Below, piece by piece: positions 1-64,000 of a stretch of 64,000 nt of DNA (positions are counted from its first letter, which is position 1; the number at the start of each line of letters is the position of its first letter). The DNA is from Candidatus Lloydbacteria bacterium (GTDB lineage: Bacteria; Patescibacteriota; Minisyncoccia; Phycocordibacterales; UBA6899): contig JAYSTI010000001.1 of assembly GCA_043719805.1 (NCBI GenBank), positions 151,770 through 215,769 of the forward strand. The letters run 5' to 3'. A program made the position numbers and the translations under genes. The notes beneath the pieces were generated by a model. That model was not told where the DNA came from and made no database searches. It saw nothing but the letters and a program-made list of their open reading frames with translations.

Positions 1-353
1 ATATCGTGCGACCAAAACAAATCGAGGTCTTTGATGGATTCAATGTGAAAGATAAGACGGCTCGCTCCGAGCGGAAGCCACTCATCAATGTGCTTCTCCG
101 GCTCGCCTATCATAAGGTCTATTTCGTAGTCGAGGTCTTCCCAAAACGGCAATCCTTCGTCCTGTGCCATGAGCGCGACAAAATGCGGCTCCTTTCTCGT
201 GCCCCCTTCCGAGTACGGCCAACTCTTTGATTTTACAAATGCACCATCCATCACGTCTATCTGCGCAAGTGGCACAAGAGAGCGCACGCGTGAAGCCTTT
301 GCAAGAAGGTCCTCGTAGGCATCGGGCATTATTGCCGGGATTATTTCTATCAT
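1..353 (-). CDS. rpe: Ribulose-phosphate 3-epimerase-like protein, partial (N-terminal ~117 aa; ORF runs off the left edge of the window)
   Basis: Open minus-strand frame from ATG at ~353 to position 1 with no stop. Translation MIEIIPAIMPDAYEDLLAKASRV..LAQIDVMDGAFV...EIDLMIGEPEKHIDEWLPLGASRLIFHIES fits the Rpe pattern (D[VI]MDG.FV ... DVHLMV.PE ... GAD.I.FH.E). Pentose-phosphate context next to rpiB. Not in the ORF track because it is truncated. Confidence 0.5.
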   Translation of the reverse strand, partial: MIEIIPAIMPDAYEDLLAKASRVRSLVPLAQIDVMDGAFVKSKSWPYSEGGTRKEPHFVALMAQDEGLPFWEDLDYEIDLMIGEPEKHIDEWLPLGASRLIFHIESIKDLDLFWSHD

Positions 354-431
354 TCGAAGACTATACCACACCAATTGACTTATGTAACTGGTATCGCTAA
401 CATGTCTAAAGTTACACACAGGAGAAATTCC

Positions 432-608
432 ATGTTCCTCGGACCTATTCTCATTCTCATCTTTGTCGGTGGACTCATCGCCTGGCTCTCAATCAAACTG
501 CGTCAAAAGCACAGGGCGCTGAAGCTTATCCGTGAATTTGCCGAGCAAGAAAAACCCGGAGGTGCAGTAGACAGCATTCGAAACGTGCTCACTTCCCACG
601 GATATTGA
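432..608 (+). CDS. small membrane protein (58 aa, one TM helix)
   Basis: ATG at 432 preceded by GGAGA 6 nt upstream. Hydrophobic MFLGPILILIFVGGLIAWLSI. Followed by a hairpin plus T-run. Confidence 0.4.
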   Translation: MFLGPILILIFVGGLIAWLSIKLRQKHRALKLIREFAEQEKPGGAVDSIRNVLTSHGY

Positions 609-622
609 TCCCACTTCACCCA

Positions 623-648
623 ACCGCCATAGAGCGGTCTTTTGTTTA
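623..648 (+). terminator. putative intrinsic terminator (ACCGC-cataga-GCGGT + CTTTTGTTT)
   Basis: 5-bp GC stem followed by a T-rich run directly after the small-ORF stop codon. Confidence 0.35.
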
Positions 649-760
649 AAAAAACTCTTTTAAACGAAAGTATTCCATTTTTAAAAAACCGCTCAGAATT
701 TTCCTCCCCAGCGAGGAGAATATCTACTTTGTGAGGACTCAACGGGCCGTATTTCCTTAC

Positions 761-858
761 GAGCGAGATATTGCTTTTTTGGGGGGCTACGGACCGCGGC
801 GGCGGGAGTCTGAGGAAAAAGTCAGCAGACTTTTATCCGTGCCCTCAAAAAGCAATGT
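761..858. repeat. Family-1 intergenic structured element, copy A (~98 nt). Long imperfect terminal inverted repeat (ATTGCTTTTTTGGGGGGCTACGG / CCGTGCCCTCAAAAAGCAAT) around a GC-rich core with inner hairpin AGTCTG..CAGACT
   Basis: ~90% identical to 1951-2048. Both copies lie immediately 3' of minus-strand genes (rpiB, gap). The spurious plus ORFs 731..1015 and 1968..2375 are translations of this repeat (shared GYGPRRRESE.KVSRL). Confidence 0.7.
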
Positions 859-868
859 CGTGCGACCT

Positions 869-1330
869 CTACCGGTAGGGCCAGATCTTCTCAATCTTCC
901 TCAACCGCCGCACGTGTCGCTCATCTTCGGTAAACGGTGTCTCAAGCCAAACTTTTACTGCCGCCTTTGCTTCTTCGAGCGTGAGACGTCGTGCCGCGAG
1001 AGAAAGTACGTTTGAATTGTTGTGCTCGCGACTTAGTTTCAAAATGTCGAGGTCACCACCATAGAAAACTACACACCTCACGTTCGGAAAACGATTCGCG
1101 ACTATCGCCTCGCCCTGCCCCGAGCCACCAAGCACAATACCCTTCGACCCATTCGGGTCATGTGACACTTCTTGTGCGGCAAGCTGAATGAAATCAGGAT
1201 AATCATCCGACACGTCATTCTGATGTGCACCCATGTCGGCCACGGTATACCCGAGATCCTTCTCAACGTAAGAAGCAATAGCCTCTTTCATCTCATACCC
1301 CGCATGATCCGTCGCAATGTAGATTTTCAT
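869..1330 (-). CDS. rpiB: ribose-5-phosphate isomerase B (RpiB/LacAB family)
   Basis: MKIYIATDHAGYEMKEAI...GIVLGGSGQGEAIVANRFPNVRCV is the canonical RpiB N-terminus and active-site region. Confidence 0.9.
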   Translation of the reverse strand: MKIYIATDHAGYEMKEAIASYVEKDLGYTVADMGAHQNDVSDDYPDFIQLAAQEVSHDPNGSKGIVLGGSGQGEAIVANRFPNVRCVVFYGGDLDILKLSREHNNSNVLSLAARRLTLEEAKAAVKVWLETPFTEDERHVRRLRKIEKIWPYR

Positions 1331-1386
1331 ATGTTCATTGTACTAGTGGGTCCTGTTTTTGTAAAAAATTCAAATGCTAATACGAT

Positions 1387-1860
1387 TTACTGAGGAAACT
1401 TTCCGCGCACCTTCATCCAAAGCTTACCGAGCATATTCTGCCCTGTTCCATCCACACCAGCTCCCCAATAATCATCAATCGGAGAATTTTCTATCAACTT
1501 TTTCCCGCCTGACGCCTTGAGCATTCTTTGCACCTTCTCGTGCTGATTTGCCTTCGCGGTGAGTATTTCTTCCATGATTTGTAGCTTGTTCTCGTGCCAC
1601 ACTGCAGGAACTTTTGACTTATGCAAATCAGAAATTTTTTTTACCGCACTCGGACTGGAGGCGTGCAAAATTTCTTCTGCTATCTCCGGTTGAACCACAA
1701 AAAACTTATTCCATTGATATGCATGTTCCGCGGTCGGAAATTTAGTCCCCCAGATTTCCACCACATATGCAGAAAAATTATCCAATACATAAAATACCGG
1801 GGTATAAAAATATATCTCGTTATCTGTCTCGCTATTTCGTTCGTTATTATTTATTTCCAT
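1387..1860 (-). CDS. NADAR (YbiA-like, DUF1768) family protein
   Basis: FYTPVFYVLDNFSAYVVEIWGTKFPTAEHAYQWNKF matches the NADAR core (F.LSNF...E..Y...SEHAFQ..KF). Confidence 0.7.
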   Translation of the reverse strand: MEINNNERNSETDNEIYFYTPVFYVLDNFSAYVVEIWGTKFPTAEHAYQWNKFFVVQPEIAEEILHASSPSAVKKISDLHKSKVPAVWHENKLQIMEEILTAKANQHEKVQRMLKASGGKKLIENSPIDDYWGAGVDGTGQNMLGKLWMKVRGKFPQ

Positions 1861-1950
1861 TCTTTTCGAAAACCATAGGATTCTTAATTTGAAATTTTGA
1901 TGCTGTGCAATGAGAATTCGTGTTAATTAGGATATAATTCAAAATTTTTC

Positions 1951-2048
1951 GAGCGAGGTATTCCTTTTTGAGGGGCTACGGACCGCGGCGGCGGGAGTCT
2001 GAGAAAAAAGTTAGCCGACTTTCATCCGCGCCCTCCAAAGGCAATGCC
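1951..2048. repeat. Family-1 intergenic structured element, copy B
   Basis: Aligns base-for-base with 761-858 (GAGCGAGGTATTCCTTTTTGAGGGGCTACGGACCGCGGCGGCGGGAGTCTGAGAAAAAAGTTAGCCGACTTTCATCCGCGCCCTCCAAAGGCAATG). Sits between the gap stop codon and the NADAR promoter. Confidence 0.7.
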
Positions 2049-2057
2049 GAGCGGCGC

Positions 2058-3107
2058 TTACACGAATTTCGCCACCTCCAACACATGAAGCATGAGTGTG
2101 TTCGTATACCCCATCTCATTGTCGTACCAACTCATCACCTTCACCAAGTTTCCATCAACAACGCGCGTGAGCTCAAGGTCGGCAATTGCACCGTGCAAAT
2201 TGCCGATGATATCAGACGACACCAGTGGCTCCTCGGTCACGGTGAATATACCCGCCCATCGTGGATCCTTCGCAGCGTCACGGAGAATTTGGTTTACTTC
2301 TTCCGTCGTCGTATTGCGCTTCGATATAAACGTGATATCGGCGATAGAACCGGCGATAACGGGGACGCGCATTGAGATTCCGTCGAACTTACCCTTGATA
2401 TCGCAGATAACTTCACCGACGGCAACTGCGGCTCCTGTTGAAGCAGGAATCATGTTCTGTGATGCGGCGCGACCACCACGCTGGTCTTTTCCTCCGGGAC
2501 TGTCGACGACGCGCTGTGTGCCAGTCATGGCATGAGTGGTATTCAAAAGCGCCTTCTCGATGCCTATCGCTTCATTTAATATTTGAATAATCGGACCTGA
2601 CGCATTCGTCGTGCACGATGCATTCGAAGATATCTGGCAGGTTGCAAGCTTTTCATGATTGATGCCCATAAGTACCATTGCGCACTCAACCCCGTCTGTC
2701 GTCGTCCCTTTTGCGGGACCGGTGATGACCACGCGCTTTGCACCAGAAGTGAGATGCACCTGTGCCTTTCCGTAATCAGTAAAGAAACCAGTCGATTCAA
2801 TGACGATATCAATATCATATTTCCCCCATGGAAGCTTGGTCGCATCTTTCTCTTGAACCAACACGACCTTGTGTCCACCGTCGGTAAATCCCGCTGGAGA
2901 TTCTCCCGATGCAGCCGAAACGGATACAGCAAAATCTGCCACCCCGTAAGCAGTGTCATACTTTAGTAAGTAGGCCATGTTCTCAGGATCACCAAGGTCA
3001 TTCACGGCAACAATCTCGAATTCCGGCCTCGAGCGCGCAAGCTTATAAAATGCGCGACCGATGCGTCCAAAACCATTGATTGCTATCCGTACTTTTTTGT
3101 CTGACAT
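2058..3107 (-). CDS. gap: glyceraldehyde-3-phosphate dehydrogenase
   Basis: MSDKKVRIAINGFGRIGR (NAD-binding) and SNASCTTN (catalytic Cys) motifs. 349 aa. Confidence 0.95.
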   Translation of the reverse strand: MSDKKVRIAINGFGRIGRAFYKLARSRPEFEIVAVNDLGDPENMAYLLKYDTAYGVADFAVSVSAASGESPAGFTDGGHKVVLVQEKDATKLPWGKYDIDIVIESTGFFTDYGKAQVHLTSGAKRVVITGPAKGTTTDGVECAMVLMGINHEKLATCQISSNASCTTNASGPIIQILNEAIGIEKALLNTTHAMTGTQRVVDSPGGKDQRGGRAASQNMIPASTGAAVAVGEVICDIKGKFDGISMRVPVIAGSIADITFISKRNTTTEEVNQILRDAAKDPRWAGIFTVTEEPLVSSDIIGNLHGAIADLELTRVVDGNLVKVMSWYDNEMGYTNTLMLHVLEVAKFV

Positions 3108-3169
3108 GACGAGCGTGAATTAACTTGTATATTAAAGGTCGTTATTCATTATATTTCCCTTTTCACTTT

Positions 3170-3428
3170 TTGTCGCGGGGTCGCTCGCTATAGGCCATAA
3201 GTAACTGTTACCACACTCTCCCTGGATGGGCAGAGTCGTCACAGTGAAAGTGGATGGTGGAGCGAAATTCCTCGGAATTGACCCCGCTTCGGTGTCGCTG
3301 GTGTCAGGAGACTGGTACTTCCCGCTCCGTCCGGCCGCGAACAGTGACCACTTTCACGCACCACATCCTCCGCTCGCCAGTGCGTAGTGCAGAAAGCGCC
3401 CGACTCAGTCGGGCGCGCTTTTTTTATT
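3170..3428 (+). ncRNA. putative structured ncRNA of unknown class (~250 nt, ~58% GC in an AT-rich intergenic region), ending in a strong intrinsic terminator
   Basis: No ORF on the plus strand. Nested complementary segments: GCGGGGTC/GACCCCGC, GTGAAAGTGG/CCACTTTCAC, GTAACtGTTAC and AATTCcucgGAATT hairpins. Terminal GCGCCCGAC-tca-GTCGGGCGC + TTTTTTT. Checked by eye against RNase P, tmRNA and SRP consensus motifs and none is present. Confidence 0.3.
3394..3426 (+). terminator. rho-independent terminator (9-bp GC stem + U7)
   Basis: AGCGCCCGACTCAGTCGGGCGCGCTTTTTTT. Plus-strand oriented; the minus-strand version has only UUUC, so it is a weak terminator for the surface-protein gene. Confidence 0.6.
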
Positions 3429-3436
3429 TGTGAACA

Positions 3437-6400
3437 CTAAATCAGGAAGTCCTCTGACACGACACCCTTCGTGAGCGCAAGATCCTTCGTACGCAACACT
3501 TCGTGATAGGTGCCATCGGGAAGTTTTTCTTCAATGGTGATGAAGTAGGTGCCGGGTGGAATCAAGAAGTAAAATTTTCCTGTTTCGTCGGTGACGGTTT
3601 TCTTTACCACTGTGTTTAATCCCGGCAACCATACTTTAATGAGCGCGAACGGAATTGGTTTCTTTGTGATTCTATTTAAAACGCGCGTAACTTTGTGTGT
3701 CGCTCTCCAGAATATTTGGAAGCCGATGATGCCGACATAGACAACCACAACAAACACATTCAACGCCGATGGCGACAGGAAGAGTGTCAACGATGAAAAT
3801 ACGAAACCAATATAGAAAATGATGTTGAATATCCACATGCGAATATTCGCACGCTTCGAATAGACTTGGAATACTTGGTCTTGGTTTTTCGCAAATTCAT
3901 TCCAGTCAAACTCGACGGGGTCCAGGGGAATATTGTAGGTAACAGCACCACCCTCCCGCACTTGGAACGGATCACCGAAATACAGATTCTCGTAGAATTC
4001 GTCTCGTGCACGACCCTTCAGTTTGTCCGACGGGAATTTGTAATGCGTTTTATTGGCAACAATGACGTATTCTCCGGGATTCAAAAGAAATCCGTAGCGG
4101 CCGTCGAGATCTGTGATTGCCTCGCCTTTGGATTTCTGCGTATCGCGTACTTGCGCAATTACATATGCCGGGTCGAGCGGGCGCTTCGTCACCGAGTCGT
4201 AGACCACACCCCACGGCTCGTGTCGTTTGCGACGGAATATTCCCGTGATGAGTCCAATTAACTTAAGTATCAATAGATAGATGTCATAGACAGACCCCAC
4301 ATTCGTTGCAAGCAAGACTGCCTGCCCGGCACCGATGGCAACTCCGATGGGGGCGGCGATGGGGGCGATATTTTGCACCGGTACCTGAATGTCTTCAATC
4401 GCCTGATTTACCGCTTGCGCGATTGCGGGAGGAATAATCGAGGGTAATTTTATAGGAAGATACACATCGAAAATTCCGAGAAGCCGCGCAATGCCCTTAT
4501 TCTCGTGATCAACAATGCTGATTGTGAACGGATACCTACCGTCCTCTGTGAATATTGGAATGACACCTTCGTAAACAGTTTTTGACTTGTTTACGTTGAG
4601 GAGGTACGAGAGTTCCTTGTTGCGCTGATTTGGGTCAGTAATGGTGATTGCAATCGTTTTTAGTACATCAGGAAGTTTATTGTAGTTGATAGAAACACGA
4701 ACATTTTTTTCCCCGTTTGTCCGCACTATGCCGTTGCGCTGCGGAAGCACTACTTCAGTTGCACCTACCTGTGTAAAAATAAAATCGTTGAGTGTAATGG
4801 CTAAAATCGCCGCACTCGGCGTCCCGGTTGCGGGGAAATTAATGAATGGCCCGCTTGTCGTGCTCGTGATTGGCGGGAAGATAGGTGTCGGCGGAGTCGT
4901 CGAACCGGTGCCGCCCGGTGGTGGTGGGGGCGTGGTGCACACTCCCCCCGTGTCTATTCCCGTCTCATCTTGATTCATTATGCCGTCATAACACGTCGCG
5001 GAAGGCGGAGGGGGTGGAGCGGCACACACTCCTCCGGTGTCTATGCCTGTCTCGTTTTGATTCATGATGCCGTCAAAACAGGTCTCCGGAGGGGGCGGTG
5101 GAATAATGCCTGTATCCGTCGTCGCCGAAACGATTGAGCCGGATGAATAATTAAGTGCAGCATCGCGCGCAAATGCAGTGTAATAATAGAGCGTTCCAGT
5201 TGCACGACCAGTATCAATGACCGACTGCGCACTTCCTTCATAGACCAACACGCCATCAGTAGGATTTGCCGGGTATCCGGTCACGCGGCGCAAAATGCGC
5301 ACCGCCTGAAAGTCCACGTCCGGAGGATTGACCCACGAAAGCGAAATGGTAGTAAGAGACGGCGTCGCGGAAAATGCGCTCGGATTTGCGGGCGGGGTCG
5401 TATCAGGAGGTGGTGGCGGATTTTGTGTCGTGAATGAACCGGTATACGCAATGCTTATATTGTTTGAAATGTCTTTAGCGGTGATACGAAAATAATACAA
5501 CGTATTTGTGGCGAGACTACCGACGCCGATGGAATGCGCGAGGCCATACACAATCTCACTTGCAGACCCGCCGGCGTACGCCGTCGTTGTTCCCCACTCC
5601 ATGGTACCGATTGCACTTTTATTCGTCGTGAAAACAACTGTTCCTGTGGTGTATGTCGAAGTGGCGGACACTGCCGATATGACTGGCGGAGTATTGTCGA
5701 ATATCGTAAACGACCATGTCCCCGATCCGGAAATTCCCGCAAACAGATTACCCGCAATATCGGCAATTGCCGTCGCGGTAATCTCCACATAATATTGTGT
5801 CGCAGATAAAAGTGGCGCGGAAAGCGTGATCGTGGCCAACGAACCGGAAACAACTACTTGCCCGCTATTCGAGGGGATGGTCTCCACGATGCTCGCATCA
5901 CTCTGCTTTTTTACATAGATGGTCCCCGCCATCGCAGCGACATTTTCGGAAAATGTTATCCGTAGCGTCGTGGTCGCCGCAACTCCGGACGCACCGTTCA
6001 AGGGATTGAGGCTGCCTATGGTCGGTGGTGTCGTATCAGGTGGAGGGGGTGGAGGGCCACCGCCGTTGGTTGTCGCACTCGCCGGTCCCGATTGTCCGGA
6101 ATAATTATTTGACGCATCAAATGCCTCCACGGTGTAGCTGTAGAGTGTCGACGCAGTGAGTCCGGTATCCGAATATGTAACGAGCGTGGTCGTCGCAATG
6201 GCAACTCCACCGCGACGCACCACATATCCGGCAACAGCGACATTGTCGGTCGACGCTGTCCATGCGAGATTAATCTGCGAACTAGAAATAGGCGTCGCAC
6301 CAAGTCCGGCCGGAATACTTGGCGGAGTCGCATCGGAAGTCACGACAACCCCGATAGTAAATTGATTTCCCGCAGCTAGCGCAACGGGTAACAACTGCCC

Positions 6401-6472
6401 AGCAAAGAAAGACAATATCAAAAAGAAACTCATCACCGAAAATATTTTTTTGTTATTCTTTTCTGCGGACAT
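3437..6472 (-). CDS. large cell-surface protein (1011 aa): signal peptide, several FN3/Ig-like modules joined by poly-Pro linkers, two Cys-rich repeats, C-terminal TM segments and prealbumin-like beta domains
   Basis: N-terminal MSFFLILSFFAGQLLPVALAAG signal. Repeated PPPPPDTTPP linkers and 'LAWTASTDN' / 'SLSWVNPPD' FN3-like cores. Hydrophobic helices in the C-terminal third. Confidence 0.8.
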   Translation of the reverse strand: MSAEKNNKKIFSVMSFFLILSFFAGQLLPVALAAGNQFTIGVVVTSDATPPSIPAGLGATPISSSQINLAWTASTDNVAVAGYVVRRGGVAIATTTLVTYSDTGLTASTLYSYTVEAFDASNNYSGQSGPASATTNGGGPPPPPPDTTPPTIGSLNPLNGASGVAATTTLRITFSENVAAMAGTIYVKKQSDASIVETIPSNSGQVVVSGSLATITLSAPLLSATQYYVEITATAIADIAGNLFAGISGSGTWSFTIFDNTPPVISAVSATSTYTTGTVVFTTNKSAIGTMEWGTTTAYAGGSASEIVYGLAHSIGVGSLATNTLYYFRITAKDISNNISIAYTGSFTTQNPPPPPDTTPPANPSAFSATPSLTTISLSWVNPPDVDFQAVRILRRVTGYPANPTDGVLVYEGSAQSVIDTGRATGTLYYYTAFARDAALNYSSGSIVSATTDTGIIPPPPPETCFDGIMNQNETGIDTGGVCAAPPPPPSATCYDGIMNQDETGIDTGGVCTTPPPPPGGTGSTTPPTPIFPPITSTTSGPFINFPATGTPSAAILAITLNDFIFTQVGATEVVLPQRNGIVRTNGEKNVRVSINYNKLPDVLKTIAITITDPNQRNKELSYLLNVNKSKTVYEGVIPIFTEDGRYPFTISIVDHENKGIARLLGIFDVYLPIKLPSIIPPAIAQAVNQAIEDIQVPVQNIAPIAAPIGVAIGAGQAVLLATNVGSVYDIYLLILKLIGLITGIFRRKRHEPWGVVYDSVTKRPLDPAYVIAQVRDTQKSKGEAITDLDGRYGFLLNPGEYVIVANKTHYKFPSDKLKGRARDEFYENLYFGDPFQVREGGAVTYNIPLDPVEFDWNEFAKNQDQVFQVYSKRANIRMWIFNIIFYIGFVFSSLTLFLSPSALNVFVVVVYVGIIGFQIFWRATHKVTRVLNRITKKPIPFALIKVWLPGLNTVVKKTVTDETGKFYFLIPPGTYFITIEEKLPDGTYHEVLRTKDLALTKGVVSEDFLI
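4930..5100 (-). repeat. in-frame tandem duplication (~84-nt unit, 2 copies) inside the surface-protein gene, encoding PPPPP..TC[FY]DGIMNQ[ND]ETGIDTGGVC
   Basis: Near-identical nucleotide units. The Cys-x-DG..N..E.G.D.GG.C pattern resembles Cys-rich calcium-binding-type repeats. Confidence 0.6.
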
Positions 6473-6503
6473 TGTTGAAAAACTAGCAAGAACGCACGAC
6501 GAA

Positions 6504-7274
6504 CTAATTAGGAAGCACGGTCAGTGTCGCAGTAGCGGTATAGCTCCCCGCCACCTGTACATTTAAGGCGCCGGACCCCGCACGAAAGCGAATTGTTATT
6601 GCGGTACCACTCGGACTATTCGGTGTGGTGCGCGACACAATAGTTTCGACGGACGCAAGCAATGGACCCCAACACGCACTCGCCGTATTACTACTGCCGA
6701 CATTACACAATGCCACACCATTGTCATTGTATTTTTGCACAATATCAGTCCCCTCCGGCGAAAAACCAAAACGGCTCGCTGCGGCGGGCGTTGTGAAGGT
6801 GAAATCGGGGTCTGCTCCGGCGGGTACATAGTTGGCAAAATTGTTTGCACCCGAAGCAAGTGCCGGGGTTCCTGATGCGCGAATATTCATGCTGTATCCC
6901 GCTGCATTATCGGTCGTCACTGTCCACACTGAAAATCCATTCGCGATTCCTCCACCCGTCGCCGGAACATTAGGTGCAAGCGTGATATTTCCCGGTGCAG
7001 TGATGGCCAGATAGACCTGCTGCATCTGCTGATATCCCGCTTTGATGTTGAAGCTTGCGGATGATGAAGTGCCAACCCCTTCTTCGCCAACTGTGTCCTC
7101 GGCGCGGTATGAAGTCGACGTAGAGAGCACGCCGCCCACGTTCACGCTGTCCGTCTGAATGCGATAGCTCGTACTTGAAGAAATATATGCGTAGGCCGCC
7201 GGTGCAAAAACTATCATCACGGCAAGCGCAAGAAATGAGAACGAACATGTGCGGGAAAAAGTGTTCATGGTCAT
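6504..7274 (-). CDS. secreted protein, possible WxL-domain (csc-like) surface protein
   Basis: Signal peptide MTMNTFSRTCSFSFLALAVMIVFAPAAYA. Ser/Thr/Gly-rich beta-type composition. C-terminus GSYTATATLTVLPN resembles the WxL C-terminal motif (tYtatLTWtL.daP). Start overlaps the upstream stop as ATGA. Confidence 0.55.
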   Translation of the reverse strand: MTMNTFSRTCSFSFLALAVMIVFAPAAYAYISSSTSYRIQTDSVNVGGVLSTSTSYRAEDTVGEEGVGTSSSASFNIKAGYQQMQQVYLAITAPGNITLAPNVPATGGGIANGFSVWTVTTDNAAGYSMNIRASGTPALASGANNFANYVPAGADPDFTFTTPAAASRFGFSPEGTDIVQKYNDNGVALCNVGSSNTASACWGPLLASVETIVSRTTPNSPSGTAITIRFRAGSGALNVQVAGSYTATATLTVLPN

Positions 7275-8293
7275 GAAACTCGATGCTTAGACAACTGAAG
7301 TGAGCGACGAACGAGCCACACCAAGCCGACAAATACAATTGCAATCAATATCATTCCCTCAGTTCCCGGAACAATCCAAAATCCCACTTGATTTTCATCA
7401 ACGATGTCCTGATAACCACGATTGAGCTCGAGATGTGCGGTGTAATAACCGATAGAAAGTGACTCGCGTACATCGACCTCGCTCATGAGCGTCGCACCCG
7501 GAAGTACTGCGTAGGGTGGGATGATGATGACTTTTGATTTACCGATGAGCGGAGAGAGCGTCATGCGTCCGTACGGATTCACGTGAACAGCGCCGGTGTT
7601 TTCATATGCAACCTGAAATCGCAGTGGGGCATCTGCCGATGGTGCGCCTGACGTTTTTACATTATTGAAAAGTCCGAATGCGACAAGATGCCCCTCTTCT
7701 TTTGCGCTCCCAAGTATGCGCACGTAAAAAAGCGTCGCGAGCCTGCTCTCTATTGCGACGTTCGCATTTTGCTCCTTGCCCTCCGTCAATATCGGCTTGA
7801 AAGTAAGGACAACAGAGCCGAACCTCCCCCCGGCTTCCGCGTCCTGTGGGATTCGCACCGTAATCGGAATCTGTGCTTCTTGCCCGGAGAGAATATCAAC
7901 GGACTTCTTGCTTGTATGAAAAAGATCCTTAATTGGATACGCTCCGCCATTCGTGCCGAGTAGTGTGACGGGCTGGTCATTGGGAGAGGTCTGCACACTC
8001 GGTGCGACGTCTTCATAAGACACAGTCACCGAAAGCGGGAGCGCTGTCCCATTGGAAAGCGTAAGCATCGTCGTCTGTTCCGCCCCGGGTAAAATTGAAA
8101 GCTCAATCTTAGCCGGACGAACAACAAAAGCACCGGTCGGTAGTTGTGTCTCCGCTGACGAGATGACGGGCAAGGAGAGGAGTGCAAAAAAAAGCACAAC
8201 CATAGCCAACAATCGCCCCACAAGAGTGGTGTGTTTCTTCATTGCTCTATTATATGAATAAATGGGGCGACTTGCTATCCCCATCTCATTCAT
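7271..8293 (-). CDS. cell-surface protein, DUF916/DUF3324-like (signal peptide, Ig-like beta domain, C-terminal TM anchor + basic tail)
   Basis: MKKHTTLVGRLLAMVVLFFALLSLPVISSA signal. 'AFVVRPAKIELSILPGAEQTTMLTLSNGTALPLSV' Ig-like strand pattern. C-terminal MILIAIVFVGLVWLVRRS anchor. 340 aa matches CscA-like proteins. TAATG overlap with the upstream gene. Confidence 0.6.
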   Translation of the reverse strand: MNEMGIASRPIYSYNRAMKKHTTLVGRLLAMVVLFFALLSLPVISSAETQLPTGAFVVRPAKIELSILPGAEQTTMLTLSNGTALPLSVTVSYEDVAPSVQTSPNDQPVTLLGTNGGAYPIKDLFHTSKKSVDILSGQEAQIPITVRIPQDAEAGGRFGSVVLTFKPILTEGKEQNANVAIESRLATLFYVRILGSAKEEGHLVAFGLFNNVKTSGAPSADAPLRFQVAYENTGAVHVNPYGRMTLSPLIGKSKVIIIPPYAVLPGATLMSEVDVRESLSIGYYTAHLELNRGYQDIVDENQVGFWIVPGTEGMILIAIVFVGLVWLVRRSLQLSKHRVS

Positions 8294-10008
8294 TATTGAC
8301 CGTTGTCTGGAATCGTATACTCATGCGCACTTCCCGCAGAATCACGAAAGACGGGTTGAACGAGGAGAGAATGAGCAACGGTTCCCGTCGCTACGATTAT
8401 CTCGTCTGAGAAAGGGAGCACGGTGTTTTGGTCGTTGGTCACCGAGACGGCAGCCTCGTGCGACGCGGAAGTGAGATTCGGGGTGAGTGCAGCACCGACG
8501 CCAGCGATGTAGGATACGGAATTTGTGACAAAAGAGGTGTTTCCAAGTGAACCAACGACGGCGAGCGCTCCGGTGCCGGCAAAAACAAGTGCAAAGGCGA
8601 GATTGAAGCCGACACTCTTTGCAAGCGGATACTTTTCGCGAAGTACAAGCTGATGTTCTTCGATTGTTATCGGCAACAACGAAGAAGCTTGTACCATGTC
8701 CTGCTGCATTACTCTCATCGACGGAACACTTCGCGTATCAGGCACGAGGGCCTCCGGTGCCACCACGGGCAACGCACCGATAGAAGCCACCGATACTCGT
8801 GGCGCATGCGGCACGACGAGAAACGGACGCTTAGGAAAAATAGTCGTCGAATGAGTTTCCGCATCTTCTGGTGCAACTTTTCCGGCAAATTTTTCCGGCA
8901 AAAAAACAACGACACGCCTATCTTCACCAAGCTCAGGAATGCCGGGGTGATGAATAGCGCTCGCCACGTCCGAAGAGGAGATGCCTGCGGTGGTATTCAC
9001 TACTCCACCCAAAACGGGAAAAAGTGGGAGATCCTCGTGGTGCGCACTTACATCGACGGATGTTTTAATCGGGTGGTAAGGCGACGCAAATGGTGTCGCA
9101 ACGACCAAGGGCTGCTCCTCACTTTTTACAGTAGAGACAGGTGCAGCGGGAAGCGTGTGACCGTCAAGAAGCATCGCGTCCCACTCATCATTTTTTGCTT
9201 CAACATGCACGGTCGTCACGTGTGGACGCGTAACACCAAGATGCACTACCGGGGAATGTAAATCGATTCCCACTTTGTCCGCCCCCGCCTTTAGCGACGA
9301 CATATGCACGGGTACGTCTGCACTACTTTTTTCTCTCTGCTCCGAAAAATTATCGGATGTACCCATAATGGGGACATGAGAAGAGGAATGCGGCGGTGCA
9401 GGTGGGGTCACTGCATTTGCCCACATTTTGGCCGCTCGCGCGGAGCTCAATTCGGCTTTTTTTTCTTGGTCCACTTGTGCTGCGGGGGCCGGTGCTACAT
9501 CAGTCGTCTTCTCTGAAACCGATGTCGGATTTGAGACTACGGCATGCCCGACTAAAGAAAATGGCGAGGTCCTCCCTCCTTGTGACACGGACTGATTCAC
9601 ACCCATAAAACTCGGGACAGGCTGAGTGATTCCTTCGGCTACTTTTTCTGAAAGAAGCATCTCCGCCTCGGCTGCGGCCGTTTCCTTTGTGCTTCGTTCG
9701 TTCTTCCTTTGCAGCAAAGACTCTGTGGGCACAGTGGGCTCTGATTGTGGTTCTAAAAGATTTTTTTCAACAAAATTGATATCCTCATAGGAAAGAAGAA
9801 TTGCATGAGTCTCAGCCAAAAGGGACGAAAGCTCGACGACAAATTCCCCGTGGTTCCAAAGTCGGTATTCCAACTTATTGAGACGACAAAGCCTCTCCAA
9901 ATATTCCTTGGTGTAGCCGGATATTTTTGCCCCAGTCTCAAGCGCGACGTATCGCTTCTCCTTCGCTTCATCAGAAAGCTGGGACAGAGTTTTGTTGCCG
10001 ACATCCAT
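8293..10008 (-). CDS. membrane-anchored protein: N-terminal HTH-like domain, long disordered S/P/A/V-rich linker, single C-proximal TM, short extracytoplasmic tail
   Basis: LSQLSDEAKEKRYVALETGAKISGYTKEYLERLCRLNKLEY (HTH-like) and TM LAFALVFAGTGALAVVGSLG. 57 bp downstream of gatB on the same strand. Confidence 0.6.
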   Translation of the reverse strand: MDVGNKTLSQLSDEAKEKRYVALETGAKISGYTKEYLERLCRLNKLEYRLWNHGEFVVELSSLLAETHAILLSYEDINFVEKNLLEPQSEPTVPTESLLQRKNERSTKETAAAEAEMLLSEKVAEGITQPVPSFMGVNQSVSQGGRTSPFSLVGHAVVSNPTSVSEKTTDVAPAPAAQVDQEKKAELSSARAAKMWANAVTPPAPPHSSSHVPIMGTSDNFSEQREKSSADVPVHMSSLKAGADKVGIDLHSPVVHLGVTRPHVTTVHVEAKNDEWDAMLLDGHTLPAAPVSTVKSEEQPLVVATPFASPYHPIKTSVDVSAHHEDLPLFPVLGGVVNTTAGISSSDVASAIHHPGIPELGEDRRVVVFLPEKFAGKVAPEDAETHSTTIFPKRPFLVVPHAPRVSVASIGALPVVAPEALVPDTRSVPSMRVMQQDMVQASSLLPITIEEHQLVLREKYPLAKSVGFNLAFALVFAGTGALAVVGSLGNTSFVTNSVSYIAGVGAALTPNLTSASHEAAVSVTNDQNTVLPFSDEIIVATGTVAHSLLVQPVFRDSAGSAHEYTIPDNGQ

Positions 10009-10064
10009 GCGAATTAATATAACATAAATTTAATAAATTGCAAATATGCACACCGATCCAGCCA

Positions 10065-11471
10065 TCATCCGATTAATTTCTGAAAAAGTTCTCCCAGCAC
10101 TTTCGGATTTGCAGAGCCCTTTGACGCTTTCATTCCTTGCCCAACGAGATACTGAAGTGAGGCGGTCTTCCCCCCTTTAAATTCCGCGACCACCGCTTCG
10201 TTTGCAAGAATGACGTCTTTCACGATGACTTCGAGCGCTCCCATGTCGCTTTTTTGAATAAGTCCGTGCTTTTCCGCAATGTCACGAGGCAACCCGCCTT
10301 CTTTGTGCATTATGGCGAGCGTATCTTTTGCGCCACGCGAGGACACATCCCCGACATGAACCATGCGCATAAGTATCACGAATGTTTCGGGAGTTATTTT
10401 TCCAAGACCCACATCGCCGGCCTTCATCATCGACGCAAGATCGGAAGTGATGTAATTTGACGCGAGCTTGACGTGCTCCTTATCACCGGAGAGTTTTGTC
10501 GCGACATCCGCAAAGAACGTACCAATGACCGCATCAGTAACAAACATCTCTATTATAGAATCCTGAAAACCAAATTCTTTGGAGAGTCTTTCTCTGCGCT
10601 CCCACGGGAGTTCGGGCATTGTCACTTTCAAATTCTGAAATTCGAGAACTTCGGAAATATTCATTTTCGGAAGGTCAGGCTCTGGAAAATACCGATAATC
10701 ATTGGCACTCTCTTTCTTGCGCTGACTGAACGTTTTCCCCGCATTTTCATCCCATCCCCGCGTTTCTTGTACTATCTTTTCACCGCGACCAAGCACTTCT
10801 GCGTGTCGCTTAATCTCATACGCAATCGCATCGCCAACCGCCTTAAAAGAATTGATATTCTTCACCTCAACTTTTGTGCCAAATGTTTCTGTTTCAGAGA
10901 TGGAGATGTTCGCCTCAACGCGCATCTCCCCTTTTTCCATATTTGCGTCAGATGCACCGAGATAACGCAGAAGGAGTTGCAACTCTTTTGCAAAACGCAT
11001 CGCCGTCTCCGCATCATGAATGACGGGCTCGGTCACCAGCTCCATCAAGGGCACCCCCGCACGATTATAGTCGATGAGTGAGTAGTCGCCCTTGTCGTGG
11101 CGCGAGCTTCCTGTGTCCTCCTCCAGATGCACGCGGGTAATATCGACCCCGGCGAGTTTCCCTCCCAAAATAAGCGGGTAAAGATATTGACTGATCTGAT
11201 ACCCCTTAGGAATATCCGGATAAAAATAATTCTTGCGGTCCCATTCGGTAAAATCGGCGAGCTTTGAGCCCACTGCAGTGCCGACGCGAAGAACCTGAAG
11301 TACGGCCTTTTTGTTGATGACAGGAAGTGAGCCCGGCTGTGCGGTGCACACGGGACAAATGTTCCAGTTCGGTCGCTCCTCATCGGGGTCGTTTTTGCAG
11401 CGACAAAACATCTTGGTGTTCGTCTTTAGCTCCGCATGTATCTCAAGCCCAATTGTTGTTTTATATGCCAT
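10065..11471 (-). CDS. gatB: Asp-tRNA(Asn)/Glu-tRNA(Gln) amidotransferase subunit B
   Basis: MAYKTTIGLEIHAELKTNTKMFC..CPVCTAQPGSLPV is the canonical GatB N-terminus. The ORF-track start was trimmed to the MAYKTT methionine. Confidence 0.95.
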   Translation of the reverse strand: MAYKTTIGLEIHAELKTNTKMFCRCKNDPDEERPNWNICPVCTAQPGSLPVINKKAVLQVLRVGTAVGSKLADFTEWDRKNYFYPDIPKGYQISQYLYPLILGGKLAGVDITRVHLEEDTGSSRHDKGDYSLIDYNRAGVPLMELVTEPVIHDAETAMRFAKELQLLLRYLGASDANMEKGEMRVEANISISETETFGTKVEVKNINSFKAVGDAIAYEIKRHAEVLGRGEKIVQETRGWDENAGKTFSQRKKESANDYRYFPEPDLPKMNISEVLEFQNLKVTMPELPWERRERLSKEFGFQDSIIEMFVTDAVIGTFFADVATKLSGDKEHVKLASNYITSDLASMMKAGDVGLGKITPETFVILMRMVHVGDVSSRGAKDTLAIMHKEGGLPRDIAEKHGLIQKSDMGALEVIVKDVILANEAVVAEFKGGKTASLQYLVGQGMKASKGSANPKVLGELFQKLIG

Positions 11472-11485
11472 AGATTGTATAACTT

Positions 11486-11618
11486 TCACAAACGGCGAAC
11501 TTCTTTGTTGTGGAGCCTCTCTCACTCAATCAACATATAGGAATATGTCCTCTTCGTTCGCTTCTCCACGCCGCGAATTTCATCTGTTTCTGAACATTCT
11601 GCCGTGGCTAGCATTTTA
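11486..11618 (-). repeat. Family-2 structured leader element, copy A (~135 nt), immediately 5' of the gatB start codon
   Basis: ~70-75% identical to 16145-16285. Ends 12-18 nt before the ATG. Conserved hairpins carry compensatory changes (see findings). The spurious ORF 11522..11944 translates it (..ETDEIRGVEK..KRTYSY..). Confidence 0.65.
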
Positions 11619-11705
11619 GCACATTTGCACACCGGTTGACGTGTTGACAAAGTAACAATTTCTTGTAGTTTGTACGAAGAATCGCTCGGAACACATGGAG
11701 TAAGA

Positions 11706-12173
11706 ATGTCTGATAATCTGAAAATAAGGCTCATGCCACTGCTTGAGCAGGCACATAAGCTGAAGGATGCGGAGGTAACCCTTGAGATATTCGCTGATAA
11801 CGACCCGATGGTTCTCGAGTGGAAGAAGAACTTCGGCGTAGCACTTTCAGCAATAAGCGATGCGCTTCGCGAAGAATTTTTCACCGCAGTCACTTTCAAT
11901 CTTTCTCCATGGTGGCAGAATGTGGTTAGTAGTGGAGGCATCAAGCTTGACTACGACTATTTCGAAGACCCACTCCGTGGTCGTCACCACCACTTCGGCC
12001 TCCACTTTTCGGATTTCGTGAGGAAAAAAAGCAAAACTCCTTTGTATCAATTCGAATTGAGGCGTGTACTTCGAACCATTGCCCTCAACTTGAATGCAAT
12101 CCTAATCGAGCAAGGCGTCCCACTCTTTGTTTTCGTGGAAAAATTGACGCCGGCAGAAACGCGGATGACCTAA
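11706..12173 (+). CDS. hypothetical protein (156 aa)
   Basis: Clean ORF from MSDNLKIRL. Divergent from gatB and followed by a terminator. No recognisable motif. Confidence 0.55.
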   Translation: MSDNLKIRLMPLLEQAHKLKDAEVTLEIFADNDPMVLEWKKNFGVALSAISDALREEFFTAVTFNLSPWWQNVVSSGGIKLDYDYFEDPLRGRHHHFGLHFSDFVRKKSKTPLYQFELRRVLRTIALNLNAILIEQGVPLFVFVEKLTPAETRMT

Positions 12174-12179
12174 GCTTCC

Positions 12180-12207
12180 CAGCCCCACATCGGGGCTTTT
12201 TTATTTT
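12180..12207 (+). terminator. rho-independent terminator (AGCCCC-acat-GGGGCT + U-run)
   Basis: CCCAGCCCCACATCGGGGCTTTTTTATTTT directly after the stop at 12173. Confidence 0.55.
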
Positions 12208-12698
12208 AAGCCACCCAGGACGCACACTGCATGCCCTTCAGGTCTCACGTCACGGTAGACAGTCTCTATTTCTCCATCAGCATCAATGACAAATGTTGAG
12301 CGGTTGATGCCCATGTATTTTTTTCCATACATACTTTTCTCAACCCATACCCCAAATTTTTCTGCAACCTCATGTCCATCATCCGAAAGCAGTGGGAATG
12401 TGATGCTCTCATTTTTGATAAACTTCAAGTGGCTTTCGATCGAGTCGGGGCTAACTCCAAATAGTTTGACACCGGTTTTTTCAAATTTTTCTGTGACTAC
12501 AGAGAACTCATGCGCCTCCGTGGTACAGCCGGGAGTCTGATCCTTAGGATAAAAATAAAGCACGTAGCGAGTACCCAAGAGGCTCGCCGATGAAACTATG
12601 TCTCCAGAGCTCGATGGAAGTGTAAACTCCGGAACCGCTTGTCCGATAAGTAGTGCGACGACTTGTGGCGACATTGCGAGACTGATATCTTCTTGCAT
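12201..12698 (-). CDS. bcp: thiol peroxidase Bcp (peroxiredoxin, AhpC/TSA family)
   Basis: GQAVPEFTLPSSSGDIVS..RYVLYFYPKDQTPGCTTEA is the peroxiredoxin active site. Start trimmed to the MQEDIS/MSPQ region. Confidence 0.85.
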   Translation of the reverse strand: MQEDISLAMSPQVVALLIGQAVPEFTLPSSSGDIVSSASLLGTRYVLYFYPKDQTPGCTTEAHEFSVVTEKFEKTGVKLFGVSPDSIESHLKFIKNESITFPLLSDDGHEVAEKFGVWVEKSMYGKKYMGINRSTFVIDADGEIETVYRDVRPEGHAVCVLGGLK

Positions 12699-12805
12699 AT
12701 TAGCTACTTTATTATTTATAGATCGATAATAACATAATTTTCCGCGCAATTGACATGCACCTCTTTGTGGGTAGAATTCGTGTAGACACAATTCATGGAG
12801 ACATC

Positions 12806-13015
12806 ATGGACGCAGCACTTTTCGCTCAACTTGGCCCTTATGGTGGCATTTTGGCATTGGTACTTACCTTAGCCGTAAAATGGGTTTCGGGAAACAAGAG
12901 TGTAAGAAGACTGAAGAGACTCGAGCAACTTGTCGGCGGCTCTGGTAGTTCAGAGGAAAAACTAACTCAAGTCAAGCTGCGCTTTTTGGTCTGGGGGGAA
13001 GAAGACGGCAAGTAG
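12806..13015 (+). CDS. putative small membrane protein (69 aa, one TM)
   Basis: GGAGA 4 nt upstream of the ATG. TM GGILALVLTLAVKWV. Own terminator downstream. Lies between the convergent/divergent bcp and obg genes. Confidence 0.3.
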   Translation: MDAALFAQLGPYGGILALVLTLAVKWVSGNKSVRRLKRLEQLVGGSGSSEEKLTQVKLRFLVWGEEDGK

Positions 13016-13026
13016 TGGTCAGCACA

Positions 13027-13058
13027 AAGCAGACAAAATGATTCGTCTGTTTTTTTGT
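13027..13058 (+). terminator. rho-independent terminator (GCAGAC-aaaatgattc-GTCTGT + U7)
   Basis: AGCAGACAAAATGATTCGTCTGTTTTTTTGTTTTT. Confidence 0.5.
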
Positions 13059-13153
13059 TTTTAGATCACCCCTTGGCTTGTTTTTTTGAAACATCTGCAC
13101 AAATGCGTAGGCCGTTTGTTGAACAACGGCAAATATGGCGCTCGAGGGAACGC

Positions 13154-14209
13154 TTATTTTATTTTTTTAGATTTTTTTGGAGCTGCAATAATCTTTGGAG
13201 CCTCCACTCTCACGGGTTTTTCTTCTTCAACCTTCTTTTCTTTATCGCGAAGCATTTTCACAAATGCGTCAGCAAAAACTTTTATAGAGGCGTCGTCATA
13301 GATAGACATGAGGTAAACGGGTTTTTTGAGTTTTACCAATTTCTTGACCGCTGCTTTTTGAACCTCCTCGCTCACCATGTCGGTCTTCGTGAGGATAATT
13401 ATCTCGTCCTTCTCACCCAATTCTTTACTATAAGTTTCGAGCTCATTGCGAATCGTTTTGTATGCAGCAAGAACATCTTCATTCTCGAGAGAAACAAGAT
13501 GTGCAATCATTTTGGTGCGGTTGATATGGCGAAGGAATTTATATCCAAGCCCCTTCCCCTCTGACGCGCCCTCGATAAGTCCGGGGATGTCGGCGAGTAT
13601 GAATCCGTGAAATGCACCGAGGCTCGGCTCGAGTGTGGTGAACTCGTATGCACCCACCTTCACGTCGGCATTTGTAAGTACGTTTAAAAGCGAAGACTTC
13701 CCGGCGTTCGGGAACCCCGCAAATCCCACATCAACGAGGAGCTGGAGTTCGATATGATAATCTGCTTCCTCGCAAGGGTACCCCGGGCTCGTTCGGGTCG
13801 GCGCCTGTACAATAGAGCTTTTGTAATGCTCGTTTCCGAATCCTCCGTCTCCACCCTTGAGGAGCAGCAGCGGCTTGTCCTCGGAGAGAACGTGAACCAC
13901 CTTGCCGGTCGTAAGGTTCGTGAGTATTGAGCCGAGTGGGAATTTGAGTGTGAGGTCGTCGCCATTCCTGCCGTGCAAACTATCCTTTTTCCCCGCCTCT
14001 CCGTCTTCAGCGCTGAATTCTGTTTCGTGTCGATATTTGAAGAGAAGCCCCAAGTCGCGGGAGCCGATAACATAGACGGAGCCTCCACGCCCGCCGTCGC
14101 CACCTGATGGACCGGCAAATTCCTTCCCCTTTTCGTGACGAAAACGCTCGACGCCGGGGCCGCCCTTTCCTGCTCTGATGTGTACGTTTAGTTCATCGAC
14201 AAAAGCCAT
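13154..14209 (-). CDS. obg: GTPase Obg/CgtA
   Basis: MAFVDELNVHIRAGKGGPGVERFRHEKGKEFAGPSGGDGGRGGSVY (Obg fold) and GFPNAGKSSLLN G1 motif. Lys-rich C-terminal tail. Confidence 0.9.
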   Translation of the reverse strand: MAFVDELNVHIRAGKGGPGVERFRHEKGKEFAGPSGGDGGRGGSVYVIGSRDLGLLFKYRHETEFSAEDGEAGKKDSLHGRNGDDLTLKFPLGSILTNLTTGKVVHVLSEDKPLLLLKGGDGGFGNEHYKSSIVQAPTRTSPGYPCEEADYHIELQLLVDVGFAGFPNAGKSSLLNVLTNADVKVGAYEFTTLEPSLGAFHGFILADIPGLIEGASEGKGLGYKFLRHINRTKMIAHLVSLENEDVLAAYKTIRNELETYSKELGEKDEIIILTKTDMVSEEVQKAAVKKLVKLKKPVYLMSIYDDASIKVFADAFVKMLRDKEKKVEEEKPVRVEAPKIIAAPKKSKKIK

Positions 14210-14220
14210 GCTGTGTGATG

Positions 14221-15120
14221 CTACGCGAGAAGTGCAAGTTTCGCAAGGGCAAGCGCGCCTTCCCTCGTTTCCGTAACGGCAATGAATCCGCCGTTGTGGC
14301 AAAAGACTGAACCCTCGACTCCCGTCTTTTCTACGAGGTCTTGATCGCGATATCCCCTCCAACTTTCAGGAAGGGGCTTACGATTCGCAAAACCATGCAC
14401 GTCACTGCGAACGCATTCGACTTCCCAATCGGTACCAACGGACTTGGGCTTAACTACGTATAGCGCATCCTTGGTCTTCGAAAGGAAGCCTTGCCATGGA
14501 TATGCGCGATCGAGGAGGACGATGCGCTTATCTTCCGTATTTTCATATGCCAGCTTCACAAACGCAACACCCTCCTCTTCGTCTCGCGCGGAAATAATTT
14601 CTCTTTCAATAATATGGCGCGCCATTGGGAGCAGCTCCATAAAACGCTCATCAAATAAGGGTTCCTCTTTCCACGTTGGTCGCATCTTTACGAGAACACG
14701 ATGAATGAGGAATGGGTGCACATCGGGCCGAGTTGGGGCATAGACCTCTATGCCATTGTCTGCCAGGTCTATGGATGTCACCACCGCTTCATCGATATGG
14801 TCCCAGACGGACTGAGATTGCGTGAGTTCATTTCCGTGATGTTTCCAAACGAGTCCGAGTGCTGAGTATGGCACTCCATTTGCACGAGCTCCTGCCCCAC
14901 CATGCTGGTGGTGGTCATAACGCCCCGTCTTTGGGTCATAGACATTTCCCACATCAAGCACGTAGTCACCTGACTCCCACACCTTCGGATCGCGCGAGCG
15001 GAGTACTTCGGTATTCTCAACTCCATGGATAAGCTGGAGTACGGCAACAGCAAAAAGATCGTCCACGTGAAATGTACCGCTGTGCGTGACTATCCTAATC
15101 TTTTTTTCCTGAGTATCCAT
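14221..15120 (-). CDS. MYG1/UPF0160-family metal-dependent protein hydrolase
   Basis: IVTHSGTFHVDDLFAVAVL matches the UPF0160 H.G.FH.D[DE] signature. Confidence 0.8.
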   Translation of the reverse strand: MDTQEKKIRIVTHSGTFHVDDLFAVAVLQLIHGVENTEVLRSRDPKVWESGDYVLDVGNVYDPKTGRYDHHQHGGAGARANGVPYSALGLVWKHHGNELTQSQSVWDHIDEAVVTSIDLADNGIEVYAPTRPDVHPFLIHRVLVKMRPTWKEEPLFDERFMELLPMARHIIEREIISARDEEEGVAFVKLAYENTEDKRIVLLDRAYPWQGFLSKTKDALYVVKPKSVGTDWEVECVRSDVHGFANRKPLPESWRGYRDQDLVEKTGVEGSVFCHNGGFIAVTETREGALALAKLALLA

Positions 15121-15146
15121 GTGTTCCGTATGATCTTATAAAAATC

Positions 15147-15536
15147 TTAATCTCTGTCACTTCCCCATTTGCCGTCGCTGCCGAGCACAATACGATTGAG
15201 TACGGTTGAAATGACCGAAACGATGAGTGCACCGAGCACCGCCCACCAGAATGTATCCACCTTGAATCCGTCGACGAATTTTGCCGCTATCCAGAACGTG
15301 AAGCCGTTCACAATAAATGAAAAGAGTCCGAGCGTGAGGAGTGTGATGGGAAATGAAAGTATCTTGAGTATCGGCCGAAGTGTCATGTTCAGTATCCCGA
15401 GGAAAAGCGCGGCCCATAATGCCGTCTGATAATTGGGGACATGTATGCCATGCAGATAGTTACCCACAAGGAATATTGCGAGCGCGTTGATGAGCCATTT
15501 CACAAGCAGTGTAAGCATATAATGAGAGTATAGCAC
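15147..15536 (-). CDS. DUF360/phage-holin-4-like small membrane protein (4 TM)
   Basis: LINALAIFLVGNYLHGIHV...FSFIVNGFTFWIAAKF hydropathy and motif pattern. Confidence 0.65.
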   Translation of the reverse strand: MLYSHYMLTLLVKWLINALAIFLVGNYLHGIHVPNYQTALWAALFLGILNMTLRPILKILSFPITLLTLGLFSFIVNGFTFWIAAKFVDGFKVDTFWWAVLGALIVSVISTVLNRIVLGSDGKWGSDRD

Positions 15537-15566
15537 ATCGGGAGGGGGCGAGGATGCATGCTCCGG

Positions 15567-16136
15567 CTACAACACTCCGAGTTTCTTCAATTCCCAGAAA
15601 CACCTTGCGGTTGCCTTAATGTCGTTTGCAGCGTTGTGCGCCTCGGTAAAATCTGTTCCAAAAAGCTTTTGGTGAAGCTCCGAGAGTTTTGCCCACTTGA
15701 GGCCATATTGCCCTTTCAGTCCGCAAAATTCTTTCGTTCCTTCCATGGTACAAATTTTGTCGATGGTATCGAGCTTGCTGTCTATTTGCGAACGGAGAAA
15801 TTCTGCACCGACGATCTTCTCATCAAAACTCATGTTGTGCGCAACGAGGGTGCTCGCGACGTTCATTGCGTCCTTAAACTTTCCAAGCACGGAAGAAATC
15901 TCCTCCCCTTCGGCAAGTGCGCGTGCGTTGGTGATGCCGTGTATACGCGCCGAATCCTCTGGGATGATAAATCCCTCCGGCTTAACAATAAAATTCCCAG
16001 CGCCGGTCTCTACGCCGCCCTCGTCATATGCAAGCCACGCTATCTGTACCAAACGAGGCCAATTGTCGAGGTCCGTCACTGGAGCCTTCCATGAACGAGG
16101 TAAACCTGTTGTTTCGGTATCAAAAAATAAATACAT
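15567..16136 (-). CDS. DnaQ-like 3'-5' exonuclease (DEDDh, Pol III epsilon-like)
   Basis: MYLFFDTETTGLP (Exo I), ...HNMSFDEKI (Exo II), ...HNAANDIKATARCFWEL (Exo III, H-x4-D). Start trimmed to MYLFF. Confidence 0.85.
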   Translation of the reverse strand: MYLFFDTETTGLPRSWKAPVTDLDNWPRLVQIAWLAYDEGGVETGAGNFIVKPEGFIIPEDSARIHGITNARALAEGEEISSVLGKFKDAMNVASTLVAHNMSFDEKIVGAEFLRSQIDSKLDTIDKICTMEGTKEFCGLKGQYGLKWAKLSELHQKLFGTDFTEAHNAANDIKATARCFWELKKLGVL

Positions 16137-16144
16137 TGTGAGGA

Positions 16145-16285
16145 CGTTCCGCAAACGGCGAGCTTCTTCGTTGCGGAGCCTCTGCGTCTCGGTCACCGTA
16201 TAAGAATACGTCTTCCTCGCCGCTTTCTCCGCGCCTCGAATCTCATCCGTTTCTGTAAGTCTTCTGTAGCATACTGCATTCTCCC
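16145..16285 (-). repeat. Family-2 structured leader element, copy B, immediately 5' of the DnaQ-like exonuclease start codon
   Basis: Homologous to 11486-11618. Ends ~12 nt before the ATG at 16136. The ORF-track N-terminal extension of 15567..16334 translates it (..ETDEIRGAEK..RKTYSY..). Confidence 0.65.
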
Positions 16286-16354
16286 TATTCTGAAAACAAA
16301 GACGGTTGGGCGTGGGGACTATACACACGCGCAAGTCGGCATATAATAAAACGC

Positions 16355-17416
16355 ATGGAAAAAGAAATCGAACGCTTGAGGGAGCTTGTCGGGCACTTTA
16401 CGTTTTGCCCGGACGTAGAATATATCGCCGACACGCAACCGTACGGGAACGGAAGGATTAATGATACATATCTCATCACCGCAGAATCCGGCAAGCAAGC
16501 AATCCTTCAGAGGGTCAACCCCATCTTCGCACCGAGTGTCCTTCACGATATCGACGCAGTCACTCGCCTCCTCTCGGGACGCGGCATCACAACAACAGAA
16601 CTGATTCCCACCAATGAGGGAGCATTGGGCTATGTAAAAAACGGCGAATGTTGGAGGATGCTCACCTATATCGAAGGGCGCACAAAGGAAAGCGGTGTCA
16701 CCGAAGACGAAGCACGTGATGCGATGCGCCTTATCGGACTTTTCCATCGCACATTTGCCGAACATCCATACGAGTTTCAGCACGCGCGGGTCGGTTTTCA
16801 CGACACGCCCTCTATTATGAACGACCTCAAGGAGACAGTGCTTGAATTCGCCGGAAGCAAAAATGACCATTCACTGCTCCCGATTGCCGGGGTTATACTC
16901 GAACGATTCCACAAACGACCGCTTGCGTGGGAAGACCTTCCGAAGCGCATCATTCATGGAGACTTGAAGCTGAGCAATGTCCGCTTCGCAAGCCATGAGC
17001 CGCGCGCAGTGGCCCTTATCGACCTCGATACGATTGGGCGCCACAATGTTGCCCTCGACGTCGCCGATGCAGCAAGAAGCTGGGCAAATAAAAGCAGCGA
17101 AGGCAATACACGGCAGGCAAACTTCGATCTGGATATTTTTAGCGCGATGATAGACGGCTATCGTACGCACACGGATTTTTTGGCCGAAAAAGAGTGGGTG
17201 GCCATACCTGGGGCTACGGCACAAATCGCCCTCGAGCTTGCAGCGCGATTCGTCACCGACGCGTATCGTGAATCATATTTCAAACTTGACCGCTCGCATT
17301 ATCCTGACCTCTTCACGCAAAACAGCACAAAGGCAAGTGCGCAATTCGCTCTCTTTGAGGACATCGAATCAAAACGCGAAGAAATGGACGATATCATAAA
17401 CAACCGAGGACGATAA
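16355..17416 (+). CDS. phosphotransferase-family protein (APH/choline-kinase-like kinase fold)
   Basis: IIHGDLKLSNVRF (catalytic HGD..N) and IDLDTIGRHNVALDVA (DxD Mg site). Confidence 0.7.
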   Translation: MEKEIERLRELVGHFTFCPDVEYIADTQPYGNGRINDTYLITAESGKQAILQRVNPIFAPSVLHDIDAVTRLLSGRGITTTELIPTNEGALGYVKNGECWRMLTYIEGRTKESGVTEDEARDAMRLIGLFHRTFAEHPYEFQHARVGFHDTPSIMNDLKETVLEFAGSKNDHSLLPIAGVILERFHKRPLAWEDLPKRIIHGDLKLSNVRFASHEPRAVALIDLDTIGRHNVALDVADAARSWANKSSEGNTRQANFDLDIFSAMIDGYRTHTDFLAEKEWVAIPGATAQIALELAARFVTDAYRESYFKLDRSHYPDLFTQNSTKASAQFALFEDIESKREEMDDIINNRGR

Positions 17417-17438
17417 AAATATCGTATTCGATATTTTA
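17414..17438. terminator. bidirectional terminator between convergent genes (AAATATCG-tatt-CGATATTT flanked by A-run and T-run)
   Basis: Perfect 8-bp stem TAAAAATATCGTATTCGATATTTTAAG. Confidence 0.45.
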
Positions 17439-17480
17439 AGCGTATTTTCAAAATTTTTTATCAAGGCTTAAACCTTAATG

Positions 17481-18323
17481 CTAAGGGATGCGGAGGGTCT
17501 GCCTGCGGACTATGATGAGCTTTTCCCGGAGGAGTTTTTCTATCAATATATTCAAGCGAGCAGCTACCAATTCGAGTTCTTTTTGCAACTTGGCTTTTGT
17601 GGTAGCCCCCACTATCAAACGAGCGATTATTCGCCCGCGATAAAAGCGGTCGGAGTGCGCAAATTTCTTCTGTGGTTTTTTATAAACAAAATCCTCTACG
17701 GGTCCGTGCAGTTTTTGAATCGGGCATGTCACTGAATGATTGCGCGCGGTGCAAAGCGTCGCACCAAGATCGAGCATCGCATAGTTCCACATTCTTCCCT
17801 TCCCCTTCGGGATGAGGGTCTTTGCAAATTCAAAAAGTTCTTTATCGCCGGGAATTTTTTTCTGAAAAAATACACGGACCAAAATACGGCGAATGTTCGT
17901 GTCAATCATCGGCTCGTCACGCACAAAGGCAAAAGCAAGGAGTGCGCCCGCGGTCGAAATTCCGATACCGGGAAGCTTCATGAGTTCTTCAAAATCGTCG
18001 GGAAATTTACCGCCATGTTCTGCAACAACCTTTTTTGCGCACTCATGCAGATATTTCGCGCGACGATTGTAGCCGAGTCCGGACCAGATACGAAGGACGT
18101 CTCCAAGATTGGACTCTGCAAGTATTCGGACTGTCGGGAATTTTTTTAAAAACTCCGCATACTTTGTCATTACACGCAGGACCTGAGTCTGTTGCAGCAT
18201 GACTTCAGAAACAAGAATGCGGTACGCATCATGCGTATCTCTCCAAGGCATCACGCGATAATTTTTCTTTTGCCATGCAAAAAGAGTGCTGTTGAACAAG
18301 CGTTTTTTCTCGGCAAGTGTCAT
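17481..18323 (-). CDS. mutY: A/G-specific adenine DNA glycosylase, short form (MutY/Nth superfamily, HhH-GPD + 4Fe-4S)
   Basis: MPWRDTHDAYRILVSEVMLQQTQV (MutY signature), LPGIGISTAGALLAFAF (HhH) and C-x6-C-x2-C...C cluster ligands. Start trimmed to avoid the upstream hairpin. Confidence 0.75.
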   Translation of the reverse strand: MTLAEKKRLFNSTLFAWQKKNYRVMPWRDTHDAYRILVSEVMLQQTQVLRVMTKYAEFLKKFPTVRILAESNLGDVLRIWSGLGYNRRAKYLHECAKKVVAEHGGKFPDDFEELMKLPGIGISTAGALLAFAFVRDEPMIDTNIRRILVRVFFQKKIPGDKELFEFAKTLIPKGKGRMWNYAMLDLGATLCTARNHSVTCPIQKLHGPVEDFVYKKPQKKFAHSDRFYRGRIIARLIVGATTKAKLQKELELVAARLNILIEKLLREKLIIVRRQTLRIP

Positions 18324-18339
18324 GATGGGATTCTCGCAC

Positions 18340-18380
18340 ATATTCCACAAAGAAAAAACCCGCTTGTTTGAGCGGGTTGT
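18340..18380 (-). terminator. rho-independent terminator for the ligase gene (AACCCGC-8 nt-GCGGGTT + U-run on the minus strand)
   Basis: Plus strand GAAAAAACCCGCTTGTTTGAGCGGGTTGTGC. The minus-strand RNA has the stem followed by UUUUUCUUUGUGG. Confidence 0.45.
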
Positions 18381-18483
18381 GCTTACTACGTCTACCGAGG
18401 GCGGGGAGCAAATTCTCCATTTGCACTTCGACCGAGTGAGGACGTGGACAAAAGCGGTATTCCGCGCGGCGCGTCGCGGGCTT

Positions 18484-19509
18484 TTACTTCTTTTGTTTCT
18501 GTGTCTGCGAAAGGCCGTGAAGCTCTTCGGGGAGAACACAAGCGTTGAGTGGCTTGTCGTCACGAACTCGGATGAGGTGTGAGATTCGGCATGCACCTTT
18601 CGGTGTGCGAGCCTCAAATTCGACCTGCACCACAAACGGGTACGTCATCTTGGCGAGCGCAAGCTTTTCTTCGCGTGTGCCAAGGTCGGCAACTTCGCCA
18701 CACGCAACTTCAATCCCTGTCGTCGGGTCAATCTGCGAGAGATAGAGCTTGCCTGCACGGTCGGCGTTCTTTCCACTACCGAACTCGAACTTCCGAACGA
18801 TGAAGTCATCTTCGAAGATGGGCTTCCACTTCCATGCACCCAGAGGGCGCGGCGGGTCAGCTTCGTTGCCGTCGAGCCGATATTCCGTGGATGCAGATTT
18901 GTCGTACAGCACGAGTCCTTCCCACCTCTCCAGTCGCACAATTTCCTGCAACTGCGCGACTGCATGCACGAGCGGAGTCATGTGTTTGAGGTACCCTGCA
19001 CTCATGCGACGTGCGAACCAATCAGTGGTCATGTCATGACGATCGCCAAACCGCAGACCTGAAACATCCTTGCCCCCAACAATGATTGGAGCGAACAGTA
19101 GGAACTCTGCCCTGCCCAAGTCCTCCTGGAGCATGACTGCACGTTCGGGATTTGACTTGGCCAGCTTGCCGAACAAATCGAGTCGGTCAATGTCGGCAGA
19201 GCGTGAGCGCAAGAACATCTCACCCGGAATGAGCGAGTCAGTGGGAATTGCTGAATCCCGCAACTCCTCGATGATGCGCGGATAGCGGTCGGACGTGTCG
19301 GTGATGCCGCGAGTGTAGAGGCGCACGATGCGCTTGCGCCCGGTAATTGTTGCGATTCCACCATACCCGTCACGTTTGCGCGTTGCGATGAGGTCGCCAC
19401 GAGCTTCAATCTCCGCAATCACTTTTTCGGCAACTTTCTGCCGCGGTTTTGGAAGTACGAACTTCGGGTCGAGCGGGTCGAGCGTAAAAGGAAGTGCAAT
19501 TTTCTTCAA
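18484..19509 (-). CDS. ATP-dependent DNA ligase, minimal (adenylation + OB domains only)
   Basis: IATRKRDGYGG is motif I (KxDG, adenylated Lys). 341 aa, typical of minimal ligases. Confidence 0.8.
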   Translation of the reverse strand: MKKIALPFTLDPLDPKFVLPKPRQKVAEKVIAEIEARGDLIATRKRDGYGGIATITGRKRIVRLYTRGITDTSDRYPRIIEELRDSAIPTDSLIPGEMFLRSRSADIDRLDLFGKLAKSNPERAVMLQEDLGRAEFLLFAPIIVGGKDVSGLRFGDRHDMTTDWFARRMSAGYLKHMTPLVHAVAQLQEIVRLERWEGLVLYDKSASTEYRLDGNEADPPRPLGAWKWKPIFEDDFIVRKFEFGSGKNADRAGKLYLSQIDPTTGIEVACGEVADLGTREEKLALAKMTYPFVVQVEFEARTPKGACRISHLIRVRDDKPLNACVLPEELHGLSQTQKQKK

Positions 19510-19572
19510 GGAATATCTCCTGCTGTGAGTTCAAAGAATCTCTGCTCTAACTAACACAAACTTCATATTTCG

Positions 19573-19603
19573 TCAAACAAAAAGCTGACCCGTGGGTCAG
19601 CTT
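19573..19603 (-). terminator. rho-independent terminator downstream of the helicase gene
   Basis: AGCTGACCCGTGGGTCAGCT stem. U-run on the minus strand (plus CAAACAAAAA). Confidence 0.5.
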
Positions 19604-19608
19604 GCTTT

Positions 19609-20889
19609 CTACTTCTTCTTCGCCTGTTCGATGAATGTACGCACGCGCTCATCAAAGACGAGGTCATCGGTGGTCAGCCTCTTTCGAATCACGAGTCCCT
19701 CGAGTGACGTCACGCGACTGAGCGCAACGTACGCCTGCCCGTGAGCAAATGTTCCCTCACTCAGGTCCACGATGACTTTGTCAAAGGTCTGCCCCTGACT
19801 TTTGTGTGCAGTGATAGCCCACGCAAGACGGACCGGAAACTGCGTGTACGTACCAACGACACGTAGGACGAGCTCATCCTTTGCTTTGTCGTATTCCTGA
19901 ACGGTGCTCTCCCACTGATTGGGCTCCACCGCGACGCGACCCGAGCGAGGAATGTCTGCGATAACGGCAGCGGCTTCGACCTCCACCACAGTACCGGTGT
20001 CCCCGTTCACCCAGCGCTTCATTCGGTCATTGTTGAGCAGCATTACGCGTGCACCAACTTTGAGCTCGAGAAATTGCTCGGCAGGATACCCGCCCTTTGG
20101 AAATGCCCCTCGGACAACCGCCGGGAATCGGCTACTTTCGCCGGGAAGTACTTTCAGTTTTGCAAAGTTGATCTCGTCGACTACCCTGTTTTTTGTTGCA
20201 AGGTAGATATGACCCGGGTACTTTCGCTGACGAAACTTTTGATCTACGCGCACGTTCAAGACATCAAGGTCGGCGTTCGTCGCCTCGCCCATGCGCACCT
20301 TGTTCAATACGTCGACGAGTGTGGGGTCCTTCTGACGAAACACCCGTTCGAGTTCAATGTATTCCATCTCGAGAGACGGAAAACAATGCGCGTTGAAAAA
20401 GTACGGCCCCTCATACGCCATGCTGAAATATTTCACTTCCTCATCGGTCACAACAGGCGGTAACTGAAAAAGATCTCCGACTCCAATGATCTGAAGACCT
20501 CCGAAGGGACGATCCGGATGCGGCCCATGAAGACGCGCAACCTTGTCCATCATGTCCATGAAATCAGCACGGGCCATCGATAGTTCATCGATCATCACGC
20601 CATCGAGGTGTTGAAATATCTCCATCGACGGATGGTTCGATTTCTTAACACCGGAGAGCGTCATGCCGGGCCGCAACCCAAACGCCGTGTGTGCAGTTTG
20701 CCCTCCGACGTTGATGGCCGCGATACCCGTTGTTGCCGCGACCAGTATCTTTCGCTTTGTGGTTTCCAGAAAATGGCGCGAGAGGGCAGACTTCCCCGCC
20801 CCGCCTTTGCCTGTGAGAAAAATATTCTTTCCGCTTTCCATACGCCTTAGTGCGTACAGCCGCTCTTCGTCGAGCACTAATTGAGCCAA
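19609..20889 (-). CDS. Pif1/RecD-like SF1B ATP-dependent DNA helicase
   Basis: LTGKGGAGKS (Walker A), VMIDELSM (Walker B), C-terminal ITAHKSQGQTFDKVIVDL...ALSRVTSLEGLVI. Confidence 0.85.
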   Translation of the reverse strand: MAQLVLDEERLYALRRMESGKNIFLTGKGGAGKSALSRHFLETTKRKILVAATTGIAAINVGGQTAHTAFGLRPGMTLSGVKKSNHPSMEIFQHLDGVMIDELSMARADFMDMMDKVARLHGPHPDRPFGGLQIIGVGDLFQLPPVVTDEEVKYFSMAYEGPYFFNAHCFPSLEMEYIELERVFRQKDPTLVDVLNKVRMGEATNADLDVLNVRVDQKFRQRKYPGHIYLATKNRVVDEINFAKLKVLPGESSRFPAVVRGAFPKGGYPAEQFLELKVGARVMLLNNDRMKRWVNGDTGTVVEVEAAAVIADIPRSGRVAVEPNQWESTVQEYDKAKDELVLRVVGTYTQFPVRLAWAITAHKSQGQTFDKVIVDLSEGTFAHGQAYVALSRVTSLEGLVIRKRLTTDDLVFDERVRTFIEQAKKK

Positions 20890-20948
20890 TTTGCTCTCCT
20901 TCTGTAAATGTTCTCTAAGACAAAACTACCACATAAGTGGTGTGTTGT

Positions 20949-20980
20949 CAAAAAAAAACACCCGACGGTTGTCGGGTGTG
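20949..20980 (-). terminator. rho-independent terminator downstream of the M3 peptidase gene
   Basis: ACACCCGAC-ggtt-GTCGGGTGT with an A9 run on the plus strand (U-run on the minus RNA). Confidence 0.55.
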
Positions 20981-20981
20981 T

Positions 20982-23069
20982 CTACAACTTCTTGATGAGA
21001 CCGAGATGAATTGCAAGCGCCTTCGAATCAAGGTCGCGACCACGGAACGCGCGGAAGCTTTCTGCCATCGGTCTGCCGGAACCGACTGCGAGCACTTCGG
21101 CCACAAATCGGCCTCCGACCTCGGGCGAGAAGATGTTCCCCGATTCATCGAAAGCACAGCGTGCATCTGCGGCCAGGCCCAACGCCCACATGTAGCTGAA
21201 ATATCCCGCAGAGTACCCGCCGGCAAAGATATGCCCGAAGGAGTTGGGGAAGCGCGACAGCGGATGGGACGGACGAACTTCGATCGTCGAAGCGACATGT
21301 TTCCAAGGCACGTTCGGGTCGACCGGATTCAGAGGGTCGTAGCGCGAATACAGCTCGAGGTCAAAGTACCCGAGACTCAATTGACGCAGTGTAACCAGTC
21401 CTGTATTGAAGAACTTCGCCGCAATCATGCGCTCAATCAGTTCGTCCGGAATGACCTCCTTTGTCACCTTGTGTTCCGACATGAACTGCAGCATTTCTTT
21501 ATCCCAGCACCAGTTCTCCAAGAACTGACTCGGGAGTTCAACGGTGTCCCATTCGACGTGTTCCATAGAAAGAGAGGGGTGCTCCGTAAGTCCCATCAGG
21601 TGATGGAACACGTGCCCCGATTCATGGAAGAGCGTGATGACGTCATCGTGCGTGAGATATGCATCTCCCCCGTCGGTCGGGCGACTGGCATTGCAGTTCA
21701 GGTACGCGACCGGAACCTGCGTGCCGTCCTGGAGTTGGCGTGACGAAACGAGCGCATCCATCCAAGCTCCGCTCTTCTTTCCTTCACGAGCATACATGTC
21801 CGCATAGAACGCACCGCGCAGCACGCCGTCTCTATCGTAGACCTCATAGAACTTTATACCCTCTCTCCATACGGAGGCAGTGCTTTCGACGATACTCACG
21901 CCGTAGATGCGCTCAAGAAGCGTGGTGAGTCCCGACATTACTTTCGTGAATGGAAAATATTCGCGCACTTTTTCTTGGTCCACGGAATACAGCGTTTGCA
22001 TCATACGTTCATAGATAAATGCAAAGTCCCACGGCATGTATTCAGCGATTCCGAGCTCCTTGGCAGCAAATGCTTTCATTGCGGCGAACTCTTCTTCGGC
22101 TTTCGGACGTGCCAACGCAATCAGGTCATCGATGAACTTTCGCACACCAACGACGCCGACCGAAGCCGCCATCTTGGCAGTAAGCGACATGTCTGCATAG
22201 GTCGGATGTCCGAGCAATTTCGCTGATTCATCGGCGTTGCGGAGGATGCCGGTCATCACCGGTGCATTGTCCCACTTCCCTTCATTGGCGAGCTCAGACG
22301 CAACCGTCGCATATCCGCGCTGCACTTCTTCGCGAAGTTCGCGAGATAAGGCGTAGGTCAGAATCGCCATTACATCAGGCTGTTGCAAGGTGATAAGGTA
22401 TCCCTCGAGCGACTTCGCTTTCGCGGCATCCTTCATGCGGCTCTTGTCCGAATCGGGAATCCCGAGAAGTACCGCCTCATCGAGAACGTGTTTCTGCCAC
22501 GCATCAGTGGATTCGAGATCATTATCGGAGAATGCATTTCCCAGCGCAGTTTCTTCCTCGCAGAGCTGCTTCAGCTTTGCTTTTCCTTCGGGAGGAAGAC
22601 CGACACCGGCAAGTTTGAATTCCCTGATAGTCCTATCAATGAGATGGAGCTTGGCGGGTGACAACCCCGAATATTCGGGCGTATCAACGAATCGCAAATA
22701 CGCACCATAGAGACCACTGTGGCGCGAACGGTCACTCGAGAAGTTGGTCAGAAGCTTGGTCGCCTTTTCCTTGATGCCCTCCGGACCCTTGAGTTCCGGG
22801 TATTTCTTTTGCATCGTCTCGTTCAAGTGAATCATCGGACCAATGACAAGCGAAAGCCGCTCTGAAAAGTCTTCGGTATCAGTGACAAGGTCGGCGAATG
22901 TCGGCACGGGGATAGCGGCAATCTTTTCAATCATCGCCCTCCCTTCCACAAGTAATGCTTCGAGCTCGGGTAATACGGTTTCCGCGGCAAACGTATTCCA
23001 ATCCGGAAGCGTCAGCACGCGAAAATTTCCCGTAGGTGTGGACACGCGTTTGTTGGTGAATTTCATCAT
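20982..23069 (-). CDS. M3-family zinc oligopeptidase (Dcp/oligopeptidase A-like)
   Basis: HESGHVFHHLM is the HExxH motif in M3 context. 695 aa. Confidence 0.9.
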   Translation of the reverse strand: MMKFTNKRVSTPTGNFRVLTLPDWNTFAAETVLPELEALLVEGRAMIEKIAAIPVPTFADLVTDTEDFSERLSLVIGPMIHLNETMQKKYPELKGPEGIKEKATKLLTNFSSDRSRHSGLYGAYLRFVDTPEYSGLSPAKLHLIDRTIREFKLAGVGLPPEGKAKLKQLCEEETALGNAFSDNDLESTDAWQKHVLDEAVLLGIPDSDKSRMKDAAKAKSLEGYLITLQQPDVMAILTYALSRELREEVQRGYATVASELANEGKWDNAPVMTGILRNADESAKLLGHPTYADMSLTAKMAASVGVVGVRKFIDDLIALARPKAEEEFAAMKAFAAKELGIAEYMPWDFAFIYERMMQTLYSVDQEKVREYFPFTKVMSGLTTLLERIYGVSIVESTASVWREGIKFYEVYDRDGVLRGAFYADMYAREGKKSGAWMDALVSSRQLQDGTQVPVAYLNCNASRPTDGGDAYLTHDDVITLFHESGHVFHHLMGLTEHPSLSMEHVEWDTVELPSQFLENWCWDKEMLQFMSEHKVTKEVIPDELIERMIAAKFFNTGLVTLRQLSLGYFDLELYSRYDPLNPVDPNVPWKHVASTIEVRPSHPLSRFPNSFGHIFAGGYSAGYFSYMWALGLAADARCAFDESGNIFSPEVGGRFVAEVLAVGSGRPMAESFRAFRGRDLDSKALAIHLGLIKKL

Positions 23070-23164
23070 GGTTCCTTTTGCGAAAATGACAACGGACTAA
23101 TGGTCCGCCACTCATACTAACGGTATTCTACGCATAGTCAATTTATCGGCCGCCGGTCGCACCC

Positions 23165-24199
23165 CTACTTAACCCCACGACCCTTAATGATTTGAGGATA
23201 AACTTCGAGCAGCGTAAAGAAAAAGGCAATCACGACGGGGCCGGCCAAAAATCCAACTGGACCAAAGTATGCCAAGCCACCAAACACCGAGAGGAGAATA
23301 AGGAATGGATGCACGTTCATGCCCCTCTTCATCAGATATGGATTAAGGACATTATCAATTAGACCAACGCATACGAGTCCCCAAATAATGAGTCCAATAC
23401 CCGCACCAATGTGCCCCGTGAGGAGTAGCCAAGCCGCAGTCGGCATGGTGATCAACCCCGTACCCACGAGTGGAAGGAGTGCCGCAATTGTGCCGACGAC
23501 TCCCCACAACACTGGATTAGGAACACCAAATATAGCAAAACCGATGCCGAGCATCACTCCTTGGACTATTGCCGTTGTGAGCGCGCCGCGTACAACAGAG
23601 GAAACGGCTGTTTCGACTTTTGCGATGATGCTTTCATCATATTCATCATTGAGCGGACTCCACTTGAGCGCAAAGGCACGCAGCTGTTTTCCGTCGCGAT
23701 ACAGAAAGAACATTGCTATGTTGATGATAAATATCTGAAATGTAAACGACAAGATGCCGGTGAAAAAGGTGTTCAGGTTGGATGCAACCCACCTCAAGAG
23801 CGCCTCGAGGTACGTATATATGTTTGCATGAATCTCAAATGTGGGCACAAAGCGCTGCACATAACTACCAATAGTAGTAATGAATCTATCTGCACCGGCA
23901 AACAATGCACTTCCTTTTGACAGCGTTGAAAGCACCTCCTGAAACATGAGCATCCCCAAGAAGATGAGGGGAATGAGCACGAGCACGAGAACAACGAGCA
24001 CCGTTGAAAGTGCCGCGGCGCCCTCGTTGCCGTTTAACTTTTTTAACAGAAATCGGTGTATCGGCGAAAAAAGTATGGCGAATACTCCGGCCAGAAAAAG
24101 CGGCGTAAGATACGGACTCATTATGAGGAACGTGAACGCCCCGACGACACCAAGGACTATCCAGAAAAACACCAATTCGCCCATCTGTGGTTTCAACAT
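23165..24199 (-). CDS. AI-2E family transporter (PerM/UPF0118)
   Basis: 8-TM hydropathy. N-terminal VFFWIVLGVVGAFTFLIMSPYLTPLFLAGVFAILFSPIHRFL is typical of AI-2E. Confidence 0.8.
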   Translation of the reverse strand: MLKPQMGELVFFWIVLGVVGAFTFLIMSPYLTPLFLAGVFAILFSPIHRFLLKKLNGNEGAAALSTVLVVLVLVLIPLIFLGMLMFQEVLSTLSKGSALFAGADRFITTIGSYVQRFVPTFEIHANIYTYLEALLRWVASNLNTFFTGILSFTFQIFIINIAMFFLYRDGKQLRAFALKWSPLNDEYDESIIAKVETAVSSVVRGALTTAIVQGVMLGIGFAIFGVPNPVLWGVVGTIAALLPLVGTGLITMPTAAWLLLTGHIGAGIGLIIWGLVCVGLIDNVLNPYLMKRGMNVHPFLILLSVFGGLAYFGPVGFLAGPVVIAFFFTLLEVYPQIIKGRGVK

Positions 24200-24236
24200 A
24201 TATTACAGTATACAAAACAGAATCCCTTGATGGAAG

Positions 24237-25589
24237 CTATTGATGCGGCTTTGCAAGTTTAAGCTTTTTCAGGTAGGCAACAAGGAGAAAACTCACCAAC
24301 GCAACGAGGAGCACCAGTGCCCCATTCAATACATTCTTGTTTCGCTCGGTAAACGGGACAACGGGTGGGGCGGGTGGCACATATGCCGCATTCAATTGTT
24401 GCGTCCCGAGGGTAAACTCGGTTAGCGAAACGCCCTCAAAGTAATGAAAGAAGCGGGCGATGTCGTAGAGCGGTTCACTAGCCCTCGCGTTTCCATAGTA
24501 GAGCACCTCCTCTGTACCAAATTTCGAAGCGAACACAATTGAACGAGCAACGCCCTCAAGTGTCAAAATGCTCTTCCAATTTATCGGCTTATCGTCCTGA
24601 TCAAACACGATGACGCGAATATGGCGCATTTCAGTTTCAGGATATGAAACAGACAGATCACTCCCCGAAAAGAGCGGGGTCTTGAGAGAAAATACATAAC
24701 CTTGCCCAAGGATTTTCCACGTTGCCGCATCATTGCTCCCCTGTATGACGACGCGTCTGTTGAAATTATGCGTGTCGTCTGTTGCGAGAATCACCTTTCG
24801 CGTAGCAATACCTGCACCCCCGAGATCAACAGCTACTTCAGTTGATTTTTCTTTTGCGTTCTGTGCAACTGCCGCACGCTCCACCATCTGATTTTTTCGT
24901 GCGTCACGCTGCAGTATTCGAAGTACTCGTGCTCCCGCAACGGCAACGTCACTGCCTTCACCTCTCCCGATGACTACGCGCAAGTAACGCGAGGTGCTCT
25001 CGGGATAATAGACATCCTTGCTTCCCGCATCAAAGCCAAGCGACTGGTCGTAATAATTGTAGACAAAGCTGGTGTTGCTGAGAAGCGCCCACTCCGCAAT
25101 ACTCTTATCGGTATTTGCCCTCGTGTCCGCGTTGCCGTATGGATCATTCGCGGTGTTGGATGCATATACGGATACCGGGCGCTTAAAGTTTTTAGACCCC
25201 GTTTCGATGACAAGATGGTCGTGAATCGTCCCGCTTTTGCCCAAGTCGAGGATGAACATTGTCTCACCATCCTTAACGGCGAGATCGCGCAGTGAACTTT
25301 GCACGTACTCACGGCGTACGGCCTCATTTTCAATCACAAGTTGATATGGAACCTCTTCCCCGCCACTTGTCACGACGCGCAGGTCTGCAAGGTCGGTTCG
25401 CGCGCCGAAACTCACCTCTCTGTCGAGGCTCACCCTGACGTATTTTGATGAGCCGACAGTAGGCACAGCAATGACCGGTTTCTTGTACTGCCATTCACTC
25501 GGGGAGAAATCTGCGTATGCTGTACCCGCAACAGCGAGAGCGAGAGCGAGAAATGAGAGCAGGAGATATTTTTTCATATTGTTAGCCAT
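24237..25589 (-). CDS. secreted, C-terminally TM-anchored protein, DUF3999-like
   Basis: Signal peptide MKKYLLLSFLALALAVAGTAYA, C-terminal LVLLVALVSFLLVAYLKKLK anchor. 8-nt overlap with the upstream polytopic gene. AAGGAAG SD 6 nt before the ATG. Confidence 0.5.
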   Translation of the reverse strand: MANNMKKYLLLSFLALALAVAGTAYADFSPSEWQYKKPVIAVPTVGSSKYVRVSLDREVSFGARTDLADLRVVTSGGEEVPYQLVIENEAVRREYVQSSLRDLAVKDGETMFILDLGKSGTIHDHLVIETGSKNFKRPVSVYASNTANDPYGNADTRANTDKSIAEWALLSNTSFVYNYYDQSLGFDAGSKDVYYPESTSRYLRVVIGRGEGSDVAVAGARVLRILQRDARKNQMVERAAVAQNAKEKSTEVAVDLGGAGIATRKVILATDDTHNFNRRVVIQGSNDAATWKILGQGYVFSLKTPLFSGSDLSVSYPETEMRHIRVIVFDQDDKPINWKSILTLEGVARSIVFASKFGTEEVLYYGNARASEPLYDIARFFHYFEGVSLTEFTLGTQQLNAAYVPPAPPVVPFTERNKNVLNGALVLLVALVSFLLVAYLKKLKLAKPHQ

Positions 25590-27561
25590 AGATTACTTCC
25601 TTAAGACGATGCTTATATTTCGCGTAAAGAAACGCCGCACCAAGTGCAATCACGCCGAAGATGATTGTGGAGAATATGCGCGCAAGGTCTCCAAGTTCCC
25701 ACACATAGATAAATACCCTGATTGCCGTGATAAAGAAGAAAATGAGACCAAATAGCCGCAACACGCGTAATCGCCGTACAAAGCCGATGATAATCAAAAG
25801 TGTCGAATAGAGCGCCCATACTATCGTCGTGACGGCACTACTTTTACTTCGGAGATCGTTTGTTTGGTTAGTGTCGAACTGACCGTAGTTGTAGTAATCC
25901 GGATATTCCGACCTAACTTGTCCTTGGTATTGCGCAGTCTTTGTGGCTTCAACTCGAGACTCCTGCTGTATGCGCGCAATATCTTGCGAATATTTATGTG
26001 AAATCTCGGTCGTTAATGCATATATCGTCAGCAAATTCGCAAGCACAACAAAGACGGAAACGATCTTTTTCCATTCAACGCCAGAGTCGTCATTTTTTGC
26101 GTACAACCACGCAAGCACATAGAACACCACGACCCCAAGAAGGATGAGGAAGAATCCCATGTTCATAATCGGAGTCAATTCGCCCGATGATGCAGCTCGG
26201 GAAATTGCGCTCATTGCGATATTTCTTATTTTTTCGACTTCACCAATCATCGACACCATTCCAAGCAAGAGAACAACCCAGCCGAATACTTGGATAATCT
26301 TTTCTTTGATCATGAGCCCGACATACACGAGCACGAGTGATTCGACGAGCCATGCAATCGAAATCCAATACCCCGTGAGCTGTAGAGGGATAGCAATAGA
26401 GAGGAACACAACGGCTATTCCCGGAAACGTGAGATTGAGCGTGCGGTCATGCTCTTCTCTTGCGTAAGCCAAATAGGAAAAGACGAGATAAAGCACTGCG
26501 AGAACAAGCGCGAAGAACCCGAGCACGTCGTGGTGCTTCGGTTCAAGGATGCCGTAGCATGCACTGAAGTATCCCATTGCGTTTAAGGCAAGAAGGATAA
26601 GGTCGCCCGATGTAGACGCCTCCTTTCGTACGAAATGGTGCATGATTGAATTCACCAAAAACACGAGGAAGAAGAGCGTGAGGAAAAAGAACGTCATCGC
26701 AAGCTGGCCGTCCGGATCTCGCCAGTAGAAAGACTCCATCCACCCGCCAAAAAGTATGATCGTTCCGAAAAATGTCAGATAATTCAGCTTTGTCCATTTT
26801 GTGAACCACGACACACCAAGGACGCCGATATTGAGTACGAGCATGTAGAGCGAAAGTGTCACCAGATGATTCTCTCCCGTTGAAATCAGCATTGGTGTCA
26901 TAAAACCGCCGATGACACCAATGACTGCGAGGCCCATCGTGTTGCCCGATACCGCAATGACCATCGCAAGCGTCGTGACGAGTATCATGAGCGCAAATGC
27001 GATTGGCTGAGAGATGACGGCAGGTGAGTAGAATGCGAAGCCTGCATAGATAGAGAAATAGAGAATGCCGATGCCTGCGCCGAGCAAGAGATCGCTATAA
27101 TTCAGGTATTTCTCACGGAGCTTCTGCCCGACGACGATACAGGCAATGCCGGCGATGATGCCCATCGCAACCTGGCCGGTCGGCCCAATGAGCTCATTAT
27201 CAAACGCATATTTCAAAAAGAAGGAAACACCAAGGAGGAGCATGATGGCGCCAACCCATCCGAGCCACCTTGCACTGACTTCTTCTTGCGTCTCAACGAC
27301 GACCGGAACATACATTGGGGCGGGTGCCGGGGCGGCCGCGAGAGAGGACGCTGTGCCAACGTCAACGTTGGCGACATACGCACTCATGCGTGCCGCAAGC
27401 ACTGCATCGTTCGATGGTGCACCCATGGCGCCTCCACGAGAAAGTGATTCGAGTGTATCAACGCGAGCAACCAATCGTGATACTCTTACCCACAAATAAA
27501 CAAATGCCGCGATAATAATAAAAAGCAAGATTCCCCCGAAATCATCAAATAGATAATACAT
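25582..27561 (-). CDS. large polytopic membrane protein (>=14 TM), DUF2339-like
   Basis: Continuous hydrophobic helices. The frequent DUF2339/DUF3999 gene pairing is recalled from memory, not searched. Start trimmed to MYYLFDDF to remove overlap with the MFS gene. Confidence 0.5.
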   Translation of the reverse strand: MYYLFDDFGGILLFIIIAAFVYLWVRVSRLVARVDTLESLSRGGAMGAPSNDAVLAARMSAYVANVDVGTASSLAAAPAPAPMYVPVVVETQEEVSARWLGWVGAIMLLLGVSFFLKYAFDNELIGPTGQVAMGIIAGIACIVVGQKLREKYLNYSDLLLGAGIGILYFSIYAGFAFYSPAVISQPIAFALMILVTTLAMVIAVSGNTMGLAVIGVIGGFMTPMLISTGENHLVTLSLYMLVLNIGVLGVSWFTKWTKLNYLTFFGTIILFGGWMESFYWRDPDGQLAMTFFFLTLFFLVFLVNSIMHHFVRKEASTSGDLILLALNAMGYFSACYGILEPKHHDVLGFFALVLAVLYLVFSYLAYAREEHDRTLNLTFPGIAVVFLSIAIPLQLTGYWISIAWLVESLVLVYVGLMIKEKIIQVFGWVVLLLGMVSMIGEVEKIRNIAMSAISRAASSGELTPIMNMGFFLILLGVVVFYVLAWLYAKNDDSGVEWKKIVSVFVVLANLLTIYALTTEISHKYSQDIARIQQESRVEATKTAQYQGQVRSEYPDYYNYGQFDTNQTNDLRSKSSAVTTIVWALYSTLLIIIGFVRRLRVLRLFGLIFFFITAIRVFIYVWELGDLARIFSTIIFGVIALGAAFLYAKYKHRLKEVIYG

Positions 27562-27613
27562 ATAGACTCTATTGTACCAAATCCCCGAAGAACGGGTAGC
27601 CCCGTTCTCGCAA

Positions 27614-28873
27614 TTAAGTGGAAAGTCGATTCTTCCCGCGTTGAATATGGTTAATAAAATAGAGACCACTTCCGATGACAATCATCGCGGCAACGAGAAG
27701 CGGTGTTGACGGTTCAAATTTTGCCGCAATGGTTCCTGCTATCAAGGGTGGGATGGTCATCGCGAGTGCCAAGACACTCCCATTGATTCCGAGCACCTCC
27801 CCCTGCATGGTCGGCCCTGCGGAACGCGAAAGCAGGCCGGTGAGATTCGCCTGAGAAAGCCCTGTCGCTATTGCAAAAAACGGAACAATGAAATAGAGCC
27901 ACGATACTTGGGGGGAAAGAAATATCGCGAGGATTGTCAGGCCAACCACAATGAGCGTGTTCTGAATAATTTGCGTCTCTCTAAATCTCCTTCCCATCTG
28001 TCGCGTCACAACCGCCTGCGCAAAAACAATCCACAACCCCACGTAAGCAAAATAGTTGCCTATTGATGACTCCGTAAAACCAAAACGATAGAAGAGGAAG
28101 ACGCTCGCGAATGTCACATAGAATGAAAATCCCATTTGGAACAGAAAACTCGTAAGATAGATTGGTCGCAGGTGCTCGGCATTGAAGGCGTGCACGACGT
28201 TGGTCACCGCCCTACTCAAATGCAGGCGCTCGCCGCGCTTCAGAAAATGATTCGTTTCCGCAAACATGGTGTAAACAAAAACAAAATTTAGCAGAGAAAG
28301 TATCGATGCAAACCAAAATGGTGTTGACGCGGTGAACCACGAAACGAGGTGTGGGTCGGACAGTTTGCCGCCGAGAAATGGTCCGACGATAAATCCGAGC
28401 CCGAATGCAGCGCCAATCAGTCCGAAATTTTTTGCGCGATTCTCGGGTGTGGTCACATCGGCGATGGCTGCCTGCGAGACGACAATATTCCCCGAGCACA
28501 CACCCGTGAGAAACCTCACGACAAAGAGGAGTGCAACGGACTTGATGAGGATTCCCACACCGAACAACATTTGCCCGACGGCGGTTCCGATGATGGATAC
28601 AAGGAGGAGCTTCTTGCGACCGAACTTGTCCGACAATTGCCCGATAATGGGTGCGGCAAAAAACTGACCAAGCGAATAGAGCGCGAGCATCACTCCGAGT
28701 AAAACGTATCCCGTCTCCTTGTGGGTTCCCATCGGAAGCAAATAGTGTTCGGAAAGCGGATTCGCAAAAAGGACGGGAATGACCGGGATGAGAATACCCA
28801 CTCCGACCATATCGAGGAATATCGTAAAAAAGAGTGTCACGAGCGCACGATTTTGCATCGCGTCATTATACAT
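27614..28873 (-). CDS. MFS transporter (drug:H+ antiporter/TetA-like)
   Basis: 12 TM. MFS motif A region GQLSDKFGRKKLLL after TM2. Confidence 0.85.
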   Translation of the reverse strand: MYNDAMQNRALVTLFFTIFLDMVGVGILIPVIPVLFANPLSEHYLLPMGTHKETGYVLLGVMLALYSLGQFFAAPIIGQLSDKFGRKKLLLVSIIGTAVGQMLFGVGILIKSVALLFVVRFLTGVCSGNIVVSQAAIADVTTPENRAKNFGLIGAAFGLGFIVGPFLGGKLSDPHLVSWFTASTPFWFASILSLLNFVFVYTMFAETNHFLKRGERLHLSRAVTNVVHAFNAEHLRPIYLTSFLFQMGFSFYVTFASVFLFYRFGFTESSIGNYFAYVGLWIVFAQAVVTRQMGRRFRETQIIQNTLIVVGLTILAIFLSPQVSWLYFIVPFFAIATGLSQANLTGLLSRSAGPTMQGEVLGINGSVLALAMTIPPLIAGTIAAKFEPSTPLLVAAMIVIGSGLYFINHIQRGKNRLST

Positions 28874-28892
28874 TCATTTATGTTTATTAAAT

Positions 28893-28948
28893 GAAAAACA
28901 AAAACCATCCTCACCTTGTTGTCGTACGACAACAAGGTGAGGATGGTT
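28893..28948 (-). terminator. intrinsic terminator formed by a perfect 46-bp palindrome (22-bp arms)
   Basis: AACCATCCTCACCTTGTTGTCG-TA-CGACAACAAGGTGAGGATGGTT preceded on the plus strand by AAAAACAAAAA (U-run on the minus RNA). Lies directly after the stop at 28956. Confidence 0.6.
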
Positions 28949-28955
28949 CAGGATA

Positions 28956-29270
28956 CTACGAGAGACCGAGTTTTTTCTTGCGTCGCTTATGTTCAACGGC
29001 GACGTAGGTTCCTATCCATGAACCCAGCACGAGTCCGGGGATGTACAGTGGGTTATGTGTGTAATTAAGTACGCCGACCGCCAAGAGAAAATACATAAGG
29101 GAATCGGTCGTTGCGGCACGGGCAGGCTGCAGTGAATTTACCGCCATTGTGTACTGCGCGTACAGCACATCAAGGATGATGTAGGCAACAAACACAAACA
29201 GTGCAAGCGCCCAGCTGAAATCTTTCCAGTAAGCACCGAGTATGCGGAGCCATTCTTCGACGGTGTGCAT
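28956..29270 (-). CDS. small membrane protein (104 aa, 3 TM, basic C-terminus)
   Basis: Hydropathy only. Own terminator. Confidence 0.5.
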   Translation of the reverse strand: MHTVEEWLRILGAYWKDFSWALALFVFVAYIILDVLYAQYTMAVNSLQPARAATTDSLMYFLLAVGVLNYTHNPLYIPGLVLGSWIGTYVAVEHKRRKKKLGLS

Positions 29271-29361
29271 TATTACCCCAAGGTAAGGCCATCTTTCGTC
29301 AGACTAGCAACAGTTCACGTAATCAGCAAGCAGAGAGTGCGGTAGATTACTTCTCTATATA

Positions 29362-29919
29362 TTATGTGTTCTGTTTCGCCAAAAAATCCGAAAGCAGCTT
29401 GAGGGCTGGCTTTCGCATCGAGGTGGCATGCTTCTCGTCGCCGGACATTTCTGCCCAAGTTTGCTCCGTGTGACCGTTGGGAATGAACACGGGATCCCAT
29501 CCGAATTTTGTTTCTCCGCGCGGGTTCGTGGAAATATGTCCCTCGACTCGCCCGTGGAAAAACTGCACCTCTCCCCCGTCGCAATATCCGTACATAACTT
29601 CCGCCACCGCATCTCGGTCGGGATATCCATCAAGCAATTTGCATAATCCCTCATTGCCCAACGTCTCCAAAAACCACTTAATGAGTGGGCCGGGCAATCG
29701 CTTGAGAGCAATAAATGTCACCGATACATCTTCCACGAGTACAGGAGTACCGAGCATCACATATGCGCTCTTCGCCTTTGCCTCGACGACCTCGCGGAGG
29801 TCGAGTGACTGGATCTCGGGGATGTCGAGTTTTTTGTGCACGACGGCCAGATGAAAATATTCCGAAAGATACTTCGCCTTCGCTGAATTTCCCGTGATGA
29901 ATGTGAGCTCCTGCTTCAT
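29362..29919 (-). CDS. rdgB: non-canonical purine NTP pyrophosphatase (RdgB/Ham1/ITPase)
   Basis: ELTFITGNSAKAKYL ... FGWDPVFIP Ham1 motifs. Start trimmed to MKQELTF. Confidence 0.85.
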   Translation of the reverse strand: MKQELTFITGNSAKAKYLSEYFHLAVVHKKLDIPEIQSLDLREVVEAKAKSAYVMLGTPVLVEDVSVTFIALKRLPGPLIKWFLETLGNEGLCKLLDGYPDRDAVAEVMYGYCDGGEVQFFHGRVEGHISTNPRGETKFGWDPVFIPNGHTEQTWAEMSGDEKHATSMRKPALKLLSDFLAKQNT

Positions 29920-29980
29920 TGGGCCATCATAACGAAAAATTTGTAAATAAAAAAGCAACGCTTATGCGCCGCTTTGAATT

Positions 29981-30169
29981 CTAGACCTTTTCACCTTGCG
30001 GTGCTTCTTCGCGCGGAGGTTCACTCGCTGAGGTGGCCGGTGGACGTATGTCGCATGTCGGGTTTTGCGTCAGACTGTTTGCCCACTCCACCAGTCTTCG
30101 GAGTTCGTCGATATCTGCGCGCGTCGCTTCGATCTTGCCGCCTTGGATACCGCTCGCAAGCTCGTTCAT
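29981..30169 (-). CDS. putative 62-aa protein translationally coupled (ATGA) to the upstream membrane-protein gene
   Basis: Start ATG overlaps the upstream TGA. AAGGAG abuts the start. No domain recognised. Confidence 0.3.
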   Translation of the reverse strand: MNELASGIQGGKIEATRADIDELRRLVEWANSLTQNPTCDIRPPATSASEPPREEAPQGEKV

Positions 30170-30888
30170 CTCCTTAGAAAAGAGGTGAAATCACGCTTCG
30201 CGCCAAGAGTAATGAGCGAGAGCGCTACTCTTCCGAGCACATCTCTTGCGGGAACTTTTTTGAAGAACTGAGAGTCTTCAATCAAGCTCACTCCGAAAAG
30301 GACGACTGAACCAATGAGTGCAGTAAGCAAATTTTCTGAAGTGTAAACGCGAATACCGAGCCACGACAATGGGAACGTTGCCATGATGGGGATGATTCCC
30401 CACCACATCCACATCCGCATCACGTACTGATGAACGCGTTTTTCGGGCGTGACATGCCAACACCAGCGCGTAAACAGCGAGAGGTCGCCTAAGTTCTTCT
30501 TCCGCTCTTCACCGACGCCAGGCCAGCTCCTTTTTTTGACGAGCGTTTTGTGGTGCACCAGCCTTAGCCCGGCGTAGAGCGCAACCGCAAAAATATACAC
30601 GTACACATGCGCTGACGCCACGATCTCAATCTGCTTTCCCCCCGCAGGATAGAATCCCTGAAAATACGTGGCCAATGGCCAGGCATCAAGGAGTTTCTCG
30701 AATGCATGACTGAGTTTCTCGTTGAGCCGAATTGTGTTGAGTATGGTTTCTGCAACAAATGTGGAGATGAGAAACATCGTTGTCCAAAATGCATTGCACT
30801 TCGCAAGGATATAGAACGTGCGTAGTGAGAATTCAAGTTCTTCTCGTGTCTCGATTTCGCCGCTTCCACCATTGATCGGTTCTGTCAT
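30166..30888 (-). CDS. polytopic membrane protein (240 aa), unknown function
   Basis: AAGGAG 6 nt upstream of the ATG at 30888. 5-6 TM helices. Confidence 0.6.
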   Translation of the reverse strand: MTEPINGGSGEIETREELEFSLRTFYILAKCNAFWTTMFLISTFVAETILNTIRLNEKLSHAFEKLLDAWPLATYFQGFYPAGGKQIEIVASAHVYVYIFAVALYAGLRLVHHKTLVKKRSWPGVGEERKKNLGDLSLFTRWCWHVTPEKRVHQYVMRMWMWWGIIPIMATFPLSWLGIRVYTSENLLTALIGSVVLFGVSLIEDSQFFKKVPARDVLGRVALSLITLGAKRDFTSFLRR

Positions 30889-30996
30889 GACAACTCCTTT
30901 TGAACAGCTGAAATCTTTATAAATCATTTCAGCAAAAATGTCAACAAAAAAGCCGAGACACAAGGTCTCGGCCAAACGCACAAATGCACAACATGT

Positions 30997-32553
30997 TCAG
31001 TGCAGGAGTTTCGCCCACCCCGCTTGGTCTCTTGGATCAACCCAAATGACCTCCTGAGTTGCCGCATCCACGAGTGCGACCTCGGGAACACTTCCTGTAA
31101 CGAACGACTCCTTCTTGGCGTCCTTGTAAGTGACAACGGTTGTCAGCCACAGGAGATGCCTTTTCCCGTCCTTGCCGTAACGGACGTAGGGGCGTTCCTC
31201 GACGGGAGCCATGGTTCCCCACATATAACTTTTCTTCGAATCACGCACGAGTGCGGGAACCATCGAGACACCCATCAGACTCTCGCCTTTCGCCTCGTGA
31301 TGATACACGAGCACGCGCGATGTTCCGTCTGCCGGAATGAGCACGCTTGCAACAAGTCCGTGCTTCCCTGCCAGATATGGCTCGAGGGAAAAGTAGTGGT
31401 ATAGCATCCCTGGCATGCCGCTCGTTTCCTTGAAGAAGGTCGCGTACGGCTGCTGGTTCATGCTTTCCTTCGAGTCAGGAATGCGCACGTCTCCCTGGTG
31501 CCACAACGGGGCTGGCGCGAGGAATCCGTTCATGAAACGCAGACTCTCGGCGGCATAGCGCGAGACCCGTTCAGGAAGAATGTTCTGTCCGCGCAGATAC
31601 GGAAACTCTTGAATCCGCTCCGGACTGATCCAGCTTCCGGCGCCAAACACCACGCGTGTCACGAATGATTCAAGCGTCGGCTTGGGTTCCTGGCGGACAA
31701 TGAGGACGCCTCCAAACTCCGGATACGGGAAGAAAATCCCCCGCCACCGCAGAAGCGATATCACTTCCACCATTTCACCGGCGTCGTCGCGTATGTACCG
31801 CACATTGCTTGGCTCATAGTTCATGAACTGAGCAAGACTGAATGCGCGCACTGCGGCGATACTCGCCTTACTGGAAAGCCAGAGTCCTTCACCAACGCTG
31901 AAGCGCACGACGTTCTTGCTCTCGGGAGTGAACTGCGGCGACGGGTCGGTACCCGAAACACTGATCACTTCATCGACCGTTCCGAAGATCTTGTCGAGCG
32001 CCATTTTCGGCTCGACACCCATCGTCCACTGAAACTCGATCTTCCCCGTTGTCTTGTTTCGCATCCAGACAAAGTCCGGTGGAGCGGGTTGGCGCGAGTC
32101 GCCGGTGACCCCCTGCGCAAGTCCGTGTACCGACGCGAGCGGTTGGATACGCTCGTGGTCAGTTTCGGGAAGCTTGTCGATCGCTTGCACGTCGATGGCG
32201 TTGTATCTCACCCACAGCGCAACGTATTCGTAGGCCGCGACGCAACCTGCGACAAGGAGAAGCGCCGCGAGCATGCTTGCGATACGCTTCCACCAATGCG
32301 CGCTGCGCGAGATGACAAAGAAGAACGAGAGGATGCCGATAGACACCGCAATCGGTGCGAAATACCTCCGCACAATCACAACGAAGGGCTGCCACTCTTC
32401 ACGAAAGAGCACCGCTCCGACGAGAAGTACGGCAAGCAGAAGTGTGCCGAGCACCTTATGCCGGCCGACAAATCCCGAAATGGCCTTCCCGATGTTGCCG
32501 AAAAAAATGCCGAATCCGGAAGTTCTTTCCGGCACAGAAACAATGGTGGTCAT
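30997..32553 (-). CDS. membrane protein with 3-4 N-terminal TM helices and a ~380-aa extracytoplasmic domain
   Basis: GGAGGT SD 6 nt upstream of the ATG at 32553. 4-nt gap to the upstream gene. Confidence 0.6.
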   Translation of the reverse strand: MTTIVSVPERTSGFGIFFGNIGKAISGFVGRHKVLGTLLLAVLLVGAVLFREEWQPFVVIVRRYFAPIAVSIGILSFFFVISRSAHWWKRIASMLAALLLVAGCVAAYEYVALWVRYNAIDVQAIDKLPETDHERIQPLASVHGLAQGVTGDSRQPAPPDFVWMRNKTTGKIEFQWTMGVEPKMALDKIFGTVDEVISVSGTDPSPQFTPESKNVVRFSVGEGLWLSSKASIAAVRAFSLAQFMNYEPSNVRYIRDDAGEMVEVISLLRWRGIFFPYPEFGGVLIVRQEPKPTLESFVTRVVFGAGSWISPERIQEFPYLRGQNILPERVSRYAAESLRFMNGFLAPAPLWHQGDVRIPDSKESMNQQPYATFFKETSGMPGMLYHYFSLEPYLAGKHGLVASVLIPADGTSRVLVYHHEAKGESLMGVSMVPALVRDSKKSYMWGTMAPVEERPYVRYGKDGKRHLLWLTTVVTYKDAKKESFVTGSVPEVALVDAATQEVIWVDPRDQAGWAKLLH

Positions 32554-32557
32554 TCGA

Positions 32558-33193
32558 TTACCTCCGACGTTGGAATGCGTCAAGCGCATCCGCGAGTGAC
32601 GTTTTGGTTGCGACCTTCACGACCGGCGGCGAATCTTCAGACGCGTCAACGCCGTCCACCGGAGCGACAGGCTCCGTGGCCACCGTTTTCACAGACCTCA
32701 ATTCCGCAACCTTCTCGACTGCGCCGTCGGCCACCCTTGACAAGGCAACCTTCGTTTGTTCGACGCCCCTCTTGATGGCACCACCTGCGGCGCCTGAGAG
32801 ATTGAGCTTACCTTCTTCGAGTCCGTCCATCACGTCACACACCTTGTCCACCACCGAGTCGGATTTCTTTCCTTCTCGCATGGCAAACCCGGTGAGCAAG
32901 AAGCCCAAGAACAGCCCGATGAAAACGAGCGGTGACTTCATGACGAGTTCGATCGGGTCATGAATGTAGTAGGAGAGGAGAAAGCAAGACATGATCGTCA
33001 GTACGAACGACGGAAGGATTCTCGCTTTTGCCTTTCGGCCGACGATGAATCCCCTCTCGATCTCACTCGACAGTCGTTCTTTGTGCCACAGATTGTAGCC
33101 ACGCCGGTACACCGGCGCGCCGAACCGCTTGTCGACGAAATAGAGAAGCGAGGCGATGAGCGCGAACGAGAGCATATACAGCAAAGCATCCAT
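32558..33193 (-). CDS. membrane protein (4 TM) with a disordered acidic/Val-rich C-terminal tail
   Basis: Hydropathy only. Confidence 0.55.
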   Translation of the reverse strand: MDALLYMLSFALIASLLYFVDKRFGAPVYRRGYNLWHKERLSSEIERGFIVGRKAKARILPSFVLTIMSCFLLSYYIHDPIELVMKSPLVFIGLFLGFLLTGFAMREGKKSDSVVDKVCDVMDGLEEGKLNLSGAAGGAIKRGVEQTKVALSRVADGAVEKVAELRSVKTVATEPVAPVDGVDASEDSPPVVKVATKTSLADALDAFQRRR

Positions 33194-33400
33194 TTGGATC
33201 TCCTGGTTAAAACACGAAATGTCGAAAAACTATTCACATAGTCCTTCAGCTTTATAGCAAACAACATGAATTTTGTCAACAGTCAAAATCACTAGTGTTA
33301 AAGGCGTTTTGGGCGATTTCTGGTATAAAAAACCCACCTAAAAGGTGGGTCATACAAACTGTCAAACTTGCCCCGTGGTCACTGTGCCACGGGGACTTTC

Positions 33401-35362
33401 TCACTTCGACAAACGATGCGCCTGGAAGCGGCTTTCCGCTTCTTCGCGCACTTCGAGGTCGAGCACCATCGCTTCGATCTTTCTGTTGCGGTCCTTGTCC
33501 GCAATCTCGACCATGTTGTCGAGGTAACGGAGCGACTCCTGCAGGCGAATCTCTGCAAACGAAAGGCTGCGCATGTTCCCCTTCATGACCTCGACGAGCA
33601 TTCCCTTCTTTTGATCGTAGGGCTGCTTGAAGAAGACGAGTGGGTCGGCCATCCAGTCCGCGGGAAAGTCGAAGTCGAGGACCCGACCAATGACTGCCGT
33701 CTGGATATTGCGCACATCGCGGGAAGAGAACATCGGATAGACCGCCTGCACTGCGGCAAACAACGCACCAAAGAACCGGTGCTCGTTCACGTCATACTGA
33801 CTCCGCGTCCGCTCGAAGATCGCCTTGATGCGCGCTTCTTTCGGTTCGCGATAGCTGTCCGCGAACTGGTCGAGCCGTGCCACGCGCTCCTGGTCGGACA
33901 TGTAGGTGTACCCCTTCGGATCCACCATCGCGATGAACGACGGGTCGATGTCGCGCAACCTGCGGTACCCAAGATGGTCTTGGTCCATGAGGTCATTCTC
34001 GGTCCGCGCCCCGTCGATAACGAAACGCGACTGAATGCGCGAGAGTATCGCCTTGTCGACCTGTTCGGGGATGTTCGTGTAGAAGTCCCAAAGCGTGTTG
34101 CCGTGGTTGATAGCGTACGCCCCTTCAGTATGACGAAGAATGACGCCGATCACTTCACGGACGCCGGCAGACACCCCTTGGCGTGTGCGCTCCTCGACGA
34201 TATTTTCCGCATCGTCCGTCGTCGCATAGATGATCTTCGACGGATCACGAAGGGCCTGCATATACGACAGTGCCCGCTCCGCTGATCCGCCCTGATAGGT
34301 CGACACGATGTTGTCGGGGAACGGGTGAAAGAGGAAGGGAATTCCCAGCCACTTGCACATTTCCTCGAGTTTCGTCGCGGTTGCAGCTATCTGCATGCTC
34401 TTGCCGGTACCAGGAACGCCGTGACCCATGCGCATGGAGGCCAGTCCCCCGAGCTCATGCATCGGATTCTTCTTTGTGGCCGGGTCGTAGCAAAGCAACC
34501 GCTCCACCATACGCCCGGCTTCATGTTTCGCCTGCCTGTTGCCGACGATGTCTTTGAAGTACACCTTGTTGAACTCAACCGACACCACAGAACGGTCGGC
34601 GAATTCGTGGAACCCGTCGACAATGAACTCCGCGTCGTCGAGCTTGTACTTCCGGTCAATGAACGGCTCGAGGAAAGTGAGTCCGACTTCTCTCATCTTG
34701 ATCGCCGCGATGACGTGGCGGAAATAGAGAAGCGCAAACTTCACGAACTCGTCGTCACTTTCGACCTTGCCTTCCACCTGCACGTCTTTACCGAAGTAGA
34801 AGAGCGTCGAACGGATGGCCTCTTGAGTGTTCGCAAAATGCAGCGCAATCGGCTCATCGACCGTCATGACGACGTTCGACACCTGCTCCGTCCGATAGGC
34901 GGCGAGGTCCCACACAACATACGAGGCAAGCGCAAAGGTAGTTAGCGATGCTCGCGTACGCACCTTTGCCTGCATTTCCGGCTGTTGAGCCGTGGTCAGT
35001 TTTTGCGTGCGATTCAGGTCGAGCAGGACATCGAGTCCCGAGGACTTCGTGTAGAGCTCTTCGAGATGAAGCCCGATAGTGAGCCCCTTCCGGATCGTCT
35101 GCAGCACGTGCATGATGACCTCGGTCAACATGAGCTGATCTTTGCTCTCCTCATGACCAACGTCGATGAGAGAGATGGCGGTCGTTTGCGACGAAAGCCG
35201 TGGCGTGGTCGGGATGAGTGCACTCGGCCGAAGCTTATCCGTTGCGGATGAAACCTGGGCCTTGTCCGCCCACTCGACCTTCGCCATGTAGGCATCGGCC
35301 TGCTTCAGCCACCTTACCCGATCACTCTTTGTGATCGGAATGAAATTTCCTGATTGATCCAT
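33401..35362 (-). CDS. classical-AAA-clade ATPase with a novel ~290-aa N-terminal domain and ~130-aa C-terminal extension
   Basis: VYFKDIVGNRQAKHEAGRMVERLL upstream of the Walker A GHGVPGTGKS. Walker-B-like KIIYATTDDAENIV. Sensor-1 and second-region-of-homology AINHGNTLWDFYTNIPEQVDKAILSRIQSRFVI. The spacing is typical of Cdc48/Vps4/FtsH-type AAA. Confidence 0.75.
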   Translation of the reverse strand: MDQSGNFIPITKSDRVRWLKQADAYMAKVEWADKAQVSSATDKLRPSALIPTTPRLSSQTTAISLIDVGHEESKDQLMLTEVIMHVLQTIRKGLTIGLHLEELYTKSSGLDVLLDLNRTQKLTTAQQPEMQAKVRTRASLTTFALASYVVWDLAAYRTEQVSNVVMTVDEPIALHFANTQEAIRSTLFYFGKDVQVEGKVESDDEFVKFALLYFRHVIAAIKMREVGLTFLEPFIDRKYKLDDAEFIVDGFHEFADRSVVSVEFNKVYFKDIVGNRQAKHEAGRMVERLLCYDPATKKNPMHELGGLASMRMGHGVPGTGKSMQIAATATKLEEMCKWLGIPFLFHPFPDNIVSTYQGGSAERALSYMQALRDPSKIIYATTDDAENIVEERTRQGVSAGVREVIGVILRHTEGAYAINHGNTLWDFYTNIPEQVDKAILSRIQSRFVIDGARTENDLMDQDHLGYRRLRDIDPSFIAMVDPKGYTYMSDQERVARLDQFADSYREPKEARIKAIFERTRSQYDVNEHRFFGALFAAVQAVYPMFSSRDVRNIQTAVIGRVLDFDFPADWMADPLVFFKQPYDQKKGMLVEVMKGNMRSLSFAEIRLQESLRYLDNMVEIADKDRNRKIEAMVLDLEVREEAESRFQAHRLSK

Positions 35363-35442
35363 ACTGTTTCCTTCTGTGTGTTTGAGGTAGAAAAAGGGCG
35401 GCCCAGAGAGCCGCCCATGATTGACCTTCTTTTCGGGTCAGC

Positions 35443-36852
35443 TTAGGAGCCCGTACCACTCACATCCGAAGGACGATGTTCCTCCACCGTTCCTCCGCGA
35501 TTCTTCGTCTTCAGAATTGCTGCTTCGAAGCGCTCCCTGAGGGCAGCAATTCCCTCGTATTGGATGTCTTTCACATCCTGCATCTTGGCGAGTCTTGCAT
35601 CGTGTTGTTCGATCATGTTCAGGGCCGAGGTCACCGAAGCAACCAACGTCTGAGCAGCTTTTTCTGCTCCATCCTGAGCCAACACCGCGCCGACAGAGTC
35701 GATCTTGCTGCTGGCATCAATACTCGCCATGCCCTTCATCTGCTCGAGTCGGCTGTCAAAAGCCGCACGCCAGGAATCCGAGTTTGCACGCAAAGATGCC
35801 AAGTTGATGCGATGCACATCGTACTGCGCCTGAATGGTGTCCCGGTGGGTCTCGAGTTCCGGGGTCGCACGCTCCTTCGCTTGAAAGATCGCGAGTGCCT
35901 CGTTCCGTCTCCCTTGCAATTCCTGCACCTGGTCAACTTGTTCCGAGATCGACTGTTCGAGTTCGATTCGTTCAGCTGAGCCGGCATCAAGGGTCACCAC
36001 CTGCTCTTGGTCTTGCGCGAGCTTCTGATTCGCAGCAAGGATCAGCTTGTCGAGCGCTTCCATCGCTGCGGCCGCGGCCGTCTTGTCTTCATAGGTGACG
36101 CGCAGCTGTTCCACGACTTGTTCGTAGTTTGCACGCGCACCATCTCGGCTCGTTTCCAGAATCTTGCATGTGTCCTCGATGCGCTTTGTGAAGCGGTCAT
36201 AGTGCACGGAAAAGTCTGCGGAAAGAAGTCGCCTCTCTTGGTCGATCTTCGCCTGTTCTTTTGCCTGAACGACACCAAGTTTTGCCGATGCGATGTCTGC
36301 CTCTGCCTTGACGAGCTCCGCGTGAGCCGCTTCGGTGCGCGTCTTCTTGAAGAACCACGCATTTTGCAACTTGGCCAGCTCGGCCTCTGCAAGTTTGGCC
36401 TTTTCAACGCAAAGATCAACCAACGCGGTTGACGCACTGATGAGTGCTTCTTCGTTCGGTGAAAGCGTCGCAAACTCATCAAACTGACCGCCGATGTTTG
36501 CGAGATCATCGTCGAGCGCCTTCATCATTTCGGCGAGCACCTTCTGATCTTCGGGAATGCTTTCCCGAATTTCATCGATCTGCGCGCCCAAAATTTTCTT
36601 GGCGAGTGCTTGGCGTTCTTCGGCCGTCAGCTTACCCGACCTTGCGAGCTTCTCAGCGGTTTGTACTGCGAATTCGACGCGGTCGTCCACTTTTCCCACT
36701 GCAACTGCGGCGCGGGCTTTTCGAGCTTGGCGCTGCTGTTGGCCGGGAACGAGGTCGGCAATCATGCCTCGTGTCGACCCTTCCTGGGGCGTATCGAGAA
36801 GGGGGGCCGGCGCCTTGAGGTCGGTAACGACTGCTTTGCGAGGTGTAACCAT
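35443..36852 (-). CDS. long alpha-helical coiled-coil protein (~470 aa, A/E/K/Q/L-rich heptads), unknown function
   Basis: AGGAGA SD 8 nt upstream of the ATG at 36852. No enzymatic motif. 80-bp gap to the AAA gene on the same strand. Confidence 0.65.
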   Translation of the reverse strand: MVTPRKAVVTDLKAPAPLLDTPQEGSTRGMIADLVPGQQQRQARKARAAVAVGKVDDRVEFAVQTAEKLARSGKLTAEERQALAKKILGAQIDEIRESIPEDQKVLAEMMKALDDDLANIGGQFDEFATLSPNEEALISASTALVDLCVEKAKLAEAELAKLQNAWFFKKTRTEAAHAELVKAEADIASAKLGVVQAKEQAKIDQERRLLSADFSVHYDRFTKRIEDTCKILETSRDGARANYEQVVEQLRVTYEDKTAAAAAMEALDKLILAANQKLAQDQEQVVTLDAGSAERIELEQSISEQVDQVQELQGRRNEALAIFQAKERATPELETHRDTIQAQYDVHRINLASLRANSDSWRAAFDSRLEQMKGMASIDASSKIDSVGAVLAQDGAEKAAQTLVASVTSALNMIEQHDARLAKMQDVKDIQYEGIAALRERFEAAILKTKNRGGTVEEHRPSDVSGTGS

Positions 36853-36978
36853 TTTCGCTATCTCCTGAGTTGAGTGCTTGCGCACAAAAAAAGAAAAACT
36901 TCACCAAACGTAGGCGGTTTTCACTGCCTACTATTATGATGACAACGATCTCTCGTCCGAGGCTCAAACTACACTCTT

Positions 36979-36993
36979 TTGACAAATTGTCAA
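36979..36993. promoter_or_regulatory. perfect dyad TTGACAA-a-TTGTCAA ~120 nt upstream of the coiled-coil gene start; candidate operator or -35-containing site
   Basis: 7-bp arms, read by eye. Confidence 0.3.
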
Positions 36994-37158
36994 GCTGAGT
37001 GTCATTAAAATTGACGGCTCTACAAAGGCATAATTTGATGCACTCATGCCTCTTCCAAAAACGTTTCCGAATAAATGGAGCAATGGGCGGCAGACGACAA
37101 AAAACCACAATGTGGTAAAAACCCGCGTGAGTGAGAAAAAACAAACACAAACGACGAC

Positions 37159-37593
37159 CTAGTCCGATATTTCTCCTTCCAACAACCGCACGAGATGGTA
37201 ACAAGTGGGCCAATCATAACGTTCAAAAAACGCGAGCATCATTTCACATAGGGCGATCTTTTGCTCAAGTTCTGACGAGCGCCTTGCATCAACGGACACA
37301 TCGGTGCATTCTTGGCGCCATCCACGGATGAGCGACGCGAGTTCAGCACCGGCGCGCTCATGGGAGCCATTGAACATGTTGTGGAGTTCGGAAACGACCA
37401 GCCTCTTTGGGAACGCCGCAAGTTCCTCGATAAGCGGAAGGTCTTCGGGCTTGATATTTCTCCTCGTGACGAACTCCAAAAACTTTGGCCGCAGAAGAAC
37501 AGACTCGACCCTTTCAGTCGGCACAATACTCTCTAAGCTTTCATTTTTTTCACCGTGTTCCATTGTTCTATTTTCCCCGTTTTCTATATTCAT
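37159..37593 (-). CDS. hypothetical protein (144 aa)
   Basis: Clean non-overlapping ORF. No motif recognised. Confidence 0.45.
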   Translation of the reverse strand: MNIENGENRTMEHGEKNESLESIVPTERVESVLLRPKFLEFVTRRNIKPEDLPLIEELAAFPKRLVVSELHNMFNGSHERAGAELASLIRGWRQECTDVSVDARRSSELEQKIALCEMMLAFFERYDWPTCYHLVRLLEGEISD

Positions 37594-37653
37594 TCTTTAT
37601 CAGCAAATATGCACTTTCGGTTCCTGGCTCCTTCCCCTCTGTACTTCTTCTCA

Positions 37654-37956
37654 TCAACTTTGACGGATACTTTTTTGTACAAGAGCGAGCTTTTTTCGGA
37701 TTATCTTTTCGGTATCAAAACCCAAAAGGACCGACATTCCGAGCGCGTAAATGAATACATCAGCAAGTTCTTTGGCGATTGCGTCTTTCTTTTCTTTACT
37801 CCCCTTCACCTCTTCGAGAGAGAGATTTTCCCACTGAAATATTTCGAGAAGTTCCGCCCCTTCTATCATGATGGACTTCGCAAGGTCAGCAGTCCGCAGG
37901 TTATGCCAATTACGACTCTTCAGGTGCGTATAAATTTTCTCTTCCAGTGGCTTCAT
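37654..37956 (-). CDS. MazG-like nucleotide pyrophosphohydrolase (small, ~100 aa)
   Basis: LEEKIYTHLKSRNW..TADLAKSIMIEGAELLEIFQW..ELADVFIYAL matches MazG/YpjD-type motifs (E..ELLE...W and EL.DV). Confidence 0.65.
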   Translation of the reverse strand: MKPLEEKIYTHLKSRNWHNLRTADLAKSIMIEGAELLEIFQWENLSLEEVKGSKEKKDAIAKELADVFIYALGMSVLLGFDTEKIIRKKLALVQKSIRQS

Positions 37957-37962
37957 AAATAA

Positions 37963-38232
37963 CTATTCAAGTGAAATAATTTGTAAGCCTTTTTCCCGCA
38001 ATGCATCTTCCCCTCCGCTACCTGCAAAATTCTTTAATTCATCGATGGTAAGCTTTCCCACGTAGGTCACGCGCTTTTCGATACTTCGCCCGGTATACGT
38101 ATTTGTTTCCGGGTCCCACTCTTCAAGCAAGAGCATGTCCCCCTCTTCGATATCAAAATCGTTCACACGTAATTCATATTTTTTCTTTCCTGACACAACC
38201 GCATCAAAATATTTCGGCCAGAGTTTTTTCAT
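37963..38232 (-). CDS. DUF3850/ASCH-like small protein
   Basis: MKKLWPKYFDAVVSGKKKYELRVNDFDIEEGDMLLL resembles the DUF3850 N-terminus (P.YF..V.SG.KT.E.R.NDRD...GD.L.L). Confidence 0.55.
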   Translation of the reverse strand: MKKLWPKYFDAVVSGKKKYELRVNDFDIEEGDMLLLEEWDPETNTYTGRSIEKRVTYVGKLTIDELKNFAGSGGEDALREKGLQIISLE

Positions 38233-38321
38233 TATTGTTGCCATACCATATGTGACTATCAATTAAACCCCCTAAAACATTTCGCTACGAAATGTTCGGG
38301 CGATCATTCGCTTCGAATGAT

Positions 38322-40820
38322 TTAGCCGTGACACTTCTTGAATTTTTTCCCTGAGCCGCAATAGCATGGGTCATTGCGTCCAATGACTTCGCCCTCCGCA
38401 TTTTTAGGACCCGTAGAAACTGTATGTATGTGGGTCTCTCCGGTATTTCCTCCTCCGGCAAGAGTCATCTGTGATTGCACCTTCTTGAGTTCTGCCTCAG
38501 CGGCGATGAATGCATCAACCTGAATACGCGGAATCATTTCGAGGATGTGCATGGCGATAGAGTCTTCCATTTCGCGATAGAGGCGGAGTCCCTCGCGCTT
38601 GTATTCCACCAAGGGGTCGCGCTGTCCGTATGCGCGTAGATTGACCGAGCTTCGTGCGTAGTCCATAAGTTCCAAGTGATCAACCCAGAACATGTCATTT
38701 GTCTGAAGCGCAAGGCGACGCACCACGTCATAAAATGCCTCCTCGCCGATGGCAGCAATCTTTTCTGCTCGCGCTGCTTCAATTCCCTCTCCGAATTCGC
38801 CGGCGTTCTTCACCAGGTCATCAAAATATTCCTGCACCTCGGCGCGGGCACCAAGCAGGAGCTTCCTCCTGCGCGCGTACATCGTCTTCCTATGAATGTT
38901 GATGATGTTGTCGTACTGCAACACGTGCTTACGCGCGTCAAAGTTGAATCCCTCAATCTTTGTCTGCGCATTCTCAAGCGCCCTGGTGATCATCTTCTGC
39001 TCGATAGGCTCGTCCTCTGGAATACCGAAACGTCCCATCATGTTCTTGATGACGTCCGAAGCAAAAATGCGCATGAGAGAATCCTCAAGCGACACGTAGA
39101 ACTGTGTTTCACCGGGGTCACCCTGGCGACCCGAACGCCCGCGGAGCTGATTGTCGATACGACGTGCATCGTGTCGTTCGGTACCAAGTACAAAAAGCCC
39201 GCCAACCGCCTTCACCTCTTCGTATTCTTCATTCGTCGACGGATTTCCGCCCAATTTAATGTCGACTCCACGCCCTGCCATGTTGGTCGCAATCACGACT
39301 GAGCCCTTTCGCCCGGCCTGAGCAATTATCTCTCCTTCGCGTTCATGGTTCTTTGCATTCAAGACCTCGTGTGGCACTCCCTCGCGCGAGAGGAACGAGG
39401 ATAGCAATTCGTTTTTCTCAATAGAGACTGTGCCAATGAGCACCGGCTGATTCTTTGCGTGCACCTCTTTTACGCGACGGGCGATGGCGGTGAATTTACC
39501 CACTTCCGTTTGGAATATTTGATCAAGCTGATCGAGGCGCGCAGAAGGCCGATGCGGTGGTACAGGAATAACATCCAATCCGTAGATCTTCAAAAATTCC
39601 TCTACTGAAGTTAGCGCAGTGCCGGTCATTCCCGAAAGCTTTCCGTAGAGTTTGAAATAATTCTGAAAAGTAATCGACGCCATCGTGCGGGACTCCTGCT
39701 CGACGCGGACTCCTTCTTTTGCTTCTATCGCCTGATGCAATCCCTCTGACCAACGACGCCCTGGCTGAAGTCGCCCGGTAAATTCATCAACGATGACCAC
39801 GCCGTCATTCTGCACAACATATTCACGGTCGCGAATGAAAAGCGCCTTTGCGCGAACTGCAGTTTCGAGGTGATGCACATACTTGATACCCTTCTCGGTA
39901 TAAATGTTATCAATACCCAGCAGTTGCTCCGCCTTATTAATGCCGGCTTCCGTTATTTGCGTCGCCTTCAGTTTCTCGTCTATCGTATAGTCTTCAATCT
40001 CCACCAACTTGGAAGCAATGGTCGCAAATGTGCCGTACAAACTCTCTGAATCCTGCGCAGGCGCTGAAATAATGAGCGGTGTTCGCGCCTCGTCTATTAA
40101 TATAGAGTCAATTTCGTCGACAATTGCATAGTTGTGCTCCCGCTGGCGAAGCTCGGTCGGATTGTATGAAATGTTGTCACGCAAGTAGTCAAATCCGAAT
40201 TCATTGTTCGTACCGTATGTGACGTCCGCCCGATATGCCTCGGGGCGCGTACAGGCGCTGAGGAACTCGAAGAAGACACGGAAAGAGCCAACATCGTCAC
40301 GGTCCTCGTCGCGGGCAACCTGCGTGGGGTCATAAAGATAGGAGGACTCATGATTGATGACTCCGACAGAGAGTCCGAGGAAAGAATATATCTGCCCCAT
40401 CCACACCGCATCGCGACGTGAAAGATAATCATTCACCGTCACTACGTGTACACCCTTACCGGAAAGTGCGTTCAGATAGACCGGCAATGTTGCGACAAGC
40501 GTCTTCCCTTCTCCGGTGCGCATTTCAGGAATACCACCTCGATGAAGAATCATCCCTCCTATGAGCTGGACATCGTAATGCCGCTGACCTAGCGTGCGGA
40601 GTGATGCTTCACGCACGAGTGCAAACGCCTCCGGCAGGAGTGCGTCGAGCGTCTCGCCTTCACCAAGTCTTTTTTTTAATACTGCAGTTCGCTCCGGAAA
40701 TTCTCGGTCGGCAAGAAGCTTTATTTCGGGTTCAAAATCGTTCACTAGAAGCACGAGCGGGGCGAGTTTCTTGAGCTCCTTTTGTGCCTCGCTGGGAAAA
40801 ATATTGTTAAAAAGTTTCAT
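38322..40820 (-). CDS. secA: preprotein translocase ATPase SecA
   Basis: 832 aa. DEAD motor motifs. C-terminal zinc finger CYCGSGKKFKKCHG. Confidence 0.95.
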   Translation of the reverse strand: MKLFNNIFPSEAQKELKKLAPLVLLVNDFEPEIKLLADREFPERTAVLKKRLGEGETLDALLPEAFALVREASLRTLGQRHYDVQLIGGMILHRGGIPEMRTGEGKTLVATLPVYLNALSGKGVHVVTVNDYLSRRDAVWMGQIYSFLGLSVGVINHESSYLYDPTQVARDEDRDDVGSFRVFFEFLSACTRPEAYRADVTYGTNNEFGFDYLRDNISYNPTELRQREHNYAIVDEIDSILIDEARTPLIISAPAQDSESLYGTFATIASKLVEIEDYTIDEKLKATQITEAGINKAEQLLGIDNIYTEKGIKYVHHLETAVRAKALFIRDREYVVQNDGVVIVDEFTGRLQPGRRWSEGLHQAIEAKEGVRVEQESRTMASITFQNYFKLYGKLSGMTGTALTSVEEFLKIYGLDVIPVPPHRPSARLDQLDQIFQTEVGKFTAIARRVKEVHAKNQPVLIGTVSIEKNELLSSFLSREGVPHEVLNAKNHEREGEIIAQAGRKGSVVIATNMAGRGVDIKLGGNPSTNEEYEEVKAVGGLFVLGTERHDARRIDNQLRGRSGRQGDPGETQFYVSLEDSLMRIFASDVIKNMMGRFGIPEDEPIEQKMITRALENAQTKIEGFNFDARKHVLQYDNIINIHRKTMYARRRKLLLGARAEVQEYFDDLVKNAGEFGEGIEAARAEKIAAIGEEAFYDVVRRLALQTNDMFWVDHLELMDYARSSVNLRAYGQRDPLVEYKREGLRLYREMEDSIAMHILEMIPRIQVDAFIAAEAELKKVQSQMTLAGGGNTGETHIHTVSTGPKNAEGEVIGRNDPCYCGSGKKFKKCHG

Positions 40821-41062
40821 ACGGATGGGTCGTTAAAAATAGGTATAGTTCTCTGGGATTATAGCCGGAAATCGCTCCCGATACCCCACTATAGCGCATG
40901 GAGGCAAAAAATGAAAACGCAAAATTTCAAGGCCTATTCTTCATGATTTGCTAGCCCACAGGGAGTAAGAAATGGATTGACGCGTCAGTCTTCACATAAA
41001 TTTCGATGGATAACGAGGCCATAAGGTGGATAGTCTTATTTTTCAAAAAATTTACCTATCCG

Positions 41063-41128
41063 CGAGGCGGCAAGGAAGCGATATTGTTATGGCGTACTCG
41101 GAGTACGGCATAACAATTCGCAACGAAG
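41063..41128. repeat. Family-3 intergenic element, copy A: dyad GCGTACTC-G-GAGTACG within a 13-bp hairpin (GTTATGGCGTACTC / GAGTACGGCATAAC), ~270 nt upstream of secA
   Basis: Shares CGAGGCG.CAA..GGAAG..GGCGTACTCGGAGTACG..CAACGAAG with 55539-55615. Confidence 0.5.
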
Positions 41129-41164
41129 CCAACAATGCAGGCAAGCAAATTTTGAAGAATAGAG

Positions 41165-41204
41165 GAAAACAAAAACTCCCACATGGGGAGCTCTTGTTTT
41201 GTGG
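41165..41204. terminator. bidirectional intrinsic terminator (CTCCC-acatg-GGGAG flanked by A-run and T-run)
   Basis: AACAAAAACTCCCACATGGGGAGCTCTTGTTTTGTGG. Lies directly 3' of the micro-ORF on the minus strand. Confidence 0.5.
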
Positions 41205-41216
41205 AAGAACGGTTAT

Positions 41217-41291
41217 TTATGCCTTCTTCTTCTTCTTCTTCGCTGCAGTCTTCTTTACTGCCTTCTTTGCTGCCTTCTTTTTTGCTGCCAT
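41217..41291 (-). CDS. 24-aa Lys/Ala-rich micro-ORF (MAAKKKAAKKAVKKTAAKKKKKKA)
   Basis: ATG...TAA read from the minus strand of the (GCC/TTC)n low-complexity tract. Own terminator 10 nt downstream. AT-rich putative promoter region upstream. No SD. Confidence 0.3.
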   Translation of the reverse strand: MAAKKKAAKKAVKKTAAKKKKKKA

Positions 41292-41628
41292 AGAGGTGGA
41301 GATTATGATTTATAAAAATGAGTGTTTCGACCGCAAACATCATTTACCGAAGTGAGTGCTCTCGTGAAATAATTTTCATTGCTAGCAACGAACACTCCTA
41401 CTACTATTATCCCTCTTCATTGCATCACACTCAACATGTTTTCAAAGAAAGATGTGGATAACTTTTATTTCATCTCTTATGTAAAAATTATTTTTCATAT
41501 CGATGAAATTAATTTTTCATCGTCACCAGAAAATTTTTGAAATATTGTTGTGGATTTCATATTACATTCACGCTTCAATGGAGTGATGAGAATGCATGCG
41601 TAAATGATATTTCAATTCGCCGTCATCT

Positions 41629-42648
41629 CTACGCAAGCTGAATCACTTCGGGTTCGAGTGTGATACCGCAAGCATCGAGAGACTTTTTTTGAATCATCTG
41701 CACGAATGCCATCACCTCTTCGGCATGAGCGCCGCCATAATTCACCAGCACCAGTGCCTGCGCGTCCCAACATCCGACTTGCCCAAGCTTCACGCCACGC
41801 AAGTGTAGCGCCCTATCTATAATCCATGCCGCAGAGAGTTTGACCAACCCCTCTCCGGCGGGAAAGTACGGGGAATCCGGAAACCGTAGAAGAAACTCCT
41901 CTGCCTTATGCATTGAAACAATGGGATTTTTAAAGAATGAGCCGGCTGTACCGTATTTGGAAAGATCGGGAAATTTTGCGGCACGAATAGCGACGACTGC
42001 GGCGCGAATCTCCAGAAGCGAAGGGGTGGTGGTACTCTTGCCCAAAAAGTATGCGGCGAGATCCTTATAAAGGATGTTCGGTTTTGCAAACTTCTCAAGT
42101 CGGAATGTCACACGGAGAATGATGAGGCCTTTTCCTTCGTGCTTCCAAATACTATCGCGATAACAGAAATGACATTCTGCATTTGTGAGTGTGGCGAGCG
42201 ATGCAGTATTCGGATCATAGACTTCGACCTCCAGTATGGTGTCTTTTGCTTCAGACCCGTAGGCGCCAATGTTCTGCACCGCTGCGCCGCCGACAGTTCC
42301 GGGAATCGCAGAAAGATTTTCGATACCCCATGCGCCGTGTTGAACGGCGAACGCGACGAGGTCATCCCACGAATGCCCTGCTCCTACACTTATGTATGCG
42401 GCATCTCCCTCTTCCCTGATTGCAACATCATCTATTGCTACCCGCATCACGAGCCCCGGATATTCGTCGTCGCCCACCAAGAGATTCGAGCCTCCGCCAA
42501 GCACAAAAAGCGGGAGGTGTTTCTCCTTGGCGAACTCGACGCCTTCTTTTATTTCTACAGTAGAGGTCGCAAGGCAGAAGTAGCGCGCGAGGCCACCGAC
42601 CTTCATTGTCGTCATCGGCGCGAGCTCAATATGTTCAAGGATATTCAT
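41629..42648 (-). CDS. murB: UDP-N-acetylenolpyruvoylglucosamine reductase
   Basis: FAD-binding LFVLGGGSNLLV and overall MurB pattern. Start trimmed to MNILEH. Confidence 0.9.
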   Translation of the reverse strand: MNILEHIELAPMTTMKVGGLARYFCLATSTVEIKEGVEFAKEKHLPLFVLGGGSNLLVGDDEYPGLVMRVAIDDVAIREEGDAAYISVGAGHSWDDLVAFAVQHGAWGIENLSAIPGTVGGAAVQNIGAYGSEAKDTILEVEVYDPNTASLATLTNAECHFCYRDSIWKHEGKGLIILRVTFRLEKFAKPNILYKDLAAYFLGKSTTTPSLLEIRAAVVAIRAAKFPDLSKYGTAGSFFKNPIVSMHKAEEFLLRFPDSPYFPAGEGLVKLSAAWIIDRALHLRGVKLGQVGCWDAQALVLVNYGGAHAEEVMAFVQMIQKKSLDACGITLEPEVIQLA

Positions 42649-42755
42649 GACTCTATTGTACGCGAATGACAAACAAAACAAAAAACAACCGTGCACCTGG
42701 AGTTATTTTCTGTTTTTGATATGGACGAAAGAATACTTAGCTGCAAGATGTTGGT

Positions 42756-43916
42756 TTACATAACCTCAATACTTCTTGGTGCCATAACGGGAATCGCATC
42801 TCTACGATCGAGTACAACGGTTTCACCGTCACACTCACGACCTACGATATGTGTTGCCCACTTATCTACCGGGGAGGATTTTGTGTCTGCCACTTCGGAC
42901 GAAAGTGAAAATACTGCGCAAAGCTCAAACGCTCCCTCGTGGACAAGCCCCTTTTGCCTATCAGAAGTGAGGATGCGATATTCGTAAGGCTCACCGGTTT
43001 CCGGATCATTCTGTTGGCCGGAACAATAGTACATTGAGGAAGCTGAGACATCGGCCATGCTCGTAGGTAATCTCTTGTGATTTGCGCCATACACAGAGAC
43101 GCAATTTGCGAGACTTCTCAAGTCATCGGCGCGTTGTCTGTCCAGTCCACGCATGCGTTCCGTTGCCGGCGAACCACCCGCGACGAAGCCGAGTACAATG
43201 CCAAAAATAACCAGTGTCGCTATCGCAGCGCCGATATATTCGAAAACCCGCCGCGGAATATCATTTTTATATTGAATCTTTTTGCGCTCCAAAACATAAA
43301 ATCCGAAAATGATTCCCGCAATTACCAGTATCGTCAGCGCCTTCAGCACAAAGCGGGCCGAGAGTTCTCCCTGCAAAAAATAAAACACTGCTGCGATGAG
43401 GTCCCCCACGATGGTGACCGCAGTAACAAGGAGGACGAGATACGTGAGCCATTTCGTGAGCTTCGACTCCACCTTCTCTTCATTTTCACGAAATCTGCGG
43501 AACCACAAGCGCACCGTAACAACATAGAGAGGAAAAGCGATGATGAGGGTTGCGAGGGCGTAGTGAATAGCGCCGGAAGAATAATCGAGCGACCCGTATC
43601 CCTGCGTAAGCGGGTCGGGGAAATATTTACCGATTATCTGATAGTAGAGAATGCCGAGCGCAGTGGCGACGGTTCCCAGCAGGATGAACGAAAAGAAATT
43701 GAGCACAACTTCGACGGTTGAGGAAAGTGTCCCCCGCCCGGAATGGGTGCGGTTTTCGGGTGTTGGCACACCGCTTTGTACGAGGCCTGATACAAGTGCC
43801 GCACCAGCCTCCTCCTCCGACCACCCCACCAATAATAGATGCTGCCGCACGAGGTCTGGGCTCACGCCACTTTTCAAACGCTCCGCAACATAACCCGTCA
43901 ATTTTGTTTGTTCCAT
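42756..43916 (-). CDS. membrane protein: cytosolic N-domain, 6 TM, ~130-aa C-terminal extracytoplasmic domain with 4 Cys (DUF5671-like topology)
   Basis: Hydropathy only. The family call is tentative. Confidence 0.45.
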   Translation of the reverse strand: MEQTKLTGYVAERLKSGVSPDLVRQHLLLVGWSEEEAGAALVSGLVQSGVPTPENRTHSGRGTLSSTVEVVLNFFSFILLGTVATALGILYYQIIGKYFPDPLTQGYGSLDYSSGAIHYALATLIIAFPLYVVTVRLWFRRFRENEEKVESKLTKWLTYLVLLVTAVTIVGDLIAAVFYFLQGELSARFVLKALTILVIAGIIFGFYVLERKKIQYKNDIPRRVFEYIGAAIATLVIFGIVLGFVAGGSPATERMRGLDRQRADDLRSLANCVSVYGANHKRLPTSMADVSASSMYYCSGQQNDPETGEPYEYRILTSDRQKGLVHEGAFELCAVFSLSSEVADTKSSPVDKWATHIVGRECDGETVVLDRRDAIPVMAPRSIEVM

Positions 43917-44051
43917 AATGAAGCAATTATACCACCATTCACCACCAAGCAATCCCCCCAATATTTTCCCCACCACCAAGACCCAGTGTTGCAGTTCAAG
44001 CTAGAATGAATCTAAGTCCAGTATTCTTGTATTTCTCATGTTATAATAATA

Positions 44052-44723
44052 TTATAATTTCCTCGGCCTTCCCGGCATCCGTACCGTACTCTCCATCTGA
44101 TGTGCATCGACGAACTTTGTGACCCACTTCTCACGTCCATACGGTGTCCCCCGTTGTACGCTCTGGCGTATTTCCTTGAGGACATCTTCATTGTATGTCG
44201 TATTCACCTCCTTGAAATATTGATGTGGGAGATCGACAGGAAGTTTCGCAAGGAGCTTCTTCTGCTTGGGTGTTCCCTCCAGACAACGGTAGAGACTGGA
44301 GTACTTCCAGTCTTCAGAACGCTGTACGATTTTAGCACGAAGTGGGTTCTGTTCGACATAGCGGATCAGTGTCGTGAGATATTCGCTTTTCTCCACGGGA
44401 AAGGACTTATATGATCCTTGGTATAAATGCCCACCGCCAATGCTTTTAGTGGCGACACGGTGGTGGCGTACGTGGGTTGTGGTGAGCCAGTGCATGAATG
44501 CACTCATGTCCGTGTCGGTGCGCGGATAGAGCACTAAATGCCAGTGATTGGGCATGATGCAGTATGCAAGGATACGCATGTCGAGGAGTTCTTTTGCCTC
44601 TTCAAGGAGTGACTCGAAGTGTCTATATTCCTTGTCGTTCTTGAAGATAGTCGCGCGACCGTTAGCGCGATTAATGACGTGGTAGATAGTGTCACCAATG
44701 GCGATGCGGTGTTGGCGGGGCAT
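44052..44723 (-). CDS. REP-associated tyrosine transposase (RAYT; IS200/IS605-like Y1 HuH transposase), single copy
   Basis: IYHVINRANGR.TIFKNDKEY..F..LL.......MRILAYCIMPNHWHLVLYP (HuH = HWH), and the later Y in ..YVEQNPLRAKIV is the RAYT hallmark. Confidence 0.85.
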   Translation of the reverse strand: MPRQHRIAIGDTIYHVINRANGRATIFKNDKEYRHFESLLEEAKELLDMRILAYCIMPNHWHLVLYPRTDTDMSAFMHWLTTTHVRHHRVATKSIGGGHLYQGSYKSFPVEKSEYLTTLIRYVEQNPLRAKIVQRSEDWKYSSLYRCLEGTPKQKKLLAKLPVDLPHQYFKEVNTTYNEDVLKEIRQSVQRGTPYGREKWVTKFVDAHQMESTVRMPGRPRKL

Positions 44724-44746
44724 GAAACTATATTACACCATGTGAT

Positions 44747-45091
44747 TTAGAAATCAACTGTACTTATCCCCGTTTTCCGTTTTCTCCCGTTTTCGTCCGT
44801 GGTGGAGGCACGGGTGAGGCGATAGAGACCGTCATACTGATAACTGGTGGGTGCGGTTGCGTTGGTGGTATCAGGTACAAACACATACACCAGCGGTACA
44901 TACACAAACAGGGTGGTGCTGTCGTCATAGGGTGAAATGGCAAGTACACCGAGCACAATGTCGTCGGTGTGATGGATATAGACCTCAATGGGGATTGGGT
45001 CAGGTACAGGGACAGGAATCTCTTCTCCGAAAGCAGCAAAAGGAGAAAATATGAGGGAGAGAATTAGGAGTGTGGGGAGGAGCTGGGGCAT
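44747..45091 (-). CDS. small secreted protein whose C-terminus is an orphan RHS/YD-repeat fragment
   Basis: Signal-like MPQLLPTLLILSLIFSPFAAFG. C-terminal TSYQYDGLYRLTRASTTDE closely parallels TTYSYDGLYRLVSASTTEA inside the giant Rhs protein. Confidence 0.4.
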   Translation of the reverse strand: MPQLLPTLLILSLIFSPFAAFGEEIPVPVPDPIPIEVYIHHTDDIVLGVLAISPYDDSTTLFVYVPLVYVFVPDTTNATAPTSYQYDGLYRLTRASTTDENGRKRKTGISTVDF

Positions 45092-45103
45092 GAAATAACT
45101 ACT

Positions 45104-45367
45104 TCATTTTTTTATAAGTCGAAAAGCCCACGGTTCGTCACCTGTTTCTGGTTTTCCCCTGTACTCGAGGATTTTTTCTACGCACTCCCTCCAGTCTGTG
45201 CCATATAGGGCTGGATCAGCGGAGTCACCATCCGCCAATAGTGCTGCCCCCCCTAATATATTTGCTATCTGTTCTTCTTCACGATGTCCGATATCCCACC
45301 ACTTTAAGAGAAATAAATACATAGCCTTATAAGCCTCTTTTTGTGTAAGAGTAATTTCTTCGTTCAT
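45104..45367 (-). CDS. putative immunity protein for the Rhs C-terminal toxin (87 aa, acidic, cytosolic)
   Basis: Starts 1 nt after the Rhs stop on the same strand. Same low GC (~42%) as the toxin CT. This is the classical rhs-CT/immunity arrangement. Confidence 0.5.
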   Translation of the reverse strand: MNEEITLTQKEAYKAMYLFLLKWWDIGHREEEQIANILGGAALLADGDSADPALYGTDWRECVEKILEYRGKPETGDEPWAFRLIKK

Positions 45368-45368
45368 A

Positions 45369-48300
45369 TTAATTTTTTGGTTTAATTGGACTTGATAATC
45401 CGGTCTGAGGGTTGAATGTTCGTGGAGCTGAATTTACTCCGCCGTTTACGATATTTCCATTTCTTGTTTCTGCCCACACCTGCGTTCCATTTTTTTGAGT
45501 ATTTCCGTACCATGTATTACCTGACTCTGCGACACCAAGCATATTTTTCTGATTATTTGCTGTGCCCAATAGCAACTGACGATTTGCTGGGGTATCAGCA
45601 AGGTGTCCAGGTTCATTTCTAAATATATGTCCGAGCTGACTTCGATTTGTTGGGAGGCTAATGCTAGCTCGCCCAGCCACAGAGGGATTTCCAGCAGGCT
45701 TATATCCCCCCGAAAACGTTGCAAGAAGTGGCAACGAATTTGCATTGCCATTTGCTACATCATTAACATATTGTAGATTCCCTCCTGCAAAGTTTCGCAT
45801 CGCCGATTGATCACCAGGCATAAGATCTGCGGCCCCATAGACAAAGAAATTTGCAACAGTAAATATAGCGACACCAAGCGGAACAAATGTTATTCCCGCT
45901 TTCCCACTTGGATCACTGTAGTTTATTGGGTTATTCCCCGAATAACTATACGAATTTAACAGTTGAGGTGAAGCAAGCACTGTTGTCTGGTCAATCTCCG
46001 CTGGATTCATCCCCGATGCGGCAATGATGTACGGCGGAATCTTCCCCATCATCCCAATATCCCTCGCAACAGGGTCTTGACTTTTAAACTTTCCATTGCC
46101 TCCGTCATAGTATCGCGCATTCAGATAACTCATCCCGACGTCGTCGCTTTGGTGTTCCCCGATAAATTGACGACTTGCTTTCGCAGTGCCAGTCTTCTCA
46201 TCAAGGCGCTTTTCTCCGAATGGGTAATATGCCGTCACTTCTCCTGCTCCACCGGTGGAGTTGCTCCATACACTTGTGGAATTGAGATGGTCAGCATGTG
46301 CGATGAGTGTGGAGGTGGCAGTTCCATTTCCTTCAACAGTTCCAATGAGCATGTCTCCTGCGTAGATAGAGAGTGTGGTGGTGGCGCCTTTGGTGGAGAA
46401 ATACTTACTGAAGAATGAAGTGGTTGTTGTCCCCGAACCTTTATTGATACTCTCGGTGACTCTTTGTCCCGTGTGGTCGTACAAATAGCTCGTTGATGTT
46501 CCTGATTTTGTTGTCGACAGCAAGCGGTTCAAGTAGTCCCAAGTATTGCTCATGCCATTGTATGAGGTAACATTTCCTGCATTATCATACGTCAGTGCGT
46601 TACCATTGATCGCACTTGCGGCATGGGGATTCATCCACCCTGTGCCGGCATACGTATAACTGCCGACATCCGACTTGCTCGTCATGTTCCCAAGGAGGTC
46701 ATATGCATATGTGTGACTATATGGGGTTGAGGTGGCTTCGGTAGTGGAGGCACTCACTAATCTATAGAGTCCATCATAACTGTATGTGGTGGTGGCTGCG
46801 GAGCGAGAGTCCGAGTTGTCGATCGTCTTTGTGATGTTGCCGACGAGATCGTAGGTGTAGTTAATATCTTGAAGTCCGGTGTACGCAGTACCCCCTCCTC
46901 CACCACCTCCCGCCGAATGCACCACCACCAACTTCGAGTCATCACTCGTTCCCGCACTCGACTCAGTCGAGTAAAGCACAATACGCTCAAAGCCCCCGCT
47001 CACCCATGTTGGCGCAGTGTTTGCGACATCATAAGTCGCTTCTCTGAATGAGAATTTTGAAACTCCCGTTTTGGACACTGCTGATATACCACTTGCATTC
47101 AGCGTCCAGTCATTCCAACTATCGTTTGCGAATGAGGCATACGCTACCGCAGTCGAAAATGGGGTTGTTCCCACTTCATCAAAATCTGCAGTCACTAAAT
47201 CGGAATTGCTCGCAGGATTTGAGGAGTAAATATTGTACGTGGTGCTCCAAGACTGATTATTTTTTGCAATCGTCTTTCCCGAAAGCGTGGCGCTTGAAAC
47301 AGTATTCGTATCGGGGAGATTAGCAGTGTCAAACAGGAGGAATGTACGAGACAGTCCATCCCATCCATTGGTGCCCGTATCAGCGGATATATATGCAGCG
47401 GTACCCTGCCCGCTCGGATATGCTGCATAGCCAGTTGTGCCATCGTGAATACTTGCCCACGTTCCATTTGCGGAATCAGAAACTACTTGTCCGTCAACGC
47501 TCGACGTTTCGGGATCTGCATCAGGATAGTACGTGTCGGTTGTATTACCAATCTTCCCACTAACTATAAAGTCTCCACTTTTTCCTGCGATACTAATAGC
47601 GTGTGCAAGTTCGCTTTGTAGCGCGAGCTTGAGGTCTTCTTTGTAGTTATTGACTTCATGTGATTGGTTGGCGCGTCCTTCATCAACTACGCGTCGCTTG
47701 GTTCCGTCTGGAACCAAGATGCGAGGATTAAAGAAGCGGAAGCGCTCGATTTCCACCGTGCCGTCATCACCGAAGCCGATGGGGCGATCATTTGCATCCC
47801 ATGCGCGGGCAAATACTTGGACTCCTCCCTCAATGGGGTCCATGCGTTGTACCTCGATGAAGTATGCACCCTGGCGAACCTTGGAAATGCTCCCTATATT
47901 CGCAATTGCTTGACCCTTAAGATTGGCATGCTGTGCGATGGGGGCGCCAATAAGGGAATCAGCGACGGGTCGTGTCGACGTGGCGATAATTTCAACCAAA
48001 GTACTTGTCGCGATACTGAGCGAAGGCAATGGAGAAATTATTACTGGTGTCTCAAGGACTGCTGCGGTTACTACGGGATTATCACTTGGTATCAGTAACG
48101 AGGTTTCGTTTTCAATAACTAATGGAGTGGTGGATGGTGTACTCGAAGCGTACACCGAGAGTAACACCTCTTCTATGCTGAGGAGTGGGCTTGCTGTTGT
48201 ATTTTCAGTCTCAAGTAACGCGAGTGAGCGCAATTTGTTTTTTCCAAATGTCATACCCAAAAAGAGTAGCTGTTCTGGCGTCGAGAGAGTAGATGTGGAA

Positions 48301-51300
48301 ACTGTGAGCTTGCGCGTCAGGTGATAGAGGTTTGTGGCGTCATAAGAATAGGTGGTCTTGGTATTGTTGCCATAATCCACCTCTGTTGGTTTTCCATGCG
48401 GGCCATAGGTCACCGACTCAAGAAGTGTGTTCCACGTGGTTGACCCGACAGAAAGACCGCGCACGCGATTGAGATCTCCGGCGTCATTGTAGGCGTAAGC
48501 GATCTGATGTCCGGTGGGATAGGTCAGTGTATCGACAGCACCAGTACGGAGATAACTTGTTGACGTGGTTGCCCAGGTACTGCTGACCTGCTTTGCTTCA
48601 GTTGATACAAGACCGATGGGGTTATATATATACGTGGTCGTTGCGGCATTGTTGGCATTTATCTCGCACACTCTTCCCTTCCCGTTCGTACAGGTGTCGT
48701 AACGATAGATGATATCGGTTAGTCCGGTTGAGGTTGTTGTCGCATCTTCGGAGAGTACTCGATTAAGCGCATCATAGGTGTAGGAGATCGTGTTTCCGCG
48801 TGGAGTGTAAACTTGAATCAGATTTCCGGCAAGGTCGTATTGGCGTGAAGTTGTGCCAAATGTCGTATCACCCGATGAGTGCAGGTCCTCACTTCCCGTG
48901 AGGCGAGCGAGGTTGTCGTACGTGAAGTTGCGAATATTTGCCGACGCATCGGTCAACTTCGTGAGCTTGCCGAGGAGATTCCAGTTGTATGTCGTCGTCC
49001 CCGAGACGGTGGGACTCAGATACTCAACGACCGTCGCAAGATTGCCGTATGTGTCTTTGGCGAGATCCTTTTTGTTGCCAAGTGGATCGGTCACCGTGAG
49101 CTGCCAATCGTTGTATGTGTTGGTGGTTGTGCCGAAGACATCCGCAACGGTCTTCGTTCTCCCCGCTGCATCGTATGCGAAGTTGGTGAAGAAGTACGCC
49201 GCGGTTGTCGCACTCGTGTACGCACTCGTTGTCGCAAAATACGGGAGCGACTGCGCACCCACTGCACCGATGGTGTTGTATATCGTGTCATTCGTGATCC
49301 ATCCGTTTACAGATTCTGCTTCGCGCTTCGACTGTATTGTACGACCAAGGCCATCGAGATATGTGTATGCTTCGGTGGTCGTTGCGTTCGAGAGATAATC
49401 TTTGCGGAAGACACTTGATGGGGTCGTGGTCGAATCGGTGTACGAATACGTGGTGCGCGTCACCATCGTGCTTGCACTCATGAAGTCAGGCTGCTTTTCC
49501 TCAGTGGGTCTGTCGAGTCCATCATATAGCGTTACCATCGTCTTGCTGTTCTCGTCGCTTGAGGTAGCAACCTTGCCGGACGAGTAGTCGTAGTAGAAAC
49601 TCATTGATTGAGACAGCGCATTTGTTGTTGATGCGGGATAGAGGTTGTATAGGTCGTAAGTGTAGTTGGTGGGATTCCCGAGTGGATCGCGTGACTGTGT
49701 GACAAGTCCGTATGCATTGTATGCTTTGGTGGTCGAGGCATAGGTGGAGCCAGAGATCAATCTCTCTTCTTTGGTTTGATTTCCCGCCGACACAGAACCG
49801 AACGAAAGGTTGTCATACGTCCACTTCGTGTCTTTGACGGTAGCTCCCAACTGGTCTGTCACCAATTCGCGTGACAGGAGCGACATGATGCTGTTTGTGG
49901 AACTCGCAGCGTATGTGTATGTCGTTGACGCTTTGTCGGCACCAAGATCAGTGAATGTTCCGTCGCTTGCGCCTGACACTTCTCCGTAGTTATCGCGCTC
50001 GGAAACATTTCCCAGGGTATCATCGTACGTGCTTGCAATCGCCATATCACGATGCGTCGAATCCCCATCGAATGTCTGCACGAGCGACTGGATGAGCTTC
50101 ACAAAATTGCGCCCATCGCCATAGTCGGCACGCGCCCACTTGTTGATGGTGCGAGAAAAAAGATTTGCTGCACTCGTCGTACCATTGAGCATCTCGATGC
50201 GATAGGGTTTTCCCGTCTTGGAGATGTGGTCGTTGTACTCGCCATTGGATGAGTCGCTTGTGTTCCCCTGATGGAAGTATGTACGGATTGTGTGACCCTG
50301 CGCATTTGTTTTTGTGGTGCTTCCAAATCCTGCAAACTGACGATCAGTGCTACTCCCGAAGTAGTACGAACCGCCACGAAAATCGTAGGTCGTCGTGGCT
50401 ATCGCGCCACCAAAGCGGGGGTCAGTGGCAATGGTTTTCACTGTATCGAATGCTATCGCAAGCGAAGGATTCGGTAAATTACCCATTGAATCAATTTGCC
50501 CACTGCGCCCATAGGCGATCGTCTGCGTTCCGCCTATTTCATTCTTGATACTGGTGAGCACGTCGGACTTCACACCATTTTTTAGCTTCACGCTCCTAAT
50601 CAGATTCGTGCAGTTACAATCGTAATATCCATTGCGCGACTGTACTATATCAATTAAACCATCACTGTTTACATCATCTATCACAAAGCCCCTATCGTAG
50701 ACCACTCCACTTTGGATAAATACGAACCCCCCACCAAGACCTGCTCCCGATGCCACCCAGCCTAAACCTGTATTGAGATAGTTCACACCTGCGTTGTCGG
50801 TAATGTCGGGTAAACCGTCACTGTTTGAATCAGCAAATCTTGCTCCCGTATCACCCGTGCTATCGACAAATGCCACAGGGGGAAGCCAGGGGGTACTCGA
50901 AGTGCCCCATCCATGGCCAGTGTTCAGATATGTAGCCTGAGATACGCCGCTTTTCGACGCCACGACATCAACGAGCCCGTCTCCATTCACATCTATAAAA
51001 CGTACGCCGTTGTCATGATTTGAAACGACGGGCGTCACCGGGGAGTTCCACGCTGAATCATAGACCCACTGACTGCCATTATTGATAAACGTTCCTGCCC
51101 CGGTAATGTCGGCCAAACCGTCACCATTCACATCGGCCATGGTGTACCCAAAGTCGTTATAGGTGATGTTGTACACAGAAGTAACAAAACTCACGGGGAG
51201 AGTACGACCCGAAAGAGTCCACCCATTTGGGCCACCGTAGTACACCCTATTTTGTGCGGTGCTTCCACAATTAACGCCCCAGTAGCACATTATTGACTGT

Positions 51301-54300
51301 ACTATATCCACAATCCCATCGCCGTTAACATCAGCGAGACGCACGCCATTATCACCACCCCCGCCAGGACTCACCGGGAAATAGTTAGTCGTTGCGGTCG
51401 CCCACGTGCTGCCCGTATTGAGCCATGCATTCGTCGTACTATAAAGAATATCAGGTAATGAATCTCCGTTTGCATCGACAACGCGCACTCCGCCGTCGCC
51501 ACTACTTGAATCAACAAAGCTATAGAGCGGTGAAGGAAGTGACCAGTGTGCACCGTCGGATTCTGTCCATGTATTTGTGCTCGTGGAATACCCGTATTGT
51601 ATTATTGGAAGTGTCGTCGTTCCCACACCCGCACCCCAACCTGACTCCCCAACTGAGCTTAACAAAGAACGCTTAGTGTTATTCCCTTCGACATAACTCA
51701 ATTGGTAGCGATGGGTGAGTTGTCCGTTTGTGCGCACGAGAATTTCCTTGATCCTTTGACTTGTCACCACCGGAAAACCAGAGAGCGAACTTGTCGCAAT
51801 ATCGGGACGATTTTCACGTGCAAACTCCACTTCATAGATACCGGCACTACCGCCGTTTGATGTGTAATTCACCTTGTACGGATACACTTGCCCCGTAGCG
51901 GAATCTTTATAATAGGAATATGTTGCGGCATTGCCATTTGGGTCAGTGATGCTTTCGAGCATCCAGCGAAAAGTGGAGGTCGCCGCGTTGCCATTGTCTA
52001 AACGAGAACTACTAGCACTTCCGAACACGTATCTCCATCCCTTCTTATCTTTAGCCGTCCATCCACCATCCCCGGAAATAAGGTGATAACTTATAAAGTC
52101 GCCATTCTCCACTTTTGCATCATAGTCAGTACTATAGTCCATGACAAAATAGTCGCCAGACGCACTCCAGTCACCCGCTGTTCCTACCTGATTCCAGAAC
52201 TTCATACGCCAATAGTACTTTGTGCCATCAATAACAAACGTGGTAGTCGAGAAAATTTGTGGCGTACGTACACCAGAAGGGGTAGAACTTGAGAGCGTGA
52301 CCTTCCCACTATCCCAATACAAGCTCGACCAACTCGTTGAAGATGAGGTCACTTGAATTTCATAACTTGACGCAAGGGCCGTCGAGGAGGCACTTTGGTA
52401 GACGGCGGAAAACTGCGGGCTCGATGTCGCGACACCGCTTGGATTCGTTTGTGACCCGACCCAAAGTGCAATCGGCGCAGAAGTGTCGGTGAGCACCGTT
52501 TCAATCGTCAGATATGGATCGGTTGATGTCCCCGTCGCCTCGGACATCGCGATATTAAAGCTTAAATCAGTGTTTGCGCCAGGACTTGGTGGGACGCTAT
52601 CAATCGTGTCTGCATGAACGAGCGCACCGAACGTCGTGACCCCGGCCTTATTGATTGAGGTGGTCGAAAGGTTGATATTGTTATACGCTCCGTTCGTTGT
52701 CGCATCATAATCAAGAAAACCGTGAACGGTTGTGCCGAAATTTGCAATCGCATAGTCCCCCGATGAAAGATAGGTACTCGCCGAGGTGGTGGCCGACACG
52801 ATATCGAGATCTTCATCGCGATCTGGTGCACCGACTTGATTAATGTGATTGTTCACATACAGAGAAAGCGTCGCAGTTGCGATTGTATCAGTAGGTGGGA
52901 TGCTTGATGTATCAAATTTGAGAATACATCGGCCGATGGAGCGCCACAGAGTTTCGGCCAATGCGCGACATTCTACTAGTGCCGCGTTATTATCCACATT
53001 TCCCGTCGTTCGACCCCTCAATGATGACCATGCCTCAGTGGGAGTAACGTACGTACTAATGTAGCCATCGACCAAAGGAGTGCTGAAACTAAATATTGCG
53101 TCACTTCGGACGGGATACGTCGCCTTCTCAAGCCATGCGCGAGGAATTCTTTTGGTGAAGGTAATACTGCCATCTGCGTTCTGTGTATAAGAAATATTAA
53201 CTGATGATACATTCGATAATACTGTCGAAGCATCTGCGGAATACGCCATGGGGGGAAGGATGTATGTCGGTGTACCAAAAGTGTCAGTGATGGTAACGAC
53301 ACCCGATGAAACGAGAGGCTGATCTTTGGCCAGCGTTTGGGAATCTGATTTGAGTGTGAGGGTGGAGGCACCCGAAAGTGTGAAGGGTATTTCCAGATAA
53401 TCGCCCTTCAGATTTGCGAGCGCATCGATATTCCTAATTACAACGTTTTCAACAATTGAATTGTCCTTGGTGATGACCTCAAGATCAATGCCGGCCCCGA
53501 GAAGGTCGGGGTACAACATTGTGTATTCATCAGTCCTTTCAGCGCGGAGTGGGGTCGTCGTTGAAACTCCCGGCACGTCGATGTTGATGGTGCTCGCGGC
53601 ATGAGTGAAGGACAGCAGATGTGATTTTCCTGTTGTATCTAATGTGGCTTCGTATGGGGCTTTGGTGACATGGAACTCACCATCACCCTTCACGAGTCGC
53701 GAGTCTATTTCTTCGTATGATTGTGTTTGTGCGTCAAAGTATTGTACGGGAGCAGGATAGAGGCGATACAGTGTACTGATCTTGCGCTCTCTGTCCACGT
53801 TAATAAATTTTCGCATTGTCGGGGTGCGCTCGGAGGTCAACTCAACGGGGACATCAATTTGCGCAGCAAATGCGCCATTTGGGCTGCGCACGCTATCGAG
53901 AGTTGTTCCTTTCCCTTTCGCTATTGACGTGACAACGGGAGTGGATGGAACTACGGTATCAAGAAGTGGGGTCGCACTTACTTGGGATACCACGGCGTCC
54001 CCAATCACTGGAGTGTCCATAACGGGAACGGTATCTGCCGCGAGGTCACTAGGAACAATTGTGGTGTCTTCGAGCGCAAGGCGAGAAGGAAATTTGAAGG
54101 ATGGCAGCGTAGATGCAAAAAGAGAATACCCGAGGAATGATCCCCCTACTGGGGTCGTGGTGCTAACGGGGAGTAGCTCGCCTGAGAGTGAAGAATAGAA
54201 AAAACTGTGCTGAATATCCTGATTGAATAGGTTATCAACACCAGCCTTATTGAGACGCTCGATGTATGGAATGTTCATCGACCATCCGTAACCGAATAGA

Positions 54301-54590
54301 GAATCGAGGCGGGTGTTTGCGGAAGAATAGGAGAGCTTGAGATCGGGCTGAACGCCACCTCTTCCGAGGGGAATGGCAATGGGGAGTGATTGCTCAAATG
54401 CTCCACTTTGCATGTCGGGCTGCAAATAGGGACGCGGTGCGAAATTATCTTTCGTGTTCCGATAAAAGTCGTCCTCAGCGAAAACAAGTCCACTCGGGAC
54501 GAGCATGCTTACAATAACAAGAAGTGCGAGATTTGCACTCAATCGTTTTTTGTTTCTGATAACAGCAAACGCCCCCAAGTGCTTCTCCAT
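45369..54590 (-). CDS. giant (~3070 aa) SpvB/FG-GAP/RHS-repeat polymorphic toxin (Tc TcB-TcC fusion-like) with RHS core autoproteolysis motif and 177-aa C-terminal toxin domain
   Basis: Signal peptide from MEKHLGAFAVIRNKKRLSANLALLVIVSMLVPSGLVFA. ORF-track N-terminal extension 54591-55043 rejected. SpvB motif LPIAIPLGRGGVQPDLKLSYSS..FGYGWSM. FG-GAP/VCBS repeats (DVNGDGLADI, DSNSDGLPDI...). Dozens of YD repeats. Core ARYYDGGNGKFKSQDPV...NYSDPSGKAG. Unassigned CT. Confidence 0.9.
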   Translation of the reverse strand: MEKHLGAFAVIRNKKRLSANLALLVIVSMLVPSGLVFAEDDFYRNTKDNFAPRPYLQPDMQSGAFEQSLPIAIPLGRGGVQPDLKLSYSSANTRLDSLFGYGWSMNIPYIERLNKAGVDNLFNQDIQHSFFYSSLSGELLPVSTTTPVGGSFLGYSLFASTLPSFKFPSRLALEDTTIVPSDLAADTVPVMDTPVIGDAVVSQVSATPLLDTVVPSTPVVTSIAKGKGTTLDSVRSPNGAFAAQIDVPVELTSERTPTMRKFINVDRERKISTLYRLYPAPVQYFDAQTQSYEEIDSRLVKGDGEFHVTKAPYEATLDTTGKSHLLSFTHAASTINIDVPGVSTTTPLRAERTDEYTMLYPDLLGAGIDLEVITKDNSIVENVVIRNIDALANLKGDYLEIPFTLSGASTLTLKSDSQTLAKDQPLVSSGVVTITDTFGTPTYILPPMAYSADASTVLSNVSSVNISYTQNADGSITFTKRIPRAWLEKATYPVRSDAIFSFSTPLVDGYISTYVTPTEAWSSLRGRTTGNVDNNAALVECRALAETLWRSIGRCILKFDTSSIPPTDTIATATLSLYVNNHINQVGAPDRDEDLDIVSATTSASTYLSSGDYAIANFGTTVHGFLDYDATTNGAYNNINLSTTSINKAGVTTFGALVHADTIDSVPPSPGANTDLSFNIAMSEATGTSTDPYLTIETVLTDTSAPIALWVGSQTNPSGVATSSPQFSAVYQSASSTALASSYEIQVTSSSTSWSSLYWDSGKVTLSSSTPSGVRTPQIFSTTTFVIDGTKYYWRMKFWNQVGTAGDWSASGDYFVMDYSTDYDAKVENGDFISYHLISGDGGWTAKDKKGWRYVFGSASSSRLDNGNAATSTFRWMLESITDPNGNAATYSYYKDSATGQVYPYKVNYTSNGGSAGIYEVEFARENRPDIATSSLSGFPVVTSQRIKEILVRTNGQLTHRYQLSYVEGNNTKRSLLSSVGESGWGAGVGTTTLPIIQYGYSTSTNTWTESDGAHWSLPSPLYSFVDSSSGDGGVRVVDANGDSLPDILYSTTNAWLNTGSTWATATTNYFPVSPGGGGDNGVRLADVNGDGIVDIVQSIMCYWGVNCGSTAQNRVYYGGPNGWTLSGRTLPVSFVTSVYNITYNDFGYTMADVNGDGLADITGAGTFINNGSQWVYDSAWNSPVTPVVSNHDNGVRFIDVNGDGLVDVVASKSGVSQATYLNTGHGWGTSSTPWLPPVAFVDSTGDTGARFADSNSDGLPDITDNAGVNYLNTGLGWVASGAGLGGGFVFIQSGVVYDRGFVIDDVNSDGLIDIVQSRNGYYDCNCTNLIRSVKLKNGVKSDVLTSIKNEIGGTQTIAYGRSGQIDSMGNLPNPSLAIAFDTVKTIATDPRFGGAIATTTYDFRGGSYYFGSSTDRQFAGFGSTTKTNAQGHTIRTYFHQGNTSDSSNGEYNDHISKTGKPYRIEMLNGTTSAANLFSRTINKWARADYGDGRNFVKLIQSLVQTFDGDSTHRDMAIASTYDDTLGNVSERDNYGEVSGASDGTFTDLGADKASTTYTYAASSTNSIMSLLSRELVTDQLGATVKDTKWTYDNLSFGSVSAGNQTKEERLISGSTYASTTKAYNAYGLVTQSRDPLGNPTNYTYDLYNLYPASTTNALSQSMSFYYDYSSGKVATSSDENSKTMVTLYDGLDRPTEEKQPDFMSASTMVTRTTYSYTDSTTTPSSVFRKDYLSNATTTEAYTYLDGLGRTIQSKREAESVNGWITNDTIYNTIGAVGAQSLPYFATTSAYTSATTAAYFFTNFAYDAAGRTKTVADVFGTTTNTYNDWQLTVTDPLGNKKDLAKDTYGNLATVVEYLSPTVSGTTTYNWNLLGKLTKLTDASANIRNFTYDNLARLTGSEDLHSSGDTTFGTTSRQYDLAGNLIQVYTPRGNTISYTYDALNRVLSEDATTTSTGLTDIIYRYDTCTNGKGRVCEINANNAATTTYIYNPIGLVSTEAKQVSSTWATTSTSYLRTGAVDTLTYPTGHQIAYAYNDAGDLNRVRGLSVGSTTWNTLLESVTYGPHGKPTEVDYGNNTKTTYSYDATNLYHLTRKLTVSTSTLSTPEQLLFLGMTFGKNKLRSLALLETENTTASPLLSIEEVLLSVYASSTPSTTPLVIENETSLLIPSDNPVVTAAVLETPVIISPLPSLSIATSTLVEIIATSTRPVADSLIGAPIAQHANLKGQAIANIGSISKVRQGAYFIEVQRMDPIEGGVQVFARAWDANDRPIGFGDDGTVEIERFRFFNPRILVPDGTKRRVVDEGRANQSHEVNNYKEDLKLALQSELAHAISIAGKSGDFIVSGKIGNTTDTYYPDADPETSSVDGQVVSDSANGTWASIHDGTTGYAAYPSGQGTAAYISADTGTNGWDGLSRTFLLFDTANLPDTNTVSSATLSGKTIAKNNQSWSTTYNIYSSNPASNSDLVTADFDEVGTTPFSTAVAYASFANDSWNDWTLNASGISAVSKTGVSKFSFREATYDVANTAPTWVSGGFERIVLYSTESSAGTSDDSKLVVVHSAGGGGGGGTAYTGLQDINYTYDLVGNITKTIDNSDSRSAATTTYSYDGLYRLVSASTTEATSTPYSHTYAYDLLGNMTSKSDVGSYTYAGTGWMNPHAASAINGNALTYDNAGNVTSYNGMSNTWDYLNRLLSTTKSGTSTSYLYDHTGQRVTESINKGSGTTTTSFFSKYFSTKGATTTLSIYAGDMLIGTVEGNGTATSTLIAHADHLNSTSVWSNSTGGAGEVTAYYPFGEKRLDEKTGTAKASRQFIGEHQSDDVGMSYLNARYYDGGNGKFKSQDPVARDIGMMGKIPPYIIAASGMNPAEIDQTTVLASPQLLNSYSYSGNNPINYSDPSGKAGITFVPLGVAIFTVANFFVYGAADLMPGDQSAMRNFAGGNLQYVNDVANGNANSLPLLATFSGGYKPAGNPSVAGRASISLPTNRSQLGHIFRNEPGHLADTPANRQLLLGTANNQKNMLGVAESGNTWYGNTQKNGTQVWAETRNGNIVNGGVNSAPRTFNPQTGLSSPIKPKN

Positions 54591-54661
54591 ACACGTAAGA
54601 TTATGAATATGTAACCAATGATACGCCTTTATAAAATATAATCCTTGTAACATCCTACGAA

Positions 54662-55438
54662 ATGTGGGGAGAATGGGGGGACAACGAGGTGGTGGGCCGG
54701 ATGTGCTCGCCCAATGTGGATTGCACCCATATAATGAAATACATGCCCCCAAGCGACGAAAATCAAAACTCACCCTCTGTGGTACCCCAAGAGCCCGAAA
54801 CACCCCAAGGGAATGCCCCTGCTCTTCAGGCAATGTCTGATACGACCTCGAATGACGAGATGACCCCTTCGGTGGACACAACACAGGCCTCTGTGGTGAG
54901 CGAGATACCTGACAGCTCAGTAGTGACAGAGGCTGAACAAGTAACCGTACCTGTGCCAGACTCCGTGGAAACGACACAAACTGAGCCATCTTCTGACGCT
55001 GCAATTCCTGAGGTGGTGACGATCCCAATTGTGGAAACACCATCGCCCAACTCAGGCGACGTTATGGAAAGTGAGCATCTACCAGAGACCGTAAACGGCT
55101 CAAATGGTGTATCTGAGCCAATACCCTCTCCATCGGCTTCGGGAGCAGTGGAAAGCGAGATTACCCAGTCGGCAGTTGCAACGACGGTGGCGAGCACAAG
55201 CATCGTTCTGCTACTACTCCAGAAAGGACGTGCAATCATTCAGCTGCGGAAGTACAAGAAACTCGAGCGAATCATGGGGCTCTTTGCGAAGAAGCCCCAC
55301 ATCAGAAATGACGACGTCGAGAAGCTGCTGCGCGTCTCAGATGCTACCGCGACGCGCTATCTCTCACTACTTGAGCGATCGGGAAAAATCACTCAGTCGG
55401 GCAAAGCGGGGCGGGGTGTGGTGTATGTGAAAACCTAA
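54662..55438 (+). CDS. winged-helix DNA-binding protein with ~170-aa acidic Ser/Thr/Pro/Val-rich N-terminal region, divergent from the Rhs gene
   Basis: C-terminal HIRNDDVEKLLRVSDATATRYLSLLERSGKITQSGKAGRGVVYVK is a wHTH fold pattern. Alternative start at 54734 (MKYMPP). Overlaps only the rejected Rhs N-terminal extension. Confidence 0.5.
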   Translation: MWGEWGDNEVVGRMCSPNVDCTHIMKYMPPSDENQNSPSVVPQEPETPQGNAPALQAMSDTTSNDEMTPSVDTTQASVVSEIPDSSVVTEAEQVTVPVPDSVETTQTEPSSDAAIPEVVTIPIVETPSPNSGDVMESEHLPETVNGSNGVSEPIPSPSASGAVESEITQSAVATTVASTSIVLLLLQKGRAIIQLRKYKKLERIMGLFAKKPHIRNDDVEKLLRVSDATATRYLSLLERSGKITQSGKAGRGVVYVKT

Positions 55439-55538
55439 ACGGCTCAGATGGTGTACATGAACCGTTTAGGCCTTGGAAATCAAAATTGATCTGACAGAAG
55501 CGATCACACCAGGGCGGGTTTCAGTTTGGAGTGAAGAA

Positions 55539-55615
55539 CGAGGCGTCAACGCGGAAGTCTTCCAGAGGCGTACTCGGAGTACGATGAGCGGAGACTCCGC
55601 AAGTCGACAACGAAG
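55539..55615. repeat. Family-3 intergenic element, copy B (GGCGTACTCGGAGTACG dyad plus GCGGA-gac-UCCGC hairpin)
   Basis: Aligned with 41063-41128. Lies between convergent genes. Confidence 0.5.
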
Positions 55616-55646
55616 TTATTCGCCCAAAATGGAAGTCACCCCGCAA

Positions 55647-55680
55647 CAAAAAAACAGCCCCGGGAGGAGCTGTTTTTTTG
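55647..55680. terminator. bidirectional intrinsic terminator (A7-CAGCCCCGGGAGGAGCTG-T7)
   Basis: Between the convergent wHTH (+) and ligase-like (-) genes. Confidence 0.5.
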
Positions 55681-55694
55681 TTTGATCTGCTATT

Positions 55695-57896
55695 TTATTT
55701 TTGACCGCTGATTTCCTTTATCAGTTGCGTACCTTGATCTTTCAGGCTCGCGTCGAGGCTCATACCCTTTTCAACTGCGGCAATTGCCGCTGCTTTGTCT
55801 CCCTGAGGAGTATATGCCGCCGCAAGGGAGAAGTAGTCACGACCTGAGCCAAATCCTCGTGCAATCTTTTCGTTTACCATTTCTATCACCTTCTGATACT
55901 GCCCAACTGTTCCGAGCGCATTGATGATGCGATTATCGTACGCGATTGGATTGACCTTTTGGTCCACGAGGACTTCGTCCATGAGCGCAATCTTGTTTTG
56001 ATAGATGAGCGCTGTCGCATATGCGAGCACGGCGTCGGGATTTGCTTTTGCAAGCTCATAGGCAATCTTCGCCTGCTCTTCCGCGCGAGCATAGTCTTTG
56101 ACCGCAGCGTACATCATTGAGAGATCAATGCGTGTAGACTGGCGTTTAGGCGAAAGTTTAATTGCCTCATTGAATTGCTCGAGTGCCTTATCGTATTCGC
56201 CGAAGCGCGCATAAAACGTCGCAGCAAACGAACGCATGCGCGAATTATTTGGATCGTCGGCGAGCTCTTTGGTGAACTCCTCGGAGGCGAGGTCGTGAAA
56301 CATCTTCCTGATGTTTTCCGGCACGCGCGGGTCTTGAGTCTGAACGGCAATTTGTGCAAGCTGTTCGCGACCTTCAGTTGTCCCAAAAAGTCCCTGGTCG
56401 AGGATTGCTTTCATTGCAATTATCTTCTGTCCTTTTGGACCGTCGATAAGTATCCCCTCAGGGCGGATGGAACTGATGAGGTCGACGTTTGCATTGATAT
56501 TTCTGATGTTGACGTAGTAGATCATCGCGCAAGTAAGTGCGACAACTACTGCGCCCGCAATCGCGAGGTCCCCCGCCTCCAGTTCGTCTCCCGAGCGCGT
56601 CTTCTTTTGGACCTTCTCGACAACAGCGTCCTCAGCGTTCAATGTATGGAGGAATGCGAGTATCCCGAAGAAGATGATGTAGCTCGTGAGGTTGTCGAAT
56701 ACGAAAATGTTGTGAATAAAATACCCGGCAAGCATGCCCGTAAGAATACTCCGCTCTATAATAGAGAAGCGATGCTTCCTCCCGAACCAGAGATAGTAAA
56801 GGGCAGCTCCAAACATCGAGAGGTATGAGAGAAGTCCGAGTGCCCCTCCGGCGATAAGCCAGTCAAAGAACACGTCATGAGAGCGGTCGAACCAAGGCTC
56901 CTGATTCCACATATTGGGATTATACTGATCCGCAAAAACGTAGAGGAAATTGTCCTGTCCCCAGCCGAGCAACGGTCGTTTCTTGAATCCCTCCCACGAC
57001 ATTTCCCAGATCATGAAACGTGATTTTGTCGTCGCATCGTCCATTGATATCGATGCCATACGTCGCAAGGTCGGACTCTCCTGGATGAACGAAGAATCCT
57101 TGAACGCAATAAATGCGCCAATCAGTAGAAATGCCCCCAAAACTCCACCGACGGCATATTTTTTCCACTGCGGATGCTCTTTGTCGAAAATTGCAATAAG
57201 GAGAAGGGTCAAAAATATACCGCCAATCACACCGAGGAGTGTACCGCGCGTCTGTGTGTAGTAGACGATGACCACATTCACCGTCGCGATTATCGGATAA
57301 ATCCAGCGGAGGGTATTTTTCTGCCCATCACGGAAGAACAGGAACATTGCGAGAAATGCATGAAAAAGCGCGAAGACCGCGAGATAGACCGAATTCCCAA
57401 ACGTTGCATCAAGACGGTCTGTGCTCTGGTGGATCGCGGATGAACCGGTGAGTTGCGAGAAGGCGTAGAAACTCACTATGACCGACGAAGCGAGTGAGGT
57501 ACGCCAAAACCATTTCCACATATTCTCTGTCGCAAGCACTGACGCAGTGATAATGAAATAGAGGAAGAGGTGGGCAAGCGTGATGAGACCCTCCATGCGC
57601 TCATAGTTGGACCAGAAACTACGGAAAGGATTCACCCCATTGAAGTCCGCCACCGTCATGACCGCGAGGAAAGTTCCCGCTGCGGCAAGTATCCACGAAA
57701 ATTTAGGACGATATGAGGCATCGATGAACATGAGCAACACCCAGAGTCCGAGCATCGCTTCTACGATGATACGAAAGAGAAAATTCTTACCGGTAATGAA
57801 CGGAAAAAACATTGTTTCCGCGACGTATAAACAAATAAAAGGCGTGGCAAATATACACGCAAGAATGCAAAATCGCAGTAGTTCCTTTAATGACAT
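55695..57896 (-). CDS. O-antigen ligase/polymerase-like (Wzy_C) polytopic membrane protein with C-terminal TPR repeats
   Basis: ~12 TM. RGTLLGVIGGIFL and ..HDVFFDWLIAGGALGLLSYL Wzy_C-type loop. C-terminal ~250 aa of TPR-like helices. Start trimmed to MSLKELL. Confidence 0.7.
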   Translation of the reverse strand: MSLKELLRFCILACIFATPFICLYVAETMFFPFITGKNFLFRIIVEAMLGLWVLLMFIDASYRPKFSWILAAAGTFLAVMTVADFNGVNPFRSFWSNYERMEGLITLAHLFLYFIITASVLATENMWKWFWRTSLASSVIVSFYAFSQLTGSSAIHQSTDRLDATFGNSVYLAVFALFHAFLAMFLFFRDGQKNTLRWIYPIIATVNVVIVYYTQTRGTLLGVIGGIFLTLLLIAIFDKEHPQWKKYAVGGVLGAFLLIGAFIAFKDSSFIQESPTLRRMASISMDDATTKSRFMIWEMSWEGFKKRPLLGWGQDNFLYVFADQYNPNMWNQEPWFDRSHDVFFDWLIAGGALGLLSYLSMFGAALYYLWFGRKHRFSIIERSILTGMLAGYFIHNIFVFDNLTSYIIFFGILAFLHTLNAEDAVVEKVQKKTRSGDELEAGDLAIAGAVVVALTCAMIYYVNIRNINANVDLISSIRPEGILIDGPKGQKIIAMKAILDQGLFGTTEGREQLAQIAVQTQDPRVPENIRKMFHDLASEEFTKELADDPNNSRMRSFAATFYARFGEYDKALEQFNEAIKLSPKRQSTRIDLSMMYAAVKDYARAEEQAKIAYELAKANPDAVLAYATALIYQNKIALMDEVLVDQKVNPIAYDNRIINALGTVGQYQKVIEMVNEKIARGFGSGRDYFSLAAAYTPQGDKAAAIAAVEKGMSLDASLKDQGTQLIKEISGQK

Positions 57897-58027
57897 GCCA
57901 TCAACTATATAGGGAATGCCCACTACTGGCAATCAGCATCGACTTGTACCGCCCTTTGCTTTTATGGCCTAATAATTGTTACTATTTGAGCTTCTCTGGG
58001 GTTTTCTTAGGCATAACGAACACATTT

Positions 58028-58849
58028 ATGAATATTACCGTATATGGAGGGGGGTTTCTGGGCAACCTTGTCGCGACACACCTTAACGCAACGATGGACA
58101 ATCGGCACATTAGTACTCAGGCAGAGTTAGAACAAGCAATCGGAATCCCTGATGTTATCATCAATGCGGCCGGAAAAACGGGGCGACCAAACGTCGACTG
58201 GTGCGAGGACCACAAAGAAGAAACCTACGCAGCAAACGTGACGTTGGCGAAAGTTTTTGCCGATCATGCAAAGAAACACAACATCAGGCTTGTACACCTT
58301 TCCAGCGGATGCATCTACGAGGGAGACAACAACGGCAAGGGATTTTCTGAGGATGATGCACCAAACTTTAATGGCTCATATTACTCACGTACGAAAGCGG
58401 AAGCAGAGCACATCCTCAAGGACTACGGCAACGTGCTTATTGTTCGTCCGCGCATGCCCATCGCCGCGATGCCAACTTCACGCAATCTTTTGAATAAACT
58501 CCTCGGATATCAGAAGGTCATCGTGGTACCAAATTCAATTACGGTAATCGAGGATCTACTCCCCTCACTTAAGGGGCTCGTCGACGCCGGTGCCACGGGG
58601 ACATTCAATTTCGTGAATCCTGAGCCCGTTACACACAAGGACATTCTCGAACTCTACGAAAAACACTCCGGAAAGATGTTGGAAAAAAAATACATCCCCG
58701 CGTCTGAGCTCATCGTGAAAGCTCAACGTTCAAACACAATCCTTCGTGCAGACAAACTCCGGGATGCCGGATTTCCGATGGGACACACAGTGGAAAGCCT
58801 AGATAACATCATCAGGAGATACGTCGAACTCGAACAGGGCGCAGATTAG
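58028..58849 (+). CDS. rfbD: dTDP-4-dehydrorhamnose reductase-like (RmlD family, SDR fold)
   Basis: MNITVYGGGFLG (Rossmann GxxGxxG), ..AAGKTGRPNVDWCE.. and SSGCIYEG, YSRTK (Y-x3-K). RmlD-like order. Confidence 0.65.
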   Translation: MNITVYGGGFLGNLVATHLNATMDNRHISTQAELEQAIGIPDVIINAAGKTGRPNVDWCEDHKEETYAANVTLAKVFADHAKKHNIRLVHLSSGCIYEGDNNGKGFSEDDAPNFNGSYYSRTKAEAEHILKDYGNVLIVRPRMPIAAMPTSRNLLNKLLGYQKVIVVPNSITVIEDLLPSLKGLVDAGATGTFNFVNPEPVTHKDILELYEKHSGKMLEKKYIPASELIVKAQRSNTILRADKLRDAGFPMGHTVESLDNIIRRYVELEQGAD

Positions 58850-59823
58850 AAATCTCTTTGATCAAATAATCCTGCAAGTTCGTCACACCTCAATCGCACA
58901 AAGTTTGCATACTTCTCTGCCAAGTCTTCACGGCCAACCATTTTACGATAAGGCACCTGGATGAGCGCCGCGGCTATCTCGTAGACCATGCGGACAATTT
59001 CCGGTGGGGGCACGATGGCGTAGGACTCATGCAGTATCTCCGCAAGCCCGCCCTCTGAAAGTGCGCTAATGTCCGCGCTCGTACGGCAAACAATAAAATA
59101 TCGGTCGTGTACGCGCCATGCGTCCTTTGGCGGCATGACATCAATGAACGACACTCCCCCCTCGAGAAAGAGAATGTTTTCGCCGTTCGTGTCGATGACT
59201 ACCGCAACTGAGTTCATATCTCCCGCAAAATAAGACTCCGTCTGCATCGCTCGCTGCATCAATCTGCCGGCGCGATCGACTTCTTCCCGCGTCAGAAGTG
59301 GTGCTGCGGTATACGCCCAGTCGCAAGTCCCCATGACCTCAGCATGGACATGTGCAACTCCGCGTTCAAAATATTCCTCAAGTCCCGCACGACGCGCGAG
59401 CGAAAGTGCTGTGAGCCGTTCCATCAGCACGCGCACATATTCCGCAAGTTCCTCTTCACGGAGCACTCCACGCTCAATCATGCGGTGAAGGTCTCTGTCC
59501 GTATCGATCTTCTGCATAACAATATACCAATCCTCTTCACTCTCACTCACGTGTACCAACTGTTCCCCTTTCCGACGTACACCGCGAAGCTCAAGATAAA
59601 TTTCTGGCGCCATAGCATTATTCCAAAAAAAGTCTTCAGCAATATATCCGCGTCGCACTTCGCGGTCGGCAAGGTCGGCAAAATCTGCAGTACGATGTTT
59701 GTATGCTTTGTGCACCTTGTCTCCGCGAACAAAAAGTTTCGAGAGCACCGTCTCGATCACTCGGTCATGCTCCCCTTCTACTCCTTCGACGGCGAGAGCC
59801 TCCAGTGCGGTCACAATATTCAT
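58846..59823 (-). CDS. phosphotransferase-family (APH-like) protein, GC-rich
   Basis: RVIETVLSKLFVRGDKVHKAYK resembles the [RL]IETH.S.VFL.GDRAYKLKKP N-terminal signature of an APH-like family (recalled from memory). ~58% GC. Confidence 0.45.
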   Translation of the reverse strand: MNIVTALEALAVEGVEGEHDRVIETVLSKLFVRGDKVHKAYKHRTADFADLADREVRRGYIAEDFFWNNAMAPEIYLELRGVRRKGEQLVHVSESEEDWYIVMQKIDTDRDLHRMIERGVLREEELAEYVRVLMERLTALSLARRAGLEEYFERGVAHVHAEVMGTCDWAYTAAPLLTREEVDRAGRLMQRAMQTESYFAGDMNSVAVVIDTNGENILFLEGGVSFIDVMPPKDAWRVHDRYFIVCRTSADISALSEGGLAEILHESYAIVPPPEIVRMVYEIAAALIQVPYRKMVGREDLAEKYANFVRLRCDELAGLFDQRDF

Positions 59824-59889
59824 TTGTCTATTATAGGGATTTACGGGTAAAAGAAAACCCGCATGCATGCATGCGGGAGGGATGGCGGA

Positions 59890-60579
59890 CTACAGACAGC
59901 GCGTGAGGACAAGCGTCATGGGATTGAAGACAGCGCGCGCCTCTTGCCCACGGAATTGGCCCGTGATGAGCACGAGACCTCCCCAGCCATACTCGGAGAC
60001 CGACAGGAATATCGGCTCGGCATGCCGGAGCTCCGTCGCCTCTGTTGCCGCGATACCAAAGAGGTCGTGCACGAGATTACACAGCACTTCGTAGTGCGAC
60101 ACGAGGATCGCGCAGCGCGGACCACGCAGATGCGCTTGACGCACGTAGTCTGCGAAGAACGCATACCACCGTGCGCGCACCTCGGCAGGTGTCTCGAAGA
60201 CCGTCGGGTCCTGGAACGCAGGCTCGGTCTCGTAGCTCACGTGGCGCTTTCCTGCGCGGAGGTCGGCATAGACCAGAGCGGCGCGGGCGGCGTCTCGCTG
60301 AGTCGTCGGACCCATCTCGACGCGCGGAAGGAGCGACCCATCGTGTGCGATCACTTCTGCAACGCACGTTGCAGTGAAATGCGCACGGGGCGCCGGCGAA
60401 GAATAGATGGAGAGGTAACGCAAGTTGACGCCATGCCGCTTCACCCACGGAAGCACGGAGTCTTGCGCGACTTGGCGCACGTGCGCCTCACCTTCCGGGG
60501 TGAGATCCCTCGGCTTGCCGTTATAGTTGGTCTTGCCGTGGCGAAGACAGAGAATTTCCAGATTCGTCGATTGGTTCAC
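59890..60579 (-). CDS. histidine phosphatase superfamily protein (PGAM-like)
   Basis: LCLRHGKTNYN (RHG catalytic motif), later ..VSHYEV (H). ~62% GC with many spurious overlapping ORFs on both strands. Confidence 0.65.
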   Translation of the reverse strand: MNQSTNLEILCLRHGKTNYNGKPRDLTPEGEAHVRQVAQDSVLPWVKRHGVNLRYLSIYSSPAPRAHFTATCVAEVIAHDGSLLPRVEMGPTTQRDAARAALVYADLRAGKRHVSYETEPAFQDPTVFETPAEVRARWYAFFADYVRQAHLRGPRCAILVSHYEVLCNLVHDLFGIAATEATELRHAEPIFLSVSEYGWGGLVLITGQFRGQEARAVFNPMTLVLTRCL

Positions 60580-60763
60580 TACAATCTCCTTTGAGATGAC
60601 TGAATTTGAGAAGAAGTCTACTGCGCAGAGTACATAAAATAACGAAAAATGTCAAGATTCCTCGGCCGATGCGGACCATAGCAACACTGACACTTTTTGC
60701 GCAAACGCGTTGTTTTCTATAATATATGACAAGCGCCACATCGCACGCAACTTCAAACAACAT

Positions 60764-61510
60764 ATGAAAGGAGTAATTTTAGCCGGAGGAAACGGAACAC
60801 GTCTGCACCCCCTCACCAAGATCACCAATAAGCATCTCTTGCCGCTCTACAATAAGCCGGTCATTTTTCATGCCGTAGAAAAGCTCGTCAACGCAGGGAT
60901 CACCCGCATCATGATAGTGCTCTCCCCTCAGTACCTCGACGACTTTGTAAGCGTGCTCGGCTCCGGGCAGGATTTCAAATCTGCGAAAACTGGACACCAG
61001 ATCCAGATCGTCTACGGAATACAAAACGAACCGGGCGGAATTGCTCAAGGACTCTGCATCGCACACGACTTCGTCGGAGACGATTCGGTGACGCTTCACC
61101 TTGGAGACAACATCATCGAGGATGACATTGCGGAACACGTCGTAAATTTTACTTCCGGAGCGAAAATATTCTTGAAAGAAGTACATGACCCGGAGCGCTT
61201 CGGTGTTGCCACCCTCGACAAGTACAAACGCGTGACGGAGATCATCGAAAAACCAAAATCTCCCGCGACGAACCTCGCGGTAGTGGGTATCTACATATAC
61301 GACAACACCGTATTCGCAAAAATGGAGGGGCAACCCAAGAGCGACCGCGGAGAGTTCGAGATTACCTGGGTCAACAATCGCTATGTCGATGAGGGCACCC
61401 TCATGGCCGAAAACGTAAAGGGCGCATGGTTCGATGTCGGCAACTTCGATAGTCTTCTCAATGCATCGAACTATATGAAAGAAAAGCACAAGAAAGAGAC
61501 GCTGTCATGA
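60764..61510 (+). CDS. rfbA: glucose-1-phosphate thymidylyltransferase
   Basis: MKGVILAGGNGTRLHPLTKITNKHLLPLYNKP is the RmlA signature. Start trimmed. Confidence 0.9.
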   Translation: MKGVILAGGNGTRLHPLTKITNKHLLPLYNKPVIFHAVEKLVNAGITRIMIVLSPQYLDDFVSVLGSGQDFKSAKTGHQIQIVYGIQNEPGGIAQGLCIAHDFVGDDSVTLHLGDNIIEDDIAEHVVNFTSGAKIFLKEVHDPERFGVATLDKYKRVTEIIEKPKSPATNLAVVGIYIYDNTVFAKMEGQPKSDRGEFEITWVNNRYVDEGTLMAENVKGAWFDVGNFDSLLNASNYMKEKHKKETLS

Positions 61511-62463
61511 AATACGAAAAGGTCATTCTTGTAACGGGTGGTGCCGGATTCATTGGGAGTAATTATCTAAATTTCGCCGTACCAAAATACCCGAACTACC
61601 AATTCGTGAATCTCGACTCACTCACCTATGCCGCAAATCTCAACAACGTCACCGTCGCAGCATCCCCGAATTATGCATTCGCCAAAGCCGACATCCGCGA
61701 TGCAGGCAAACTCGCTGACATTTTTGAGCAATACAAACCAACCCACATCATTCATTTTGCCGCAGAGAGCCATGTCGACAACTCGATTACCGGCCCAAAC
61801 ATCTTTGTTGAAACAAACGTGCTCGGCACGCAGAACCTACTTGAGTGTGCAAGAAAAAATGCAGTAAAGCGTTTTCACCTCGTCTCCACCGACGAAGTCT
61901 ACGGCTCGCTTGCCCCCGATGCAAAGGCGAGCACCGAAGCCGATGTCCTCCTCCCCAACAGCCCCTACAGCGCGTCCAAGGCCGCAGCAGACCTGCTTGT
62001 GCGCTCATATCACAAGACATTCGGACTCGACACGGTGACCACGCGCGCCTCAAACAATTACGGCCCAAATCAGCACCACGAAAAGCTTATCCCCCGCTTC
62101 ATCACCAATCTCCTTCAAGGAAAAAAAGTGCCACTCTACGGCAACGGCAAGAATGTCCGTGACTGGATACACGTCTCCGACCACGTCACCGGTATCGACC
62201 GCGTCTTCCGCGACGGAAAACCCGGCGAAGTTTACAACCTCGGCGGCGGAAACGAGATCGAAAATATCGACATCACCAAGAAACTCATCGCGCTCGCAGG
62301 TCGCGATGAGGATGCAATCGAATACGTCACCGACCGCCTCGGTCACGACATCCGCTACGCCCTCGACTCATCCAAAGCCACCCGCGAACTCGACTGGAAA
62401 CCCCTCAAGGATTTCGAACAAGGACTCAAGGAAACATTTGAGTACTATCGCACGTTGGAATAA
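61507..62463 (+). CDS. rfbB: dTDP-glucose 4,6-dehydratase
   Basis: ILVTGGAGFIGSNY, ..YSASKAA (YxxxK). ATGA overlap with rfbA. Confidence 0.9.
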   Translation: MKYEKVILVTGGAGFIGSNYLNFAVPKYPNYQFVNLDSLTYAANLNNVTVAASPNYAFAKADIRDAGKLADIFEQYKPTHIIHFAAESHVDNSITGPNIFVETNVLGTQNLLECARKNAVKRFHLVSTDEVYGSLAPDAKASTEADVLLPNSPYSASKAAADLLVRSYHKTFGLDTVTTRASNNYGPNQHHEKLIPRFITNLLQGKKVPLYGNGKNVRDWIHVSDHVTGIDRVFRDGKPGEVYNLGGGNEIENIDITKKLIALAGRDEDAIEYVTDRLGHDIRYALDSSKATRELDWKPLKDFEQGLKETFEYYRTLE

Positions 62464-62467
62464 CAAA

Positions 62468-62758
62468 TTATGAAACTTTTTTTGATCTTAGGTGTGTGCG
62501 GATAATTCTCCAGAGAGAAACGAGAATCAAGATGAGATAGAGGGGACCGAGAAATAGCGGGTATGCGAGTGCATCCATGTTAAAGAATCCTCCATTAGAC
62601 GGTATGGCGTTAACAGCAAAGGTCGCGAGAATGATGATTGGCACCATCCATCTTGCGAAGTTCCACCATGCGCGGAAGACTTCGTCGCGCATGCGGTAAG
62701 TGAGGATGGACAAAAGAAACATCACGGCACATGGAGCAAGTATGTAAAGCGCTGTCAC
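62468..62758 (-). CDS. small membrane protein (96 aa), paralog of 63111..63494
   Basis: FRAWWNFARWMVPIIILATFA...NGGFFNMDALAYPLFLGPLYLILILVSLWRI aligns with the downstream paralog. Confidence 0.55.
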   Translation of the reverse strand: MTALYILAPCAVMFLLSILTYRMRDEVFRAWWNFARWMVPIIILATFAVNAIPSNGGFFNMDALAYPLFLGPLYLILILVSLWRIIRTHLRSKKVS

Positions 62759-63110
62759 CAGTACCCCGTCTTCTCGCAGATGGCACCAATCATCATTGCA
62801 CGATGAACCAATTATAAAAAGTGATAATAAATAAAGAATGTATACCGACGAAATTACCAGTACGTTTTTTTTGTCCCCATATCTCTTAAATTAAAGAACT
62901 AATAAGTAATTTTCATTTCCCCATGGCTGGTGAGCATTCCCGGTGCCACCATCCCAGATAATTTTGTGCGTGATGCTCGGTTGTCACATTCGTCATCTGT
63001 TTCCGCGCAGATACCAATTTGTCGATTAAACAAGGATATCAAAAAACAGTTACCCCAATAAGTCCGATGAGCAAGATGTCCTTTTTATCTTGATTCATAT
63101 GCCAACCAGC

Positions 63111-63494
63111 CTATTTCAGCTTCTTTGATTTGAAATAGAGATAGACCGGCGTCGAGAGGGCGAAGAGGCCGAGGAGAATCGGGAAAAGGGGTTGCCATGG
63201 GTTAATCCCACTGAATCCCCCGCCACGCGCAGATGAGAGTGAGTATGCAATGAGCAAAGGGACAATCCACCAGCAAAGAAAGTGTAGCCAGGATTTGAAT
63301 ACTTCAGGGCGAACAAAGAGAGTGAAGAAGGAAGCGCTGATCAATGCAAGCAGGAGCATGCCAAAATTTTCTATGAAATTGTCAACTTCGACTGGGAGTT
63401 TTACTCCACCGATTTTTACTACCGCAAAGCATGCGAGTAGCACAAATATGGTCGCAAAAAAAAACTTGACACTTGATCTACATAATATCTTCAT
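63111..63494 (-). CDS. small membrane protein (127 aa), paralog of 62468..62758
   Basis: FKSWLHFLCWWIVPLLIAYSLSSARGGGFSGINPWQPLFPILLGLFALSTPVYLYFK. Shared W-rich helix, GG.F loop and basic C-terminus. Confidence 0.55.
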   Translation of the reverse strand: MKILCRSSVKFFFATIFVLLACFAVVKIGGVKLPVEVDNFIENFGMLLLALISASFFTLFVRPEVFKSWLHFLCWWIVPLLIAYSLSSARGGGFSGINPWQPLFPILLGLFALSTPVYLYFKSKKLK

Positions 63495-63525
63495 ATATAT
63501 GATTATACCCTAATTATTCTATTGT

Positions 63526-63966
63526 CTAATATGCAATTTCTAATACACCTTTAAGTATTGAAATACTGACCAATTGAGTGTCTGTTTTCGTCGACTTCGT
63601 AACACTCTTTTCGCCACCCTCTTTCACTCTGTCGACAATTTTAGTTTGATTTGTACTCCCGGAATACTCGGCACGGATGCGACGCACGCCATTGATACGC
63701 ACATCTTGAGTGAGTAACTTTAGTGTGCCATTTTTGTTGAGCTCCCATTCGAAATCAAGAGTCGCCCTTGGGGTCGAAGTAGGTACGTCGTTATAGATAA
63801 GGGTATTGAAAACAACCTTTAACCGTGTCGGTTTTTCTCTGTACTTCACAAATGGAATGAGGAGTGTATTGCCACCCTTGTCCACAATACGGATCGAGGA
63901 AGTACTTTGAGTCACCACTGTTGCACCTTCGGCATCTACTCCTCTCACGACTAAGTCACTCGTCAC
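63526..63966 (-). CDS. hypothetical beta-rich protein (146 aa)
   Basis: Clean ORF near the window end. No motif recognised. Confidence 0.45.
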   Translation of the reverse strand: MTSDLVVRGVDAEGATVVTQSTSSIRIVDKGGNTLLIPFVKYREKPTRLKVVFNTLIYNDVPTSTPRATLDFEWELNKNGTLKLLTQDVRINGVRRIRAEYSGSTNQTKIVDRVKEGGEKSVTKSTKTDTQLVSISILKGVLEIAY

Positions 63967-64000
63967 GAGGTCGAAATTGAATGCAACCTCAGGTGGGTTG

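Follow-up and report, generated by a model that had tools for sequence, protein, structure and literature searches.

A gene cluster next to gatB in Paceibacteria most likely builds a chaperone-assisted donor-strand fibre on the cell surface

Pam pili of Candidatus Mycosynbacter amalyticus (Saccharimonadia) are assembled by donor-strand exchange, as solved by cryo-EM, and structure prediction assigned roles to their transmembrane (TM)-anchored chaperones and to a TM-anchored FnIII terminator with an N-terminal strand; PamT was proposed as a non-polymerising tip (Troman et al., bioRxiv 10.64898/2026.03.03.709456). WxL/Csc surface clusters are known from Lactobacillales and Listeria (Siezen et al. 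2006, PMC1534035; Hassan et al. 2023, PMC10599100). We compared a gene cluster from a Lloydbacteria-like member of the Paceibacteria with both systems, using the NCBIfam models NF058578 (PamR), NF058579 (PamT) and NF058581 (Pam_pilin_C) and the WxL structures 9i1y and 9i25. The cluster recurs throughout an entire class of ultra-small (CPR) bacteria and most likely builds a cell-surface fibre. At a rough probability of 0.6, we propose that it encodes an usher-less, chaperone-assisted donor-strand surface fibre, or a short stalk-and-cap structure, which would work like a Pam pilus in a monoderm bacterium. A monoderm envelope, as originally suggested, fits because the organism is a CPR bacterium.

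Within the window, the 64,000-nucleotide stretch of DNA that was analysed, four co-oriented minus-strand genes lie downstream of gatB, as had been described. Their features are as follows.

10065-11525, minus strand: gatB ORF, flanking housekeeping gene; the listed start is GTG
10016..10044, minus strand: promoter-like site from a consensus scan (TTGCAA, 16 nt, TATATT, with a TG extension)
8293-10008, minus strand: 571-aa ORF, HTH-TM protein
9808-9954, minus strand: conserved N-terminal HTH_17-like domain of the 571-aa protein (residues ~19-67)
8542-8607, minus strand: mid-protein TM segment of the 571-aa protein (residues 468-489)
7271-8293, minus strand: 340-aa ORF, DUF916/WxLIP family; the likely gene is 7271..8242 (323 aa)
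~7715-8137, minus strand: DUF916-like beta-sandwich of the chaperone-like protein, with a long hairpin
7715-7765, minus strand: conserved strand of this hairpin, ANVAIESRLATLFYVRI
~7370-7693, minus strand: second beta-sandwich of the chaperone-like protein
~7280-7363, minus strand: its C-terminal TM helix, followed by the tail RRSLQLSKHR
6504-7274, minus strand: 256-aa ORF, secreted pilin-like protein
7188-7274, minus strand: Sec signal peptide of the 256-aa protein, ending in AYA
7020-7187, minus strand: its Ser-rich triple repeat with [NS][YF]x[ILA] motifs (residues 30-85)
6507-7019, minus strand: its Ig-like C-terminal domain
6669-6707, minus strand: its invariant Cys190/Cys201-Trp202
3437-6472, minus strand: 1011-aa ORF, membrane-anchored FN3/Ig stalk
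6374-6472, minus strand: signal peptide of the 1011-aa protein
6332-6373, minus strand: its mature N-terminal strand, AGNQFTIGVVVTSD, a candidate donor strand
~5102-6331, minus strand: its four FN3/Big_5-type domains with PPPPP linkers between them
4937-5086, minus strand: its two Cys-pair repeats
4235-4369 and 3707-3838, minus strand: its two hydrophobic hairpins, each followed by a CarboxypepD_reg-like domain
3396..3416, no strand assigned: GC-rich hairpin of 9 bp (8 GC pairs), 20 nt beyond the stop codon of the 1011-aa gene

The identity of gatB was confirmed by Pfam (GatB_N, 3.6e-105; GatB_Yqey, 3e-31) and NCBIfam (GatB, 5e-159), and its true start is probably at ~11471 because public gene calls on the identical contig give 468 aa. 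The cluster has gatB and GAPDH as neighbours. The promoter-like site sits in the AT-rich 56 nt that separate gatB from the 571-aa gene and is a candidate only, because the regional count of such sites equals the expectation from shuffled sequence; no terminator-like hairpin was found in this gap. At the other end, the hairpin at 3396..3416 may mark the end of the transcription unit, its role as a terminator in the minus direction being uncertain because the T-run is on the plus strand, with just TTTCT following on the minus strand.

Both stop/start overlaps of the original prediction are present in the sequence. The ATGA overlap of 4 nt joins the 340-aa and 256-aa genes, but the TAATG overlap, where the 571-aa gene ends and the 340-aa ORF begins, exists only if that ORF is read from its first ATG. 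Nearly all homologues of the 340-aa protein (n=81) have ~323 aa and align from Met18 (MKKHTT), so the real start is probably 8242, 51 nt past the 571-aa stop, and TAATG probably neither functions as an overlap nor marks the true start codon; public gene calls begin at Met4. The order of the 340-aa, 256-aa and FN3-protein genes on one strand is kept in about 77 of 80 species-representative loci of Paceibacteria/Parcubacteria, and about 47 of the 80 also have gatB upstream in the same orientation. This arrangement is far beyond chance.

Judged by sequence profiles, the 340-aa protein (probably 323 aa) is a diverged branch of the DUF916/WxLIP family, to which PamC/D also belong, and we regard it as a membrane-anchored, chaperone-like protein. 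It has a signal peptide followed by two Ig-like domains and, towards the C terminus, a TM helix that also appears in the AF2 model (pLDDT 91.4). PF06030 matched the window protein with an E value of 0.0023, under the Pfam cutoff, and 32 of the 69 members of its family (best E 2.4e-7). The family profile retrieved the solved EfmWxLIP1 structure from the PDB at 1.7e-6, and hhalign gave a probability of 96.7% against Firmicute WxLIPs. Foldseek placed E. faecium WxLIP (9i1y/9i25) first at 3e-11, followed by the chaperone-usher chaperones CfaA, CsuC, Caf1M, FimC and PapD (E 1e-10 to 1e-7), all with a probability of 1.0. The profile also matched two Saccharimonadales DUF916 proteins at about 1e-52 and 2.4e-61; these two flank a PamR that scores 369 bits, over the cutoff of 300. 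Identity of the chaperone-like protein across related species falls to about 25%. The predicted DUF916-like anchored protein thus stands, and the DUF3324-like part has no HMM support.

The 256-aa protein had been described as a WxL-like secreted protein, and it failed every WxL test that was run: PF13731 gave 0 matches in the protein and in 148 family representatives, hhalign probabilities were 0.4-2.4%, and the profile found nothing in the PDB, not even the WxL chain of 9i25. HMM support is absent for WxL and present for DUF916. The 256-aa protein has no Pfam match. Its N-terminal half matched PamT with an E value of 9.6e-13 (48 bits versus a cutoff of 240), and 128 of the 148 representatives also matched PamT, whereas Pam_pilin_C and PamR matched none of the window proteins and the 256-aa profile did not match the pilins of the Saccharimonadales Pam locus. 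The family is large (1763 representatives at E<=1e-3), with pilin identities of 43-81% across related species. In the AF2 model, the C-terminal domain exceeds a pLDDT of 90, and residues 28-82 are below 50. Residues 30-85 are the best-conserved stretch of the protein, yet AF2 leaves them unplaced in the monomer, as expected for a strand that folds only inside a partner. Foldseek matches were weak (best E 8e-3), and almost all were chaperone-usher pilins or other donor-strand fibres: FimA and PapE (probability 0.96-0.97), FimG/F, the PapG pilin domain and CfaB, as well as TasA, CanA and TLP. Long forms of the pilin bear N-terminal Laminin_G_3, DUF2341, CBM or H-lectin domains and in this respect resemble two-domain tip adhesins. 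A short paralog is additionally present in 36 of 80 related loci, with the mature N terminus 'xDQFT(I/V)TQS(V/I)T'.

The same kind of strand, 'NQFTI', directly follows the signal-peptidase site of the 1011-aa protein; as the motif is common to both proteins, this strand is a candidate for the donor strand. A QF.[IV] strand was found at the N terminus of 23 of 64 positional homologues of the 1011-aa protein versus 0-4 of 64 in control windows. The surface protein with FN3 and Cys repeats was otherwise confirmed as described, by Big_5 (3e-18), a weak fn3 match (4e-5) and the two Cys-pair repeats; CarbopepD_reg_2 matched at 1.9e-7, four hydrophobic segments confirm its membrane anchor, and its C-terminal half is polytopic.

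The 571-aa protein is bitopic, with a long, poorly conserved linker between HTH and TM segment and an outside tail of ~80 aa. It has no match in Pfam or NCBIfam, its HTH included, and the predicted membrane-anchored HTH protein was recovered from the TM segment and from positional homologues, which match HTH_17 (PF12728, best E 1.1e-9). Conservation among 14 close homologues is 70-81% over the first 80 aa and 15-40% over the linker, and most related loci hold an HTH-plus-TM protein at this position. The suggested RodZ-like scaffold found no backing: the HTH belongs to the excisionase/HTH_17 type, and no match to a RodZ family was obtained. We take the protein to be a conserved accessory, which might link the envelope with gene expression or act as a scaffold.

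For the proposed fibre, we infer donor-strand exchange and polymerisation. Sec would export the three structural proteins, and the two-domain PapD/WxLIP-like chaperone would be held by its C-terminal helix at the outer face of the cytoplasmic membrane, where a strand of its long hairpin could cap the 256-aa pilin, whose Ig-like domain would be incomplete. Subunits would then be linked by donor-strand exchange, with the N-terminal extension of each pilin filling the groove of the preceding one, until the 'NQFTI' strand of the 1011-aa protein enters the last groove and ends growth. The stalk of FN3 domains and proline linkers would anchor the whole in the membrane. The likely function is to attach the bacterium to a host cell or to a surface; pilin relatives carry lectin-like N-terminal domains.

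A first alternative, plausible but unlikely, is a non-covalent complex of the WxL/Csc type, in which the DUF916 protein stabilises a WxL-like partner 1:1 on the cell wall without polymerisation and the FN3 protein is a separate, co-expressed adhesin. The 340-aa protein is indeed a true DUF916/WxLIP relative with WxLIP structures as its top fold matches, and members of the pilin family come in small and large forms with a common C-terminal domain, like small and large WxL proteins. A permissive hhalign of this domain against real WxL domains aligned two motifs in order ('TDN.aGY.L.I' against 'D.RG..GW.L.V' and 'G.Y.AT.T.T' against 'Y.T.L.W.L'). However, besides the failed WxL matches, the pilin does not conserve the two Trp residues that define WxL, its one conserved Trp being W202 in a C-W motif, and the nearest experimentally characterised CPR relatives of the chaperone are part of a filament system. 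Moreover, a 1:1 complex leaves unexplained the N-terminal strand motif common to the FN3 protein and the short pilins. Through the PamT match and the chaperone homology, the Pam pilus is the closest described system, and this favours a donor-strand fibre over a WxL complex bound to peptidoglycan.

Because the window holds a single pilin-domain gene in 64 kb and PamT was proposed as a non-polymerising tip, the structure could be a capped stalk instead of a long filament. In its strict form, where the 1011-aa FN3 spike is the functional part and one chaperone-delivered copy of the 256-aa protein caps its N-terminal strand as a PamT-like tip, we consider this quite improbable. It would agree with PamT being the sole Pam model matched and with an FN3 protein that is long, has proline linkers and its own membrane anchor, and conserves its N-terminal strand motif. 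Nevertheless, conservation in the pilin is highest in its own N-terminal extension, where three donor-like motifs lie and which a terminal cap would not need, and many relatives have a second pilin with its own extension. Lastly, unrelated envelope proteins merely grouped beside gatB are a very remote and already disfavoured explanation: Ig-like folds are common, Foldseek matches to them are promiscuous and most cluster proteins lack a family assignment over a curated cutoff, but the gene order persists over deep divergence, a 4-nt overlap joins the 340-aa gene to the 256-aa gene, and the profile homology to Pam/WxL-locus chaperones is significant beyond the fold level.

Compared with the chaperone-usher pili of Gram-negative bacteria (Pap, Fim, CFA/I, Csu, Caf1), the donor-strand fibre proposed here shares the chaperone fold, the logic of N-terminal extension and acceptor domain, and a pilin C-terminal domain weakly like FimA, PapE and FimG. 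No sequence-level similarity was detected, and unlike in those systems there is neither an outer membrane nor an usher, and the chaperone is membrane-tethered, not soluble. Haloarchaeal Tat-fimbriae (tafi; PMC11821415), TasA and archaeal bundling pili likewise form donor-strand fibres from a single cytoplasmic membrane, and the concept of a tip subunit with laminin-G and of a terminator anchored in the membrane is alike; the TafC model matched 8 of the 148 pilin relatives through laminin-G-like N-terminal domains. In contrast to tafi, the cluster uses Sec instead of Tat, lacks a dedicated signal peptidase and has a PapD/WxLIP-type chaperone, and the TafC matches lie in those N-terminal domains and not in the pilin domain.

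WxLIP (CscA) and the chaperone have the same layout, in which a DUF916 Ig-like N-terminal domain with a long hairpin precedes another Ig-like domain and a C-terminal TM helix, and the mechanism proposed for WxLIP is also a hairpin strand completing the incomplete beta-sandwich of a partner. Elsewhere the cluster departs from the Csc type of the original prediction: there is one candidate partner gene versus the at least two that define a WxL cluster, without a detectable WxL domain or the dual Trp-x-Leu motif, no LPXTG CscD-like gene, no DUF3324 detectable by sequence, and an HTH protein with a TM segment, unlike the cytoplasmic HTH neighbours of enterococcal loci.

From the Pam system, the cluster differs in its occurrence in Paceibacteria/Parcubacteria, a class absent from the preprint text, in having one chaperone versus two, no PamA/PamB/PamE-type two-domain pilins, a Ser-rich triple-repeat extension on its sub-cutoff PamT relative, a polytopic 1011-aa anchor in place of PamR and an HTH-TM gene, and in its neighbours (ATP synthase, CorB and MFS genes in Pam). 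Both occur in CPR bacteria, export all components by Sec and have no usher or sortase; both have a two-domain PapD-like chaperone with a C-terminal TM helix, homologous to the PamR-flanking DUF916 proteins, a pilin distantly homologous to PamT with a paired-Cys Ig-like C-terminal domain, and a membrane-anchored FN3 protein with an extra N-terminal strand, as PamR. If the proposed reading is true, Paceibacteria have a new variant of the Pam system in this cluster, and it connects Pam pili with WxL clusters, a connection that the preprint text does not mention.

Five co-oriented ORFs occupy positions 3437–11525 on the minus strand, with the gene for GAPDH beyond the last of them.

Genes of the cluster and its neighbours, from gatB onwards
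10065–11525, minus strand: gatB (GatB_N, 3.6e-105; NCBIfam GatB, 5e-159)
8293–10008, minus strand: ORF of the 571-aa protein
7271–8293, minus strand: ORF of the 340-aa protein
6504–7274, minus strand: ORF of the 256-aa protein
3437–6472, minus strand: ORF of the 1011-aa protein
2058–3107: GAPDH, after the 1011-aa gene

The gatB ORF is listed with a GTG start 18 codons upstream of the publicly called start (468 aa), and this N-terminal extension (11472–11525, minus strand) is probably untranslated. An AT-rich gap of 56 nt with a promoter-like TTGCAA-16-TATATT separates gatB from the 571-aa gene; as to a possible read-through operon with gatB, our scan found no hairpin or terminator in this gap, and promoter-like sites were no more frequent in the scan than in shuffled sequence. 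The original prediction had coupled the genes by two stop/start overlaps, and both exist: ATGA joins the 340-aa and 256-aa genes, and TAATG lies between the 571-aa and 340-aa genes. The TAATG overlap requires the first ATG of the 340-aa ORF. Almost all of 81 homologues of the 340-aa protein are about 323 aa long and align from Met18 (MKKHTT), the beginning of a classic signal peptide. Because the start is thus likely at position 8242, TAATG is probably not a true coupling site. The 256-aa and 1011-aa genes are 31 nt apart, and a GC-rich hairpin with a T-run on the opposite strand lies 20 nt past the stop of the latter. Elsewhere on the minus strand of the window are a 3224-aa ORF (45369–55043) with SpvB (1.3e-17), RHS-repeat, FG-GAP and Ig-like domains, which, within a small CPR genome, recalls the giant toxin-like surface proteins of the Tc/Rhs type, an adjacent pair of membrane proteins with DUF3999 (450 aa) and DUF2339 (699 aa) at 24237–27681, and a 745-aa protein (55695–57932) in which TPR repeats are fused to an O-antigen-ligase-like Wzy_C part.

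Public metagenome contigs carry the identical protein set, and the nearest named relatives are MAGs of Candidatus Lloydbacteria and of the 'Parcubacteria group', so the window comes from a CPR bacterium of the Paceibacteria/Parcubacteria type. Scanning a single genome for each species yielded about 200 relatives, and the locus counts below refer to the 80 best loci, essentially all of which are labelled Patescibacteria, mostly of Paceibacteria-type orders. Two short contigs with the cluster are labelled 'uncultured Gammaproteobacteria' (L047, CAZXEV010000107.1) and 'Nanoarchaeia archaeon' (L081, DATGWK010000115.1), and many other loci 'uncultured Candidatus Saccharibacteria', though their genes are of the Paceibacteria type; these odd labels probably reflect mis-binning or generic naming.

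The 340-aa protein had been described as DUF916/DUF3324-like, and the first half of this description is right at the family level. The protein itself matches PF06030 (DUF916, WxLIP_PGBD) below threshold (E = 0.0023, 18 bits against a gathering score of 27.3), and 32 of the 69 family members match it with a best E-value of 2.4e-7. The family profile finds EfmWxLIP1, the solved E. faecium WxLIP (9i25_C, 9i1y_A), at 1.7e-6. WxLIP is the DUF916-bearing component of the WxL/Csc surface clusters, and our reference WxL and WxLIP genes were taken from plasmids of Enterococcus, Lactococcus, Vagococcus and Lactiplantibacillus. Alignment by hhalign with eight Firmicute WxLIPs gave a probability of 96.7% (E = 3.6e-10) over 141 columns, restricted to the first domain. 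Membership in DUF3324 is unsupported at the sequence level: the PF11797 model matched none of the 69 members. In the AF2 model (pLDDT 91.4), a signal helix is accompanied by two beta-sandwiches, and a C-terminal TM helix is placed by model and sequence at residues 294–321 ahead of a basic tail; the strand ANVAIESRLATLFYVRI belongs to a long hairpin whose tip is disordered. Foldseek retrieved WxLIP structures best (3e-11), followed by the chaperone-usher chaperones CfaA, CsuC, Caf1M, FimC and PapD (E = 2.5e-10 to 7e-7, probability 1.0) and then by RbmA. The second beta-sandwich sits at the position of the second WxLIP domain, and about 280 columns are aligned to the WxLIP structures. We assign the protein, from its profile matches, to a diverged branch of the DUF916/WxLIP superfamily and refer to it as the chaperone.

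A similar fold is predicted for chaperones of Pam, a pilus system of Saccharimonadia. The PamA and PamB pilins of the Saccharimonadia parasite M. amalyticus, solved in a 2026 preprint, assemble by donor-strand exchange (10.64898/2026.03.03.709456). From structure prediction, the same study proposed PamC and PamD as FimC/PapD-like chaperones with C-terminal TM helices, PamT as a single-domain tip, and PamR, predicted to have an RbmA-like FnIII pair preceded by a strand at the N-terminus and followed by a C-terminal TM helix, as terminator/anchor; it called Pam CPR-exclusive and mentioned neither WxL nor DUF916 (10.64898/2026.03.03.709456). Our chaperone profile matched PF06030-bearing proteins of about 335 aa over their full length at about 1e-52 (1.4e-52 for the representative P0230), one of them annotated 'DUF916 domain-containing protein [Candidatus Saccharimonadales]'. 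On a Saccharimonadales contig, P0230 adjoins a PamR protein (369 bits, cutoff 300), and the contig also has two homologues of the chaperone (2.4e-61 and 4.3e-28) and a protein with a weak match to Pam_pilin_C, a layout that agrees with PamC...PamR...PamD. These matches beside PamR, together with those to WxLIPs, place the window chaperone, the Pam chaperones (via this PamR locus) and the Firmicute WxLIPs in what we take to be one family. In the Saccharimonadales locus a sortase gene (L003:6201–6794) follows the second chaperone at a distance of about 1.6 kb, and the window cluster has none.

Whereas the 340-aa protein keeps its DUF916 support, the 256-aa protein, which the original prediction had called WxL-like, matches a different family. 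It had no match in Pfam, and its family profile had none among PDB chains. The NCBIfam model NF058579 (PamT) matched residues 14–134 only (E = 9.6e-13, 48.1 bits against an equivalog cutoff of 240); 128 of 148 family representatives matched PamT at E ≤ 0.01, with none of them approaching the cutoff. We regard this relationship to PamT, judged by sequence, as distant homology and not equivalog membership. NF058581 (Pam_pilin_C) did not match the window protein at E ≤ 10 and matched 3 of the 148 relatives at E ≤ 0.01. The profiles of the 256-aa protein's family, in turn, found none of the pilins encoded at a Saccharimonadales Pam locus. As for WxL, PF13731 matched neither the protein nor any of the 148 representatives, the 9i25 WxL chain was absent from the top 50 Foldseek matches, and the WxL-type Trp positions are unconserved in the family. 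Against nine real WxL domains hhalign gave a probability of 0.4%, and 2.4% when the C-terminal domain was aligned more widely; in that alignment two motifs fall in the same order, which is suggestive only. An approximate WxL consensus yielded chance matches only among PDB sequences. With neither the WxL nor the DUF3324 call supported by sequence, the label 'Csc cluster' is unsupported as a statement of membership; the observation of the cluster itself was largely right.

The AF2 model of the 256-aa protein, the pilin hereafter, has an Ig-like C-terminal domain at residues ~85–256 with pLDDT >90. Residues 28–82 have pLDDT <50, yet they are the best-conserved segment and consist of three Ser-rich repeats that carry [NS][YF]x[ILA] (SSTSYRIQTDSVNVGG, STSTSYRAEDTVGEEGVG and SSSASFNIKAGYQQMQ). 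Foldseek matches were weak (best E = 7.8e-3; probability 0.96–0.97 for PapE), and nearly all were donor-strand subunits, namely FimA, PapE, FimG/F, the PapG pilin domain, CfaB, TasA, CanA and TLP. The family comprises 437 close matches and 1763 representatives at E ≤ 1e-3. The window pilin is without an N-terminal domain. Longer relatives of 450–670 aa, reaching 2187 aa, end in the same repeat and C-terminal domain, and their N-terminal regions are domains of the laminin-G, DUF2341, CBM or H-lectin kind. The triple-repeat and pilin module was C-terminal in P0307 (2187 aa), P0375 (1205 aa) and about 40 representatives of 450–670 aa, and the lectin-like N-terminal domains of the larger relatives were Laminin_G_3 (n=15), DUF2341 (n=7), as well as Gly_rich_2, Toxin_R_bind_N, CBM_4_9 and H_lectin. 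This layout of a lectin-like N-terminal and a pilin C-terminal part is similar to that of two-domain tip adhesins. Matches to TafC of the haloarchaeal Tat-fimbria in 8 of the 148 relatives were considered as a link to archaeal pili and rejected, because TafC also has laminin-G-like N-terminal domains; they are most simply explained by these domains, not by pilin-domain homology.

In the 1011-aa protein, the FN3 anchor, the strand AGNQFTIGVVVTSD comes right after the AxA cleavage site and immediately ahead of the first FN3 domain. The strict motif QF.[IV] stands at the mature N-terminus of 23 of 64 homologues, compared with 0–4 of 64 in control windows. The protein downstream is about 450–540 aa long in most lineages and has, besides a signal peptide, just one TM helix at the C-terminus; the form of the Lloydbacteria-like lineage, of about 1000 aa, has additional hydrophobic hairpins and domains resembling CarboxypepD_reg. 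A second, shorter pilin precedes the chaperone in 36 of the 80 loci; it is homologous to the C-terminal domain of the 256-aa protein (E down to 8e-30), is without the triple repeat, and has the mature N-terminus 'xDQFT(I/V)TQS(V/I)T(S/A)EISF'. The same exposed N-terminal strand on the FN3 protein and the short pilin would be expected of competitors for a single acceptor groove. The PamR model NF058578 matched neither the 1011-aa protein nor five positional homologues of about 520 aa, and at related loci the PamR, PamT and Pam_pilin_C models matched neither the FN3 anchors nor the short pilins. The signal peptides of short pilins (for example L026:8267–8956, L046:8276–8968 and L081:3889–4557) share a conserved '(V/L/A)EP(A/T/S)(L/I/V)(G/S)xA' just before the mature DQFT strand, an uncommon feature in an ordinary Sec signal that may point to a dedicated processing step. 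Giant signal-peptide proteins of 1300–2700 aa directly adjoin the cluster in many related loci, downstream of the FN3 anchor (L025, L042, L044, L046, L054, L057, L062, L072, L073, L078) or upstream of the cluster (L059, L061, L072); they have no pilin domain and could be cargo or adhesins of the system.

The 571-aa protein has a TM segment at residues 468–489, and among close homologues its first ~80 residues are 70–81% conserved and its linker 15–40%. It had no family match itself; positional homologues matched the excisionase-type HTH_17 (PF12728, best E = 1.1e-9), and an HTH-plus-TM protein holds this position in most loci. The proposed RodZ-like scaffold found no backing, since neither RodZ nor XRE families matched the protein. 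WxL loci on Enterococcus and Vagococcus plasmids are flanked by HTH proteins of 281–506 aa without a TM segment (L087:8871–10391, L088:3754–5229, L089:5037–5882), a loose parallel with differing architecture. The enterococcal neighbours of about 500 aa annotated 'helix-turn-helix' were rejected as equivalents of the 571-aa protein for these reasons.

In the model that the data favour most, at a probability of roughly 0.6, the cluster encodes a Pam-like, usher-less, donor-strand surface fibre. The membrane-tethered DUF916/WxLIP chaperone would cap the pilin domain, the N-terminal extension of the pilin would join subunits, and the FN3 protein would give its N-terminal strand to end and anchor the structure. 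The comparisons described here demonstrate the homologies, the folds, the synteny and the enrichment of the motif. We infer strand insertion, polymerisation, polarity and an adhesive function of the fibre. A search of the 64-kb window found no further pilin or chaperone paralogs. A capped stalk with one pilin per anchor is a possible alternative, and so is a WxL-like 1:1 complex. An assortment of independent, unrelated genes is unlikely because of the synteny: the order chaperone, pilin, FN3 protein is kept in ~77 of the 80 loci, with gatB upstream on the same strand in ~47 and GAPDH downstream in ~25.

As a probable donor-strand fibre locus, the cluster represents a new form, from Paceibacteria, of the recently described Pam kind, and the shared chaperone connects Pam pili with WxL clusters, a connection absent from the literature searched. 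It widens the reach of Pam beyond the two classes emphasised in the preprint. With a single chaperone, pilin and anchor, this reduced form may lend itself more readily to reconstitution. Much of the CPR belongs to Paceibacteria (Parcubacteria), of which, to our knowledge, almost no members are cultured. A surface-fibre locus with relatives in ~200 species representatives is a concrete candidate for host attachment. The Gram-positive Csc/WxL surface cluster, which has links to adhesion and virulence, has been known for 20 years without an explanation; the placement of Pam chaperones in the DUF916/WxLIP family suggests that it is tied to donor-strand pilus assembly, a testable mechanism for both systems. 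A further and rather doubtful reading makes Firmicute WxL/Csc, Saccharimonadia Pam and the Paceibacteria cluster branches of one ancient monoderm system, in which a tethered DUF916/WxLIP chaperone passes incomplete Ig-like subunits into usher-less donor-strand fibres. The WxL domain would then be a diverged pilin-type acceptor domain, Pam would not be CPR-exclusive as claimed, and Paceibacteria as a class would have inherited their version vertically as a core organelle, equipped with a minimal pilin (triple donor-like repeat) and a polytopic FN3 anchor of its own.

Chaperone-usher pili depend on an outer-membrane usher, whereas the window cluster and its surroundings have no usher-like ORF; CPR bacteria are monoderm. 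[quoted passage not shown] With respect to Pam, the window pilin does not match the PamA/PamB/PamE type of N-terminal domain, linker strand and C-terminal domain. The 1011-aa protein, without a PamR match, has the analogous layout of N-terminal strand, FN3 domains and TM anchor, and the window chaperone has the two-domain PapD/FimC-like fold and the C-terminal TM helix of the PamC/PamD type.

Follow-up and report, generated by a model that had tools for sequence, protein, structure and literature searches.

A four-gene block encoding a classical AAA ATPase, a helical protein and a membrane pair in Candidatus Lloydbacteria, a reduced form of a six-gene bacterial cassette

Genes and signals of the four-gene block

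In the 64-kb stretch of Candidatus Lloydbacteria DNA analysed here (hereafter, the window), a co-oriented series of minus-strand genes extends between the genes for SecA (38322-40820) and Ham1 (29362-29919), as the initial annotation had described. The actual unit within this series consists of four minus-strand genes at 30997-36852, which encode a helical protein (cc), an AAA ATPase (AAA), and two membrane proteins (g4 and g5). The GC content of this interval is 56.1%, against 49.6% in the rest of the window, and no other 5.9-kb stretch of the window is as GC-rich. Only these four genes are raised (56-57% when taken alone), whereas a 144-aa ORF (50.6%) and the 240-aa g6 (49.4%), both initially counted in the block, are at the background level. 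The GC island therefore stands, although the figure first given for it, 58-60%, was too high, and long opposite-strand ORFs do crowd the whole block. It should be mentioned that terminator-like hairpins stand between the genes of the window, which also have promoters of their own.

The cc gene (35443-36852) encodes a cytoplasmic, Ala/Glu/Gln-rich, helical protein of 469 aa with no transmembrane (TM) segment. Its true start is the ATG at 36852, with AGGAGA 8 nt upstream, and an identical protein of 469 aa is present in the database. The protein had been predicted to be a pure coiled coil of ~470 aa; the length was right, but heptad periodicity is strong only at residues ~85-147, so that cc is not a pure coiled coil. 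An acidic (I/L)xDL motif in the N-terminal region is found family-wide, and a second, C-terminal motif is conserved in most clades, the clade of the window not being one of them. Among the core components cc evolves fastest, with 17-28% identity across phyla in the family alignment and a family length of ~430-500 aa. A relationship to PspA/Vipp1/ESCRT-III or to TelA, both raised at the outset, found no support: searches with three cc homologues returned no Pfam or NCBIfam match, including Snf7 and PspA_IM30, and none to TelA (PF05816) at E<=0.1-1. The cc profile recovered only generic coiled coils from the PDB (E>=0.007), none of them PspA or ESCRT-III, and hhalign against an unverified copy of the Escherichia coli PspA sequence gave a probability of 0.4%.

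The dyad TTGACAAATTGTCAA, reported ~120 nt upstream of the coiled-coil gene, is indeed present at 36979-36993, 127 nt from the cc ATG. A promoter-like site, TTGACA-N16-TAGTTT, can be read at 36966-36993 (minus strand), and one arm of the dyad (TTGACAATTTGTCAA, 36979-36993) forms its -35 hexamer. The dyad recurs 122 nt upstream of cc in another species (locus L003), and the alignment of the two loci is conserved from the dyad onward and diverges farther upstream. The conserved 5' leader of cc (36853-36965) comprises a hairpin, UAGGCAGUGAAAACCGCCUA (36911-36930), in which pairing is kept between the two loci through an A-U to G-C change, and the Shine-Dalgarno sequence AGGAGA. The leader folds at -31.3 kcal/mol (z = -1.8) and has no family match in an Rfam search. 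In the gap between cc and AAA lies a G+C-rich hairpin followed by a T-run (35396-35416); all six Paceibacteria-clade loci keep it through compensatory changes. We read it as a putative attenuating, read-through terminator. A promoter between this hairpin and AAA is excluded because only ~25 nt are left before the AAA start.

The AAA gene (33401-35362, minus strand) encodes a divergent classical AAA ATPase whose size of 653 aa agrees with the initial annotation. It is composed of an N-region (residues 1-270), the AAA module (~270-450), a lid and helical extension (455-597), and a 50-residue C-terminal helix (602-652). The match to Pfam AAA (PF00004), confined to residues 314-449, exceeds the 21.2-bit cut-off with a score of 33.3, and the closest structures lie inside the classical clade, to which the protein thus belongs. 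It is a classical AAA protein with a single module. The P-loop is intact (Walker A GVPGTGKS at 315-322, invariant in 86 sequences), pore loop 1 is aromatic (STYQGGSAE at 354-362; ST[YF]QGGSAE in the family), and sensor 1 (T429 N430) and the two arginines of the second region of homology (SRH; R442 and R446) are present. The claim that all classical-clade motifs are present must be qualified at Walker B, where the IIYATT strand is followed by D383 D384 A E386. In other words, an invariant Asp occupies the position of the catalytic Glu in this family (DD-x-E against DE-x-D), so that the protein may turn over ATP slowly, only under regulation, or not at all.

No M41 protease domain, TM segment or second AAA module was found in the AAA protein, and no NCBIfam equivalog; the Pfam and NCBIfam searches give no assignment to FtsH or to the CbbX, SpoVK, and EccA type, and the protein lies outside these housekeeping families. 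The MIT-like N-domain that had been suggested is absent, and Vps4_C has no match. With the NCBIfam CdvC model the window protein gives no hit, and the Maribacter homologue reaches 21.6 bits where the cut-off is 650; among structural matches Vps4 is no closer than Rix7, Mpa, FtsHi, Trip13 or Msp1. A terminator-like hairpin lies 3' of the gene (33331-33351, minus strand) and is conserved in L003, L088, and L090, three related loci. A weak, sub-threshold Rfam match to anti-hemB (33324-33395) corresponds to this hairpin.

A promoter-like sequence, TTGACA-17-TATAAA (33251-33279, minus strand), precedes g4 and g5, and a comparable TTGACA-17-TA(T/G)... site is found in the same three loci. The g4 gene (32558-33193, minus strand) encodes 211 aa with three hydrophobic segments, not the four first counted. 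Its disordered cytoplasmic tail of ~100 aa ends in the conserved peptide ...LADALDAFQRRR, which is kept across phyla and is preceded by a low-complexity acidic/Pro linker. The g5 gene (30997-32553, minus strand; 518 aa) starts at ATG 32553, 4 nt past the g4 stop, and encodes three TM helices and an alpha+beta domain of ~400 aa that is predicted, by the positive-inside rule only, to face outside. The structure model of g5 is very confident, and its domain has no known fold; one unnamed viral protein matches the g5 fold (E 5e-16). Membrane proteins after the AAA gene, one of them with a large ecto-domain, are thus borne out, the ecto-domain being that of g5. Because their genes are 4 nt apart and are fused in some genomes (as one protein in P0312, P0344, and P0347), g4 and g5 belong together and form a pair. 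An intrinsic-terminator-like hairpin (30952-30973, minus strand) closes the g4-g5 unit.

Behind this terminator, g6/g7 (29981-30944, minus strand) has its own TTGACA-17-TATAAA promoter (30916-30944). Its product is a membrane protein with about four hydrophobic segments rather than the six initially assigned. The g6 frame (30166-30888; 240 aa) truly starts at ATG 30888, and g7 (29981-30169; 62 aa) overlaps it by ATGA behind AAGGAG. The overlap is as annotated, but the micro-ORF is not an independent gene: a 1-nt deletion in the window splits g6 from g7, which is its C-terminal tail, and in L090 (303 aa) and L004 the homologue is read in one uninterrupted frame. Genes of this family lie 3' of g5 in L003, L089, L090, and the window itself; L004 has its copy upstream of cc, and L088 has none. 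Its membership of the cassette is uncertain because its GC content is at background, and g6/g7 is possibly a clade-specific accessory gene. No homologue of the 144-aa ORF (134 aa as called) accompanies any of the related cassettes, and neither this ORF nor the micro-ORF belongs to the module as had been supposed.

A cassette found in many bacterial phyla

With tblastn and profile scans, we found 82 loci in the Bacteroidota, Verrucomicrobiota, Desulfobacterota, Trueperaceae, Bdellovibrionota, Gammaproteobacteria, and many Patescibacteria. The full cassette has six genes in the order cc-X-AAA-DUF6638-g4-g5, and the same order is seen in at least seven phyla. The profiles detect AAA in all 82 loci, cc and X in 79 each, DUF6638 in 78, and g4 and g5 in 72 each. 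The cassette is present in at least 547 species, including cultivable Flavobacteriaceae (Maribacter, Cellulophaga, Polaribacter, and Tenacibaculum), Vibrio, Sinorhizobium, and genome-reduced Patescibacteria. The window carries four of the six genes in canonical order (cc, AAA, g4, g5) and is a reduced form of the larger cassette. This form, which is that of the Paceibacteria/Lloydbacteria clade, recurs in L003, L004, L019, L088, L089, and L090. Neither X nor DUF6638 was found in any of the six frames of the 64-kb window or in six related Paceibacteria-clade loci.

Other clades lack other parts. In Vibrio and Sinorhizobium the set is cc-X-AAA-DUF6638, and g4 and g5 are also missing from the Trueperaceae and Desulfonema loci, so that not every form of the cassette has the membrane link. 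As X, DUF6638, g4, and g5 all vary across clades, the constant core is cc and AAA, whose conservation as neighbours had been set as the decisive test: they stand in the same order at essentially every locus examined, in several phyla. At more than 70 loci, four to six genes keep the same order between otherwise unrelated flanks. In the Flavobacteriaceae the syntenic position of the cassette is stable over many genera, an ABC-F gene lying upstream in 38 loci, and a NUDIX gene has been inserted into cassettes of this family. Some cassettes also contain insertions of variable small genes.

The block in the window is horizontally acquired, because it forms a GC island and because the same cassette stands amid very different genomic contexts. 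For five of the six cassette protein families we found no annotation, solved relative or literature, and DUF6638 (PF20343), itself an uncharacterised family, is not mentioned in the literature searched. With its membrane proteins g4 and g5, the module is therefore undescribed and membrane-associated, as first proposed.

Proposed function and alternative explanations

The reading we prefer, to which we give a probability of about 0.45, is that horizontal transfer brought in the block, a reduced form of a widespread undescribed cassette in which AAA threads or disassembles cc at the membrane. The cassette as such probably serves to remodel an assembly of proteins at the cell membrane. In this scheme, g4 and g5 would form a complex in the cytoplasmic membrane, and the g5 ectodomain would sense or act upon the envelope. 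The terminal motifs of cc, like the g4 C-terminal peptide, would dock on cytoplasmic machinery, the likeliest site being the ~270-aa N-region of AAA, a docking that we purely infer. Because of the read-through terminator, cc would be produced in excess over AAA, and it would form a helical assembly on the inner face of the membrane. A hexameric AAA would then thread cc from one end, or the g4 tail, through its pore, and this threading would disassemble or reset the assembly. X and DUF6638 would be extra cytoplasmic subunits of the full cassette, and the clade of the window would manage without both. Against this scheme count the short stretch of strong heptad periodicity in cc, the Asp at the position of the catalytic Glu, the lack in the window's clade of two subunits that are nearly universal elsewhere, and the clades that have no g4 and g5.

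An anti-phage or abortive-infection system, with the membrane pair as sensor or effector, AAA as switch, and cc as regulator, would fit the sporadic taxonomic spread and clear horizontal transfer of the cassette, the combination of an ATPase with membrane proteins that is common in defence systems, the viral match to the g5 fold, and the NUDIX insertions. We nevertheless consider it unlikely. The seven window proteins have no match in PADLOC-DB 2.0 or PHROGs for any component, and among the 148 proteins flanking 20 non-flavobacterial cassettes no defence model hits more than a single protein, so that there is no enrichment; the neighbours are mostly metabolic or housekeeping. The stable position in the Flavobacteriaceae is unlike that of strain-variable defence islands, the cassette is absent from GenBank phages and IMG/VR, and Patescibacteria keep it in genomes of ~1 Mb. 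Equally improbable in our estimate is a translocation or extraction machine on the model of Msp1/ATAD1, Bcs1 or EccA-assisted secretion, in which AAA would move a substrate through or out of g4-g5 and cc would be an adaptor or cargo. Two multi-TM partners, one with a large outside domain, speak for such a machine, as do the small inserted genes if these are cargo; but g4 and g5 each have just three TM segments and match no channel-like family, no conserved signal-peptide-bearing or secreted cargo gene was found, and complete cc-X-AAA-DUF6638 sets exist without g4-g5, so that the ATPase has a job independent of the membrane partner.

True homology, which would make the cassette a bacterial system of the ESCRT-III/Vps4 or PspA type that has diverged very far, is suggested by the helical partner encoded upstream of AAA and by tethered terminal motifs reminiscent of MIM-MIT docking. 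Against it stand the length of cc, the negative Pfam, PDB, and hhalign results described above, the absence of MIT and Vps4_C, and the fact that Vps4 is no closer in structure than several other AAA proteins; we therefore regard it as very improbable. Least credible of all is that an ordinary housekeeping AAA protein (FtsH, CbbX/SpoVK or Cdc48-like) lies by chance beside unrelated genes. The hairpins and separate promoters between the window genes would allow this, and the gene next to the block (g1), perhaps with g6/g7, is truly an unrelated neighbour. Chance is, however, already refuted by the neighbourhood conservation over more than 70 loci with unrelated flanks, and the g4-g5 fusions and the lack of an equivalog, M41 protease, TM segment or second module in AAA argue in the same direction.

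Returning to the disassembly of cc by AAA at the membrane, what is already remarkable is a dedicated classical AAA motor strictly linked in bacteria to a helical partner, and usually also to a membrane pair bearing a large outside domain. For the Patescibacteria it is among the few multi-gene machines evidently acquired and then retained in a ~1-Mb genome. Since the hosts include cultivable Flavobacteriaceae, Vibrio, and Sinorhizobium, the cassette is directly testable by genetics, and it could reveal a new principle in membrane remodelling, envelope surveillance or transport.

Comparison with known systems

Close counterparts are the neighbourhoods of DUF6638 (PF20343) genes: AAA, cc, g4, and g5 of the window are orthologous to DUF6638-flanking genes in 78 of the 82 loci, although the window itself lacks the DUF6638 and X genes. 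With other classical AAA proteins, namely Msp1/ATAD1, the FtsH/YME1 ATPase modules, Rix7/NVL, Mpa/ARC, and bacterial Trip13, only ~200-260 residues align. The ~270-aa N-region and the ~200-aa C-terminal helical extension, including the 50-residue helix, are unmatched in classical AAA translocases, and unlike the Msp1/FtsH/Mpa/Trip13 set, the protein has no TM anchor, protease domain or HORMA partner.

PspA/Vipp1 (IM30) with PspB/C and LiaI offers a parallel, a cytoplasmic helical protein with small multi-TM potential anchors, and with it a possible envelope-stress logic. However, cc has no PspA_IM30 similarity, the large g5 ectodomain has no Psp counterpart, and the ATPase is of the classical AAA unfoldase type, whereas the Psp regulator PspF is NtrC-type.

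The ESCRT-III/Vps4 logic invoked by the initial annotation is a possible analogy, not a demonstrated kinship; beyond the ATPase module, homology could not be detected. The cassette resembles Vps4/CdvC in its classical AAA, which has one module, an aromatic pore loop and SRH arginines, in an AAA gene adjoining that of a helical protein as with ESCRT-III/CdvB, in its membrane context, in short terminal peptide motifs on flexible tails of the partners, and in a presumed substrate that is probably produced in excess over the ATPase. It differs in that AAA lacks the MIT domain, the Vps4 beta-domain, and Vps4_C and has DD rather than DE in Walker B, and in that cc, without detectable Snf7, PspA or Vipp1 similarity, is about twice the length of ESCRT-III/PspA (~200-260 aa); X, DUF6638, g4, and g5 have no ESCRT counterparts. 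Vps4/CdvC with ESCRT-III/CdvB belong to archaea and eukaryotes, whereas the cassette is bacterial. A Vps4-like ATPase is apparently absent in bacteria according to a 2025 review (PMC7619361), and bacteria are believed to have no Vps4-type ATPase acting on a membrane-associated helical polymer (PMC7619361; PMC10936438). We tentatively suggest, as a bolder and more doubtful proposal than the reading preferred above, a phylum-spanning envelope system in which an AAA unfoldase cyclically disassembles a helical cc scaffold at the cytoplasmic membrane, recruited through tethered peptide motifs by a membrane complex whose ectodomain has a new fold. If so, bacteria would have a functional analogue of ESCRT-III/Vps4, either independently arisen or diverged past recognition, to which the full version would add X and DUF6638, two families of unknown fold.

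A recurrent cassette and its four-gene form

The AAA ATPase encoded in the window belongs to a conserved, horizontally mobile cassette, in which a threading-type classical AAA protein is combined with an invariant helical partner, here called cc, and usually with a pair of membrane proteins, g4 and g5, bearing a large domain of novel fold. More than 1000 full-length proteins of about 650 aa are related to the ATPase at 43-50% identity, and a one-genome-per-species scan detected it in at least 547 species. We compared 82 loci from the Bacteroidota (including Flavobacteriaceae), Verrucomicrobiota, Desulfobacterota, Trueperaceae, Bdellovibrionota, Gammaproteobacteria, and many Patescibacteria (Lloyd-, Morani-, Sungi-, Buchanan-, Yonath-, and Saccharibacteria). 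Searching them with tblastn and family profiles, we recovered a recurrent one-strand order, cc-X-AAA-DUF6638-g4-g5, where X and DUF6638 are two further families. The typical sizes are about 440 aa for cc, about 350-390 aa for X, about 415 aa for DUF6638, about 180-210 aa for g4, and about 530-565 aa for g5. The pairing of a helical protein with the ATPase, proposed in the initial annotation, is therefore borne out across phyla in the same gene order, with AAA present in 82/82 loci and cc in 79/82; X is found in 79, DUF6638 in 78, and g4 and g5 in 72 each. The flanks of the cassette vary by phylum and are mostly housekeeping or metabolic genes.

Two sub-types delimit the core. The window and six other loci (L003, L004, L019, L088, L089, and L090) contain only cc-AAA-g4-g5, and searching every frame of the 64-kb window with the X and DUF6638 profiles gave no match. 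Conversely, cc-X-AAA-DUF6638 without g4-g5 occurs in Trueperaceae, Desulfonema, Vibrio parahaemolyticus, V. vulnificus, Sinorhizobium, and Rhizobium. Therefore, the invariant core is cc plus AAA.

In the window, the following ORFs between SecA (38322-40820) and the Ham1/RdgB pyrophosphatase (29362-29919) lie, like these two genes, on the minus strand: g1, a 144-aa ORF called as 134 aa; cc, a helical protein of 469 aa whose start ATG at 36852 stands behind AGGAGA; AAA (653 aa, 33401-35362); g4, a membrane protein of 211 aa; g5, a membrane protein of 518 aa with a large soluble domain, whose ATG at 32553 comes 4 nt after the g4 stop; g6, an additional membrane protein of 240 aa; and g7, a 62-aa ORF. 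Independent gene calls in two assemblies of the same organism gave 134, 469, 653, 211, 518, 240, and 62 aa, and an identical 469-aa database protein backs the cc length. The block had been described as ~58-60% GC; a GC island is indeed present, but its value is 56.1% over 30997-36852 as against 49.6% for the remainder, the top 5.9-kb value within the window. Because the elevation is limited to cc, AAA, g4, and g5 (56-57% GC, GC3 62-74%), with g1 and g6 at background level, the compositional island consists of these four genes. By megablast, the block has no match in E. coli genomes.

Several variations accompany the cassette elsewhere. In a proteobacterial variant, as at 6462-15326 of L087 (Sinorhizobium meliloti Ak57) and 6427-11976 of L086 (Vibrio parahaemolyticus), cc is shorter (about 360 aa) and is accompanied by X, by an AAA of about 635 aa with 29% identity, and by DUF6638. 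In S. meliloti Ak57, AAA and DUF6638 are separated by the insertion of an ISRm16 transposase and an endonuclease gene, and a DUF2333 protein lies downstream; as a candidate g5 relative, the latter was rejected (hhalign against g5, 0.6%). A small DUF3592 membrane protein lies between g4 and g5 in Maribacter (L043, 13914-14321) and another near the Vibrio cassette (L086, 15571-16137), and among their core genes, the Flavobacteriaceae cassettes carry proteins of the 23S-rRNA-intervening-sequence family, together with further small ORFs that vary. Nucleotide "house-cleaning" genes repeatedly adjoin or interrupt the cassette: the window block is flanked by an ASCH/DUF3850 gene and a MazG-like gene (37654-37956 and 37963-38232) on one side and by Ham1 on the other, and a NUDIX gene stands between AAA and DUF6638 in 34 Flavobacteriaceae loci (L022, 12682-13266, and 33 others). 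Such neighbours may be a functional hint or a coincidence.

Anatomy of the encoded proteins

Among the window proteins and their homologues from three phyla, Pfam, NCBIfam, PADLOC, and PHROGs recognised only AAA and DUF6638. The Pfam AAA match is confined to residues 314-449. PDB sequence and profile searches with AAA, cc, g5, X, and DUF6638 returned only weak matches to the AAA core; for the AAA family profile, these were the cores of Rpt4, Vps4, Cdc48, spastin, Pch2, and Msp1 (E about 0.008). The earlier claim that the ATPase has all the classical motifs holds for Walker A (315-322), pore loop 1 (ST[YF]QGGSAE, 354-362), sensor 1 (T429 N430), and the SRH arginines (R442 and R446), all conserved in 86 sequences; Walker B is unusual, with D383 D384 A E386 (codons 383-387) in place of the normal DE-x-D. 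This DD-A-E form is invariant in the 86 family members and is thus a family signature; it may point to altered or regulated ATP hydrolysis. In the AF2 model (pLDDT 87.6), an N-region of about 270 aa, composed of small beta/alpha elements and a helical bundle, is followed by a single AAA module, a lid, more helices, and a 50-residue C-terminal helix. The MIT-like N-domain that had been envisaged was not detected, and there was no signal of CDC48_N or Vps4_C domains.

The cc protein contains 16% Ala and no TM segment, and Pro and Gly are sparse beyond about residue 40. It is not the pure coiled coil initially supposed, since significant heptad periodicity is limited to the region around residues 85-147. 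In the family alignment, an acidic D(F)DLL-type motif directly follows Met1, and the C-terminus reads SSFFxY or DDLLS according to clade. A word-based homologue search found 9 close relatives, and cc has no match in Pfam, NCBIfam, or the PDB.

For g4, four TM segments had been proposed; the protein has three hydrophobic segments, followed by an acidic/Pro-rich low-complexity linker and a conserved terminal peptide, which is LADALDAFQRRR in the window and DPKKLFDRYTKR or KSARERLKDKGLL in other examples. The large ecto-domain suggested for the next protein fits the AF2 model of g5 (pLDDT 92.9, pTM 0.89), which predicts three TM helices and then an alpha+beta domain of about 400 aa, with the topology read from the positive-inside rule. 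The g5 family is small and sharply bounded, since a search of 1.84 billion representatives at E<=1e-3 yields 306 clusters. Three database proteins (P0312, P0344, and P0347; 720-832 aa) are natural g4-g5 fusions, and their existence as single polypeptides argues that g4 and g5 are functionally linked. Further relatives of g5 are extended at the C- or N-terminus (P0263, 757 aa; P0264, 696 aa). In a Foldseek search, an unnamed viral protein of 588 aa (BFVD A0A6G5YLZ4) matched the g5 model over its entire length (E 5e-16, TM 0.53, 13% identity); it may come from a mis-binned bacterial contig or be a genuine viral copy. With g5 and AAA as queries, tblastn recovered no homologue from GenBank phages or IMG/VR, the IMG/VR scan giving only an unrelated AAA. 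X and DUF6638, considered as possible paralogues, are not so related (hhalign 1.5%), and neither has a PDB relative in sequence or profile searches.

Transcription signals and adjoining genes

The dyad that had been placed ~120 nt upstream of the helical-protein gene lies at 36979-36993 (minus strand), ahead of the cc ATG, and supplies a -35 hexamer, TTGACA, after which comes TAGTTT. The dyad and the cc leader of about 110 nt, together spanning 36853-36993, are kept in L003 (103-238), a locus from another species whose cc protein is only 68% identical, whereas the sequence further upstream is not kept. A compensatory A-U to G-C change between the two loci retains the pairing of a leader hairpin (36911-36930). 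A role as an operator or regulatory leader is possible for this region. An Rfam search of 29300-38400 gave only a sub-threshold terminator look-alike and no family for the leader. Between cc and AAA, a G+C-rich hairpin with a T-run (35396-35416, minus strand) leaves about 25 nt to the AAA start and is seen, with compensatory substitutions, in 6/6 loci of the Paceibacteria clade; it would act as an attenuator, making cc more abundant than AAA. Also on the minus strand, a terminator-like hairpin follows AAA (33331-33351), a conserved promoter-like TTGACA-17-TATAAA (33251-33279) precedes g4-g5, and another terminator-like hairpin (30952-30973) follows g5, beyond which a near-consensus promoter-like site serves g6.

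The genes on either side stand apart from the cassette. Although g1 had been counted as a component, none of the cassettes has a g1 homologue nearby, and g1 is at the background GC level. Nor is g7 an independent ATGA-coupled micro-ORF; it is a frameshift-split product of the g6 gene. In L090, and likewise in L004, a single ORF (303 aa in L090, 80% and 75% identity) spans g6 and g7, and relative to both, the window (29981-30888, junction 30166-30175) has a 1-nt deletion, CTTTT-CTAAGGAGATGA as against CTTTTGCGAAAGAGATGA, by which an internal Met codon becomes an ATGA restart. The restart ATG is directly preceded by a stronger Shine-Dalgarno sequence (AAGGAG, versus AAAGAG in L090), and the split is found in two independent read sets (L083 and L084). 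The two-piece arrangement could be expressed and tolerated. The g6-family gene adjoins the cassette in 5/6 clade members, including those with differing flanks, and is absent in L088. It has its own promoter-like site and background GC. Its role may be that of an accessory gene specific to the clade.

Interpretation and comparison with known systems

From the anatomy and context of the proteins, we propose that g4-g5 would form a membrane platform, that the tethered g4 peptide and the terminal motifs of cc would dock the cytoplasmic parts, and that the ATPase would thread cc and thereby disassemble it. Three other readings are less well supported. Against a defence system, PADLOC and PHROGs matched no window protein, and the flanks are mostly metabolic or housekeeping genes. 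A machine for translocation or extraction is another less well supported reading. The cassette might also be a true divergent relative of ESCRT or Psp; however, apart from the failure of cc to match any family or PDB entry, the resemblance of cc to PspA was not upheld (0.4% hhalign probability against an unverified E. coli PspA sequence), and the ATPase shows neither MIT nor Vps4_C signal.

We rate the cassette as an undescribed system, of which the window contains a reduced four-gene sub-type. This rating rests on three observations: (i) searches of a literature library on DUF6638/PF20343, DUF2333, the Vibrio and Sinorhizobium accessions, and bacterial "Vps4-like" proteins found nothing on this cassette; (ii) comparative-genomic surveys of PSP and ESCRT describe other bacterial AAA contexts and not this one; and (iii) according to a 2025 review (PMC7619361), a Vps4-like ATPase appears to be absent from bacteria. 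The bacterial Vps4-like genes of the PSP paper have a TPR/6-TM partner and differ from this cassette, and the operons of PspA with a double AAA in the same paper are likewise a different system.

What the first reader, a model, noticed from the sequence alone, without database searches (positions are those of the whole stretch)
44052..44723. Single-copy RAYT (REP-associated tyrosine transposase) in a window that also carries three families of short structured intergenic repeats
The HuH (HWH) plus catalytic-Tyr protein of the TnpA_REP/IS200 type is a domesticated transposase. It is thought to disperse REP/BIME hairpin elements. This window carries three distinct two-copy hairpin repeat families (761/1951, 11486/16145, 41063/55539). 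They are candidates for the REPs this enzyme mobilises. None directly flanks the RAYT gene here.
Basis: partly seen in the sequence, partly recalled or inferred. Interest (0 to 1): 0.55.

Follow-up and report, generated by a model that had tools for sequence, protein, structure and literature searches.

The report
TIR-flanked tyrosine transposase relative, not REP-linked
The gene is an intact single-copy relative of REP-associated transposases, but it belongs to the already described TIRYT subgroup, which carries its own GGGG-core inverted repeats, and the three repeat families named in the finding have nothing to do with it.

Summary
The ORF at 44052-44723 (minus strand, 223 aa) is real. It has the Y1 HUH nuclease fold with an intact HWH motif and catalytic Tyr122, and there is one copy in the window.

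It is not a classical REP-associated RAYT. It scores below NCBI's RAYT cut-off. It aligns end to end with published TIRYTs (39-43% identity) and only weakly with E. coli or Pseudomonas RAYTs.

In 74 homologous Patescibacteria loci the gene is bracketed by inverted repeats with a GGGG[AT][CT]A[GA] core. The core starts about 46 nt before the ATG in 62 loci and lies 35-44 nt after the stop in 40 loci.

The window has the left repeat, with its GGGGATAAGTAC core at 44760-44771, plus two extra partial heads. The right repeat (44008-44051) has lost its GGGG core.

The three repeat families exist but are unrelated to this gene:
- Family 1 is a conserved structured RNA-like motif at 1-2 copies per genome, absent from the roughly 55 homologous loci searched.
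- Families 2 and 3 are two-copy structured intergenic units that lack the TIR motif.

One new observation: the gene sits at the end of an RHS toxin, immunity and orphan array, and 13 homologous loci show the same neighbourhood.

Verdict: a new member of a known kind, of moderate interest.

The parts
44052..44723 (-). TIRYT-type Y1 HUH tyrosine nuclease/transposase homologue, 223 aa. HUH is H60-W-H62, the catalytic Tyr is Y122 (RYVEQNP), followed by an SS motif (DWKYSSL), a C-terminal helical extension and a GRPRK tail.
   Evidence: dN/dS is 0.05-0.07 against 74-82% identical homologues.
44724..44777 (-). Left terminal inverted repeat. On the gene strand it reads GAAAACGGGGATAAGTACAG, then an inner part with promoter-like TTGATT (44757-44752), a 16-nt spacer and TAATAT (44735-44730), ending 6 nt before the ATG. 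The GGGG core starts 48 nt before the ATG.
   Evidence: The position matches the mode of 46 nt in 62 of 74 homologous loci. The promoter assignment is an inference: the consensus scan did not call it.
44778..44794 (-). Two extra partial 'heads' of the left repeat in tandem (GAAAACGGGA, GAAAACG), overlapping the 3' end of the upstream 114-aa ORF.
   Evidence: The same stutter arrays occur in homologues. They vary in copy number between near-identical strains.
44008..44051 (-). Right terminal inverted repeat remnant. The inner roughly 40 nt match the right repeats of close homologues, but the GGGGA core is replaced by GAATC (GAATCTAAGTCC where L016 has GGGGATAAGTCC).
   Evidence: No second copy of the core anywhere in the window, even with up to 3 mismatches.
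44747..45091 (-). 114-aa ORF: a signal peptide plus the start of a short RHS-type protein (YQYDGLYRLTRASTT), cut off by the left-repeat heads. It reads as a truncated orphan RHS module.
   Evidence: By eye its sequence resembles the N-terminus of the 561-aa RHS orphan at L027 5764-7449 (no alignment was run for that pair). tblastn gives a hit in L025.
45104..45367 (-). 87-aa ORF directly after the RHS gene, a presumed immunity protein with no Pfam match.
   Evidence: The role is inferred from position only.
45369..55043 (-). Giant RHS/SpvB/YD-repeat toxin gene immediately upstream and co-oriented. The ORF is 3224 aa from the first ATG; it was called as 3073 aa in L001.
   Evidence: Pfam SpvB, FG-GAP, RHS_repeat, TEN_YD-shell.
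761..864 (+).
1951..2053 (+).
11486..11605 (-).
16148..16265 (-).
41091..41107 (+). A terminator-like hairpin with a T-run follows near 41185-41212.
   Evidence: No Rfam match.
55567..55583 (+). A terminator-like hairpin with a T-run follows near 55655-55685.
   Evidence: No Rfam match.

Best explanation
What it is. [quoted passage not shown] This corresponds to TnpA_Y1 subclass 2.1 of Quentin et al. 2018 and to the 'TIRtron' arrangement of Di Nocera et al. 2013. It belongs to a large, strongly conserved Patescibacteria/Parcubacteria branch of that group.

Shown.
- The protein has an intact Y1 HUH fold and intact catalytic residues.
- It is under strong purifying selection.
- Across the family the gene is bracketed by inverted repeats whose outer end carries a GGGG[AT][CT]A[GA] core at a fixed distance from the start and stop codons.
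- The repeat sequence differs between protein subgroups in the examples examined. This was not tabulated.
- The outer 'head' of the repeat is reiterated in tandem, and its copy number varies between near-identical strains.

Inferred.
- The enzyme recognises its own repeats and nicks and rejoins one DNA strand near their outer boundary through a 5'-phosphotyrosine intermediate, as TnpA_REP and IS608 TnpA do on single-stranded DNA.
- This activity generates the head stutters and the occasional solo repeats.
- The inner part of the left repeat doubles as the gene's promoter, so binding would also autoregulate expression.

The window copy. The unit sits at the distal end of an RHS toxin, immunity and orphan array. 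It has cut off an orphan RHS gene on its left. It has lost the GGGG core of its right repeat. The gene is therefore probably still expressed and active, but the unit as a whole is probably no longer excisable.

The three families. It has no functional link to repeat families 1, 2 or 3.
For: Protein identity.
- Pfam Y1_Tnp at 68.5 bits.
- Full-length alignment to published TIRYTs, with E 1e-67 to 1e-55, against E 1e-6 to 1e-11 for canonical RAYTs.
- It shares subclass 2.1-type signatures (PMC6006769, Table 1 and section 20): NHWH, YVEQNP, the SS motif, a length of 223 aa against a subclass median of 238, and a C-terminal PxGxxxW...GRPxK tail.
- The AF2 model has pLDDT 93.4. Its best PDB match is TnpA_REP 4er8 (E 7.7e-8), followed by ISDra2 and IS608 TnpA.

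Repeats in homologues.
- The flanking inverted repeat scores more than 5 sd above shuffled-flank controls in most loci that have enough flank.
- The core motif lies sense-upstream in 62 of 74 loci (mode 46 nt) and reverse-complement downstream in 40 of 74 (35-44 nt). Wrong-orientation controls give 3 and 4.

Repeats in the window.
- The left core starts at 48 nt, with three heads in all.
- The right repeat is conserved except for its core.
- There is no other copy in 64 kb.

Selection. dN/dS is 0.05-0.07.

Repeat dynamics. L009 and L010 encode the identical protein and have flanks about 99.9% identical. They differ only by indels of repeat units, +72 nt upstream and +62/+11 nt downstream.

Solo repeats. 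13 copies occur in 329 kb of flanking DNA, against about 0.1 expected.

RHS neighbourhood.
Against: - No biochemical data exist for any TIRYT that I could find, so cleavage at the repeats is inferred by analogy.
- The window's core, GGGGATAA, departs from the published GGGGWSAS consensus at two positions.
- The right repeat core is missing here and in 34 of 74 homologous loci by the relaxed motif, so a two-ended element is not universal.
- The window-type repeat does not fold into a hairpin, unlike the substrates of characterised Y1 enzymes.
- The C-terminal extension gave no HTH Pfam match.
- The promoter assignment was not called by the consensus scan in the window.
- Genome-wide copy number of the repeat and of the gene could not be measured. 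Only 64 kb of the genome is held.
Confidence: 0.78

Rival explanations
1. This is a classical REP-associated RAYT that disperses one or more of the three hairpin repeat families seen in the window.
For: The fold and catalytic motifs are RAYT-like. The gene is single-copy in the window. Families 1 and 2 are real structured palindromic units that sit just outside coding regions.
Against: - The protein is below the RAYT equivalog cut-off and closer to TIRYTs.
- None of the three families flanks the gene, and none carries the family's conserved GGGG core.
- The family 1 core occurs in only 4 stretches of 3 genomes. It has 10 of 31 pairs with compensatory changes. It is absent from 474 kb that includes about 55 homologous loci.
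- The cores of families 2 and 3 are absent from all 94 loci.
Confidence: 0.03
2. The unit (repeat, gene, repeat) is an active, autonomous low-copy insertion sequence that prefers dispensable RHS or toxin-antitoxin islands. It is not a domesticated host gene.
For: - Gene neighbourhoods differ between homologues.
- RHS fragments abut the repeats on either side: L070 3782-3937, L052 4748, L084 4641, and the window's 114-aa ORF.
- Solo repeats occur.
- L093 holds two adjacent units, one of them degraded, each with its own repeat type.
- Quentin et al. report a mean of 1.9 copies per genome for subclass 2.1.
Against: - Every exact-protein look-up returned a single genomic context.
- The pairs of loci encoding identical proteins that were compared (L021/L022, L041/L042, L009/L010) are the same locus from different samples.
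- Length and sequence are conserved over deep divergence, with dN/dS of about 0.05.
- The right repeat core is missing in the window and in many homologues.
Confidence: 0.15
3. The gene is a decaying relic with no current function, and the flanking repeats are only a promoter and terminator-like sequences.
For: The right repeat core is lost in the window. The inner repeat halves look promoter-like.
Against: - The 223-aa ORF is intact with all catalytic residues, and dN/dS is 0.05-0.07.
- The GGGG core lies outside the promoter-like part.
- The published TIRYT repeats, which the authors report from several bacterial phyla, share the same GGGGWSAS core (PMC3733652).
- The motif shows a strong orientation bias, 62 and 40 loci against 3 and 4.
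Confidence: 0.04

Closest known systems
TIRYT / TIRtron (Di Nocera, De Gregorio & Rocco 2013, BMC Genomics 14:522, PMC3733652), in particular rba_2408 (Rhodopirellula baltica), dau_2153 and gbm_2474
   Same: - Full-length homology of 39-43% identity over residues 1-223, including the C-terminal PFGxxxW...RGRPRK tail.
- The gene is bracketed by inverted repeats at a similar distance from the coding sequence, with a GGGG-headed core. Many homologues fit GGGGWSAS exactly, for example GGGGACAG and GGGGTCAG.
- Solo or clustered repeat copies occur in some genomes.
   Different: - The host is Patescibacteria. I found no mention of candidate phyla or Parcubacteria in Quentin et al. 2018. The 2013 paper was not searched for this.
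- The window's subgroup uses GGGGATAAG, which departs from WSAS at two positions.
- The outer head is reiterated in tandem stutter arrays.
- The window copy has lost the right core.
- The RHS-array neighbourhood recurs.
TnpA_Y1 subclass 2.1 (Quentin, Siguier, Chandler & Fichant 2018, BMC Genomics 19:475, PMC6006769), equated with RAYT group 1 of Bertels et al. 2017 by the picocyanobacteria preprint 10.1101/2020.03.09.984088
   Same: - HuH motif of the NH[YF]H type (here NHWH).
- Tyr motif of the Y[IV]xxNP type (here YVEQNP).
- SS motif after the Tyr helix.
- Length of about 238 aa with a conserved C-terminal domain.
- No REPs nearby, and low copy number.
   Different: The C-terminal extension gives no Bac_DnaA_C, HTH_23 or HTH_28 Pfam match here. 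I did not place the protein on their tree.
E. coli TnpA_REP (RAYT, YafM; PDB 4er8) and REPtrons
   Same: Best structural match, with Foldseek E 7.7e-8 and TM 0.72 on the target. Single copy. Flanking repeats in inverted orientation.
   Different: - Only 20% identity over the core and below the NCBIfam cut-off.
- The flanking repeats are not GTAG-headed hairpins.
- They are not dispersed in the 64-kb window.
- There are about 75 extra C-terminal residues.
IS200/IS605 TnpA (IS608, ISDra2)
   Same: The same HUH/Y1 fold.
   Different: - NCBIfam IS200 scores 23.3 against a cut-off of 55.
- No TnpB neighbour.
- No subterminal hairpins in direct orientation.
- One copy only.
tnpA_REP (subclass 2.1) linked to prochlorosin procA gene clusters in marine picocyanobacteria (bioRxiv 10.1101/2020.03.09.984088)
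   Same: The same protein subclass sits next to arrays of rapidly diversifying, multi-copy cassette-like genes. Here the arrays are RHS C-terminal toxin and immunity modules and toxin-antitoxin pairs.
   Different: The cargo differs. Those authors found no inverted repeats, whereas here the repeats are conspicuous.

Membership tests
RAYT sensu stricto (REP-associated tyrosine transposase; REPtron) | Y1 HUH core with an HUH motif and a single catalytic Tyr | tested here: met
   Pfam Y1_Tnp at 68.5 bits. H60/H62/Y122 conserved. Fold match to 4er8.
RAYT sensu stricto (REP-associated tyrosine transposase; REPtron) | Score at or above the curated equivalog cut-off of NCBIfam NF047646 | tested here: not met
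   67.6 bits against a cut-off of 80.
RAYT sensu stricto (REP-associated tyrosine transposase; REPtron) | Gene flanked by REP or REPIN hairpins with a GT[AG]G head | tested here: not met
   The flanks hold a GGGGATAAG-type inverted repeat, not a GTAG hairpin. The same is true in homologues.
RAYT sensu stricto (REP-associated tyrosine transposase; REPtron) | The same repeat dispersed at tens to hundreds of copies in the genome | tested here: inconclusive
   Only 64 kb of the genome is held. No further copy of the flanking repeat is in the window. The family 1 core occurs in only 4 stretches of 3 related genomes. Families 2 and 3 could not be counted genome-wide.
TIRYT / TIRtron (Di Nocera 2013) | Sequence closer to published TIRYTs than to RAYTs, over the full length including the C-terminal tail | tested here: met
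   rba_2408 at 42.6% identity (E 1e-67), gbm_2474 at 38.7%, dau_2153 at 40.4%. Against these, eco_b228 gives 20% (E 1e-6).
TIRYT / TIRtron (Di Nocera 2013) | Gene bracketed by terminal inverted repeats at a fixed distance, many with a GGGGWSAS core (tested across the family) | tested here: met
   Relaxed motif: 62 of 74 loci upstream (mode 46 nt), 40 of 74 downstream (35-44 nt), wrong-orientation controls 3 and 4. Strict GGGGWSAS: 41 upstream, 22 downstream.
TIRYT / TIRtron (Di Nocera 2013) | Both inverted repeats present around this particular gene | tested here: inconclusive
   The left repeat is intact, with its core at 48 nt, but reads GGGGATAA and so departs from WSAS at two positions. 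The right repeat keeps about 40 inner nt but has lost its GGGG core.
TnpA_Y1 subclass 2.1 (Quentin 2018) | Key motifs NH[YF]H/NHVH and YIELNP/Y[IV]HLNP, the SS motif, and a median length of 238 aa | tested here: met
   NHWH, YVEQNP, DWKYSSL and 223 aa, compared with Table 1 of PMC6006769. These are close variants, not exact matches.
TnpA_Y1 subclass 2.1 (Quentin 2018) | C-terminal extension similar to HTH domains (Bac_DnaA_C, HTH_23, HTH_28) | tested here: not met
   No such Pfam match at E up to 1 in 20 members. The model shows a helical extension from about residue 143 to 208, but it was not compared with HTH folds on its own.
TnpA_Y1 subclass 2.1 (Quentin 2018) | Placement inside the subclass in the authors' MCL clustering or tree | not testable with these tools
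   Their HMM profiles and tree are not available here.
IS200/IS605 insertion sequence | TnpA_IS200 equivalog score | tested here: not met
   NF033573 scores 23.3 bits against a cut-off of 55.
IS200/IS605 insertion sequence | TnpB partner, subterminal hairpins in direct orientation, and several copies | tested here: not met
   The neighbours are RHS, 87-aa and 114-aa ORFs, DUF5671 and MurB. There is one copy in the window.

The most novel reading that the evidence does not exclude
In Patescibacteria the TIRYT and its GGGG-core repeats may form a site-specific, single-strand recombination system. It would recruit, duplicate or shuffle small gene cassettes at the ends of polymorphic-toxin arrays, working like an integron but driven by an HUH enzyme. 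The cassettes would be orphan RHS C-terminal toxin and immunity modules and toxin-antitoxin pairs.

The leads are:
- RHS modules lie next to the gene, always co-oriented, in the window and in 13 other loci. That is 11 of 46 loci with at least 3 kb of flank.
- RHS fragments end or begin exactly at the repeats.
- Solo repeats start 10-14 nt after the stop codon of the preceding cassette in L029 (toxin-antitoxin pairs) and L027 (RHS orphans).
- Repeat-unit copy number differs between near-identical strains.
- A parallel has been reported between the same subclass and prochlorosin gene arrays.

Not shown: enrichment over background, since no proper control set was available, and any cassette gain or loss at a repeat.
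Probability: 0.15. Interest if true: 0.75.

Novelty: new member of a known kind. Interest (0 to 1): 0.38.

Why it matters
It corrects an attractive but wrong link: a single 'RAYT' plus nearby hairpin repeats does not make a REP system. It files the gene under a described but functionally uncharacterised group, TIRYT or TnpA_Y1 subclass 2.1.

The comparative data collected here add three points:
- This group is very widespread and tightly conserved in Patescibacteria. There were 3482 hits to the query among the 3572 word-sharing candidates scored, and 339 clusters at 50% identity below E 1e-30.
- The repeats have a fixed geometry and hypervariable head arrays.
- The gene often sits inside RHS toxin arrays.

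If the enzyme really acts on its repeats to move or duplicate toxin and immunity cassettes, that would give a function to a family that has had none since 2013.

Separately, family 1 looks like an undescribed small structured RNA of Parcubacteria.

Tried and rejected
- Rfam at gathering threshold on the whole window, and at E up to 10 on the repeat regions, gave nothing meaningful. There are no tRNAs.
- My first reading of family 2 was paralogous coding sequence, because the substitutions look like third-codon changes. I dropped this because copy A has in-frame stops and both copies lie between genes, immediately 5' of unrelated start codons. The hairpin with 5 compensatory pairs fits better.
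- The first AF2 run, with 20 close homologues, failed (pLDDT 46.7). It was rerun with 73 diverse sequences.
- The consensus promoter and terminator scan found nothing around the gene, so the promoter in the left repeat rests on comparison with homologues only.
- L093 seemed to show a repeat-flanked cargo cassette. Pfam showed it is a second, disrupted Y1 gene with its own repeat type.
- I looked for mobility using pairs of loci that encode identical proteins. They turned out to be the same locus from different samples.
- The cores of families 2 and 3 were searched in all 94 fetched loci, with no matches.
- A cluster look-up for the source organism returned no name.
- Literature searches for RHS plus Y1 transposase found nothing.
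Full report
**Observation.** The window holds an ORF at 44052-44723 on the minus strand, 223 aa. It matches Pfam Y1_Tnp (PF01797) at 68.5 bits against a cut-off of 23. The HUH motif is H60-W-H62 and the catalytic tyrosine is Y122, in RYVEQNP. Both are invariant in 20 homologues and at least 90% conserved in a 73-sequence alignment reaching down to 33% identity. tblastn finds no second copy in the 64 kb.

- Family 1 lies at 761-864 and 1951-2053.
- Family 2 lies at about 11486-11605 and 16148-16265.
- Family 3 is a 17-mer at 41091 and 55567.

**What the protein is.** NCBIfam's RAYT equivalog model scores 67.6 bits, below its cut-off of 80. The IS200 model scores 23.3 against 55. The only solved relative by sequence is E. 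coli TnpA_REP, 4er8, at E 0.004.

The close homologues that carry a source name are from Patescibacteria (Lloydbacteria, Taylorbacteria, Minisyncoccia, 'Pacebacteria'). The first 120 hits are nearly all 220-226 aa long and 57-100% identical. A search of the 50%-identity representative library gave 26,018 clusters at E up to 1e-3 and 339 at E up to 1e-30. The full-length architecture persists down to about 35% identity.

An AlphaFold model built on 73 diverse sequences is confident, with pLDDT 93.4 and pTM 0.91. Its best PDB matches are TnpA_REP 4er8 (E 7.7e-8) and then the ISDra2 and IS608 transposases. Residues from about 143 to 208 form an extra helical region, followed by a conserved GRPxK tail. 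Pfam does not recognise this extension.

**The gene's own repeats.** In the first five homologous loci the gene is bracketed by inverted repeats of 19-49 nt. I then fetched 80 more loci from metagenome contigs and scored the best local alignment between each upstream flank and the reverse complement of its downstream flank. Most loci with enough flank score more than 5 sd above shuffled controls. The upstream arm lies about 27-50 nt before the ATG and the downstream arm about 15-45 nt after the stop.

A motif count makes this precise:
- GG[GT]G[AT][CT]A[GA] occurs in sense orientation upstream in 62 of 74 loci. The proximal copy starts 46 nt before the ATG in 24 loci and within 33-55 nt in 58.
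- It occurs as a reverse complement downstream in 40 of 74 loci, mostly at 35-44 nt.
- The wrong orientations occur in only 3 and 4 loci.

In the examples examined, the repeat sequence differs between protein subgroups:
- GGGGATAAGT(A/C)C in the relatives closest to the window.
- GGGGACAGGGACAAT in another subgroup.
- GG(G/T)GTCAGG(C/T)ACC, which can itself form a hairpin, in the 50-55% identity range.

The outermost 'head' is often reiterated in tandem. Each unit has a fixed 5' start and a variable 3' end.

**The window copy.** On the gene strand the upstream flank reads GAAAACGGGA GAAAACG GAAAACGGGGATAAGTACAGTTGATTTCTAAATCACATGGTGTAATATAGTTTC, followed by the ATG. This gives three heads, with the full one at 44777-44760. 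The GGGG core starts 48 nt before the ATG.

The inner part carries TTGATT, a 16-nt spacer and TAATAT. In homologues this region aligns with TTGATT, a 17-nt spacer and TATAAT. The consensus scan did not call it in the window, so the promoter role is an inference.

Downstream, 44008-44051 aligns with the right repeats of L016 and L015 over the inner 40 nt or so. Where they read GGGGATAAGTCC, the window reads GAATCTAAGTCC. No second copy of the core exists anywhere in the window, even with 3 mismatches. The unit therefore has an intact gene, an intact left repeat and a right repeat without its hallmark core.

**Comparison with what is known.** Di Nocera et al. 2013 (PMC3733652) described RAYT-like genes flanked not by REPs but by terminal inverted repeats. 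Many of these repeats lie at about the same distance from the gene and share GGGGWSAS. The authors named them TIRYTs and TIRtrons. Quentin et al. 2018 (PMC6006769) equate these with their TnpA_Y1 subclass 2.1. That subclass has a median length of 238 aa, HuH NH[YF]H/NHVH, Y[IV]xLNP, an SS motif, a C-terminal domain, no REPs and about 1.9 copies per genome.

Using the sequences printed in Additional file 5 of the 2013 paper, BLASTP aligns the window protein end to end with three TIRYTs:
- rba_2408: 42.6% identity, E 1e-67.
- dau_2153: 40.4%.
- gbm_2474: 38.7%.

The alignments include the C-terminal PFGxxxW...RGRPRK tail. Canonical RAYTs give only 20-26% identity over the core (E 1e-6 to 1e-11).

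The protein is therefore a TIRYT. It departs from the published description in two ways. Its core GGGGATAA deviates from WSAS at two positions, and no HTH Pfam match was obtained.

**Selection and dynamics.** dN/dS against homologues of 74-82% identity is 0.05-0.07, with dS saturated. Every exact-protein look-up returned one genomic context. The pairs of loci encoding identical proteins that were compared are the same locus from different samples.

Neighbourhoods differ between more distant homologues.

Two near-identical strains, L009 and L010, encode the identical protein and have flanks about 99.9% identical. They differ only by repeat-unit indels: 72 nt of extra heads and repeat upstream in L010, and a 62-nt duplication of the right repeat plus 11 nt in L009.

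Solo repeat copies occur outside the gene in 8 of 69 loci, 13 copies in 329 kb against about 0.1 expected.

**Neighbourhood.** In the window the gene follows, on the same strand, three ORFs:
- A giant RHS/SpvB protein at 45369-55043.
- An 87-aa ORF.
- A 114-aa ORF made of a signal peptide plus the start of a short RHS protein (YQYDGLYRLTRASTT), ending inside the repeat heads.

tblastn with the RHS core found RHS C-terminal modules next to the TIRYT in 13 other loci, all co-oriented with it. That is 11 of 46 loci with at least 3 kb of flank. RHS fragments stop at the left repeat in L070, as in the window, or start just after the right repeat in L052 and L084.

In L027 and L029, solo repeats begin 10-14 nt after the stop codon of the preceding cassette. 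The cassettes are RHS orphan plus immunity in L027, and DUF2283, ParE, Gp49/HTH_3 and RelB/YafQ pairs in L029.

I could not run a proper background control, so enrichment is not established. A preprint reports the same subclass next to prochlorosin gene arrays in picocyanobacteria.

**The three repeat families.**

Family 1:
- Its 24-nt core occurs in only four stretches of three species-representative genomes: a Lloydbacteria MAG twice, a Parcubacteria MAG, and a MAG labelled Saccharibacteria.
- The six copies fold into a three-stem structure. Ten of 31 pairs show compensatory changes, and G-U pairs favour the plus strand.
- Rfam has nothing.
- A covariance model finds no further copy in 474 kb that includes about 55 TIRYT loci.
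- It behaves like a low-copy structured RNA, not a REP.

Family 2:
- It is a hairpin of about 105 nt directly 5' of a gatB-like gene and a DnaQ-like exonuclease gene.
- Five of 29 pairs are compensatory between the two copies.

Family 3:
- It shares little beyond the 17-mer.
- By eye, each copy lies on the plus strand upstream of a terminator-like hairpin with a T-run.

None of the three contains the TIR core, and the cores of families 2 and 3 are absent from the 94 loci. Their genome-wide copy number could not be measured.

**Mechanism.**

Shown:
- An intact Y1 HUH enzyme under purifying selection.
- Repeats that are specific in position and orientation and differ between protein subgroups in the examples examined.
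- Hypervariable head arrays.

Inferred, by analogy with TnpA_REP and IS608 TnpA (established biochemistry of Y1 HUH enzymes):
- The protein recognises the GGGG-core repeat and makes a 5'-phosphotyrosine nick near the outer boundary.
- It rejoins strands there, producing head stutters and solo repeats.
- Binding at the left repeat, which overlaps the promoter-like region, would also regulate the gene.

Whether the substrate is single- or double-stranded, and whether the C-terminal helical region and GRPxK tail bind duplex DNA, is unknown.

**Verdict.** The superfamily is right. The subfamily and the partner repeats are wrong. The feature is a new member of a known kind. The RHS-array association and the family 1 RNA-like motif are leads worth following.

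Noticed in passing
window 761-864 and 1951-2053 (+); L011 2232-2334 (-); L012 4245-4347 (-); L013 1063-1165 (+); L014 312-415 (-): A roughly 103-nt three-stem element conserved across several Parcubacteria-type MAGs at 1-2 copies per genome. Ten of 31 pairs show compensatory changes. It has no Rfam match. In the window it is antisense to the flanking genes and starts 4-5 nt beyond their stop codons. It looks like an undescribed small structured RNA.
   Followed up: partly
window 44747-55043 (-); L005, L025, L027, L038, L045, L052, L057, L058, L070, L084, L088, L090, L093: The TIRYT gene repeatedly sits inside or at the end of arrays of RHS toxin, immunity and orphan-RHS modules. It is always co-oriented with them, and RHS fragments end or begin at its inverted repeats. 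Enrichment over background was not tested.
   Followed up: partly
L029 833, 1521, 2462; L027 3860, 5682: Solo copies of the TIRYT repeat start 10-14 nt after the stop codons of small cassettes. The cassettes are toxin-antitoxin pairs in L029 and RHS orphan plus immunity in L027. The repeats have the same orientation as the left repeat, giving an integron-like layout.
   Followed up: partly
L009 9800-10003 and 10655-10830 against L010 2590-2863 and 3515-3630: Two near-identical strains with the identical TIRYT differ only in the number of repeat units on both sides of the gene: +72 nt upstream in L010, and +62 and +11 nt downstream in L009.
   Followed up: yes
L093 1410-2084 and 2228-3214: Two TIRYT units lie side by side, each with its own repeat type (GGGGTCAGGAGCC and GGGGACAGCCACC). 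The second gene is split into 91-aa and 103-aa pieces and is followed by six tandem right-repeat copies.
   Followed up: partly
window 11486-11605 and 16148-16265 (-): A hairpin of about 105 nt lies directly 5' of the start codons of a gatB-like gene and a DnaQ-like exonuclease gene, with five compensatory pair changes between the two copies. It could be a shared leader or a small palindromic mobile unit. Its copy number elsewhere is unknown.
   Followed up: partly
window about 41040-41215 and 55520-55690 (+): Two plus-strand intergenic units share the 17-mer GGCGTACTCGGAGTACG and a few short blocks. Each ends in a terminator-like hairpin with a T-run, in regions where the genes run on the minus strand. 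They may be two paralogous small RNA genes. No Rfam match.
   Followed up: partly
window 28903-28948: A perfect 46-nt palindrome (23 + 23 nt, no spacer: AACCATCCTCACCTTGTTGTCGT / ACGACAACAAGGTGAGGATGGTT) lies between two minus-strand ORFs.
   Followed up: no
window 40821-41628: An unusually long intergenic region of about 800 nt upstream of murB in an otherwise tightly packed genome. It contains a T-rich low-complexity stretch and family 3 copy A.
   Followed up: no
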